A stretch of 63,377 bases of DNA, counting the filler, from Halocafeteria seosinensis (Eukaryota), in NCBI GenBank assembly GCA_001687465.1. It is 7 parts of 7 records of this genome, joined end to end, with 100 filler letters (N's around TTAATTAATTAA, not from the genome) between each part and the next. Parts side by side here need not be neighbours in the genome. Positions count along the whole stretch, not along the records: positions 1,141 to 23,713 come from LVLI01000008.1; 6 more parts are not named here. One strand, written 5' to 3'. Both the position numbers and the translations under genes were made by a program. Below the pieces are notes generated by a model. The model was not told where the DNA came from and did not search any database. It worked only from the letters and a program-made list of their open reading frames with translations. Shown one piece after another: positions 1-63,377 of the stretch (its first letter is position 1; each line of letters begins with the position of its first letter).

Positions 1-1040
1 TGTGTCCACAGGAGTCACTATCACTGTGTAAAAGCAGTCTTCTTCAATCCACCGAATGTCTTGCCACCATCGTGGCTCAGGCAGCACCTGTTGGAATCTG
101 AGATTGTGGTTTTGCGAAGTCGCAGAGTAACATGAGCTGACTAACCTTATATGTGCGGTGACCCATTTGCTGGATTGCTGGGGTACAGAAACATCCATTA
201 TGGAAAGCTGGTTTTCGCAACGCCCAGTCATGAAGAATGTGGGCTTTTTCTTCCCTATTGATTACTGTTGGTTCACGACGACGCAAACCTCCTGTTTGGA
301 CATCAAGTTAGCGTTGAGTATGAAGAGTGAATTAGCCATAGCATTCTTACCTTCCCAAAACCTGTTGATTGGTTTCGTGCCTGGTGTTAACCAAGCACTT
401 AGTGGGTATGACGGATGTCCATTCAGATAAAAGACTAGTTCTGTCGTGCTCTTGGAGTTTTCCCAGCGCGATTTAGTGGTCCGGTTCATTCTGCAGCAAC
501 AAGGGGAATAATGAAAGTTGGGAAGAAATGAATCGATATTGCCAGTTTCATACCGCTCAATTTGGGTCGTTGTCTTCAGATGGGTGTCAATCAATGAAGA
601 TGAAAGCACCCAGAGCGCTGCATCCAACTCGGATATTGATTGGAGATGTTCGGGAAGCGATTAGGTACGTACGTCGCATATCTTCCCCGAGATAGTTGTG
701 TCGCAAATACTGTATCATTTCGTCCCCGTTGGGAAACACCCTCAGGCCATCGCAGATATGCTGTTCCTTCTCTGCCGCATCAGTCGTGGAGCGACTACTG
801 CTCATGTACAATAGAGCTCTCTCCAGTGCTCTGCCTCATTGGTTCAGGGACTGTAAGTTGATTAGCCCAAATCATCGTATGACCACGCTTACTTGTAATC
901 CGGGAACTGCAGATCAGAATCGTCTCCATTTTCCTGCTCATCTGGCTGATTTCCGGGTCCACCTTCTGACTGGTGGACCGCCTCCTCTTCCTCATCTGTT
1001 TCGACGTGGTTGGTATCATCCGAGGCATCGTCATCGTTCG

Positions 1041-1140
1041 NNNNNNNNNNNNNNNNNNNNNNNNNNNNNNNNNNNNNNNNNNNNTTAATTAATTAANNNN
1101 NNNNNNNNNNNNNNNNNNNNNNNNNNNNNNNNNNNNNNNN
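1041..1140. other. Artificial contig linker (Ns around TTAATTAATTAA); same linker at 23714-23813, 35505-35604, 40599-40698, 59839-59938, 61985-62084
   Basis: Six identical 100-nt spacers carrying stops in all frames; an assembly/concatenation artefact. Confidence 0.97.
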
Positions 1141-1927
1141 ATGTAAGCTCATTATTCAGTATGAAGACTAGGTCCATCACCTTAGGCCTAGGTTCAGGTG
1201 CATTGTTGACCTCATTGAGTACTCTTCTCAGGGGCACTTCCCGTTCCACCTGCAGGCCATGTCCTCTCATCCATTCGAAGAGCTTATCCCGAATCGCGTG
1301 ATGTCTATCGGTGCGCAGGAAGGCCATTGGACCCATGAAGCAAGCCAGCGCATGTTCTAGAGTGGGTGTGACCAGCTCCTGTGTACATGGGCAGAACGTT
1401 CTGGAGGCCGGGGGTAGGGCACTGGTTTGAGCGAGACCCAACCTGAGGATACTGTCTGTAGTTGCGGTAAGGGTGGTGACTCTGGAGTCCGGACTCCGAT
1501 GAATCTTGTTGAGAGGCCAATGCAGTTGGGCGCTTGTCATTGCCAATGCCAGTGGTATGACTATTAACCCTGAGAGTGCTTTGGAACACGACTTCCGGAC
1601 TCTGATGCAGTCGCGCTTGTTGCTTGTTGCAATAGTTGGACACAGATGTAGGCCGCAGGCCACGGTTGAGTTCACCATTGCTACGAGTAGTGTAAGGACG
1701 TGTAAGTCTTTGCCACTCGTATTAAAGCTAACAGCAAAGCCTGAAGCGGCAGAAGTGCGTTGCGTAGCAACGCAGTTCGGACGCCAACGAAGGCCAAAGT
1801 GTTTGGCACAATTGAGGAAGTCAACATGTCTCCCAAGTCGAAACAATACACCACATAGTAATTCAGTTGTTGCCCACGCCGCTATCTTAGACAAACACAT
1901 ATGTGACCAAGATAGCCTACCGGCCAT
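1141..1927 (-). mobile_element. Non-LTR retrotransposon fragment, CRE/R2-like (Zn knuckle plus restriction-like endonuclease), degenerate
   Basis: CPC..(x9)..HALAC, then RHHAIRD, EREVP and MDLVF: the CCHC-RHD-E-D motif order of RLE-type elements. Truncated at the contig edge. Confidence 0.7.
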
Positions 1928-2083
1928 GAAGTTGACCGCATCTTCTTATCGAGGAGCGGTATGTGTTAAGCAGCGACGGGCCCGCTGTTCCTTAGAACGT
2001 TTGTCGGTCGAAGGTGCAACCGGAGGTTTCCCTCGTACACCAACGTAGTTGGCGGCTAGTTATCAGTCGGCGAGAAACCAACT

Positions 2084-3311
2084 GTGATCTGCTCGCGAAC
2101 ACTCCTGGCCGAGTACGGGACATACCTAGCCGAGCATGGACGGAAGACCAACGGAGAATTATTAAAGGGAAATACGGCGTGCCAATACTTTATGTATTCA
2201 AAGACGCTACTTGAACGTATGTACCCTAACAACTCTTTGCTTAAAGAACTAAATGATGCAGAATGGTACACCGAGGTTGGCGGTGAGATAAAGAAGAAGG
2301 TGCTCCACAGATGCATTCGGGAAGGGGTACCCTTTTCAGAGAAGGCTCCTGCAATGCTTCGGAACGACTTGGTTACATTCTGCAGACGTCTTTTACAAGA
2401 GAACGGAACGAACTCGCTCATGAAGCGGGCGGCCCTTGTAATCAATTGGCTAGCGGTTGGTAGAGCTGGGGAAGTAGCACTTATGTCGTGGAATTGCTTG
2501 CTCCTGCCGACAGATGGGGAGTTCCTGCTGGCGGACTGGGCACAGTAAAAGACTTCCACGTTCCAGATAATGAGCTTCTTTCCAGACAGAACTCACTATG
2601 AGATCGACTACCAGCATTGACCGAGATTCGAGGTCTACTTAGAAAACAAGAAATAGACCAAGTGCCTCGGAGTCCTTCTGGGCCAGGGAGGGTTTCTACC
2701 GCAAAGCGATGCCGCTCTAACTCCAGAAAACGGTGTTGCTGCAGACGGGCTTGAAGAAAAAGCAAACTGCGGCGACGGCATGAAGTCGTTGAATGACGTC
2801 TTATGTAACAAGCCTTCGGTGCAAAAGGAATTCGAGATGGAAAAACTGGGTCAATACAAACTGCACCGCTTCTTTGCGGACTATATCAAGCAAGGACTGT
2901 TCAATGAAGGCACCTTGCAAAAAGTGTGGAAAACCAAGCAAGTCAAGAATGACAGTGATAAAGTTCGCCAAGGAGCACGCCGATTTCCCTGAATTACTGG
3001 AATCAAGAAAGCTCAACTTGTCCAATACTCGCATATTGGAAAAGATCGATGCAATTGCGAAGAAAATTGAGAACCAGATTGCTTCCAAACTGTCGGAGCT
3101 CGAGCAGGAGCAACGAAAGCAGGACCTCACGGAAAATGCCGAGCCAAAAAAGCAAGGAAGAAATGATCCAGCCAAAAAAAACAACATGGCCGGCATTGCT
3201 CGAAGAATAGTGAAATTCAATAGTGTATCCAGGCTGTCCAGCGCTGCAGGCCCTGGGACAGCAACTCTATTCAATAGCGTTGCTCCAGAGAAGGCCGCCA
3301 GTCGACCATAA
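2084..3311 (+). pseudogene. Crypton-like tyrosine-recombinase transposon remnant
   Basis: AVGRAGEVALMSW (box I Arg) followed by DWAQ*KT (Lys motif). In-frame TAA at 2546-2548; downstream frames broken. Confidence 0.55.
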
Positions 3312-4199
3312 AAATTGCATCACCGGTGAAACTGCCCTATCCCACACTTTCCGTAAGACAATCACGCCTAAACAATACAACGAAGCTAGAAGCGGCGCTG
3401 TTTCCTGGAGGACTCGCATCTTCCGACTGTGCACTATTATATATACATGGCCACTGACAGAGCATTTCCATTCTCAACACACCAAGCGTTCAGTACAGTG
3501 TAGTTGTGTAGTTGGTCCTCAAGTCCTCACCAGCAAGTCAAACGGAGATTATCCACCGCACGCCGCTAAAACGGCCCTGCTCGAGCTTTTCAACAATCCC
3601 ACAACACACGAACCGTTCTCCTAATCGAACTGGCGAATCCTCTTGGCCCTCCTGCTCCCAAACTCCAGAGCTGTATTACTCGAATCCTTTAACCACCAAG
3701 GTCATTCGCTGCCTCCCAACTTCGGATTTCGCTATGCTACAAACCCCAAGTCGTTGAGGATGATCCACTGTTATTGCCTGCGCTCTGCTTTTAAGGGCTC
3801 AAAGTCCAACGTAGGTCATCTTCACTCATCCTAGAATTCACAACCATTCTCGAAAATTGTAGTGGGCTCTTTCTGCTCGTATGGTTCAGGATTCCTACAT
3901 TTACCAAAATTTTCCAACTTCAGAGATCACGCGGGGCCTCAGATAAATGTACGCTGTCCGCAACATGTCCCAATGCGACAGAACGTAGCCGTTAAAGACG
4001 AGCAGCAGGGTTGATCCATCCGTTGTCTTAGCACTTCCTAAATACAACTCGGGCGGCAGGCAGCCCAGCCATCATTGTCGTTCTAGTTCTCTCTCTCTCT
4101 CTCTCCTTCCATCCCTCTTTGGGTGTGTATGTATATGTATGTACGTTCGTGTGTCATCTGCTGCCTCTCAAGTACAGCGTACGCTGTTCGGAAATCTTC

Positions 4200-4640
4200 C
4201 CCTTCAGCAGGTCCTTCAGCTCCTTTGTCGCAGCGCATTGGCCGATGGGGAGGCGGATTTCTCGTATCTAGTTCCCTCCCGATGTAGTTCGCGCCGTTGT
4301 CGAGTTGTACTCGTCTAAGCTCTTTAGCTCGATTTCTGCGCTGGTGTGTCTGGCGCGCATGGTGTCTAGAAAACCCATCAACGCACTCCAGAGACGGTTA
4401 ACAAGCTCAAACCAAGAAGACCATGCACATACAATGTATCTTCTCTCCGTCAGTGGTGGGGAAAGCAGTGCTATAGACTGTAATATACGGTATGCATGTA
4501 ATGTTCAACGAGCCCCGGTCACTGGTTGCGGTTGGGGCGCGGGTTGCTTCCCGATCTGAAGTTTTCAGACTGTTTCGGACCCGCCCCGAGACCTTCTGCT
4601 CCCCTGGCATGTACGCTAAACACGTTCGGCAAGGAAACGA
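4200..4640 (-). pseudogene. Possible decayed LTR-retrotransposon integrase fragment
   Basis: Minus strand reads RRVQLDNGANYIGREL (like the rve DNG motif); RRYIVCAWSSWFEL and CRTC lie upstream in other frames. Confidence 0.3.
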
Positions 4641-5280
4641 AGGTATCAGATGGCTACATAGTATCATAACCCTCGGGCGAGAGCTCTCTTCGACGTCCGA
4701 CATACTCAGCCGTGTTTCAGACCTGGCGGTCTGAAACGAAGGCCCTACGGGTCCGAAAACGGCATATTTTAGTACAAAACGGAAAAGGTACCGGTATCGC
4801 GTCATAGGGCAGTAATGTGGCACTTACTAATGCCCCTCTGGCTTTCGCCCATTTACCGATAGAACGCTATTCTGTTGCTACAGAACCTGACAGAACTCCT
4901 GTCAAGTTCCAAAAGTAGTATGTGTATTTAGTGTACCCCGGCAAAGCCAGTGTGGACTTTGGCTTGGTTTATGCTCCAAGAAGGGATAAAAGTTCTCGAT
5001 TGTAGTTTAGAGAAAAGAGCTGACGGTTGTTTTTGTTTGGAGACAAAAGCTGACGAGCATATTTTGTATCCATTAACATCATCATCTCTAGACTAAAGGT
5101 ATTCTCCCGTAATGGGAAATAAACAGTCATACGGTACTCAAAGCATACCGGTATTTGGAAACGTGGTAAGAGTCTACTTGAGTGTAATACACTATGTCGG
5201 TTTTGACAATTTTGAGGCTGCATTTTTCATCATTGCAAATAAAATCCACTACACGAACGTATGGTACTTGCTGGAGGTGC

Positions 5281-7800
5281 TCAGCTAACCACTCTACGAG
5301 GCCTCTGCACAGGAAGTTCAGATTTCCTTGTTCGCGGTTCGTCGCCACTTGAAAGATCCGACTCCGAGGGTGTCGGTGTTACGGAATTCGATGTTGATGG
5401 AGTTGCGGAAGACGTAGGAGATTCACTACGAGACGGCGTCCTCGACAACGTGGCCGAGCTCGTCCAAGACGAAGAGGATGAAGGCGATGAACTGGACGAG
5501 CATGATCCAGTTGATGACTCCGAGGGTGTCGGTGTTACGGAATTCGATGTTGATGGAGTTGAGGAAGACGTAGGAGATTCACTACGAGACGGCGTCCTCG
5601 ACAACGTGGCCGAGCTCGTCCAAGACGAAGAGGATGAAGGCGATGAACTGGACGAGCATGATCCAGTTGATGACTCCGAGGGTGTCGGTGATACGGAATT
5701 CGATGTTGATGGAGTTGAGGAAGACGTAGGAGATTCACTACGAGACGGCGTCCTCGACAACGTGGTCGAGCTCGTCCAAGACGAAGAGGATGAAGGCGAT
5801 GAACTGGACGAGCATGATCCAGTTGATGACTCCGAGGGTGTCGGTGTTACGGAATTCGATGTTGATGGAGTTGAGGAAGACGTAGGAGATTCACTACGAG
5901 ACGCTGTCCTTGACAACGTGGCCGAAGACGTAGAAGTCGGGGAACCAGTAAGACTAGCTGAAGGTGTTGAACTCGAAGAACCACTAGCGCTAAGAGGAGT
6001 CTCTGTCGAAGTGACACTAGAGCTTGACGATCCAGTAGGACTAGTTGACCGAGTTAGAGAGGGAGTGCAGGTACTTGTAGGACGTGACGTGGGACTAGGT
6101 TTTAATTGGTGCCGCAAGACTATGAATGAAGCAGCCCCATCGATAGCCCACACTTCCCCAGGCCACAAGCCTCCGTATAGGGTCCCTTTGACAGAGCTTA
6201 TATCTCTCGTGTTCTGCACCCCATTTGTAATACCGTCGAGCAGAGGCCCATTAACAACACAATACCGTATATCCACAGTGGCACCTCCAGGATCGTCGTC
6301 AGCGTGAATACTGGATATTCCACCTGCGTCACTACCACTGACAGATCCAGACGCGTAGCTGTAAGAAATATAGATGTAAGAAGTACTACTCCCACCCATG
6401 CTACCTCCACATATTCCACCCGTCCTACTCCCACTCAAAGCACCTCGACTATAACTATGTCGAATATTAACGTGTCCCTCTGTGGCTACTTGTGAGCCAC
6501 ATATGCCTCCACTCATAGTACCAGCAATTTCTCCCCTCGTAAAGCATTCGGCTATTTGGACAACATCTCCATCTGCGAACGACACCTTTTCCCCGCATGC
6601 CTTGCCTGTTATCCCTCCAGCCCAGTCACCCTCAATTCTTCCTCGACTAAACGACCGTAAAATATACACTTCCTTAGCGCTCCAACCTGTCAGGTCACCG
6701 CTAATTCCTCCAGCCTCGTTTCCTACAATATTACCACTTGAGTGACAGTCGGAAATGTTGGACAAGGTGGATCCTTCACCAAAGTCCCCTCCGGCAATCC
6801 CTCCTGCACCTACCTTGAGAATCTCTCCGCTCGATGAACAGTTAAAAATGAGGGTGAACACCGCCAACTTGCCACATTCACTCGAACAAATTCCTCCCGC
6901 CCAGACTCCATCAATGACACCACTAGATATTGAGTCAGAAAGTTCCAAACGTTTGGCGCGCTCCCCACACGAAGCTCCGCAGATACCTCCCGCGTAGTCT
7001 GCTTTGATATCACAACTGGAAGAGCATCGGAGTAGTCGTACCGACTCAGTAATATCGTGTCCACAAAAGGAACCACATATACCCCCCGCCCGATGTCCTT
7101 CTAGAGTACCAGATGACTCCGAATCCTCGATCAGTAGTATCTTGCCTGCATCTCCACATTGCTTTCCACAAATTCCTCCACTGTCGTCTCCACTCACTAT
7201 TCCGCTTGAACTACAATTGGTTATCTCGACAGATCCTCCACCTGTCCCACACTCAAATCCACAGATACCACCCGCATCTTCACCACTAATATCTCCACTG
7301 GTAAACGAGTTCCGAATTACGATCTCTCCTCCGGCTTTTCCACTTCGCGCACCACACAGACCACCGCTTCGGGCTTGTGCAATAGCGCCAGTGGAGCTAC
7401 AACCTTCAACCACAAAAAATTTTTGACTGCTTTGAAGAATGAAGCCGGCATCGTTAGTTAGTGCTCCATTTTGAGTATGCACGTTACGAACCAGGGGAGC
7501 TTCGCCAAAGCTGGTGGCCGTACTTCGAAAGATCCCTTGAAATGAAAGTAGGCCGTCAAGTTGGATAGTGTAGTTTTCACCTTCAAACGTCTCGTCTGCT
7601 TTTAGGGAGACGAAATCGCTTTCTGTGTACCTACTGTTTTTCCAATTCAAGGCGCACCGCAAGTGGAATGTCTTTGAGATACTGTTAAAATAGACGCAGG
7701 GCTCTATTCCGTTCTTGAAGTGCGTACTCAAATCGTTTGCTTCGACTTTTTTCCCGGATACAAGAACTACCAGGAGAAGAATTCTCAGCAAGGTAGGCAT
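5281..7800 (-). CDS. Secreted/surface protein with GLUG-like (AGGICG) repeats and a Ser/Thr-rich mucin-like stalk
   Basis: Signal-like MPTLLRILLLVVLVSG at 7800; many S.G.I.G..(A/S)GGICG repeats; S/T/P-rich C-terminus. The ORF track starts it at 8031. Confidence 0.75.
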   Translation of the reverse strand: MPTLLRILLLVVLVSGKKVEANDLSTHFKNGIEPCVYFNSISKTFHLRCALNWKNSRYTESDFVSLKADETFEGENYTIQLDGLLSFQGIFRSTATSFGEAPLVRNVHTQNGALTNDAGFILQSSQKFFVVEGCSSTGAIAQARSGGLCGARSGKAGGEIVIRNSFTSGDISGEDAGGICGFECGTGGGSVEITNCSSSGIVSGDDSGGICGKQCGDAGKILLIEDSESSGTLEGHRAGGICGSFCGHDITESVRLLRCSSSCDIKADYAGGICGASCGERAKRLELSDSISSGVIDGVWAGGICSSECGKLAVFTLIFNCSSSGEILKVGAGGIAGGDFGEGSTLSNISDCHSSGNIVGNEAGGISGDLTGWSAKEVYILRSFSRGRIEGDWAGGITGKACGEKVSFADGDVVQIAECFTRGEIAGTMSGGICGSQVATEGHVNIRHSYSRGALSGSRTGGICGGSMGGSSTSYIYISYSYASGSVSGSDAGGISSIHADDDPGGATVDIRYCVVNGPLLDGITNGVQNTRDISSVKGTLYGGLWPGEVWAIDGAASFIVLRHQLKPSPTSRPTSTCTPSLTRSTSPTGSSSSSVTSTETPLSASGSSSSTPSASLTGSPTSTSSATLSRTASRSESPTSSSTPSTSNSVTPTPSESSTGSCSSSSSPSSSSSWTSSTTLSRTPSRSESPTSSSTPSTSNSVSPTPSESSTGSCSSSSSPSSSSSWTSSATLSRTPSRSESPTSSSTPSTSNSVTPTPSESSTGSCSSSSSPSSSSSWTSSATLSRTPSRSESPTSSATPSTSNSVTPTPSESDLSSGDEPRTRKSELPVQRPRRVVS
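5360..5930. repeat. Coding tandem repeat, 156-bp (52-aa) unit, about 3.6 copies
   Basis: GACTCCGAGGGTGTCGGTG recurs at 5360, 5516, 5672 and 5828. Confidence 0.95.
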
Positions 7801-8353
7801 GGTGATGGTCTCCTGTCGGAAGGCTTTCCTCGTCAAGCGATTGACCGTGTCGATGTTGTTCATACGCTTTCTCCAGTAACGAGTGGCTTCAAAGCATCGT
7901 TCAAATAAATCTCCTCGAGTTGATGTGTCAACACAAAGCTCCATCCTGTATTCCCCTACACAGGATTTCCACAGGGACCGATCCTGACGGAGAAGGGGTG
8001 ATACTTCGTGTTCGTATCGTGAATTCGTCATTGAAAAACTCTCCCAATCTAGGCCTGCGGTGATTGATCACTTCTACGTTTCAATGAAGAGGATGGGCCC
8101 TCGCCTTTATTGACGAGGCCTGTTTCTAGCAAAGGGCGTCGCTTCCAAAAGCTAACAACCCCCCACAGTACTCCCTCTTGTGGGAGCGTATGACCGTGAT
8201 TGCCGAACTCCACGTCTTATGACCTATATATTCGTTCGCGATAACGAACGAGGGAAACGAAAGTACCTCTTCGGTTCAGATAAAGCGGTATTGTAGCGTG
8301 AGATCGTCGGAGCAAAGAAAAGGCTGGAGGGGACTCTTAGGGGTCAGACGGAT

Positions 8354-11305
8354 ATGCACGTCCGAGAAGGGCACATTGCTCCTGTGCGGACTGTATTTTC
8401 TTTAGAGGTGAGCCTCAGTGATCACCCTAAGGAACGAGATGTTGCCGTGACAAATTCGGGTAGTCTAGATGTAAACTGGAGGGCTACGTTAGTCAATGGA
8501 ACAGAAGTGGTGAGTTCCTGGATCGATGTGGATAAAACGGATGGTACCGTTGCAGCGAGATCTTCCTATGAAAGAATCCTCACGTTTTTTGTTGACCCAT
8601 CTACTCTATCTAGGACGGGGCGTTTCCACGCTTGGATCTTCATTGAGACTGACTCACGAAGAGGAGAAGATATTACTGCCCGTTCCCCGCCACAGGAAAA
8701 TTTACCAATTCCAAATGCCAAGTTATTGGGTTTTTCGTTTTGGGTACGGATCGACCTTCTTGTCACTTCTGTTTTCAATTGCCGGTATGGAAGATTCAAC
8801 ATATCACTGATGCCGTAACAAAGACAAACTATCACATGGAAGCTTCTAAATATTGCCCGTGAGCCAATAATTGCTCGTTTGCTCCACTTTGAAGGGTCGA
8901 TTACGGCCGGGTTTCAAAGAATCAGTAACTGTTCGGATTCCACCGAAGTTATCAAGCTTGCACCTCATTTTGAAATGAATAATTTTGCGCTTGGCCCATG
9001 GCTAGCGATCTTTCCCGGCTCCGTCAAGATAAGTGCGCGAAATTCGAGAAATATCTCTATGAGCTTTGTGTACGACGGGACGTCTTTGCCTTTGTGGAAG
9101 GAAGACGACACGACCAAAATGTTTGATCCCCTTCGAGAAAAAATACTCTTGAAAAAACAGCTGTCTATTTTGCGGGAGTCTGAGTGGTTTGCAGGAACTC
9201 CCTTTGACCAGTCAACCGATGTTAAGAACTTCAGCACGCTTATAGAGTTTCTTCCTGGAGAGGCAGTGGCTGAAGAGTCGACAGGATCCCCTCTGAACTC
9301 CACTGTCTTCCCGTTGCAAGTACAGACAGTGGTTGTAGACTTACGAGATAGATTCGGCAATTTTCCTGCACATGCTATGTACGTAGAAGACCCTAATACT
9401 GCTCTTGAAAAATTCAGCGACCGAAGTTCCATCTCCATGAAAGTTGAAGCACGTTCCAATGATGGCGAATCAATCGATCTACCGGAAGAATTAGTGGATA
9501 TTCAATTACCATTTCGCTTTAGACCGGGGAGGGTAATCGAATCTTTCCAGTTTGGTGTCCTTTTCCAAGAGCAAGGACAGGTATTTATAGACATCCGGAT
9601 AAATAATGGTTCCCTTTCTAAATCTCCTATTACAATTACGACGGATTCAGTCATATGCTCCAAAAACGAGACTTCGGACCAGCTTGGTATTCATTGCTTA
9701 TGCGCCGCGGGCTTTCACCGCAAAAGGCATTCCGAAGATGGGGATGGACCGTGCATCAAGTGTCCAGAAGGAACTTTTCTCCCTCAACCGTCAAATGAGG
9801 AGGAGTGTAACCGGTGCCCAAGTAGATACTTTTCAGGAGAAGGAGCAACTGACTGCTATCCTTGTCCTGAAGAAGGCGTTACATGTCATAGTGGAAGGCT
9901 ACGTCTGAAAGAAGGACAGTGGTGTGAGGATTGCTTGCCTCACCTTCCAAATCCAAGAGACAGAATCATGGAGAAATTAAGAAGGAGTGACAATGTCGTT
10001 TTCCATCAGTGTGTCCCGGAAGAGGCATGCTTGGTGAGTGCAAGCACTTTTAGAGTCGGATGTGCGCCAGGACATACGGGCCCAGTCTGCGACTTGTGTG
10101 AAGACGGATATGAAAAATCTGACGGTAAATGCGTATCTTGTGGAGATGTGGAAGAAAACACAGTGAATCTTATTGTTACGTATGGAATTCAGCTCGGAAT
10201 CTTCATTGGAATCAATGTTTCTTTCTTTTTGATGTTTGGGGCAGCGGACGCTGACTTAGAGAGATTTAAGTATACCTTTTTACTTTTCTTTGACTACCTG
10301 CAACTTTGCACTCTTTTAAATGGGCTGAACGCTTCTCCATTTCCCGAAAGTATGAGCTGGTTCTTGACCTTATCTGAGTTAACGCTGCTAGATCCTACTC
10401 GGCCTAGCGCTTTTAGATGCGTGGTGGGCGTCGGAACCTTTACGAAAAATATCTTGTCGATGATGATACCCTGGATATTAGTGGTGGTAGTATACTTGAT
10501 ACATGGCTTAAAGGAGCTGAAAGAAGTATACAAGCGACGTCAAGATTGCTCTATATCCCGTTTTCTCCAGAGTGGTCTTTCACCGGTTGTACTGACTATA
10601 TATTTAGTACATATGGCGGTAACAACAACGGTTGCCAAAACATTCGACGTTTATCATTATAAGATTGATGATACTCGTCGTCTCCGTTCTGACCTAAGTT
10701 TCGGAATAGGGTCGACTCGGTACACAATACTCGTGGCTATATCTGTGGTAACTTTGCTCTTATATGTACTGGGAGTGCCGACCTTTGTATTTGTCCGATA
10801 TGTGATGATGTTTCGCGCAGCAAGAGAGAGTGAAAGTAAGCTTAAGGAATTCAAGGACGGTAACCCCATGTTCCGCGCTGAGACGTACGGGTTTTGGTGG
10901 CCGAGTTTGGGTGTATTTCGGAAGGTTGTATTGATTTTAGTCTCTGTTTTTGTTAGGCTCCCGCAAGAGCAGGTATTTCTTTGCTCAATCATTCTCATTT
11001 TCTCCATGAGTATTCTTCTTACGATGTGGCCGTTTCAGTGGCCTGTGGTAAATTGGTTTGCCACAATAGCAACCTTAGGCGCTGCCCTGACGGCTGCAAT
11101 GGGCGTTCCCTTTTCGACAGCAGAGGGCATAGAGGCTAATATTATCGGTAGTACTGTGATTACGATTCAGGCTGTCGTGTCTGGTATGGGCTTGGTCTTA
11201 CTAGTGCTTTTTTTCATAAAATCCCTTCACAACCGGAGAAAAAAATTTTTGACCTACTTACGGAGACGAAAACGACAGGAATCTGTGGTGCCTTCCCGAT
11301 GCTGA
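8354..11305 (+). CDS. Large multi-pass membrane protein (Ig-like region, Cys-rich ephrin-receptor/TNFR-like repeats, several TM helices) interrupted by one in-frame TAA
   Basis: ORFs 8354-8818 and 8879-11305 are in the same frame and separated only by TAA 8816-8818. Cys motifs CLCAAGF, CIKCPEGTF, CAPGHTGPVCDLCEDGY; hydrophobic C-terminal helices. Confidence 0.75.
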
Positions 11306-11599
11306 GTACGATCGGCTGGAAACCTACAAGTCGAATTGTTTACTGCTGAAGACGAAAAGCATTTTGAAATATGCTATGATAATGACAGCAAGGATATGGT
11401 TAATATACCGAATAGCGAAAGAGTGTCAAACAGTGATGACTCCGTACATACTGAAAACCTTCCGCAGGTGGAGCTTTCCAGATGAGAGCTGTTAGGGCAC
11501 TGACGTTTTCAAGAAAGTGAGAGATCTCGTTACTGAGAAGTTGTGTCGTGTATTGATGTACGGTATAAAGAAGCTTGTATTCTAAAACAAAGTTGAAAC

Positions 11600-12335
11600 G
11601 GATATATATGGGGTACATACTGTATACTGTCGATACCAGAAATAAGGGCGAAAACTTTCGCTCTTATTTTTGCCATCTGTGTACAAGCACTGTATAGAAA
11701 TTGAACAGCACGACCAATGTATGGCGACATTTGATGGCCCATAGTGGATGGGAGAATGCTCTCGAGCATCGGAAGGAAAGAAGATCGAAGCAGCAACCTA
11801 GTTTGTTGCACCACACAACGTCTATAGGTGGAATCAAAAGACAAAAGAAGGACGATTGATAGAATAGTAACATTCATCGTTGATGAGAGTATGGCCTTCC
11901 GAGTTGTTGATACTCAGTCATTCAAGAGGATGCTGGAGAGCGGCGCTGGCATAGTGCCTGCTGCATGCTCAGCGGATTCCTTACTCTCCGGGAAAACATG
12001 GTTAGCGTTCTCCGACACGCTCATTCGGAGGATATGTCTGTTTCTGACGTGACAAGCAAACTACAAGCGCTTCGAAAGCGCCAGGCTGATATTCTCGCAG
12101 GTATCCATTATGCATCGATACGCCTGGAACGACAAGGAGACTGTACACTTCCTGAGGTTGTGTTGGTAGGAATGAAACTCTTCAACGGAGAATTGAAAGT
12201 CCGTCAAGACGACACAAATTCCAGTAAAGATTTTAAGAAAAGAGCGCGGGAAGGGTTGTCCACTAGACTTAAACAACACAACATGTTCCTTTGCTACGTC
12301 GTCTGCCTTCTGGACCCACGTTTCTACGCCACCCC
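11600..12335 (+). pseudogene. Decayed hAT transposase fragments
   Basis: BED-finger tail TTNVWRHLMAH (~11710-11742), FIVDESMAFRVVDTQSFKRML and CLLDPRFY, in broken frames. Confidence 0.7.
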
Positions 12336-14279
12336 TCATCCAACAATTTCCAGCTTGACTCTGCTTCAACTCCCGCATGACTAAACTTTAACTCTTGGAT
12401 CACCAGGAGTTGTACCGCAAGTGTCAGCGCGTCTCTTATTCTCGTGACAGCATCAATACGGCGTAAGTGGCAAGGTGTCCACTCTTCAGCCGTCACCTTT
12501 ACCAGAGGATGCTTCCACTCCAATTTCTGTACCATAACAAACTGAGTTTGAGCGTCGTATTCCCTAAGTTCTTCATAACCACGGTAAAGTGCCTGCATTT
12601 GACGCCATGTCCTATCAATCAGAATGGAAAGTTCCGCAATATACTCTTTCTGAATGCTCAGCCTCTTTACAGTTCCCGAAGGCAAATGAGCAACCCCTCG
12701 GATGCTACTGGAGATGATCTCGTATTTATGTTCCAAAAATGCTGGTGTGCTCAGCCCCAAGATAACGTTTTTTTCATTTGCTTCCCCCGAGCAGCACTTT
12801 TGCACTGACAGCAATCCTAGCTCAAAATATAAACGAAGTCCAACTGTATGACGAGCTTCAGGTTGACATTCGAAGTAAGTCTCGTGATTGAGAATCTTCT
12901 TAAGATCGCCAGCAGTAAGGGAGCCTCCTCCCAAATACATTAAAGATTCGGTCCGGGATTCCTTTTCCTTGGTCTTAATAAATCTCTTGATCACGTCTCC
13001 ATAGTTAAGTCGACATTTCTCCAGGAATGATTCCACACCTGGTCTATTTAGGTCCCCTTCCAACTCGAACAAAAAATAATAAATATCAAACGGATTATAC
13101 AAGTCGCTCACATCTTTGACATCGTCCACCGCGAAACAAAAGCCATTGTAATGTTTTTTCAGATAGTAACACATAATATTCAATGGTTCCTCGTCTTCCA
13201 ACTCTGCCGCCAACTGTGCCAATTTTTTAGGTTTGCTCGTACAGAACTTATCAATGACATTAAACTTGTTATCCATCCTATCGTACAAGTGTTCAAACAT
13301 CCGTCTTATTTCAGCCTTTGTTACGCCTACTAATCCGTGGTAGTGCTTATGGCGCATAGCGTCCTCAATATCCATTCTTGATAAACCCGTACCACTTATG
13401 CGTAGAAGCGACACCGTTACGATGCGAAATAGATTTTCTTGACTATGTTTGATACAATTTCCAAAGCTGCTTAACACTTGAAGAAGTTTAGTCATTTGCT
13501 GCTTTGTTGAACCATCAGTCAATTCGTCGAGGGCCAAATCCCTGGAAGGCTTGTCAAATTCGTCAATCAACAAGATGGGCTGAGGATCCACATATTCTTT
13601 TACGTCATCATCGAGCTGCCCCGCAACATTTGTCCACAATCGAGTTACACGATGTAGGCCCCGTTCGAGTAGCAATACAGGATCGTCGTTTGAAATATCC
13701 GTCAAGTCTACCCCTTCGTCGGCGAACACAAGTCTAACATGACTTGGCAATACCTCGACAGAGTTAACATGTCCCAACGAGATACGGATCACCGGATGTA
13801 TAGGCGCGCGCAAAAACTGATCCCCTTTTTCCAAAGAGTGAAGTCGAGTTAAAAACTTCAAATATTGCTTTTCATCCTTTCCCCAACAAGCGGAGAGTGC
13901 TGACTTGATAAATGATAACAATGTTGTTTTCCCAAACCTTTGCGGGAAAATTACTGAAAAAGCCTTGCAAAGATCATCTAGGAGTATCCTCGCATACTCA
14001 GCTGACTTATCAATGAATAGTCCCTCGGAAATCATTTCAAAAGCATCGCCCTGAGAGCTTCTCGTATGGGTATAACAAAAATATCCCGATGTGGTTCCGT
14101 TAAGTGCGTTACGTCGAGCGCGAGTGATCTTTTCTAACCTTTCTGCCGTTACATTGGTAACTTCAATGCCGACACCTGCCACCAGTTACACCCTAGTTAC
14201 ATCTTGTAGAGATTTCGGAATTTGATTTTCAGTGCTTACTTACCTGTACCGCCTCCAGTATTCGGAGCTACGCGCCCTC
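12269..14279 (-). CDS. Crinkler-like AAA-ATPase + PD-(D/E)xK nuclease gene; 5' exons missing, 3' end overlapped by hAT sequence
   Basis: Walker A-like PQRFGKTT, Walker B ILLIDEFDKP, YNGFCF, REYDAQ..RIDAV..IQELK. Microexon 14244-14279, GT-AG intron 14176-14243, main exon from 14175. Confidence 0.75.
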
Positions 14280-14391
14280 CTGCAAACACAAACGCAAAAT
14301 AAGGGAAGTAGTGCAATTTTCTCCTCTAGACAAATCCACAGCCAACAATACGGACAAGTAACCAAAGCACAAAGATGGTTTCTTCCGTAGA

Positions 14392-14939
14392 TAATCAGTT
14401 ATTCTAAACGTGAAATGGTATCCTTGACTAGGGGTTTTGGTCTTTAGAGTATCTAGATTGTAAGTTTCATAAAACTCTACAAATTTTGGGTATGTTTCCT
14501 CATCGTAGATATGGTCTAAATCAACAGTAATAAATTTACTCTTATCCATAACCATTCCGTAGTTTATTTTTGGATTTTCCTTTATGCCTTTCAATACGTC
14601 CTTGGTTCTACGCTTTGTTTTTTCCCTATCCGTAACCTTTTCCCATCCATTTTTCGAAGGTCTTTTCAGTCCTTCATATAATGGAATTAGGTCAAAAAAC
14701 TTGCTCATTTTCTTTGCTTGTTTGTATTTCAAATTATCAGCTTTGGTCGCCATCTTATCTATACTCTCCTTATAGTGCTCAGTCTTTAAGCCATTAGGGG
14801 GTTGGTTCATCAAAGATTTACTAAATTTGTTATCTTTATCCATCTTTTCTGTTGGTTCTTCCTCTATACTCTTCCTATATCGCCTAGTCCTTAAGCCATT
14901 AGGGGGGTCATTGTTAATTTCTATATTCTCTCCAGTCAT
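14392..14939 (-). pseudogene. N-terminal primase-polymerase (Prim-Pol) part of a primase-helicase, truncated at the host junction
   Basis: NYGMV..FITVDLD..KTKTPSQGYHFTF motifs. The ORF tail LRKKPSLCFGY.. is host intron sequence that also occurs at 39445+. Confidence 0.8.
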
Positions 14940-16192
14940 TGTTATGATTATATAAAAACTATATATAAAAATTATTTCCATTGAAATGCGCGTTTAAAAT
15001 TCACTATCGCTTAAAACAGTAATTCATTAGGTAGCTGTATTACTTTTATGGATTTTATAGTGGACCCATTTTGGACATACAGTTAATTGTATATCCATTA
15101 TGGGCACAGTTAAAAACAGTAAAAATAATTTGAAGTGTTCTTGTGAAGTTGAGGTATTCATACACTAAATAAAAAAGCTGTTTTTGTAGTCAAAACTACT
15201 CCTATAAAGCCGTAAAACATATCGTTATAATCACTGTTTCAAGACGCATCTACTCATTTTATTCATTTATGGAGTTGATAGAATAACAAAAGCCCGACCA
15301 TCTATCCCGACCACTACCCGCACCCAAAGCTTTATGGTAGGGAGGGAAGCTCCAAAGGGGAACTCAAGGGGCAAGTAGAATGGCGGGATATATTCACTCA
15401 TTTTATTCTTCTTATCACTCTAAAACACTTGTGATATGGTTGATTAAACATTGCTGGTTTTGATTGTGTGATTGGTTTTCTAGATAAGACGGACTTTTGG
15501 AAGTTATGGACCTATAGTCCTACAGGGGAAGGAGGGAAAACTACAAAAAAGGTAAGGGAGGGCTGAGATGGAACAGACGGAGAATTTACGGATATGCTTT
15601 ACTATCGTAGCCATCCATTGAGGCTGAAACAATGTTGATAAGATAGAGAATGAAAAATAGACTAGGATGATATGGTTCGTTTTCAAATTACTCATTGTTT
15701 TTATCCCTTTACAGACGTTTAAAGGGGGCTTTGAGAGGCTCTAGGACGGGAAATCCTAGAGGGATGTAAACAACAAAAAAGGTGAGGGATAGCAGACCGG
15801 ATGATTGGAGGCCTTGAAATGGTGATTTTCTAGATGGTAGGTATGATGCATATGTATGGAAACAGCGGAGAATATCCTTTGTAATGGCCTAGTTGGCGTT
15901 TGTATTGGTGAAGTGTGAGTGGAGTAAATTGGGATTTTCTATACGGTGGGGAGGGCCGGTATGGATGGGTTATGGTGCGGTGCTTCTACAGTGCCCATTT
16001 ATGGCTCATATACCTGCTTTGATACCGTGGTGTGATGAAAACTACATTAACAATGCTTATAACTAGCTGCTGGGAAGGAATGGGGAGCTTTTGAGGTGAT
16101 GGTGTGAATTGAGGAAGTTGACGTGAATTCTACGTGAATTTGTAGAACGGCTTAAAGACTGGGGGATATACCAAGAGTATAGAGAAATAATA

Positions 16193-16810
16193 ATGAACTA
16201 CCAAATGAAAACCCATATACGCGAATTAATGGAACTGCTGGATGAAAATCAAGGAGAGATACCAAATGGTTTTTATTTATCCTGTGCGAACAAGTTGAGA
16301 GATTTATTTAACGAGAGTGATAGTGATTATGGAAGTGATACAAGCAGTGATTATGAAAGTGATACAAGCAGTGATATTGATAGTGTGGATGAAGAAGATG
16401 ATATGGATAGTGTGGATGAAGAAGAAGATGATATGGATAGTGTGGATGAAGAAGAGGAAATAATTGAAAGAAGGCCGGTAGGAAGACCGAACTTGCCTGA
16501 TTTAGAACGGTCGTATAATTGGATAGTCAAGTATAAAATGCTGGACAATAATATTATTAAGAAATTGAGGTTAGTTGAGGAACCATCCATAGAATACGAA
16601 ATGGTACCAATGTTAGTAGAAAAAGTTGATAGAAAGAACCATCAACACGCTTACCGTTCCTATGGTATTGATGATAGCGAATTAGAAACTTTATTTGACA
16701 AATTAAAAACATTTCACACGAAAATTCAGGACAAAGATATGATTGTTGAAGAGGATGAAAATAATGAGGATGAAACAAGCGAAGAAGGGGCTCAAGCCTG
16801 TCCCGTCTGA
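16193..16810 (+). CDS. Virophage hypothetical protein with acidic repeats
   Basis: 205-aa ORF with DSVDEEE repeats; C-terminal half nearly identical to ORF 33525-34043. Confidence 0.75.
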   Translation: MNYQMKTHIRELMELLDENQGEIPNGFYLSCANKLRDLFNESDSDYGSDTSSDYESDTSSDIDSVDEEDDMDSVDEEEDDMDSVDEEEEIIERRPVGRPNLPDLERSYNWIVKYKMLDNNIIKKLRLVEEPSIEYEMVPMLVEKVDRKNHQHAYRSYGIDDSELETLFDKLKTFHTKIQDKDMIVEEDENNEDETSEEGAQACPV

Positions 16811-18187
16811 AATATAAATCAAAAAATTAGTTCTAAATAAGCACTTGCGATGCTCCTTTGGTTTTTTTAGCGATTAATATATTTTTCTAGCGATTAATAT
16901 ATATATAATTATTATATGGTGAAGAATTTAGAAAAGGTAATCAAAGAGTTTTTAAAACAGAATCAGAAAGGGAAGAAAAAGAACAAAGGGAAGAAAAAGA
17001 ACGAACCAAAGAAAGAAAAGAAAGAAGAGGAACCAAAAGTAGAAGTGGAAGAAGAAATTAAAGAGGAAAACCCCCAGCAATCTGACACTAAAATTGATAT
17101 TCCTAATGATACATCCTTGCCTAGTTCAACTAAGATATCAAAGATACCTTCTGATGTTACATATTTTCAAGTTTGTACCGCGTCTTATGTAGAACATAAG
17201 AAAAGACCTAGTCTTATTAACAGATTCTGGCAATATATACCAAGTAGTTCAACGGATACCGTAGCAGTCTATATAGACAAACTAAATAAGGTGATGTTAG
17301 TTGCTTATCGTGGGACAGTCGTAACTAGTCCAAATGATTTACAAGCTGATTCAAAGATTGCTTTTAACCGTTTAAGTGAAACAACTAGATTCCAGAATGA
17401 CTTTAAGACGACTGGAACTTTGCTTGAGGAGTTTTCACCTGAAGATTTTAGTTATTTTTTCACTGGTCATAGTTTGGGAAACGCGATTCAACTGGAAATG
17501 AGCCGTAAATTCAATGTTGTTAGTGGAGGAAGAGGATATAATGGTGCTTTACAACCACGAGATATTGTTCAAACTCCTAAAAAGTTTAACTTTTGGTACA
17601 TCAAAGGTGACCCCTTATTTTCTCTTTCAGGACGATTTCTAACTAGGAATTTGTTTGTTTTCCCTCAAGTAACTAAAGGAGCTTTGGGAAATCATAGTTT
17701 AGAGAATTTCCAAGGTTTAACCAAATCTGATGCGATTAAGTCGGGAGGTAGTAAGCGAAATATTAAAAAACTTCCAACAAAGGCTGAACTTGTTAAGTTA
17801 GGATTAGCAAAGAAAGGCGATAAGAACGTAACAGTTGGAGGTAGTAGTATTCCGAAAGTTGTCGTTGATTTCTACAATGAATTGGAGAAAGAATTGTTGA
17901 ACTAAATTATTTTAATTCTTTTGAAAGAGTTAAAATAAGTTATTATGCTGTTACGTCCGCAAAACTGTTAGATACCAGCTTATATAAGTTATTACCGTCA
18001 GCTGATATATGTTCAGATGTAAGGTTATATATGGATACGTTCCCTGAAGCAAAAGCACTTACTGTATTATGAAGTTCAAACCCGTAAGCGTTCTGTTGCC
18101 CTTGTACTCCATTGCTACTGAATATACAGGAGTTAATAGTTAGAATAGGGCTATTTGGGTTAGCTTCTTCAAACTGAATTCTCATTC
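16489..18187 (+). repeat. ~1.7-kb direct duplicate of 33719-35411
   Basis: Both copies start at GAACTTGCCTGATTTAGAACGG and run through the lipase to the beta-helix gene 3' end, with SNPs and small indels. Confidence 0.95.
16916..17905 (+). CDS. Class 3 lipase-like alpha/beta hydrolase
   Basis: VAYRGT, FTGHSLG nucleophile elbow, GDP, NHSL. Confidence 0.88.
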   Translation: MVKNLEKVIKEFLKQNQKGKKKNKGKKKNEPKKEKKEEEPKVEVEEEIKEENPQQSDTKIDIPNDTSLPSSTKISKIPSDVTYFQVCTASYVEHKKRPSLINRFWQYIPSSSTDTVAVYIDKLNKVMLVAYRGTVVTSPNDLQADSKIAFNRLSETTRFQNDFKTTGTLLEEFSPEDFSYFFTGHSLGNAIQLEMSRKFNVVSGGRGYNGALQPRDIVQTPKKFNFWYIKGDPLFSLSGRFLTRNLFVFPQVTKGALGNHSLENFQGLTKSDAIKSGGSKRNIKKLPTKAELVKLGLAKKGDKNVTVGGSSIPKVVVDFYNELEKELLN

Positions 18188-19427
18188 CCGATTTTTTAGC
18201 GTGTCTACATACAACCCCTACAAAATTAAAGACCGATAAGTTCCCCTTTCCTCCAATGTCAATACAATACTCACCCTTGTTATCGTCACTTATTGGTTCA
18301 AAACTAATTCTGGCATTTTTTATGCTGACAGAGAAATTAGCATTGAAAGCAACATCATATTGTTTATCTTGGAGTTTGTCAAGTGACATATCTGAAAAGT
18401 AGTTTATATTTTCCCGAGAAGGATTAGCACTTGGTTCATAGAGTACATCTTGAAAGTTGTTCATTCCTGTAAGGTTTGAAAAGCTATTTCCTCTACTAAA
18501 AGCCTGAATAGATAGACCGGTAGTACAGTTCTCAAGATGTATACGATTGAAAACATTATCGTGGCTACCATCAGCACTAGCTCCACTAGCATGGGTAAGG
18601 TATACCCCCGTCTTCGTTTCAGTTGAGGTAGCTAGAATAGTTACATTTTCAATTAGGTTATTATCTGAACCACGAATTACTAAAGCCCCGTTATCATCAC
18701 TACCGTTTAAATTACAATCTTGAAACCGACAGTTTCGTAGAGTTGTATAACTCCCTTGTAACTGAATACCAACATTACACTGGCTAAACATTAGTCCGTT
18801 ATATACTGGCATCGTTACTTTAGTACCTGTTATATTAAGACCCATATTACATCCTACACAGAAAATGTCATTACTACGAAACAATGAGTTATTGGTAAAT
18901 TCAGCTCCAATATCGGCATTCACAAGATGTATATTTTCTACAACAACCGAACTACAGGTAGAAACTATAAGCCCACGGTCATTTGCTGGACTACCACGAG
19001 TTACCCATTGGTTGTCAACAAATAAATCACGAATTGCTATATTATCTTTATTATCATCGGCGTGTATTGTCCTAATAGCCGTAGTAAGATTAGCATTTAC
19101 TTCTAAAATAGTATTCCTGCTAGATGAGCCACGAAATGAAATTCCACTTAATAAGTTAATTGCCACATTTCCATTGTTGGTACTACCTCCGTCAATAAAG
19201 AATTTCCCACTAGTAAGCCGTATAACATCCCCATCTTGAGCCTGATTTATAGCATCTTGAATTACGTTTTGGTCGTTTGCCCCAAGACAGACAAAATTAG
19301 CACTAGCTTTAACGTCTTCTGGAGCTTGCGAAGATGCTATAAGTGTGGTGAAACTGTCCATTTCGGTTTCATATAGGTATTTCCTCATAATTTTTTGATT
19401 GGAATCTAGAATTTGACTGACTGACAT
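17943..19427 (-). CDS. Right-handed beta-helix (pectate-lyase-like) fibre/spike protein
   Basis: DQNVIQDAINQA..GDVIRLTSGKF..ISFRGS start typical of tail-spike beta-helices; Asn/Gly-rich repeats. Confidence 0.75.
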   Translation of the reverse strand: MSVSQILDSNQKIMRKYLYETEMDSFTTLIASSQAPEDVKASANFVCLGANDQNVIQDAINQAQDGDVIRLTSGKFFIDGGSTNNGNVAINLLSGISFRGSSSRNTILEVNANLTTAIRTIHADDNKDNIAIRDLFVDNQWVTRGSPANDRGLIVSTCSSVVVENIHLVNADIGAEFTNNSLFRSNDIFCVGCNMGLNITGTKVTMPVYNGLMFSQCNVGIQLQGSYTTLRNCRFQDCNLNGSDDNGALVIRGSDNNLIENVTILATSTETKTGVYLTHASGASADGSHDNVFNRIHLENCTTGLSIQAFSRGNSFSNLTGMNNFQDVLYEPSANPSRENINYFSDMSLDKLQDKQYDVAFNANFSVSIKNARISFEPISDDNKGEYCIDIGGKGNLSVFNFVGVVCRHAKKSGMRIQFEEANPNSPILTINSCIFSSNGVQGQQNAYGFELHNTVSAFASGNVSIYNLTSEHISADGNNLYKLVSNSFADVTA

Positions 19428-19484
19428 ATCTTTTTCTCTATATATTCATCAGAATGTTTTTTATATAAGTGAATTAATATAGAG

Positions 19485-21023
19485 ATGAATATTGAGCCAA
19501 TAGTTTTTCCACATCCTCCAGCTTTACCAGACTCGTTTAAACAACCAGAATATAAATTCATTTCAAGCAATAATTCGCTTCTTCAGTCTCCCAGTCCAAA
19601 GCATTTTAGCAATCAAAACCCTTTGGCTGAAGCAGGAGCCAATTTAGCAGTGAATCAGATTAGAGCAAGACAAGTTCAAGAAGCAATGCTTAAAGGTGGT
19701 GCTGATTCAGGTAAAATAAGTCCACAAGAACGATTACGTCTCATAAGACGTAACATTGAAGTATTTAAGGGGGATGCTGACCCACAACCCCTATTAAATG
19801 AAGAATCTGTACCTTTAAATGAGTCTCAAGGTGAAATAATCCAAATGAAACAGCTTCTTCAAGAGTTGATAGCTCAATTGAGCAACACAGGAACCCGTAG
19901 TTTGTCTAATATCAAAACAGAAAATATTCAGAGAATCTTTACTCTTCTGTCTGAAAATGGATTGAAAATATCTATGAGGGAACTTGAGAAACTAAGAAGT
20001 CTAAGTGAATCGTTAATAAGCCGAATCTTATTAGATGCTAAGAATTCTCAACTAGCAACGTCAAACAAGCCTAAGTTCAGATTAATTTTAATGTTTTATA
20101 TGCTGGTACTAACGCTAATTAGAACAGAGAATAACACGAAGACGGATAGAAAACGAATAGTTTCAGTCTTTATTCAGAATCTAGTAGAAAGCAACCTTGG
20201 ACAATTAGCAACCGAATTTGGTAATATGCTTCAGCATTCTAGGCTAAGTAATGAGACCGAGCAAATAATTACAAGTCTATCATCATCAGACGAACCGAAA
20301 AAACAGAAAAAAGAACCGAAGAAAAAGAAAGAAGACACTCCGGTTAGAGAGATAACTTTTGAAGATGAAACATCACCTAAGACTCCTAAATTATCTAAGA
20401 AAGAGAGGGCATTAAAGAAGCTAGAGGATGGAGAACGTCTGACTAAAGCAGAGTTCAAAGACGTTACTAAAGACGACCTACAAAACCTAGCTGTAGAGCT
20501 AGGTATGGATACAGCCGGTAACAAGCAAGATATCATTAATAGAATATTAACAAGAAACCAACGAACACCCGAGAATAGTAGTTCAGCTGTACCACCAACA
20601 ACCGAAGGATTTCGTACAGCTAGAGATGGAACTGACGATGACGTGCCCCCACCATTGGAAGATGAACAGCAAGACGGCGATGGTAATGTCGTAACAGGTA
20701 GTGGAAGAGGACACCAGAACGTTCAAAATATGGTAAATTTAATTAAACAGGCTAAGAAGAAGAGACGAGCAGGTGGAGCTAAAAATCCTTTCAAAGAAAT
20801 TAAGAAAGGAATAGACTTTTTCAAGAAGCTAGGAAAGAAGGGTAATACTAAGAATAATGTAGGTAAAGACAATTTTGACGACGAAACCATTGATGGTTTA
20901 TTGCTAGCTACACCCGAGGAGAAGCGAAAACTGAAGAAACAGCAACAAAAGAGAAAAAAGAAAGATAAAGGAGGACAGAAGAAACAAGTAGCCCAAGAGA
21001 AACTAAAAAAAAAGCTTAGATAA
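19485..21023 (+). CDS. Virophage hypothetical protein, Lys-rich, with a SAP/HeH-like segment (possible core protein)
   Basis: 512-aa ORF; TKDDLQNLAVELGMDTAGNKQDIINRI resembles a SAP/HeH motif; basic C-terminus. Confidence 0.7.
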   Translation: MNIEPIVFPHPPALPDSFKQPEYKFISSNNSLLQSPSPKHFSNQNPLAEAGANLAVNQIRARQVQEAMLKGGADSGKISPQERLRLIRRNIEVFKGDADPQPLLNEESVPLNESQGEIIQMKQLLQELIAQLSNTGTRSLSNIKTENIQRIFTLLSENGLKISMRELEKLRSLSESLISRILLDAKNSQLATSNKPKFRLILMFYMLVLTLIRTENNTKTDRKRIVSVFIQNLVESNLGQLATEFGNMLQHSRLSNETEQIITSLSSSDEPKKQKKEPKKKKEDTPVREITFEDETSPKTPKLSKKERALKKLEDGERLTKAEFKDVTKDDLQNLAVELGMDTAGNKQDIINRILTRNQRTPENSSSAVPPTTEGFRTARDGTDDDVPPPLEDEQQDGDGNVVTGSGRGHQNVQNMVNLIKQAKKKRRAGGAKNPFKEIKKGIDFFKKLGKKGNTKNNVGKDNFDDETIDGLLLATPEEKRKLKKQQQKRKKKDKGGQKKQVAQEKLKKKLR

Positions 21024-21047
21024 GAATATAAACTAACAAACCGAGTA

Positions 21048-21764
21048 ATGGAGGTAGTAACGTACATTATGATATGTCTTTCAAGTATTATAGCAACCGG
21101 AGGACCTGTATTATACAAATACATACGAAAATCTCGTTGCCAGAGTCAATGTTCACATGACGGTCAGAAATGCGATTGTAAAAAAATCAGCGGATACTGT
21201 ATAAGAAGAATGAAGATAGACAAAGCTGAAATAAATAGGTTAATGAACATAGCACTGAGTGAATCTCAGTTACAGGAATATACCCCTCATAAGGTACCGA
21301 TAATTAGTTACAATCAGATTTATGATAAGACGATTCCTGCGTGGTTAAAGCCAGAGAAAGCATTGATAATGTTATATTTACAAGAAGCAAGCGTGGGGCA
21401 TTGGACGTGCTTAATAGAGCATCCAGACACGTTTGAATATTTTGATAGTTACGGACACGCACCCGACGAACCATTGACTTGGAATTCAGAAGCTAAGAAT
21501 ATTCAGCTAGGGCAACCTTCACCTTATATATTGGATAGCATCCCAACATTATCTAAGCCATTGATTTATAATGACAAAGTACTTCAATTGAAGAAGAATT
21601 GTAGTCAGACCTGCGGTAGGTACGTTTTACTGCGGGTGGTATTAAAAGACTTGACACTGGAGGAGTTCATTAACTATTTAAAGTATGTAAGAGACGAATA
21701 TGACCTGAAGAACTTTGATAGAACAGTGAGCTTTTTAACAAGTGAACTTGACGAACAACAATGA
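21048..21764 (+). CDS. Virophage maturation cysteine protease (adenain-like)
   Basis: GHWTCL, EYFDSYG, QTCGRY give His-Asp-Cys plus the oxyanion Gln. Alternative start at 21210. Confidence 0.9.
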   Translation: MEVVTYIMICLSSIIATGGPVLYKYIRKSRCQSQCSHDGQKCDCKKISGYCIRRMKIDKAEINRLMNIALSESQLQEYTPHKVPIISYNQIYDKTIPAWLKPEKALIMLYLQEASVGHWTCLIEHPDTFEYFDSYGHAPDEPLTWNSEAKNIQLGQPSPYILDSIPTLSKPLIYNDKVLQLKKNCSQTCGRYVLLRVVLKDLTLEEFINYLKYVRDEYDLKNFDRTVSFLTSELDEQQ

Positions 21765-21923
21765 ACTTCAACTAGGGGGACGGCACCTATATAGATAATA
21801 GCTTATTCCAAAGATAATGATTTTCTGGTAGACGGTGGGTTGAGCCGATGGAAGTTCAACAAGAACTCTACCAGAAAGACGGGGGTTCGCACCTCCGTAA
21901 TGAGTGTTGGTTTTTAGGGGGAT

Positions 21924-22217
21924 AACCAACCAATTAATATAATTGGTTGGTTGGTGATTCGTCAGAGAGAGTCGCTCTCAACCAACCAATTAATATAATT
22001 GGTTGGTTGGTGATTCGTGAGAGAGAAAGGGGGACTGTTAAGGGGAGACTCTAACAGCCAAGGAGGATTGCCAACCAACCAATTAATATAATTGGTTGGT
22101 TGGTGATTCGTCAGAGAGAGTCGCTCTCAACCAACCAATTAATATAATTGGTTGGTTGGTGATTCGTGAGAGAGGAAGGTGGTTGGTGATTCGTCAGATA
22201 GAGTAGCTCTCAACCAA
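21924..22217. repeat. Array of four 29-bp hairpins within 56/149-bp repeats
   Basis: AACCAACCAATTA-ATA-TAATTGGTTGGTT at 21924, 21980, 22073 and 22129, each followed by GGTGATTCGT; partial fifth unit at ~22181. Confidence 0.95.
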
Positions 22218-22292
22218 GTTGAAGTTGCCAAGTTGAACCTACGAGTGTTGGTCACCAGAAACGATGGATACACAAAGGAGGAATCCATATAG

Positions 22293-22490
22293 CCGACCAT
22301 TAGTCCTAATGATAAGGTTAAGAATTCTGAAATAACAAACTTAATGAAAGAGCAGTTGGGGTATACACCACAAAGGACAAATGCGTTACTCAAAAATCAA
22401 TATAGATTGCAGGAATTCAGGACTAAAGGGACAAGGTTTAGAACCGGTCTAAAGGTAAAAGAACAGAATGATGATATAGATAATTTTTAA
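22293..22490 (+). pseudogene. Probable C-terminal remnant of a D5-like helicase
   Basis: 66-codon open frame that begins right after a TAG with no 5' start codon: TISPNDKVKNSEI..FRTKGTRFRTGLKVK, resembling the D5 C-terminal winged helix. Confidence 0.45.
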
Positions 22491-22521
22491 ATCACGGTGG
22501 GGCAAGAAAAATATAAATTCT

Positions 22522-22767
22522 TGTCACCCCCTACATAACAAGGGTAAAAACACCTACCATATAGGGGAGTGACAATGTCAAAAAAATAGGGGGGGGTTGC
22601 TTATATAAAAAACATAATGTGGATATACTCTCTTTTAGTTTTTATATGTATATAATATTATAAATTTTTTGTCATTTTTGTCATTTTTGTCATTTTTTGG
22701 GAGAATATCCCAATTATACTGGGTGTCAGAAAATTTATTTTTTGACACCTTTTTATAATTTCTGTCA
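22522..22767. promoter_or_regulatory. Candidate replication origin: TGTCA/TGACA iterons in AT-rich DNA
   Basis: Nine TGTCA/TGACA pentamers in ~250 bp, including three tandem TTTTTGTCA and an inverted pair at 22724/22743. Confidence 0.45.
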
Positions 22768-22838
22768 CAATAGGTATAATAGAGGTTAAAAGAAATGATG
22801 TAATTAAATAATTCAGTTACCGTTTTTTATGGTTTAAA

Positions 22839-23294
22839 TTAGTAACAGTAAAACCCCTCAGGGTAATTCACTGTCCGCATAATATCCTTAAGTGATGACC
22901 AGCGAATGTTAAAGAAAACCCCAGAACTGTAACGGAGTTTATACTTCCATCCTAAAGCAAGAGCGGAAGCAATAAAAGAACCTTGAGATACACAAGGGTT
23001 ACATGTATAATTAGCATTCATCCACCATTCAACAAGATGTTTTAGACCGTAAGAATCCCATTTTTGAGTAGGGTATTTGGTTGAGGAAATATAATTATGT
23101 TGGAAGAAACGTACAACTTTGACCATTTCTGAAAGTTTTTGATATATTGATTCAGGGTGACTATCGGGTTTAGTACCATTTGCTGTTAAAGAAGGTATTT
23201 TTTCAAGAGCTTTATGGCAAGCTGTTCTAGCCCATTCTAGTTCTTCTTCAGTTGGTTCAAAAGCGGGGGGTGAAAGGTTCATTTTATTATTCAA
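22839..23294 (-). CDS. Conserved hypothetical protein (SYGLKH..VSxGxFIA motif)
   Basis: DSYGLKHLVE..CVSQGSFIASALALGW..FFNI; motif recalled from phage and mobile-element proteins. Confidence 0.6.
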   Translation of the reverse strand: MNNKMNLSPPAFEPTEEELEWARTACHKALEKIPSLTANGTKPDSHPESIYQKLSEMVKVVRFFQHNYISSTKYPTQKWDSYGLKHLVEWWMNANYTCNPCVSQGSFIASALALGWKYKLRYSSGVFFNIRWSSLKDIMRTVNYPEGFYCY

Positions 23295-23472
23295 AAATAG
23301 AAATCATTTTTTTAAGTTTATTTCTTTTATTCTTTTTAAATTTAAAACCTTTTAATCTTCTTAAAATAAAAGATATTTAAAGATACAAAGTAAAAGTGTT
23401 TCAACACAAAGTAACGAACAAAAAGAATGAATTTATTTTATACTTAAAAACTTTTTAATAGAATTGATTATA

Positions 23473-23712
23473 ATGGAAAGTATAAAAAATAAACAGGAGA
23501 TTGAAGAACGTTTAAAAATTATAAGAAAACAGTTAGTTGAAACCGATGATTTATTAAGAAAGATATATCGAAAAACTTATCTAACTCCAACTATTGATGA
23601 TGAAACTGGAGAAATAAAAAAAACATATGTCAAAAAAACAACTTTAAAATTTATGTGTATTGAACATATGTTTCACGATTTAAACTATTTAGAAGATTTA
23701 ATCGGGTTATAA
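23473..23712 (+). CDS. Small virophage hypothetical protein
   Basis: ATG 23473 to TAA 23712 in AT-rich context. Confidence 0.5.
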   Translation: MESIKNKQEIEERLKIIRKQLVETDDLLRKIYRKTYLTPTIDDETGEIKKTYVKKTTLKFMCIEHMFHDLNYLEDLIGL

Positions 23713-23824
23713 TNNNNNNNNNNNNNNNNNNNNNNNNNNNNNNNNNNNNNNNNNNNNTTAATTAATTAANNNNNNNNNNNNNNNNNNNNNNNNNNNNNNN
23801 NNNNNNNNNNNNNAAATTATTAAT

Positions 23825-24658
23825 TTGCTTTCAACAAAGAGTAGTAAGATTATAATTTGGATTCAATCAACCTATTCTGTCAATCTCCAGACGGTAACAC
23901 TAAGAGCGTTGCTAGTTTTGATTGGTGTAATGAAAGATAAGGTAAATTGTGGAGAATGTGAACAATTTTACATAGACTTTTATAAAGCAACTCAACAGAA
24001 AGACCAGACTGAACAAGTCTATCGTCAGTCTCCTGAGATTAAGCCAAAACAAATTGAAGTCTTACCTTCTTGTTTGGTACAGAAATATGACGAACTGAAC
24101 GCTAAGGAACAAGAAAAAGGGTTGGACAATTACGAAATGCTTAGACTTGTAATATTAGCATTTTATCGTCATTTACCACCTTTAAGGGGTCAAGAACTAT
24201 TTGACGCAAAGATTCATAAAGACCCTTATAATATCCCCCCTACCAATGGAAATTATATAGATTTGGTTGAGTTCAAGCTAGTCAATCGTAATCATAAAAC
24301 GCAAAGTTCACATGGAGTTCACACTGTATCATTAAATGTTCCGGAGCTTCAACAAATTATAAATCAATGGGTGGATAAAATAAATTTACAACAAGGGGAT
24401 TGGTTATTAATGAGACCAAGTAACCGTTGTAAACTAGAGTCTAAAGCAATGTTTTATTATCTCAATAAAACGACTGGGTTATCGGTCACTTATCTACGTA
24501 ATTACTATGTTTCTAAGTGGCTGACCATAAACAAGAAGAATGTTAGTGAAGGTAAGATAACACAAGACGAGTTTAAGCAACAAAGAAAGGAATTAGCAGA
24601 AACGATGGGGCACACAGTAGGGACACAGGAGACGATATATAGCAAGTTTGAGGAATAA
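23825..24658 (+). CDS. Tyrosine recombinase (5' end probably lost in the gap)
   Basis: LPPLRGQE (R), NHKT (K), TYLRNYY (R), MGHTVGTQETIY (H, Y). Confidence 0.85.
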   Translation: MLSTKSSKIIIWIQSTYSVNLQTVTLRALLVLIGVMKDKVNCGECEQFYIDFYKATQQKDQTEQVYRQSPEIKPKQIEVLPSCLVQKYDELNAKEQEKGLDNYEMLRLVILAFYRHLPPLRGQELFDAKIHKDPYNIPPTNGNYIDLVEFKLVNRNHKTQSSHGVHTVSLNVPELQQIINQWVDKINLQQGDWLLMRPSNRCKLESKAMFYYLNKTTGLSVTYLRNYYVSKWLTINKKNVSEGKITQDEFKQQRKELAETMGHTVGTQETIYSKFEE

Positions 24659-24814
24659 GGTTGACGAACAATGAACATTAAAAGTTTGTGCGCTAATAGG
24701 TATAATGAAGAATAAAAAGATAAAGGATTATGAAATAGATTTCTCTAAGATAGCCGATAAAGTTGTTAGAATTGCTCAAGTAATATATTTAAATATAATG
24801 GATTATTTGGATGA

Positions 24815-25963
24815 TTAGTTCCGCTTCCGCCTCTTGAAGTCGTCCATTAATTGCTTGAATTCATTGGGTGTGAGGTCTTCCTTGATGTTGTTTTCTGGCT
24901 CAATAGTTGCTTCACTAACGGGAAACCCTACCCATTTTACCTTAAGAAATGTCTTTCTATTTGTGGTGAACTTGTCAAGTATTCGTTCCACTCTAAAGCG
25001 AACGTCAACACGGTCTTTATTCTCAACTCTATTAATTTTTTGAAGCAAGTTTCGTCCATAGAAACCTTTAGCAATTTTTCCTGAATCTTGGTTCTTGATT
25101 CTATAAGCTACTGCTTGAGTATTCTGTTTTGGACGGTTAACTGCGACAATTTCGTACAATTCCATACTCCAATTTATAGGGTCTTTCTGAATCTTTCTCG
25201 GTTCTAAAGCTAGTCTAACAATATCTCCTTTGCTTAAGTTATCCTTATCTTGATTGAGGTTTAAAACCCTGTTTTGTCTAAGATTGGTTTTGACAAAACC
25301 TTGATTTTTGGGTTGAATAGCTTGAAGGGGTGAAAGTTCAGTACTACTATGTTTGCTAGCATTATAATTATTAACTATCTTATTTACTGTTGATTGGTCA
25401 ATGTCGGAACCCACCATTCCAGCTTTTCTTATTGCTCGTTTAAATGTTCCATTAAATCGTTCTACAATTGAATTGGATTGAGGATTTCCAGCGATTGAAA
25501 ACAGTTGCTTTATTCCTTCGGCTTTGAAAAAACTAGAAAGAATTTTATTCTTAAACTCTGAGCCATTGTCAGATAAAATAGTCCTTGGTTTCTTTGGTAA
25601 TCTGTCTAAAATATTTTCAATACCTTCTTTGACAGTTTCGGCGTTCTTATCATTAATAATTTCTACAAAAGCCATTCTAGAAAATACATCAATTATGACT
25701 AAGAAAATGAAATCACCTGAAGATGATAAATCCATTGCCATAATGTTAAAAGGAGCGTTAGCGGTCATACTTCTTGTTCCTCTAGTAGATGGGTTTAATG
25801 GTCTAGTTAATTGATATAAATATTGAGCTCTGAGCCAATCCTCAACTTTCTTTCTAGGAATTTTAAGTCCTTTGGCTTGGGTAATTTCAAAAAGTTTATC
25901 ACGACCAAAAAGATTACCCTCGTCATAATAAACTTTCTCCAATTTTTGTTCGTCAGTTACCAT
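24815..25963 (-). CDS. Retroviral-type (rve) integrase with C-terminal chromodomain, intact
   Basis: AMDL, SDNGSEF, IVERFNGT (D-D-E); FRVERILDK..KVKWVGFPVSEATIEPENNI chromodomain; Polinton/Mavirus-type architecture. Confidence 0.93.
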   Translation of the reverse strand: MVTDEQKLEKVYYDEGNLFGRDKLFEITQAKGLKIPRKKVEDWLRAQYLYQLTRPLNPSTRGTRSMTANAPFNIMAMDLSSSGDFIFLVIIDVFSRMAFVEIINDKNAETVKEGIENILDRLPKKPRTILSDNGSEFKNKILSSFFKAEGIKQLFSIAGNPQSNSIVERFNGTFKRAIRKAGMVGSDIDQSTVNKIVNNYNASKHSSTELSPLQAIQPKNQGFVKTNLRQNRVLNLNQDKDNLSKGDIVRLALEPRKIQKDPINWSMELYEIVAVNRPKQNTQAVAYRIKNQDSGKIAKGFYGRNLLQKINRVENKDRVDVRFRVERILDKFTTNRKTFLKVKWVGFPVSEATIEPENNIKEDLTPNEFKQLMDDFKRRKRN

Positions 25964-26007
25964 ATATTTTATACTAAAAGCAGTATAAAATATTTAATTA
26001 GCTAAAA

Positions 26008-26808
26008 TTAAGCGATTTCGTGAATATACAAACGTCTTTCCTCAACGTTTGACATAGCAGAACTTTCAATTCGGTCATTTGCTCCTGTATTTTTATACAA
26101 CCACATATCGGGACCTTCAACTGAATAAGCCCTTAAATGAACGGAAGAAATATCATTACTGTTCTGTAAATGTTCCAGTTTTATAGGAGCGTAGGTAAGT
26201 TTAACTGTATAATGTGTAGGGTCTTTAGCACCTTCAAAACTAGGCTTTGAAGCACTACTTCGGTCATTTCCAGTTCCTGAAAGTACGTCATCAATGGCTT
26301 CACGGGAACCGGTAGCGTGGTTTAGAAGATATAAACTTCCGGCATCATCTTGTAGCATTAGATAATCTCCTGCCTGACTGCTATTTTCTATGAGCTCAAA
26401 TTGAGTAGCGTTACTGTTAGCATCGGAACCATCTAAATCTTCATCTTGAGCATAAGCACTTACTCTATATTCTGAGCTACCAGAATCCCAAGCGTAATAA
26501 CCGTCATCATCCCCCAGAATAAAGCTTCCAGAAGGAGCCGTTATATCCACCACCAAAGCTTGAAGTAATGCTTCTAAATCTTTATTTCTACCACTATCTA
26601 TATGATTAGATTTGCTATCCACATTGTCAGCACTAGTTTGAGCTGCGGCCGCGTCATTTATTCCTTGTGTAGCGTCAGCCTGAGCTGCGGCAGCGTCATC
26701 TATCCCTTGCTGGGCTTTAGTATCAGCTTGATTAGCCAGTGATTGAGCACCTAGTGCTAAAGCATTGTTATGGAGACTGTAACCCCTCTCAACACTCGTT
26801 CCACTCAT
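26008..26808 (-). CDS. Putative fibre protein (Ala/Gln coiled-coil repeats plus a beta-rich head)
   Basis: AQQGIDDAAAAQ/ATQGINDAAAAQ repeats at the N-terminus. Confidence 0.55.
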   Translation of the reverse strand: MSGTSVERGYSLHNNALALGAQSLANQADTKAQQGIDDAAAAQADATQGINDAAAAQTSADNVDSKSNHIDSGRNKDLEALLQALVVDITAPSGSFILGDDDGYYAWDSGSSEYRVSAYAQDEDLDGSDANSNATQFELIENSSQAGDYLMLQDDAGSLYLLNHATGSREAIDDVLSGTGNDRSSASKPSFEGAKDPTHYTVKLTYAPIKLEHLQNSNDISSVHLRAYSVEGPDMWLYKNTGANDRIESSAMSNVEERRLYIHEIA

Positions 26809-26866
26809 TCTTTTGTTTTATTATATATCTTTGTAAATATAATAAAATTACTTTAGTGATATTGAT

Positions 26867-27145
26867 TTAACCACCTCCCCCTATAGTTGTTCCATCTTCA
26901 AATTCTATAATATAGGTTTCTTTAAGATAATTTACGTAAGTTTCTAGCTCTGTAACTCTGGTTTTTAACTGATTAATTTCGTCCAGTAGCGATGATACCC
27001 CTTCTCCCAACAAATCCACGATTCTTAACTGACCGTCTTGTAGTGTTAATCCACTTCCAAGTTTAATTTTTTGGGTTATTTTATCGGGATGGAAATATTT
27101 TAAATTAATTGTTTGGTCATTGTCAAGTATCTGTGATACACTCAT
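26867..27145 (-). CDS. Small putative structural protein
   Basis: N-terminus MSVSQILD shared with the beta-helix protein; KLGSGLTLQDGQL fibre-like repeat; coiled coil. Confidence 0.65.
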   Translation of the reverse strand: MSVSQILDNDQTINLKYFHPDKITQKIKLGSGLTLQDGQLRIVDLLGEGVSSLLDEINQLKTRVTELETYVNYLKETYIIEFEDGTTIGGGG

Positions 27146-27753
27146 TCCTCTATAAAGTTGTTCTGAAAAGATTTACAAATTTTGGTTTTGTGATGTCGTG
27201 CTAAGTCACTACGACGAACCGACCTGTTACAGAATTTACACTCAACCTTTCTAGATAGTTTCTCTTTATTTTCGTCGCGGTATTGTTTCTTTTTCTCCAA
27301 TATTTGTTCCTTATTATCTTCGTTGTATTGTTTCATCTTTTCCAGTATTTTTTCCCTGTTTTCTTCGTAATATTTCTTATGCCGTTCTTGTTCCTTTTCC
27401 TTATTTTCTTTGCGGTATTGCTCGTTACTTCTAGACGGTACATATTTATTCAAACTAGCTTGTAATTCTTCTAACCAATATCGTTCTCTTTTATCAAGCT
27501 CTAACTTGTTTTTACAAGGGTATTGTTCGAGCAGTATCATTTCCCAATTATCCCATCCCCCATTCTCACGGATAAACTGGTAAACGTAAAGGTTATAATC
27601 CTTGCTTTTAGGATTATAACAATCACTCTTATGTTGACTTTTTCGCTGTTTGAAATTACAGGATGAACCCACGTAACACTCTTTAATATTATTATCTTTA
27701 CATACAATCTTATAACAGATGGCTTTACTGTAATCTACCGGTTTTTTAGGCAT
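27142..27753 (-). CDS. GIY-YIG endonuclease with C-terminal Zn finger
   Basis: ICYKIVCK..CYVGSS..RKSQHK..GGWDNW..RERYWLE; CKFC..RHHKTKIC. Confidence 0.9.
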   Translation of the reverse strand: MPKKPVDYSKAICYKIVCKDNNIKECYVGSSCNFKQRKSQHKSDCYNPKSKDYNLYVYQFIRENGGWDNWEMILLEQYPCKNKLELDKRERYWLEELQASLNKYVPSRSNEQYRKENKEKEQERHKKYYEENREKILEKMKQYNEDNKEQILEKKKQYRDENKEKLSRKVECKFCNRSVRRSDLARHHKTKICKSFQNNFIEE

Positions 27754-27828
27754 CTTTATTAAATTTATTTATACTATTTAAGATATCAATTTCTTTAATA
27801 GTATAATTTAGTAATATTTAGTATTTAA

Positions 27829-29645
27829 TTACTTTAATTTGTTCAGTCCCTGACTGATGGCAAAATCTAGGACTTTCCGACCCATCTTGGAGTTCGCGGC
27901 CGATTTTACCGCGTTCTTTCCTATTTTTCCAAGGGCAGAAGCCCCGTGACTGAGAGAACTAAATACATTCTTCTTTTTACCTCCAACTCTCAGACCAATA
28001 GGCATATCTTCACCAGCAACTGGAGCATCTACGACATCTGCTTCCGTTAAGAAACCAGCAAATATTTGAGAAGTCCCGTTTTCATTATACAGTAATTCCG
28101 AGTCTAAAAAGTTCACTGCTAGCTCCACATTTGGAGGTTGGTATGCTCCGACTTGCCCAACTGAACGTTGGTCATAAGCGGTTACATGAACCTTAAAAGT
28201 TTGTCCTTCTAACAGACCACCAGCTTTTCCAACTGGTAATGTTATATCGTCCCCTAGTGTTAGAATAATTGGACAAGAAACGAGAGGTACTTTGTTACCA
28301 GATTTATCTAAACCAAATCCTCTAAATGTATTCCAAGGAATATCAATGTATTTACGAGCAATATTATACAACGCCCCTTGGTCAAACGTGATAAGTTGAC
28401 TAGTATCATTTCCTACTTGGATTGACAATCCATAAGTAGCGAAAGTGAAATCTGCTTCTTGAGGGTTCATTTGAGAATGAGGAATTCTGAGGTCAATTAC
28501 TAATTTTTGAGGGTAGATTGGCATATTATAGCTCTCACTTTCAAATCTTGTAGTATTAGGATTTTCGGTATTGCCTATAGGAGCATTGAAAGATTCTTGT
28601 AGAGGTGTAACCCTGACATTGTAACGAGTAAGTGGAACAACATTTAAAGAAGGTAAACCTTCAGCTAAATCTTCAGGCGGGTCCATAACTTGATAACGAA
28701 GTTCAGCTCCTTTAAATGGATTTGTTACTTGTTCAGGGAATCCTTCTTGAGTAATACTACGTCCATTGGCACCTACGGAAGCATTACGAGCTAATTTTAA
28801 AGTATTGACAATTGGAAGATTAAGATTCATATTAGAAACACCCCATAAACCGGTACTATCTAAACCATTAGTACCATCAAATAAGAGGGGAGAAATCCAA
28901 GGTGTTTCTTCTAAATGATACTGAACATAGATATCGTAAACTTTGTTTGCTTCGGCACTGGTAACTGGAATACCGTTAATATAATTAACATCTACTCCGT
29001 TATCTCCGGTATAAGTTCCTGGCTGAGCTACAGTACCACCTTGTAGGGGGACACCTTGAGCGTTGGTAAATGAATATGGATAGGCTCCATCTGGTACATG
29101 TTGCGTCTGTAAGCTTGTATTATCTAGACCTGCTAAAGGGGTTACGGATGTACCAATAGCGTCATTATATCGGAGATATGATAAATCAACATTATTTGTA
29201 GTATGAAAACTATTACAGCTATATCATCATCATACAACATTAAATTGAGCATTTTAAATTGTCGGGATAAGTCAATGTTTGTTTGAGCGTTGTTAATACC
29301 CATTCGTGGAGAAGCGAACATTCTATTCATAGCGTGTTCACGCAAAGCAAAACTTTCGGGAGTTAGAATAGGAATATTAGCTGTCGGTGTACCAGCAACC
29401 TGTACTCTAACGTGATAATTTAATTGAGGTATAACTACTCTCATATCACGACGGGTAATAGTTGAAACAGAATTAGGTTGCCAGTCAAATTGGAGTCCCG
29501 ATTTACTGGCTGCAGCATCCCGTTTCTTGAACATTGAATAGTTCCTGACTGAACCCTTAATTGAATATCGGGGCTTAACTGGTGTTGTAACAGCTGGGAA
29601 TGTCTTAACTAATTCAGGTCTAAACTTTTCTTCTAGCAAACTCAT
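27829..29645 (-). pseudogene. Virophage major capsid protein (~605 aa), split by a 1-nt frameshift near 29222
   Basis: After LYDDD a shifted frame reads YSCNSF..YNDAIGTSVTPLAG..VPDGAYP..EETPWISPLLF..GLWGVSNMNLN and joins ORF 27829-28830 without stops; C-terminal LTEADV..RVGG. Confidence 0.9.
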
Positions 29646-29678
29646 TTCTTTATATATAATTTCTCACAATATTTTAAA

Positions 29679-30632
29679 TTATATATACTTATTCTTAAAA
29701 ATTAGGTCTATAGTTCCTGTTGCTTGATTTGGTAATCTAAGAGGTCTTAGTCTTCCTGTGAATCTATCTCTATAAAAGAATTGTAAGTCTAGACTCGTCA
29801 ATGGTTGGTCAGAACCACCAGAAATAGAAAAGAACCTAGGATTATCGGGAACATAAACAAGGTTTTGCTTCCAAGAGAGAGGAGTTGATTTATCAATTGT
29901 AAATTCTGTAATAATATTTGCTCTCGTGTTATGTTGAACAAGATTTTCAGTTCCAACTTTGCTAAACCCGTATTCAACCGGTTTACTTTGTAAAGTAGGT
30001 TCAAGAGCTAATGAACCAGTAGTTGTTACAACTAAACTAGCTACAGGTGACCAATAATTACCTGCGCTTGGGGCTTCTTGAGTCACCTTAGTATACATAT
30101 TTGGATTAGCAGAAGTGCCCAAATTGACGTTATTAAGTCCGAATTTTTCAGATACAACGATTCCATAATTCCGTCCTTGGTCTTTTTTCGGAAATACGAC
30201 TGGGAAATTTTGGAACACATTATAGGAATTTTCGTTGAAATACAATGAACCATCCCAAGCTTCAGGAACATAAATAGAAAATAATTCAGTTGAAGGTTCA
30301 TAAGCAATGAATGGAGGGTCTGAATTTCCCCCAAATATTTGACTGTTAGCGTGATTGATAGCTACATTAAATAGTTCTAGAACCCAGTTGATACTAAATA
30401 TATCATAATAACTGTTCCCAATATCTGTAGGGCTAATGTCAGGTGGGTTCTCTTGTTGTTTCACATTTTGCGGTATATATTGGACTGGTTGCTGGTGAAC
30501 ATTACCTGAACTATCTTCAATCGTAATGCTGTAAATTCCTTCATCTACAGAGTTTACAGTGGTGAAAAAATGAAAAGCAGGAAGGTCGCGAGTTATACCA
30601 TCTAATGAGAATTTTTCCACACCTAATATCAT
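29679..30632 (-). CDS. Virophage penton (minor capsid) protein, probably N-terminally truncated
   Basis: LGVEKFSL..LPAF, PPFIAYEPSTELFSI, WSPVASLVVTT, LVYVP, PLTSLDLQFFYRDRFTG; directly upstream of MCP. Confidence 0.85.
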   Translation of the reverse strand: MILGVEKFSLDGITRDLPAFHFFTTVNSVDEGIYSITIEDSSGNVHQQPVQYIPQNVKQQENPPDISPTDIGNSYYDIFSINWVLELFNVAINHANSQIFGGNSDPPFIAYEPSTELFSIYVPEAWDGSLYFNENSYNVFQNFPVVFPKKDQGRNYGIVVSEKFGLNNVNLGTSANPNMYTKVTQEAPSAGNYWSPVASLVVTTTGSLALEPTLQSKPVEYGFSKVGTENLVQHNTRANIITEFTIDKSTPLSWKQNLVYVPDNPRFFSISGGSDQPLTSLDLQFFYRDRFTGRLRPLRLPNQATGTIDLIFKNKYI

Positions 30633-30634
30633 GT

Positions 30635-31183
30635 TTAACGCCTACTGACAAAAGATTTACAAAATTCGCAAGTTATTTTCTGATTTATATATTCCTTATA
30701 ATTTTCATACCATAGTCTGGTCTGTTCATTATGTTTTTCTTTATTATCTTCGTGGTATTGTTTAAACTGTTCAAGACGTTTTCCCTTATTCTTTTCATAC
30801 CGTTGTTTAGACTGTTCAAGACATTTATCTTTGTTGTTTTCGTAATATTCTTTTTGTTCCCTTGAAGGTACTTGCTTATTTAAAGTTGCTCCTAGAGTTT
30901 CAAGATAATGTCGCTCTCTTTTCGCTAGCTGGTAGCTATTCTCACACGAATATTCTTCAAGCAGTGTCATATTCCAGTTGTCCCAGCCTCCGTTTTCTCT
31001 AATAAATTGATAAACGTAATAATAATATTTTTTATCATTCGGATTTGTACAACTGGTTTTATGTTGTGATTTTCTCTGTTTTAAATTGGTTGTGCTCCCC
31101 ACATAACAATCAGTAACTGAAGGGTTTAAACATGCTAGCTTATAAATTAACCCGTTCTTGTAATCTATCTTCTGTTTTGGCAT
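30635..31183 (-). CDS. Second GIY-YIG endonuclease with truncated Zn finger
   Basis: LIYKL..CYVGSTT..RKSQHK; ends CEFCKSFVSRR* without the distal Zn ligands. Confidence 0.88.
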   Translation of the reverse strand: MPKQKIDYKNGLIYKLACLNPSVTDCYVGSTTNLKQRKSQHKTSCTNPNDKKYYYYVYQFIRENGGWDNWNMTLLEEYSCENSYQLAKRERHYLETLGATLNKQVPSREQKEYYENNKDKCLEQSKQRYEKNKGKRLEQFKQYHEDNKEKHNEQTRLWYENYKEYINQKITCEFCKSFVSRR

Positions 31184-31386
31184 TTAAACTTTATAATACA
31201 TTATGTTTTAATNTTTTTAAATCTAAATTTATATAATTTAGTGAGTTTCTATTTTCATTTTTTAGCAAACACTAACTCAAATTTTAGCTAAAGGAGCTTT
31301 AAGATTCTCAAAAAAGTGAAAACAAACAGTCAAAAAATTAAATTTTAAAAATAAAAAACAAAGATATATAAAATAGAAACAAAGAT

Positions 31387-32247
31387 ATGCCAAAATTAAA
31401 GCAATCAGAAACATACAATGACGAGCAGACAATAGCACTGGTAAGAAAGCTTGAAAATCCAGAGATTGTGGATAATTTTATCAACTATGAGAATCAGAAG
31501 CTAGGAGAGCCAGAACCTACAGAAAACGAAAAAGATATAAAATTAATTGGGGACTATTACTATTGCCCCTTACCTAAAAATGTAAAGAATAGTCATTTTG
31601 TTGCTTATTGTTGCGGTAAAAAAGGAATTGGAAAAACTACTTGTCTTTGTAACTGGATTAATAATTACAAGGTACTAACTGGTAATCCAGTTTATTTAAT
31701 TAGCAGCAAAGAGTCCGACCCGACAATAACGAAAGAATTAGGAGAAGAACCCCCTATAATTAGGGTTCCAATGGAACTGTTCGAAGAACCAGAACTTGAG
31801 GAAGGAGAAGAACCCCCTGAAAATGAATTAGGGTTAAGTCAACCACCGGTTATCAGTGATTTTAGAGATTGTTTAATCTGCTTTGACGACTTCAGTTACG
31901 ACAAAAAGAGCAAAGAAGTTATGCGATTATTAGATTCCTTGCTAGAAAGGGGGAGGGAGCCTAACATTTCAATATTTATGATATTTCACAAGCCAACGGA
32001 CGGGTTAAAAACTAGATTAGCACTGACAGAATCAGATTATTTAATATTTAATCCTGATTCGTTAAGTCCGCATAATTTTAAATATTTTGCTGAAAATTAC
32101 GCCGGTATTTCCGATAAAAAACTGAAAAAAGAAATTAAGAAGATAGATAGATTTATTACTGTCTCTAATAGTCCTTCGTATATTATAACCCCTCAAAGAG
32201 TGTTATTAGTAACTTATTACCTAGTCAAGTTCAAGAAGACTAAATAA
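31387..32247 (+). CDS. FtsK/HerA (A32-like) genome packaging ATPase
   Basis: Walker A GKKGIGKT, Walker B LICFDD, LLERGREPNIS..H motif. Confidence 0.9.
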   Translation: MPKLKQSETYNDEQTIALVRKLENPEIVDNFINYENQKLGEPEPTENEKDIKLIGDYYYCPLPKNVKNSHFVAYCCGKKGIGKTTCLCNWINNYKVLTGNPVYLISSKESDPTITKELGEEPPIIRVPMELFEEPELEEGEEPPENELGLSQPPVISDFRDCLICFDDFSYDKKSKEVMRLLDSLLERGREPNISIFMIFHKPTDGLKTRLALTESDYLIFNPDSLSPHNFKYFAENYAGISDKKLKKEIKKIDRFITVSNSPSYIITPQRVLLVTYYLVKFKKTK

Positions 32248-32274
32248 ATTACAGTTTAGCTAAACTGTAATTTA
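32245..32274. terminator. Perfect 30-bp palindrome between convergent genes (candidate 3'-end hairpin)
   Basis: TAAATTACAGTTTAG/CTAAACTGTAATTTA; similar hairpins at 17907-17938, 25964-25993, 26816-26847 and 27769-27806. Confidence 0.65.
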
Positions 32275-32284
32275 AAATTATAAA

Positions 32285-32602
32285 TTAGTCTCTTTGACTA
32301 GGTGGTTTAATTTTCTTATATTTCTGCTTAGCACTTTCAACTCCTTTTTTGAAAGCTTTTTCTGAAGGTAGCCCTTGTTCTCTAAATTTACGAATTTCAT
32401 CACCAACAAGTAGATTCCATTTACTAACTTCTCGTTTCTTTTCCCCTAGTCCAATGAATCCTTTAGCAAAATCCCCAATTTCTTTTCCAACATTGGCTCC
32501 GCCTTGCTTGCCGAAACCGAAGATAGCTTTTCTAACTTTTCCAGCTACTTTACCTGCTTTCTTTGCTTTTCCTGAACCTCTGTTACCTGCTACTTTGACC
32601 AT
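32285..32602 (-). CDS. Small basic Lys/Gly-rich protein (putative DNA-binding core protein)
   Basis: 105 aa, strongly basic. Confidence 0.65.
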   Translation of the reverse strand: MVKVAGNRGSGKAKKAGKVAGKVRKAIFGFGKQGGANVGKEIGDFAKGFIGLGEKKREVSKWNLLVGDEIRKFREQGLPSEKAFKKGVESAKQKYKKIKPPSQRD

Positions 32603-32619
32603 TTTGTTATTCTATACTC

Positions 32620-42949: not shown

Positions 42950-44611
42950 GTGGCTGTACCTCAAAGCACGCAACAGTCCCATATGATTACATACGTACCG
43001 GTACATACTGTACACCACTGCTGCTTCTATCTGACCTCGTGCGAAAATGCACTGCGAATATGTCCTTTGACGAAGAATCCTGTTCAGCAGTGATGACATT
43101 ACATACTGTGACGTATTGTGATCCGAAGATGAAAGGATGGGAAACAACGTGCATTGCAACTTTACTCGTGGGTATTGACTTTAACGCTGTGTGAATTGGT
43201 ATTGCTCATGCCGGCTTAACGCTGCTATTGCCCCGTGCTCTGCTGTTGGATGTGCGTACCGTAATTCAATTTCGCTTACCTCGATTCAGTTGATCTTGAG
43301 ATTACTTGTCTACTGTTGGTGTCCTCGGACGGCAACCACCGAATACCGAGTGGCTCATCCTTGCGAAGGAAATTCAGGATCAGGAAGCGTTAATTTGAAT
43401 GAATTGCTTTTGCTTTCGAGTGAAGGAATCGGTACCTCTCCTCTCATACACCTTCTTCACCTTCATGCTCCACATCTTCCCGTATTGTCATGAACTGGCC
43501 CGCAAATTCGGCGAACAAGTCACAAGTGAAGTCAGTGCGACGAGTCAATAACTTGGCAGGTGTTTTTCTTTCGCTTTGCTGCTCATTTGTCCACAGTCTG
43601 GTCCAGAGTGAGATTCCTACCCGATCGCATCCTTCCTATTAGCACCAACACTCCACTGAGGTAGTAAGCTGCCGTGCAAGTACAATTCCACTTCCAACTG
43701 GTTCCAAGCCGAGACCGTCAGACTTCGTTTGAGGCTTGGAGTACAGTAGGCAACTTAGGGTGTAAGCCAGTGTTGAAATTGATGTGTGCGATGAAAATTA
43801 AATACCCAGAGGTAATCTCAACACTTTGGTGTATCTCTTGCTTATTGTCATCATCGACAGTACTGGAACCTTCGGGGAAACTCCGGGCGAGCCACCCGGG
43901 GCGTTCTACCACGCCCGACCGAAGGGTCTGTAGGCTTATTCCTCGTGAAGAGTATTGTTGATTCCAAGGCAACAGCTCTTTACACGGACAATTGATCAAG
44001 TGTCTATCGCTCACCTCAGTGTATTGTGTGGTTGTTTGTGTGTGTAAATACACGCAAAAGAATCCAGCAACAGGGGATCCGGAGGCGCGCGCGCTGGATT
44101 TTGAAGGTGTTCATCGCTTTCGCCCACATTCGTGCTCCGTCCAACCTCTACACCTCGTAGGGATCCCTTATATTTCGAACTTGATCCATCGACGTGTGGG
44201 GTCAGATTTTGGGATCCGCGGCTTTAAATAGCTGTATAGAGCCTGGTAAGTGGGTGGTGATTTTGGAATTGTCGTCGCTCGTTGTAGATCCCCGGACGGA
44301 CCCGGCGCCAATTGCCTGACCTTTTTGTCGTTTTTCCCAAGGGGAGCCTCAAGGGGCCAGCAAGGACCAACTTTTTGTTTGAATCCGCGAACCCGGCCAC
44401 TGCCGGGTCCATGTGGGACGGGCTGGGAGGAAAATCCTTTTCCTTGGCTTATTTGATGCCGTAGAATTATCGTTTTTCAGTTTAAAACAGTGAATCAGTT
44501 GTTTCGTAGTTTGTAGAATCCGGTCTGCACCTGCAGGTGATTGGTGTTTGAGAGTGCCACACAGAATCGTGGAGTGGAACTGAGGACGTGGATTCCTCAG
44601 GGTTCGAAGCC

Positions 44612-47089
44612 ATGTCGCAAGAATCCGGGAATGGGGTGAATTCCTCCTCGAGTCAAGATGGACGGCGAAATGCTCGAAACGAACAGACGACCTACATGTC
44701 TTCTTCCTCCTCGGCTGCCGCGTCGGCGTCTGAAGGGAGGCGATATTTGGACAGTCAAGAGTACATGGATGATAGTACAAGCTACCTGGAAAGTGGCCGC
44801 CAATCTTGTGGCCCGGAAGATCAATACATTACTTGGTCTCCGGCAAGAAATCGTGCGCACCAAGTGATGGATTCTCCTTTACTTTCCCCCAGTCGTCGGG
44901 GCGTCGACAGTCCGGAACGAGATCAGCGATTACCGGGCGCAGCTCATTCACCTGGAACCCCCACCAGAAAAGAAAACGGTGGCTACTGGGATAACATGTC
45001 CCCTCGAAAAGCGCTATATTCTCCGGCAGCATTAAGTGCCCAATTTCTTCCTGAGGACGACAAGAGCAATGAGGAGGCAATGGATCTCTACTCTCCCGGA
45101 CAACACATCTTGCACATTTTGAGCAATGGTGAAACGGAGAATTCTCAACAAAAGAAGCTTTTTCGACACAAAGTATCCCAGCAAAACGACAGTCATCCTC
45201 GATACCGGACCCGTACCACTCGCCAGCGCCCTCATCGAACCTCAAGCGCAAGCGCGAGTTCTCAGAGGCACCCCACCAGCAATGGCAACCAAACAAGCAT
45301 TTCTGATGGTATGCTACCAGCCCCACACGCAGGCTCCACTGAAGCTCGAAACACCGCAACTCATCGCCGCACAGCCTCAAATCCTTCCACCAAAGACTTT
45401 TACAACGATGAAGAAGCTGCCAAAATGCTGATATCTCTCTCCCCTCAAAGAGAAATACCGAACCATGAGAATCTGCTTGATAGTGCCCGTTCAGATTACT
45501 CGGCAAAAGGCGGTCCCGATAGCCCACTGCTGGAACGGACTCAACACCTCCTCGACTTTGATGATGAAGATGAAGAGAACAAGAGTGCAACAGAAGACGT
45601 TCAGGCACCGTCTGCTACATCTACGGCTTTGAGGCCAATCAAAAACAGCACCCAAAAGTGTGCAACTAAATCGTCTACCGAATGTGACGAGATTGAGCCA
45701 GAAACACCTAGAGACTTATCGCCGCTGCACACAGAGGTACCTCAGTATGCCAGTAAGTTTTTACAGTCATCAAAGCAAACGGCTACTACTAAAGGAAAGG
45801 ATGCGAATGCAACTGTGTCTTCCAAGTCCAAGACAAAACAGCAACAGAATGGTACCTCAACATCAGCGACTGTGACTACGAAACGAGAAAAAGGAGTAGT
45901 GCCCGGAACGGGTTCCCTCACTGTTAAAGCTACTTACAAACCGGCGAGTACTCAACAAACTGACAGTACTGGCTCATCAAAAGTAGTCCGGAAAAAGGGC
46001 CGACCTGCCAAGTACGAGAACTCCGTTTCCGACACTCCTTCGGGTGGCAAGTCCGAGGATTCAGCAAAAAGCAGCAACACCGCAGTATTAAAAACACCTC
46101 CACGACAAGTGAAACGGACTACGACAAACAGCAGGAGTAATAGTAAAGGACATTCGGAGGCCACAAGTTCCGAAGACTCGTCAACGACTCGGAAAGTGAG
46201 TCCTTATTTGGGTGTTTCTTGGATACGAGCGTCGCAACGCTGGAGAGCTGATAGCGTGATCAAGGGTAAACTGAAATACTTGGGTTGCTTTCGGACTGAA
46301 GAAGAAGCGGCTTGTGCAGTTGATGATGCTCGATCTGGGTCTTGGGATGGAACCCGTAAACTGCGCTTAAACTTCCCCGACCGCCAATCTAAGATTCCCA
46401 ACAGTCAGAAAATTGCTGCGATAAAAAATGTAGACGGTGAAGGAAACAAAAAGAGTGACTTCATTGGTGTTGTATGGGATGCAAAACAAGGACAATGGAG
46501 AGCACGCATTTGCGTACCTGATGAGAAATGGATAGTTGCATCCTACCACAACCGAACCTCGGGCTCTCCCACATCTGGACATGTCGAGCTCAGACATTTC
46601 AATAGCGAATTGGAAGCGGCGAAAGCTGTTGATCAAGCAAAATTTGATACGTATAGCCGGATCCTAAACATGGCAGAAAATGATAATGATCGTGCCAAGG
46701 TGCCCAAACCACGTCTCAACTTTCCTGATGAATTTGGATTGCGTCAACCGGGACGTAGTGCTCGCTCTAAAGCTCAGAGGAGGATCGCCAAATTCTCCTC
46801 AGCTTCTCCGGGACGAAACAGTGACTCGATGTCGACAAGCTCCTACGAGAGCAGCCCCTCGATGGGTCTGCGATCTCCGGAACGAATGGATGATATCTCA
46901 CCCATTGTGAGCAAGACAAGCAAGCGGCAAGCGGCCACAGAAGCATCCAAGACTCTGCAACGCCGGGACAGTACTGATGGTGCCGACGCCAATTCCAGCA
47001 TAATTTCTCCGGCCGCAAACCCATCCCCTGCCAAGCGACGACGCAAAAGGAAGAATGCGGCGGAAACTGCATCTGCATCATCATCTTGA
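44612..47089 (+). CDS. AP2-domain transcription factor (two AP2 domains)
   Basis: SPYLGVSW..RWRA..YLGCFRTEEEAACAVD..LNFP and SDFIGVVW..QWRARI..FNSELEAAKAVD..LNFP; long disordered N-terminus; basic NLS-like tail. Confidence 0.88.
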   Translation: MSQESGNGVNSSSSQDGRRNARNEQTTYMSSSSSAAASASEGRRYLDSQEYMDDSTSYLESGRQSCGPEDQYITWSPARNRAHQVMDSPLLSPSRRGVDSPERDQRLPGAAHSPGTPTRKENGGYWDNMSPRKALYSPAALSAQFLPEDDKSNEEAMDLYSPGQHILHILSNGETENSQQKKLFRHKVSQQNDSHPRYRTRTTRQRPHRTSSASASSQRHPTSNGNQTSISDGMLPAPHAGSTEARNTATHRRTASNPSTKDFYNDEEAAKMLISLSPQREIPNHENLLDSARSDYSAKGGPDSPLLERTQHLLDFDDEDEENKSATEDVQAPSATSTALRPIKNSTQKCATKSSTECDEIEPETPRDLSPLHTEVPQYASKFLQSSKQTATTKGKDANATVSSKSKTKQQQNGTSTSATVTTKREKGVVPGTGSLTVKATYKPASTQQTDSTGSSKVVRKKGRPAKYENSVSDTPSGGKSEDSAKSSNTAVLKTPPRQVKRTTTNSRSNSKGHSEATSSEDSSTTRKVSPYLGVSWIRASQRWRADSVIKGKLKYLGCFRTEEEAACAVDDARSGSWDGTRKLRLNFPDRQSKIPNSQKIAAIKNVDGEGNKKSDFIGVVWDAKQGQWRARICVPDEKWIVASYHNRTSGSPTSGHVELRHFNSELEAAKAVDQAKFDTYSRILNMAENDNDRAKVPKPRLNFPDEFGLRQPGRSARSKAQRRIAKFSSASPGRNSDSMSTSSYESSPSMGLRSPERMDDISPIVSKTSKRQAATEASKTLQRRDSTDGADANSSIISPAANPSPAKRRRKRKNAAETASASSS

Positions 47090-47630
47090 TGAGAGGAGTG
47101 TTGCCGTGGCTTTCCTTGCCTGAAGTTGACGGTAATGTGCTGTCTTCTTTCTGCAAAGTGTATTCATTAGGTTGCATATGAATAAACTACCAACGTGCTC
47201 GTGGAGAAACTTGCACTTTCTAACTTGTGTACGTTATTCATCCATCCTATGCCATGAGAAACATCATTTTTCATGCTGCTTCATTTGACATCTTTTCCCT
47301 CTAAAGACACTTTGAATTCCTTGCGGATCCCGTCCCCTGTCGGGGGGAGGTGGGGTGCAGCGCCGCACCCTCGGCACGGTTTTTCCGCCCCCGGGTGCGG
47401 ACCGAAGAGACTTGTTTCAATGCTTTATTTATGCAAGCCCCGTCTAACGACGACGAGTTAATGTTTTGTGAGTGTGTATACATGCGAGACTGTCGGAACC
47501 CGTGTTGAAGAAAGAGAGGGTTGAAAAAAAAAGAGAGGGGTTTGTCCTTCCTGCTTTGAGGTCCTTGTTGAGGTCGCAGGATCCCGGTTGCCTTTAGAAT
47601 TCCTTTTGCTTCTTTTCTATACTATACGCG

Positions 47631-50600
47631 ATGCAATCCCCGTCGGAAGGTGATCGAGGGGACGAAACCGGACACGGGGAATCTGCCTCTGCTGGTCCTG
47701 CTTCGGCAGAAGCAACAGGGACGGCGCAATCCTTGGAGGAAACGGGAGGAATCGATGTGGACGAAGGACCTCCGGTTCTCCAAAATTTCACAGGGCGATG
47801 GAAAGTCGATGACGCTCGTTCTGATCGTTTGGACGCTTTCTTCCAAGCTTTGGGTGTGAACTGGTTCGCGCGGAAGATCGTATGTGCCGTGGACGCGTCG
47901 TACCAAATCCAGCATACCCCAGCCTCGTGGGATCAGAAAGACATTACGCGATTTGGAACTCACCATGCTCGATATTTGTTGGATGGACAGTACCATGACG
48001 TTCCTCAGCCGGGGGGAAAAGTAGCCCCGGCGCGGGCTTGGCAGTCCGATACGGGGGATGTTATCATTGAAACACGGCTGCCGGAAACGCGAGGGACCAC
48101 GGTGGATTGTCGTCGGTTAGTCTCACGGACACGATTGCAGCAGACGCTTAGTGTATGGAGAGAAGGACGGATGGATCATCAAAGTAGGCGAGAATGGATG
48201 AAACTGGAGACCCCACAAGAGAGACGGGCGGCGCGGGAGTTGGAAGCCAAAGCGAGGCATGAGTCGGCGAAATCCACGGTGACTTCCTCCGGACTATGCA
48301 TGTTTGGAATGTGGAAAGCCAAAGCACCACAGATTCGCAGACAATCAGCAGCCTCTACGATATCTACTGGTACTGGACAGTCGCGACAGCAAGGGCAACA
48401 CGATAAAGCCATTATGGGGATCAAAGATGCTCGGGCACTGGCGGCTCCTGTACTGCATGCAGACTTTACCGGTGATTGGCACATTGATTGGAATCTATCT
48501 GAAAAATGGGGAGCCTACTTGAAGGAGATTGGCGTTCCATGGATTGCGCGTGGAATTGCCGAAAGCTTAGAGATTAGGAGCAAAATGAAGCATCTTCCTT
48601 ATGAGTCGCCATCTACGCTGGAGAGTGAGGACAGTAGTAAATTTGGAACTCAAACGACGCAGTTTGTAGTTGATTGCGATGCGCGAACTGTAACGGGAGA
48701 CGATGGCAAAACTATCATGCGTATTGTTGAACCTTTGACATTTGAAGCACTCCATAATGGAAGTGTAGTCAAGATGGCATCGGAGCAATCAGATGCAGCT
48801 GAGGGTGAGGGGGTCGGTGATAGTCTACAGGGGCACCGTCAGGATGCAACTGGAAACAACACAACGGTAGAAGCCGAAGATGGCCAAACACAGGAAGATC
48901 CTGGTAATTCGCACGGAGCGCAAGGTGTAAACGATCCGTTCCCTAAAAGTAATGCTAGTCGGTCGCTATCTGAGAATACTGACATTGCTGTACCAAAGTG
49001 GACTGCCTCTTTAGCTGTATACGAGGCCACTCAGAAGCAGCTGTTCAAACAAGAATGGTCGGACGGAATCAATGGAAATGTGTCCGAGGAACATAAGGTA
49101 CACGTTTCGCCAGACTTATCGAAGTCCTCGGTCCCTATTGTAGGAATAAGGATGACGACTGTGTTGCCTGACAACGTGGGAGTCACCGTTGAAACTCGGC
49201 ATTTGACGAAAAATGGGGAGCACATGCGCCAGATTCATGACTTGTTTCGGGAAGGCCAACATAAAGTACGCGTGCAAAGATTCCTTCAAAACCGCGCATT
49301 TGACGAACAGCAGGCATATATTGAAAAGCTTTCCAAGGCAAGGGCTGGAGAGAGCTTTTCTACTTTGCAAACTGCATCTGATGCCGTCGGAGATTCGACT
49401 GCGAATACTGCTAACGCCTCTTCAAGACCTGTACCCTCCGCGGGCGGACTTCAAGATGAGGATACAGTAGCAACGGAGAATGTACTTCCAGAGGATGAGC
49501 ATGAATTTTCGGATGTTGAATCTCATTCGTCTTATGCTGACGAGGATGAAGAAGAAGGACCTACCGCCGAATTGCAACCAGGTCCGAAAATTGTTCATAC
49601 AAACTTTAGTGGTGTTTGGGAAGTCGACTGGGGAAGAAGTCAGAGATTGGATGGACTTTTCAAAGCCATGGGATTGAATTGGCTTGCTCGAAAATTTGTA
49701 GCCGCCCTTGATATCAAGTATCATATTGCACATACACCCATTGAGTGGTATATTCGAGAGGTGTCGTCCGTCGGCGTGTTTCAGTTAAACCTTTTATTAG
49801 ACGGCCGATGGCATTTATGTAAGCAGCAAGATGGGTCTCAGCAACCGATGAAAGTGACCCAGGATTCTTCCACAGGGGATATCGAAATTGAGACTATGCT
49901 CATATACGACTCACATAACCCTAGGGATACCAAAGAAATCGTCAAACAATGGGAGAAAAAGGGAGCGCAGTCCGCCTTAACGCTCGCTCATGAACGACCG
50001 CGAGCCGCCAGCGCAGCTTCGTCACGCACTTCTGGAAGTCTTAATGCGGAGACGACTCCAGCTAATACGAGAAATCCGAGCCAGGATTCAAGCATGCCGT
50101 CTGCATCCTCGACACAGTTGACACAGGAAAATGTTCAATCCGAGAAGGAGATGGAATATCAGGAGGAACTGTGGACATTGATACGCTCGAGATGTGGTAG
50201 ACTACTCGATATAAAACATCTGCAGGAGAGGACCCTTATCCGTCAGGTCCTAATGTATGAAACAGCAGATGGAGTAGCACGACATGCAGTAACCCGATTC
50301 TTGATGAAAGTTGAGAGTGCTGCCGAACGCTTGGCGGCGATGAGGTTAGAACAACAGAGAGAACAAGCAAGTGTCACGCCTAGTCCTTCCAAGTACAGTT
50401 TAAAGAGCCAAAAAAAGAGACAAGATAGCGCAGGTTCGGGTAGTAGAGATAAGGACACCGATACGGCGATTCAGGACCTAAAAAAGTCTTCTGACTCACG
50501 CGTTTTTGTCGTCACCGTATTTCGTGAATGGTGTCGCCAGGAGGGAAGTCTACTGAAGTGGGTCGTCACTTCTACGTTGTTGCTACCCGAAGCCATCGTC

Positions 50601-50864
50601 CAAGGACTGATGGATTCGTTTTATATTGATGACACAGGCAATCGTTCTGAAGAGGGATCTTCTTTGTGTGCTCTTTTCATCTTGTCTCTGTTGGTACTTT
50701 TGCTTTTGTCCGTTATCACTGGTACTCCGCTCTTCGGATCCTTGTTGATATCCGTTGCGGTGATAGTGATGGTCAATTCCTACCTGCCCCTTCGACGAAG
50801 ATTACGGCAGTCTCGCGACAAACATCGCGATACAGATGCGGACGCAAATAAGAAGGAAAAATAA
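47631..50864 (+). CDS. Membrane-anchored protein with three FABP/lipocalin-like domains
   Basis: NFTGRW/DFTGDW/NFSGVW..(L/I/M)G(V/L)xWxAR repeats at ~47784, 48462 and 49602; C-terminal hydrophobic helices. Confidence 0.75.
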   Translation: MQSPSEGDRGDETGHGESASAGPASAEATGTAQSLEETGGIDVDEGPPVLQNFTGRWKVDDARSDRLDAFFQALGVNWFARKIVCAVDASYQIQHTPASWDQKDITRFGTHHARYLLDGQYHDVPQPGGKVAPARAWQSDTGDVIIETRLPETRGTTVDCRRLVSRTRLQQTLSVWREGRMDHQSRREWMKLETPQERRAARELEAKARHESAKSTVTSSGLCMFGMWKAKAPQIRRQSAASTISTGTGQSRQQGQHDKAIMGIKDARALAAPVLHADFTGDWHIDWNLSEKWGAYLKEIGVPWIARGIAESLEIRSKMKHLPYESPSTLESEDSSKFGTQTTQFVVDCDARTVTGDDGKTIMRIVEPLTFEALHNGSVVKMASEQSDAAEGEGVGDSLQGHRQDATGNNTTVEAEDGQTQEDPGNSHGAQGVNDPFPKSNASRSLSENTDIAVPKWTASLAVYEATQKQLFKQEWSDGINGNVSEEHKVHVSPDLSKSSVPIVGIRMTTVLPDNVGVTVETRHLTKNGEHMRQIHDLFREGQHKVRVQRFLQNRAFDEQQAYIEKLSKARAGESFSTLQTASDAVGDSTANTANASSRPVPSAGGLQDEDTVATENVLPEDEHEFSDVESHSSYADEDEEEGPTAELQPGPKIVHTNFSGVWEVDWGRSQRLDGLFKAMGLNWLARKFVAALDIKYHIAHTPIEWYIREVSSVGVFQLNLLLDGRWHLCKQQDGSQQPMKVTQDSSTGDIEIETMLIYDSHNPRDTKEIVKQWEKKGAQSALTLAHERPRAASAASSRTSGSLNAETTPANTRNPSQDSSMPSASSTQLTQENVQSEKEMEYQEELWTLIRSRCGRLLDIKHLQERTLIRQVLMYETADGVARHAVTRFLMKVESAAERLAAMRLEQQREQASVTPSPSKYSLKSQKKRQDSAGSGSRDKDTDTAIQDLKKSSDSRVFVVTVFREWCRQEGSLLKWVVTSTLLLPEAIVQGLMDSFYIDDTGNRSEEGSSLCALFILSLLVLLLLSVITGTPLFGSLLISVAVIVMVNSYLPLRRRLRQSRDKHRDTDADANKKEK

Positions 50865-50971
50865 ACCGTACGATCATGAATTCGCATTATATCTTGTAAT
50901 TATCTAATGTCGTGTACGTGAATGGAAAATATAATTCGCGCCGGCAACTGCCGCTGACCACGTGTATTTCT

Positions 50972-53900
50972 TCACACCAATGTGATAGAAAATAGTCTAA
51001 TTTGTCTAGAATCAAACACGGGATATTCTTGGTTCCTCAAAAAAATCACTCCCCACAGAAAAGTTGTAAACCATAAAGCGGTGTACTTGTTCGGCTGATA
51101 GCGACGCATCACTACTGCGTGAGGAACAGGGAGAAGTCCAACCAGTGTCGTATTCCTAATAAAGTCCAACACAGCCTGTTCGTCCGCAGTTCCTTCACTC
51201 TCTTCGATAAAGTTTTCAACCTGTGGCGACAGATGTTGTAGCAGTCTCAACGGAGTCCCTAACTGAGATAGCATATTTGGGTACCACTCTTGCAGCCATT
51301 CTCTGGTCGGCACGAAGGTATCAGAAGACACAATATTCAATAACTCAGCCTCGTCTTCATCTTGTACCTCTTCATGATCGGCACCTGCTGCGGCACCCTG
51401 CCTGTTTCGAGAGCGTTTATCCGCTTCATTATTTTGAGGCAACGTCGATTCGGTACCAGGAACAACTCCAGAACGTTGAGCGGAGGTCACCTTGGTAGTA
51501 CTTGTAGTCTCCGTCGCTTTTCTCTCGGCAGGTCCATTTTCACCACGAGTAGCTACTCCCGATTCAGTTTCTAAGTCTGAATCGGCTGCGGAAGAGCCTG
51601 GAGGTCCGGAGACTGCAGCTCCTGCAACCGAGGCGGATTCCTCTTCATGAATTCGCTCTCTCGTCCTCGAGGCAGCCTGACTCGCTTGCAATGCTTTACG
51701 ACGTACAATTGCTTGCACCTTCGGAAGAAACTTGGGTAGCATTGACAAGTTTTCAAACACCCTAGATAGACGCAATATTCCATATATGACATGCCCATTG
51801 CCTTCATATTGGTACTGAATAATGTTATTCATGGTATCCAAAAGTTGTTCCACGTAGTTATGATGATTGGGATGGCTCAATACAAAGACCGGGTCGGCAA
51901 ACAGTTCCATCAAATTCAGCAGTTTCACAGACGCAACGAGACTAAACGATTTGATGTAGGGGCTGATATTCGCAATGATGGTCAGAAAGCACGAGTAAAT
52001 TGTGCTTAGTTTTTCAGACGCATTTACCACCAGCTTGTGGAGAACAATGACCAGTAGGTCAGCATGGTTTCCTTCGAAAAGCGGCAGATCAGTAGGTAGT
52101 TTGTCCGTGAACTTTTTGTTCAGCGCCACCGCAAAATTCCTATGTCCTGACAGCAAGAGTAATATAAAGGTGCATAGGTGAATAAGTCCAACCTTGGCCG
52201 CATTGGCTCTTCCCGTCCACATAAAATACAGCATGGGAGTGACAATCCTACAAACGTCGGTAGAACCAGTGCGGAGGACCCATCCTAGGAAGTCGTCATT
52301 ATCATCCAGGAGCTTCCACAAAAGGACAAGCAATTCTTGATGACAATGGATTTGTTTGACTGAGTATGGGAGCATGGAGGAATCACTCCGGTGCACGTTA
52401 GCAAGTAAGTCGCTAATGCGATCGAATATGAACTTAAAATCCCTTTCATCCTGAAGGCCTGAGAGCAGCGCACGGTACGTGTTTGGGACAGTGTATGGAG
52501 GAGGCTCATTACTGTCGTCACTATCCCGTTCACTTTCGTTGTTGTCGTCGCGATTATACTGGTTCCATAATCGAGCTTCTTCGGGCTTCAGCAACGCAGC
52601 ATAGTCCAAAAGAAGAAGAAGAACTTGCAATGACATGTCCATTAGGCCCTCCGCGGTATCGGCCATTACAGCGGCACCGTATGGTAAGCCCCAACCGACC
52701 GGGTCATACACCAGAGCGGCGTTCAAGAGCGAGTAAAAGAGCGTTGGTGCAAATGGGCATCGTGGTGATACGGCAACATCAATGAAACGAGAACGGAACG
52801 GCTTGTGCGGATCTGCTTCTTTATAAAGAGGTTGTGACATAATTGCCTGAAGCAATCGAAGAGCCTCTACTCGGTTGGAGTCATAGGTTCCTGACTTTGG
52901 GGGTGTTATTTTGGGGAATCCGACTCCTCCAGCCCACAAGATCGACGGCCACACGGCATTGGAGAGTGTACGTTGATCATGCTCACTCACATCGGCCGTA
53001 GCTTCAATCGGTTCGTTGTCATCCTCCTTTCCATTATGACTGCCATTCTCATCATCCGTTTCTTCGTCTTCCTCTCCTAGGTGGCGACTTTGCCTATGGC
53101 GGGCTTCTTCCTCGTTAAATTTCCGTCGAAACATGGTCCAAGCTCCTTGATCCACCGTGAACCCCGGCGCAAATAGTAAGTGCATGACAGTATGTACCAA
53201 AACACGTCCGAGAGGCACATCTTCACTGGTGGGATCATTTGGGACTTCTGTAAAGTTATTCTCCAAGCTTGCGGTCACACTCACTCGTCCCGACTGCACA
53301 CGAACACGTCCTTCGCTTTCACCGCCACTACTACTTGTCGTAGTACTACCCTGCTGTTGTTGTTGCTGCCGCTGTTCTCGCTGTTTTTTCAACTTTTTGT
53401 GTTGTTCCCGCGCCGCTTTCTTACTAAAAGGCTCCCACTGCCATGTGCATGGAACATACGGTGGAAGAGGTGGCGCTCCTTCATCTTGTCCATCTTCATC
53501 CTCGTCGTCATCCGTATTCTCTTCCGACGACGCATCGTCCTCATTTTGCTGCTGCTGCTGCTGCTGGTGTTCTTGACGCCGCTGCTCTCGTTTTTCCTGT
53601 TGGGTCTGTCTTCCTCGTAGACTGGCTCTAAACCTTTCTTCCAAATCTGCCATTTGTTGCTTGTATGTCTCATCCTCGAAATCCGGCGTGGGGAGGCAGT
53701 TCTCCCACCAGACCCTCTCTAAAAAGGAATCCGTGGGATCTTCAAACAGGACAGGCAGCATCCTCGTCAGGATGCGAATGCAATTGAGCGCATACTTCTG
53801 TTCATTGGCATGTAAATCGTCCTTATGCGATAAAGATTGCATCTTGGACACAATCACACGCAGGAAACGAGCCAAGTTTCGCGGCTGTAAACGACGCAAA

Positions 53901-54263
53901 CGGCGAATATCATCCGGTTGTATCAAGCTAAACACGTGCTGCAGACACCAACAACACAATAATAGACTGTAATACGCCATAAAATTGTTTTTGAGGTGAA
54001 TAGAGGCCACATACCGTGGCATCCGTGGGGATGGTCCAGAACACCTCAAGCTTTTCCTCCGCGATAGGGTCTCCTCCAACAATGTTGTTGGTATAGGAGA
54101 CATCCCCACCGCTCGGACTTACTGCTCCCTCGCGAGCGGAAGCGTCATTATGGCTGTCTTGAGAGGAAGAAGAGGCCAAAGCGCGCTCCGGGAGGGGGTA
54201 CCGACGAAGATTAGCGGCGGTATTCACTAAATCTGCGGTATCTTTAGACCCACTAATGCCCAT
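50972..54263 (-). CDS. HID1: HID1/Ecm30 (dymeclin-family) protein, 2 exons
   Basis: MGISGSK myristoylation-type start; intron 53939-54014 (GTATGT..CTGCAG); ALNCIRILTRMLP, LFYSLLN..YDPVGWGLPY, IIQYQYEGN, TLVGLLPVPH. Confidence 0.9.
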
Positions 54264-54677
54264 CGTTGCTTTCTATAGAGACCAAAGATTGACCTGAATA
54301 CTGGCTCCGGCGGATGGAGTGCACACAATACGAATACAATGGCCATTTCTATCTGCTCTACCGCCTGGCAGGGGAGACACCAGAATGTGAAGGTTGTCGT
54401 CTCCCCTACACTTTCCCCTTAAAATAAATAGCAAAAAATGTCAAGGGTCTGGGCCCTCTAACCTCGAACACAACAAACAAAAGTAGGACTTGAGTACTCT
54501 GATTCACTCACTGAAACGTGCTGAAAGTCGAAGAGTCCAAGTAAACTAAATTGGACCGACACGTTGTGTTTCCTATTGAATTGGCTGGATCAATTGGAGA
54601 AGACGGAAAACCACAAGAACTCCCGTTTAAACTATAGAGTTCATTGGCTGCTTGACAACGCAACCGTAATCAACTAG

Positions 54678-55594
54678 TTAGGCAAGAAGGTCTGGGGTGT
54701 CTTCGCTTTGAGACTTGGAACGAGCTGGTTCTCGGGGCCGAATGCTAGGGAACAAGATGTAGCGAAGCTGAGGAGTCAAAGTGTACTCGGCAATCGTTAA
54801 CCGTTTCCCAAGTGTGTTGTCACAGACAACGGTGTCGTGGTGGGCACTAACAATGGCACCACCAGCATTGTCTTCGGGGACGTGGTCGTCCTTCTTGACA
54901 CTAGCCTTCACTTCCAATTGCATTGGTTTGTCAAAGCGTCCACCACGAGCTTTTGCTTTGTCGTACGCAGCTTTCTCATGTTCTTTCTGTTCTTTGTGGA
55001 ATTCTTCCAACGCTTGCTTGGTGGCTGCTTCGGTAATCTGGACATCTTTCTTTCGACACTTGATGGATACATTGTGAGCTCCTTGTTCCCGCAAAGTCAC
55101 ACGACGAATTCCCTGTTTGATCAATGATTTCATTAGTTCTTTGTATTCTTCCGGATTTCGCTGGGACCACGACGACAGTTCATCCACAACATCTTGATTC
55201 AGTTGCTTGAGGAGCTCCTCCTGCTCTTGCAAGATGCGCCCTTTCTGCTTACTCGCCTCCTTGGATGCTAGCCTGTATGTATGATCGGAAACACAAAACA
55301 CACGCATGTGTCTACATATCAAAGGAAACAAACAAGGGATGAAAGTACGTACACTCTTTGCTCAGTGAGTCTTTCCTGCTCCAGCTGTCTGAATTTCTCT
55401 CTCAGTTTGGCTTTCTCATTCTGCACGCGCACCTGTTTCTCCATGTTATAGTCGTGCTCGGCCTTGGTCCGGATCTCATTGGCCTTTTCCTTCCCTTCAA
55501 GACGGAGGAAATCCATCATCTGCCGTAATTGGCGGTCCGCCTGAGATTCGGACATGGTAGATTCCTCGCCCTTGTTGTTGCTCGACGCGGCCAT
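54678..55594 (-). CDS. ATP6V1E: V-type proton ATPase subunit E, 2 exons
   Basis: QLRQMMDFLRLEGKEKANEI..EK; intron 55273-55352; CRKKD, GGAIV..VCDNTLGKRL..LRYILF. Start may be 55555. Confidence 0.9.
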
Positions 55595-56327
55595 TGCTCC
55601 TTAAATAGAAAGCGCTCGAGTGCACTCCCTCCTGCAGGCCAAATCAACAACGATAACAAAGTTAGGGTTATTTGTTATCATATTGTGCAAGAGACAGAGG
55701 GAAGAAAAAAAGGTGGAAGATCAAGCAAAGATCAAACACCCCCCTCTATTCCCCCATCCCGGTTCTCTTTTTTTCTTTCACCCTCCACTTAGCCACACAC
55801 GACCATATCCACGGCTCCTAGGGTAGATGCATCTCGTACTCTTGCAACAGCGAGCGTCATGCGCCTCAAAGATGTCCTAATGAGGGGTATAGAACACTTT
55901 GCGGCCGCCGGCCCCGCTCAGCTGGGTGCGAAATGCCCCCATAACAACCAAACAAACGTGATTTTTACTTACACAGTAAGACTGTACGATAATTCCCGTC
56001 CTTGTTCCTTTGGCTTGGCAGTGGACAACTCCCCAAGATGGCAATATACGACGTTGAATGAATGATCCTGCCCGGACACGACAATCATTTTGCAGGGTTG
56101 GAAACAAAGAAATGATTGTTGTTATACATTATCTGGCGTTGATGGTCATCAGATGGTGCGAGGGTACAAGTGCGAGGGTTGTAAAGGAGCAATGTGATTT
56201 TGTTCCCTTTGGTAGCTTCTGTTCTTTCTGTGTGTTGTTTCATAATGCATGTACAGGAGGTTGTATTAACCTGTATGTGTAAGTGTATATACACACAGCT
56301 GTACAAGGTTACCCTTTGTAGAAAACG

Positions 56328-56843
56328 ATGCCGAAGAAGGGAGCTTCTAACACTAGTACGGCCGCTACAAGACGCCCCAATACCAGACAAACAGCTAATG
56401 AGAACCGTCAGACCCAGAAAAGAGGCCATTCACGGGAATCGGGGACGAAAAATACTCAAAAGAGGTCCAAGAAGACCTCTAACGCTAGTGTGTCCAGACA
56501 ACAGGCGTCTGCCGCGGTAAGCTCTTCCTCCGGGGAGGGGAAAGCCAGTAGCTTCTCGGCTTCCAGCGCGAAAAAAGGAAGGCCCAACGCTGGTGAGAGT
56601 GTACCGGAAGCCAATTACACCGGTAAACCAAAACTACTGATACCATCTTCGGCTACCCTTGAGGAGGAAAATAGGTTAAAGGAAGAATATAAAGCGAAAC
56701 TGGCACAGTATGGTGGGAACCGTTCTAGCGGGACTGATACAACTCCAAGGAAAAGCCACTCACAGCGACAAACAGCCGATGGTGGAGGGGACACATCCGA
56801 GCATATCGAGAGTGGAGCCGAAGGTAATACGGAAAGTGAGTAA
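56328..56843 (+). CDS. Hypothetical low-complexity protein (possibly a first exon)
   Basis: 171-aa ORF with no recognisable domain. Confidence 0.4.
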   Translation: MPKKGASNTSTAATRRPNTRQTANENRQTQKRGHSRESGTKNTQKRSKKTSNASVSRQQASAAVSSSSGEGKASSFSASSAKKGRPNAGESVPEANYTGKPKLLIPSSATLEEENRLKEEYKAKLAQYGGNRSSGTDTTPRKSHSQRQTADGGGDTSEHIESGAEGNTESE

Positions 56844-57008
56844 ACTGAGTACAAGGAATTTTGGATGTCTCAAAACGTTCCGTTTGACTCTCTGGCCACA
56901 TTTCCGTAGACAGAGAAACCTGTGGTTACCGAGACAACTCAAGAAACTGTGCCATGTAAGTTATCTTGGTGAGAACTGTATACTGATTCTTGTTCGTCTT
57001 GAATTCCC

Positions 57009-59838
57009 ATGGGCACTTGTTTGCGCGACATTGCAGCCCTGAAAAGCATTCTGCGGAACAGGTTCGATAAATTCCTCCAGCAGAAGCAATACAAAGCGTC
57101 ATGGCCCGCCGCAAAACAGGTAAAAGGCATCAAAGAGGCGTTCGAGGCCATGACGGATGATTTGGATGAGGCCTCCTTCGAGGACAAAGAAAGCCTTCAA
57201 GCGTTTCTCCAGGGCTACGTCAAGAAACACCAAGCCACCACAATCGCGGGTGAATTATTTCGGTGCTTGAAAAATGCCAGAGAAGCGCGTAAGTCTATGG
57301 TTTGTATGCGACAGTACAAATGTAGCTCAATTCCCAAATACCATATTATCCTTGGTGTTGTTGTCTTGAAATGCCGTGTTCTTTGTTTGCAGGAGGTGGT
57401 GCAGCTTCAAGTTTTATTGGCGGAGCCGGTAAGTACAGTGCGTCTGTTGTGGTTAGTATGGTCTATTATCAGTCTTTCACCATATTGTTGTGCTGTCTTG
57501 TTTTGTTTTATGTTTGCAGGTGCTTCGCGTGCTGATCCAGGTGAGTAGACGACGCCAATAGTGAAAAGAAGTGCTACTATAGCAGCGCGATTCCGCTACT
57601 TTTTTGTGTGTATGACTTCTTTCGTCCGAATTGCAGCTCTTGACCTCGCCAGGAGGCTCATTACCATGATAAGAGTCAGGGAAAATAGTCTGAACGATGA
57701 AAAGAAGCCGCCATACTATGTTCTCAGTGATTGTTTGCGTCCGGAGGGCCATGCCGGGGACATGATACGCCAGCGGCGGTGCATTGACAAGACAAAGAAT
57801 CTAAAGAAATTAATCGATCCAACGAGAAAAGTCCATCAGAATGTATTGCACTTGCAATACCCCCGACGTTTTGGCAAGTCGTTTGCACTTTCTTTTTTTC
57901 GATCAGCAATGTCAGATGGTTACTTTGAAGACGAAACCCAGTATTCCGAATACATTCAAGGGCTAAAAAGTTTAGAGGAAGGAGAGGATTTTATTAAGAG
58001 CCCATTGCATCCATCAGTTTTTATCAGCCTTGTTTCTGTTACGAGTGATCGGGACATGAGAAAAACCATTATAGAGAGTTTTCGGGAAGAAGGCATTTTG
58101 CTTGAGTCGCAAAGTACTGATGGAACACCCAAGACCGTCGGTAACCTCTTCAAGGAAGGTATTGAGGCACTTAGCAATTTGTGGAAGAGCGCCATTGAAC
58201 AATCGAACGGGCATTTGAGCTATTCCACTGTTTCTTCTAAAGTTATTGTCCTCATCGATGAGTTTGATAATCCATGGCGAAGGGGATTGGAATCTCTTTC
58301 AGAGGAACGCAGCAGATCCGGACCAAAAACGCCCGAAGAAGCTGAGGAATTTATGCGCGGACAGAAGCAAGTTCTGGAACGTTCGTTGGAGGAGACCAAA
58401 GGCCTTTTAGCCACGATAAAAAGTATACTTGTCGGTCAGAAAAAATACATCCATGGTGTGCTTATAGTGTCGCTGTTATCGATCTCAGGTATCGGTTTGT
58501 CCGATCTGGAACTCGTGGACACTTGTCGCGACCCGACGTATGGCGGTGTGGTTGGTATAACAGAAACGGAAATGGTTAAAGCTTTTGAGAACTCGTATAA
58601 AGAGACGGAAGAAGGGGCGTTGAAGGTGATTGGAGAGAGTGAGTTATCGACAGCTTTCAACGAGATCAAGAACGAACTACGTTATCCTTTATTAGTTAAA
58701 GCAGCTACGGCAAGTTCTGGAGACTGCAGTCGTGTTTGGTATTCCTACTTCAAACAGCGATACAATGGTTTCCAGTTTACAGCCTTTCAAAACAACGAAG
58801 AACAAATCAAGATTGGCGGGGTTTTCTNACCTCGCGATTTTTATCACTTTCTGTGGGAATTGAGGCTTGAACCCAAACGTGTACGGGATTGGAGGGAGTC
58901 ATGGGTAGAAGGATATATGACCCTGTTTTCCGCGATAAATGAGTACGTGGACGCTGTTGTGGATGCCTTCTTCGGGGGGGTTATAGAGGAGGCTCGTTTG
59001 GAGGAAACACTGCCCTTGGATTGCTTCTTTAAATACGAGGGTGACTTGTATGCTCTGCGGCTACTACTCCTTGAATTGGGCTTTCTCAAGATTGAGAGCG
59101 TCAGACGCGTCAATGGTTCTTGCGAATATTTACTTCGCCCGTCACACACAATCGCCTTGGATCTGTTGCTAGACAACTCCCGAGTGCTTCAATGGTTAAG
59201 ACGAGAGTCGTTCTCGTTACTTGACGAAGGGCAGATTGATGAGCTAACATCCACTAAGGCTACGTTAGATGGCGTTCCTCCTTCTAACTGTTTTGATGGC
59301 AAATTGTTCGAATATATAAAAACATCGATTAAATGGGTATCGACGGTTGCTTCCGAAACTGGTTACGACATATTTCGCGAGTATGAATGCCAGCACTACT
59401 TCGTCAAACTCCTGCGTCGTCGGCTGCATACTAAAGAACCAGAAAAGCAGGAAAGCATTGGGGTTTGGCAAGAGAAACCGCAGACTTATGTGGACTATAA
59501 TAGTGTATGCACGGATATTTTTTTGACTATTCGGGCGTTGCGCGCTGCGATTGAATTGAAACGAGTTACAGACTCCATTGACTCTAACAGGGCTGAAGCC
59601 GCACTATGGGCGGCTTGGTTGCAAGCAACAAAGCTAGTGCAAAATGACGAGGGCGAAGTGACGGAGGCCTTTGCTGGGGCGACGAACAAAGTCTGTTACG
59701 CAGTGGTGTACTGTGTATTTGAAGGTCGTGTAGAAGTCCTGGTTAGACGTGCTGCTGTTCCCGAGGGGGAAAGGATAGCAATTGAAAATTACCAGGAATA
59801 CACCCTGAAATATGGCTCGGATTTGANCAAAGAACCAA
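57009..59838 (+). CDS. Crinkler-like AAA-ATPase + PD-(D/E)xK nuclease gene, 4 exons
   Basis: Exons 57009-57288, 57393-57428, 57520-57540, 57637-59838 (phase-1 GT-AG introns); YPRRFGKS, VLIDEFD, YNGFQF, REYECQ..TDIFL..AIELK; paralogue of 12269-14279. Confidence 0.8.
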
Positions 59839-60069
59839 NNNNNNNNNNNNNNNNNNNNNNNNNNNNNNNNNNNNNNNNNNNNTTAATTAATTAANNNNNN
59901 NNNNNNNNNNNNNNNNNNNNNNNNNNNNNNNNNNNNNNAACGAGCTCCGCCAGAATCTGTAGATGACGAAGAAGATGCAGACCACCAAGATACCGATACC
60001 TATGATAACACGACTTCTCTCGATAACGATACGAACACAGTCTACGGACTTATTCCCAACGATCCTACG

Positions 60070-61984
60070 ATGAGGCTCCTCCTTCACAAATTTCAGTACA
60101 CTGCGGATACAATCCCTCGACGAGTTCCATTCACTGACCAACATCCACAGGCTGACACGCACCAACTTGTACTTCGGCGAAGAGCCTACGCTGTCATATC
60201 CAATGGACGACGAATGGATGACCTCAGCATCCTTTCCATCGATGTCACATCCGCTGTGTGTAATACCACAACGAGCGCCGAAACAGCAACCCTAGGAAAT
60301 CCCGATGATGACCATTACCCTGATAACATCCACAACAACGAGCACGACATCAGAATCAGTACTAACCATGCAGCCACAAACGGCTACGATCACAAGGATA
60401 CAAGTACTCATAATGACAAAAAGGTTGGCAATTCAATCCATAACCCAGCCGACATGAAACGTCGACAAGTGTATCTTGCAAAATATGTGCTCGGACTACT
60501 CGAACCGTTCAGAGAGCCGCCAAACGACGATGAAAATCAATGGATTTCCCGAGTACAATCTTTTATTCAAACCGCTCAGCTACATAAGCATACTTCGTTC
60601 GCCTGGTACATACTTTGTAACCTCCAGGATCATTACGAAAGCAAACAAAAAGCTCAAGAAGAAGCTCGGCAACGGGAAGCAGAGCAGCAAGTCGACGTCC
60701 CACCATCTCCAGAAAACCAAGACCAACCAGCAGAATCTCCATATACCGCTCCCGGCGACGCCGAAACTTCCAATGATTTACGTCGGCATATCTCTCAGGA
60801 ACTGGAAAAAACGACTCTTTCAGCAATGGAATTACACATTGCGTCCTTGGACACCACCACGTTCCCCTATCGAAGCACTTACCAAGAAGCTTCAACTCGA
60901 TACTTGTCAATCTACCAAGGAGGACATATTCTCAAAGCGTGGGACGATATCAAGCAACTAAGCGATCCTAATTATTCGACCGCAAACAGCGACGACCTCA
61001 GTGTCAACCAGATAGTCGAAACACTGCAAAACAGTGACGACGCACGTCATCCACTGGAGCACCCTGCCCCTGCTTTTCTCGCTGTACAAGCAATTTTGGG
61101 CAGACAACCCACCCACACACTACCCTCGGCCCACGAAACTCCGGAACTACGAGTTCAAGATTCCTTTCCGTCCATTCAAACTCTAATCAATGCCTTTGAA
61201 TTGAACGAAGTACAAGGGGCAGCCTTTCGACTCCTCACAACAGCTCTCCTACTCCCACTTATCAAAAACAACTTCTCCCTCTTCATGACCGACAGTCAGA
61301 AAACACTAGCAGAGATGGCCATTGCACAAGCAAACGCTTATACGACTCCTATCCACGACTCCCATGGAGTGTCAACAGGAGGAATCAGAATTCTAATTCA
61401 CGGCGCCGGGGGAACTGGTAAGTCGTACATTATACGAACGCTACGTTGCTTCGCCGAGCGTTGGCAATTATCGAATAGTCTACGAGTCACTGCAACCACT
61501 GGGTCGGCAGCAATTCTAATTGGAGGAACAACATACCACAGTTTGCTTGGCTTCTCAAAGTACAAAAATATCCGGAAGCACAANGAGTGTCGCTATCGCG
61601 CATTTCAAGAAANTTCCTGTATTGTGATTGATGAAATGAGTATGTTGGGTCAAAACGGTTTACAGCTCATTGATTCCCAACTTCGAAAACTACGAAACAC
61701 TCCTCATACNCCATTTGGGGGCATCTCCATCGCCCTCTTTGGGGACTTCTACCAATTACCGGCAGTCCAGGATACCCCTTTGTATGCGTCCGGAGCTTTC
61801 TCAGATCGGTTTGCACCGTTTTTGGACACATCAATTTATTTGGAAGCTAACATTCGCGCACAAACATGCTCGACACTGTCGCGAGTTTGCACTGCTCTGC
61901 GACTCAAGCAAGACAAAGAATTCGTCTTCGCCACCGTTAACGAACGGGTTCTCCCTGTGCCCACAAATGCACAGTATGTTATCA
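60070..61984 (+). mobile_element. PIF1-family helicase, probably from a Helitron-like element (partial)
   Basis: HGAGGTGKS, ATTGSAA..GGTTYHS, IDEMSM, PFGGI..GDFYQLPAV. Confidence 0.8.
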
Positions 61985-62084
61985 NNNNNNNNNNNNNNNN
62001 NNNNNNNNNNNNNNNNNNNNNNNNNNNNTTAATTAATTAANNNNNNNNNNNNNNNNNNNNNNNNNNNNNNNNNNNNNNNNNNNN

Positions 62085-63377
62085 TTATGTGAATGCCTGT
62101 TCCTGGCTCTTTGGGAATGGGTCGTATCATTGCCGTCTTGAACACTGCCGGTACTTCGCCTGTTTGAAGAATTTCATTTACCACCTGTAATATCTCCTCT
62201 TTAATTTTCGGCGCGGCATATAATAGCATTCGATATGTTACTCGTGACGCGCCGGGGGATGTGGTTTTTAATCGTATTGCATAGTCAAATTCTGATTTTG
62301 TGATTTTACTTACGATTGAAAACCACATGTTTTCTTTGCAGGCTGATTTAACATGAAGTTCGCTGACAATTTCAGGAGGAATTCCGAGATGATTCGTGTG
62401 AATCCACTTTTTGATCCTATTCAAGATCTCCTCTTTAGGTTGTGTAACGTCAGTTTCGGGACCAGGTGGTTCCATTGGCGGTACCCAATTCCTCAATTGC
62501 TCCAAAGTTTGCTCTTCTCGTCTTGTATAATCAACATCTTCTGTCATCTCATCGGTTGCTGCCATAGGGTCCGCATTTCGTTCAAATATATCATCAAACA
62601 TTCTCTTAAGGAACTTGTAACTATCTGTTGTAGGCGCATCACCATTTTTCTTTAATCTCATCTCTTTTTGTATTACATTTAGCTTTTCTTCATAGTGTCG
62701 TCTCCACTGGGCTATTTGTGAACGGCGATGAATATACCGACAATGCACCATTTTTCGTATTATCCCCAGCAGGCTCTTGCAATTAGTTCTTTGTTCGGCT
62801 TTTCTCAACAGTTTGACGACTTTCGCCGTGTGTCTCCATTGTTTTCTACACAGTTGATTCCTGCTTGAGCCGTGTTCTCTTTGGGAGCATATATTGTTGC
62901 TTCTTGGACAAATTGATTCATGCGTAGTTTTAATCACCTTCAGTAACCATTGGATACGCTCTGAAACTCCTTTTTGACTAAATTTATAAGGGATCCGCAG
63001 ATTATCTTGCTGGGTTTGAATGCGATAGTAGCATCGGCCCAATGAAAACACTCTTTGGATGTCCGGGGTCTCTAGAAAGATCTTTGCATTCTCATATGCT
63101 TCCGCCGAGCTCAGAAACTCATACTTATAAGAATGATTATTCAACAGCGTCCTTCTCAAAGACTTTAATGTGAACCCATAATACCCCAAAAGTCCATCGA
63201 TTCTTCCTGTTGTCATCCACGCATCTTTTCCGGAAAACAGTGTTAAGTACGAATTTGTGTCCGGAGAGTATTTTCGCATTCCATCACGGAACGTCTTCTC
63301 TAATTGGCCTTCAGCAGACGCCTTTACTTCTTCCGTCGATGTTTCCAACGTTTCTATCTCTCCCAGAACCATTTGAT
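62085..63377 (-). mobile_element. LINE-type retrotransposon ORF2 fragment (end of endonuclease, linker, start of RT)
   Basis: GRIDGLL; TSPGASRVTYRML..NEILQTGEVPAVFKTAMIRPIPK. Confidence 0.8.

Follow-up and report, generated by a model that had tools for sequence, protein, structure and literature searches.

A virophage-host junction inside an intron of a truncated ATPase-nuclease gene in Halocafeteria seosinensis: a probable deletion scar near a chromosome end

The junction between virophage and host DNA at position 14391 of the window (the whole 63,377-nt stretch of DNA analysed, from assembly GCA_001687465.1) is best explained as a deletion scar that formed after a virus had integrated near a chromosome end. 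Integration, deletion and capping are reconstructed steps, and we put the probability of this reading at roughly 0.6. Taken as a whole, the locus is most likely an array of virophages near a telomere that is decaying and carries deletion junctions, and a functional toxin switch under viral control is the less likely reading. At each of three joints, a gene stops internally and unrelated sequence follows (virus/intron at 14391, nuclease/hAT-like sequence near 12329 and virus/telomere at 35411). The locus would provide a base-resolved example of endogenous virophage decay at chromosome tips, with an intron deletion at one end and likely telomere capping at the other.

Composition of the window

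Seven contigs make up the window, separated by six spacers of 100 nt each (N44-TTAATTAATTAA-N44) at 1041, 23714, 35505, 40599, 59839 and 61985, and adjacency across any spacer is therefore unproven. GC content is ~48% in the host contigs versus ~35% for 14392-35411. For the Hid1 gene in the window, one transcript-derived protein (P0005) is identical. The other named matches among the 120 listed for Hid1 come from oomycetes and ochrophytes at about 41-52% identity and, by this sequence similarity, place the host among the stramenopiles. None of ten window proteins was present in the exact-match protein collection, and an NCBIfam search gave nothing above cut-off. PDB sequence searches with the MCP, the ATPase family and the hAT-like piece returned no meaningful match. 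The main features are listed in Table 1.

Table 1. Coordinates of the features discussed, counted along the window.
Feature	Position	Strand	Basis or remark
Decayed hAT-like transposase remnant	11602..12324	+	Stops; adjoins the cut nuclease
Last exon, AAA-ATPase_like + PD-(D/E)XK nuclease	12329..14175	-	Profile matches, homology to relatives
68-nt intron	14176..14243	-	Inferred; similarity to paralog ends inside, at 14202
36-nt phase-1 microexon (GRVAPNTGGGT)	14244..14279	-	Inferred from splice signals
Host intron, surviving 3' part	14280..14391	-	First 73 nt one base off paralog
Virus-host junction	14391..14392	-	Last viral base 14392, first host-like base 14391; few bases uncertain
Virophage Prim-Pol/helicase gene, 5' fragment of ~120 codons	14392..14753	-	PF09250, P0001 match
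GAGTATAGA, putative viral promoter motif	14758..14766	-	Chosen after viewing
Virophage part-copy 1, remainder	14982..23713	.	1.2-kb noncoding stretch, ORF, lipase-like, beta-helix, SAP and protease-like genes
1.7-kb direct repeat	16489..18187	+	96.1% identical to 33719-35411
Virophage part-copy 2	23814..35411	.	Separate contig, GC 0.345
Telomere-type tract	35412..35504	+	TTG, two TTATGG variants, then (TTAGGG)n to contig end
Host paralog, other contig	38034..40598	+	Header exon 38034-38391, four phase-1 microexons, carries 39444-39629
Third family gene	56328..59838	+	Header exons, phase-1 microexons, AAA-ATPase_like/nuclease exon with C-terminal strands

The virus-host junction

Self-BLAST aligns 14202-14400 on the minus strand with 39629-39434 at 88.5% over 200 columns (E 7e-66), and the longest exact match is 48 nt, running from 14391/39444. 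The alignment covers 112 nt of intron, the 36-nt phase-1 microexon and 42 nt of the following intron. An earlier sequence-only reading had described a match of 14200-14391 (minus) with 39444-39630 (plus) spanning an intron, a GG(R)VAPNxGGGT microexon and the next intron, and both the match and its content are borne out. New to that description is the location of the matching stretch (39444-39629) on a different contig, beyond the telomere tract and a 100-nt spacer. The similarity is one between two host genes. It marks the breakpoint; it is not virus-host homology, nor is it what joined virus to host. An interpretation of the 200-nt match as a TIR or TSD was rejected because it consists of host intron and microexon and lies on another contig. 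A viral origin of the match was also rejected, given its host-like composition and a Prim-Pol match that stops before it.

The Prim-Pol domain match (PF09250) and the match to P0001 both end where host-like sequence starts. The virus-versus-host Markov score is +11.3 at 14392-14466, drops to -1.9 in the adjoining 75-nt block and reaches -22.9 in the block after it. The exact match, the composition switch and the end of the Prim-Pol match thus agree with the earlier claim that the host match ends at ~14391, precisely where the primase is truncated. The 73 nt beside the joint contain one difference from the paralog versus 17 in the next 115 nt (3/300 permutations). Such near-identity fits copying from a paralog during repair, gene conversion, constraint or read collapse. 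Weak homeology surrounds the junction at about 14400-14380. In post hoc comparisons using stand-ins for the true alleles, the upstream homeology was equalled at 4.3% of sites drawn at random from the virus (n = 3330). Among 74293 host 12-mers, 0.8% coded equally well for the next residues of P0001. A mild hairpin begins at the junction (z -2.5, 4/200 shuffles).

Integrase-type ends are absent, with neither TIR nor TSD present and both virus ends located inside viral ORFs. Among the 25 longest of 948 inverted-repeat pairs, no long inverted repeat pairs the virus ends, and arms do not exceed 45 nt once the N spacers are set aside. The reported lack of a TIR or TSD was therefore correct, and the evidence also supports the view that the junction, rather than being an integrase end, falls within a host intron and leaves the gene cut off from any header exon. 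The exact junction 28-mer has no occurrence in viral_contigs.

The junction rests on one contig of one assembly. An assembly misjoin could have crossed between family copies at the near-identical stretch and brought the wrong gene downstream, or the whole joint could be chimeric. The step from 1 difference in 73 nt to 17 in the next 115 and the 48-nt exact repeat would suit such a crossing, as would the fragmented state of the assembly, seen in its six spacers and scattered Ns. Difficulties in assembling the flanks of virophages have been reported (PMC8547959). Against a misjoin, the joint is located 9 kb into a 22.6-kb contig and no N occurs close to it, and a swap would leave the virus at the same point of the family intron anyway. 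An exact repeat of 48 nt is also shorter than ordinary sequencing reads. We consider a misjoin unlikely.

Virophage genes, part-copies and ends

The likely start of the cut primase gene is at 14753, where an ATG aligns with the start of P0001. Further in-frame ATGs are found upstream at 14939 and 14981. P0001 is the one primase relative found, a protein of 1044 aa with Prim-Pol and UL9-type helicase (56% match), and the similarity ends at its residue 126. The primase, packaging ATPase and MCP have no relative in viral_contigs or metagenome_contigs. The region upstream of the primase appears intact, judging by the putative promoter motif, which has further copies upstream of viral starts at 14871(-), 16175(+) and 32619(-). 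ATAGA, a motif chosen post hoc, lies at most 25 nt from 8 of 20 viral starts, 14753 included, versus 4.9% of AT-rich background windows. A CroV-type TCTA promoter was rejected, with occurrences at only 1 of the 20 viral starts. TAGA, the core of GAGTATAGA, reads on the opposite strand as TCTA, the late motif of CroV. A block of 45 nt that includes GAGTATAGA occurs twice in the primase 5' region and once more, in inverted orientation, at 16146-16190.

Part-copy 2 encodes a recombinase-like protein, an rve-chromo integrase, two GIY-YIG nucleases, MCP, penton, ATPase and a lipase-like protein, followed by a cut beta-helix gene. The MCP gene is split over two frames and matches PF22031 with 37 bits (cut-off 27) and PF21915 with 16.5 bits, below cut-off. 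The penton or minor capsid protein matches PF21507 (31.7 bits, cut-off 27). The packaging ATPase candidate at 31387-32247 is a P-loop protein with a weak match, PF01637 being hit below cut-off only. The protease-like gene at 21048-21764 has no Pfam match, and its His/Asp/Cys motifs would make it a candidate cysteine protease. The labels packaging ATPase, protease and tyrosine recombinase are putative, as they come from weak matches or motif resemblance. The two viral contigs have complementary gene content apart from the 1.7-kb overlap, and the virus is therefore likely present as two tandem part-copies. Four copies of an AT-centred palindrome at 21924-22217 (z -8.9 for the first two) may mark the boundary between part-copies, a virus terminus or an origin. 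With regard to an origin, the replicase relative carries an origin-binding-type helicase.

Several smaller features accompany the two part-copies. The ORFs 16193-16810 and 33525-34043 have a common C-terminal part of 109 aa (95%) and unrelated N-termini, and by this pattern the pair is apparently a recombination point inside a gene. A stop-interrupted frame at 22200-22490(+) may correspond to the last part of a helicase gene, with no Pfam support for a helicase in this interval. Terminal direct repeats described in PMC12747079 have a median length of 266 bp, and an assignment of the 1.7-kb repeat to that class was considered and rejected. The repeat holds genes, is bounded inside ORFs and is 96% identical between copies. 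Hairpins occur at viral gene 3' ends at 17903-17942 (z -4.5), 27769-27806 (z -3.0) and 32245-32274 (z -6.0). Hairpin polyadenylation signals are a feature of Mimiviridae (PMC4402537), and by analogy the hairpins might hint at the type of helper virus.

At the far end of part-copy 2, the beta-helix gene breaks off at 35411, and the telomere tract follows directly. The tract has 15.2 copies with 94% matches in chromosome-end orientation, and it begins where the 96% repeat stops. A chromosome end was probably healed on viral DNA at 35411-35504. The viral contigs are linked by a spacer only, and the telomere may cap a different copy. The finding raises the genome-wide question of whether chromosome ends are often healed on viral DNA in such hosts.

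We suggest that a stepwise process created the present arrangement. Virophages would have integrated in tandem in or beside an intron of a telomere-proximal multi-exon gene. A deletion would then have taken the left virus end together with ~88% of the primase-helicase gene. End-joining would have reconnected the DNA, possibly guided by short homeology, and the 73 nt may have been copied from a paralog in the process. A terminal break in the distal copy would have been capped with new telomere repeats, and the header exon could have been lost either in this step or in the preceding deletion. We infer the order of events and the role of homeology because no intact virus or host allele was found in the viral and metagenome contigs. 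Capture in a single step is an alternative, in which a broken viral fragment was patched into an intron break without integrase and the new end was capped by telomere repeats. Such a capture would account for both virus ends lying inside genes without TIR or TSD, and for the weak homeology and the mild hairpin starting at the junction. Yet the element encodes an rve integrase, its two diverged part-copies (96%) fit stepwise integration and decay, and the same host gene has an unrelated second joint near 12329. Single-step capture is thus rather improbable.

The truncated host gene and its relatives

The host gene at the junction retains a PF09820 ATPase domain in its last exon (36.9 bits, cut-off 26.1), and its Atlas feature score to bacterial AAA-ATPase_like/PDDEXK_9 clusters is 0.98. 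Bacterial relatives were found at 186 loci, of which 80 were kept; these yielded 67 complete ORFs, 59 of them with a scorable E-x-K. A profile from the 67 ORFs recovers the junction-gene exon at E 2e-22 in a three-sequence search. The domain make-up resembles bacterial proteins combining PF09820 and PDDEXK_9 (PF08011). Unlike these bacterial proteins, the gene has a eukaryotic multi-exon setting and the junction copy lacks the nuclease C-terminus. Homology to P0002 and to the gene at 57612 ends at LLDEGW (12329), and an unrelated 19-codon tail continues to a stop at 12269. E-x-K is followed by 50-77 residues in 59/59 bacterial relatives versus 19 homologous residues in the junction gene. The end of the QA helix and the following strands are missing, whereas 6/6 closer relatives keep them. 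A complete PD-(D/E)XK domain, with at least 50 residues after E-x-K, the Q helix and the final strands, is not found in the junction gene. The catalytic D and E-x-K residues are still present, the exon retains an open frame of 634 codons, and the splice sites of the microexon are strong. The open exon and strong splice sites would mean either recent damage or some use of the ATPase-nuclease gene.

The stop-ridden stretch next to the cut nuclease is likely a decayed hAT element. It shows a match to the Hermes DNA-binding domain (PF10683, E 0.028) below the Pfam cut-off and no match in the PDB sequence search. We take its BED-like and LDPRF motifs to be those of hAT transposases. The LDPRF motif, on the opposite strand, ends at 12324, five bases from the end of the nuclease homology. 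With a 5' cut at 14391 and a 3' cut near 12329, the host gene is therefore cut at both ends.

Three host genes of the window have a common exon plan consisting of a header, several phase-1 microexons (21-42 nt) and one large NTPase(-nuclease) exon. Their microexon regions are located at 14244-14279(-), 39086-39925(+) and 56914-57540(+). The paralog's microexon at 39555-39587 has 33 nt and encodes GVAPNAGGGT, and its NTPase exon, from 40015, is unrelated to the junction-gene exon. The possibility that the paralog is the lost 5' half of the junction gene was rejected, as it has its own unrelated NTPase exon. The presence of one intron-microexon block in two genes with unrelated NTPase exons suggests module shuffling at introns. 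The end of the shared 200 nt at 14202 apparently reflects a module swap in the following intron. Whether ATPase-nuclease genes swap modules at phase-1 introns genome-wide is a question raised by this pattern. The header exons of the two other genes have no Pfam match at E<=0.1 and no mutual alignment, and no LXLFLAK ubiquitin-like Crinkler header occurs upstream of the junction. The gene had been called Crinkler-like, a label that holds for the layout only, as no Crinkler header was found and the catalytic exon is of the AAA-ATPase_like/PDDEXK_9 kind.

Potential expression of the host gene by the virus

The sequence-only reading had proposed that the viral primase promoter points into a host ATPase-nuclease gene and could drive a toxin-like product. 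A promoter motif does survive and point into the gene, and a working toxin is unsupported. The nuclease is cut, and readthrough from the primase yields a product of 161 aa that ends at a stop at 14268-14270 inside the microexon. From the joint to 14035 there are three ATGs, each of them either intronic or in another frame. Two GTAAAT donors occur in the primase region, both in phase 1, and only the one at 14539 is downstream of the likely start. The viral donors score 5/9 to the consensus versus 6-9/9 for 11/11 inferred host donors. No identical or fused protein was found among longer primase forms or among ATPase proteins of 348-1110 aa. Among 43 matches in 50% representatives, none was identical or fused, and all were at most 42% identical except a 59-aa fragment at 68%. 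Both P0005, from a housekeeping gene, and P0127, from a family paralog in the same accession series, are transcript-derived, though such protein searches bear on expression indirectly and do not bear on infected cells.

The junction locus is likely silent. Mavirus, once integrated, stays silent before infection by its helper virus (10.1101/068312), and a helper giant virus firing the promoter here is predicted to produce a 161-aa truncated primase rather than the nuclease. A more far-reaching proposal would be that a giant-virus-activated virophage promoter drives a spliced fusion of primase, microexon and ATPase-nuclease, which harms the infected cell. If true, such promoter capture would constitute a eukaryotic abortive-infection switch, an antiviral suicide circuit in a protist. 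The surviving motif pointing into the gene, the GTAAAT donor at 14539 in the right phase, the catalytic D and E-x-K residues and the activation of integrated mavirus by its helper (10.1101/068312) could be taken as indications. However, the evidence runs against such a circuit. The C-terminal elements of the nuclease are missing, both viral donors are weak with one upstream of the likely start, readthrough meets the stop at 14268, and no identical or fused protein exists among the searched sets even though P0005 and P0127 are transcript-derived. The arrangement is also a single instance. A spliced toxin fusion is accordingly very improbable.

Comparison with known systems

The virophage DNA resembles the endogenous virophages reported for the bicosoecid Halocafeteria seosinensis in having low GC content, a tandem and fragmented arrangement, and transposons nearby (10.64898/2026.07.28.741278). 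The preprint describes virophages of 35% GC in a 47% GC stramenopile genome, with complete or partial virophage genomes at 13 chromosome ends and very low expression. Some carry both rve and tyrosine recombinase, and palindromes occur at termini (10.64898/2026.07.28.741278). Telomere-proximal, fragmented virophage decay is thus a pattern already described in this bicosoecid, and the junction adds detail. The preprint text, as far as available, contains no joint of telomere to a cut viral gene, no host-intron fusion and no ATPase-nuclease neighbours, and its supplement may list such ends (10.64898/2026.07.28.741278). In literature that was mostly non-subscription, no report was found in which a host nuclease is driven by a virophage promoter or in which telomere repeats have been added inside a virophage gene.

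Mavirus and the EMALEs of Cafeteria burkhardae are likewise integrated virophages with an rve integrase (10.1101/068312, PMC8547959, PMC10945749). EMALEs have 13 exonic and 2 intronic host-gene sites, and three elements are truncated (PMC8547959). Mavirus and EMALEs have TIRs and TSDs, whereas both ends of the junction element are cut inside genes. The capsid of the junction element, unlike theirs, matches Sputnik-type profiles, its replicase combines Prim-Pol with a UL9-type helicase, and its upstream motif is ATAGA rather than TCTA.

The host gene family recalls the CR (Crinkler/RHS) proteins, which combine a variable header with an NTPase and a restriction-endonuclease fold, swap modules and occur also in free-living eukaryotes (PMC5289972). 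An NTPase with a C-terminal REase part is present in the family, the junction copy having a cut nuclease. Unlike the CR proteins described there, the genes show no LXLFLAK or ubiquitin-like header, and the junction copy is headerless with its nuclease cut. The swap point also differs, being a phase-1 intron beside Gly-rich microexons.

Other features of the window

Mobile-element sequences occur on other contigs of the window as well. A hAT dimerisation-like fragment lies on a separate contig at 40780-41193(-), with a PF05699 match below cut-off (E 0.02). A frame at 62085-63372(-), on a short contig, ends like what we take to be the start of a LINE reverse transcriptase. Another short contig encodes a PIF1-like helicase at 60070-61984(+). 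The host DNA at 42872-42949 forms a perfect 78-nt palindrome.
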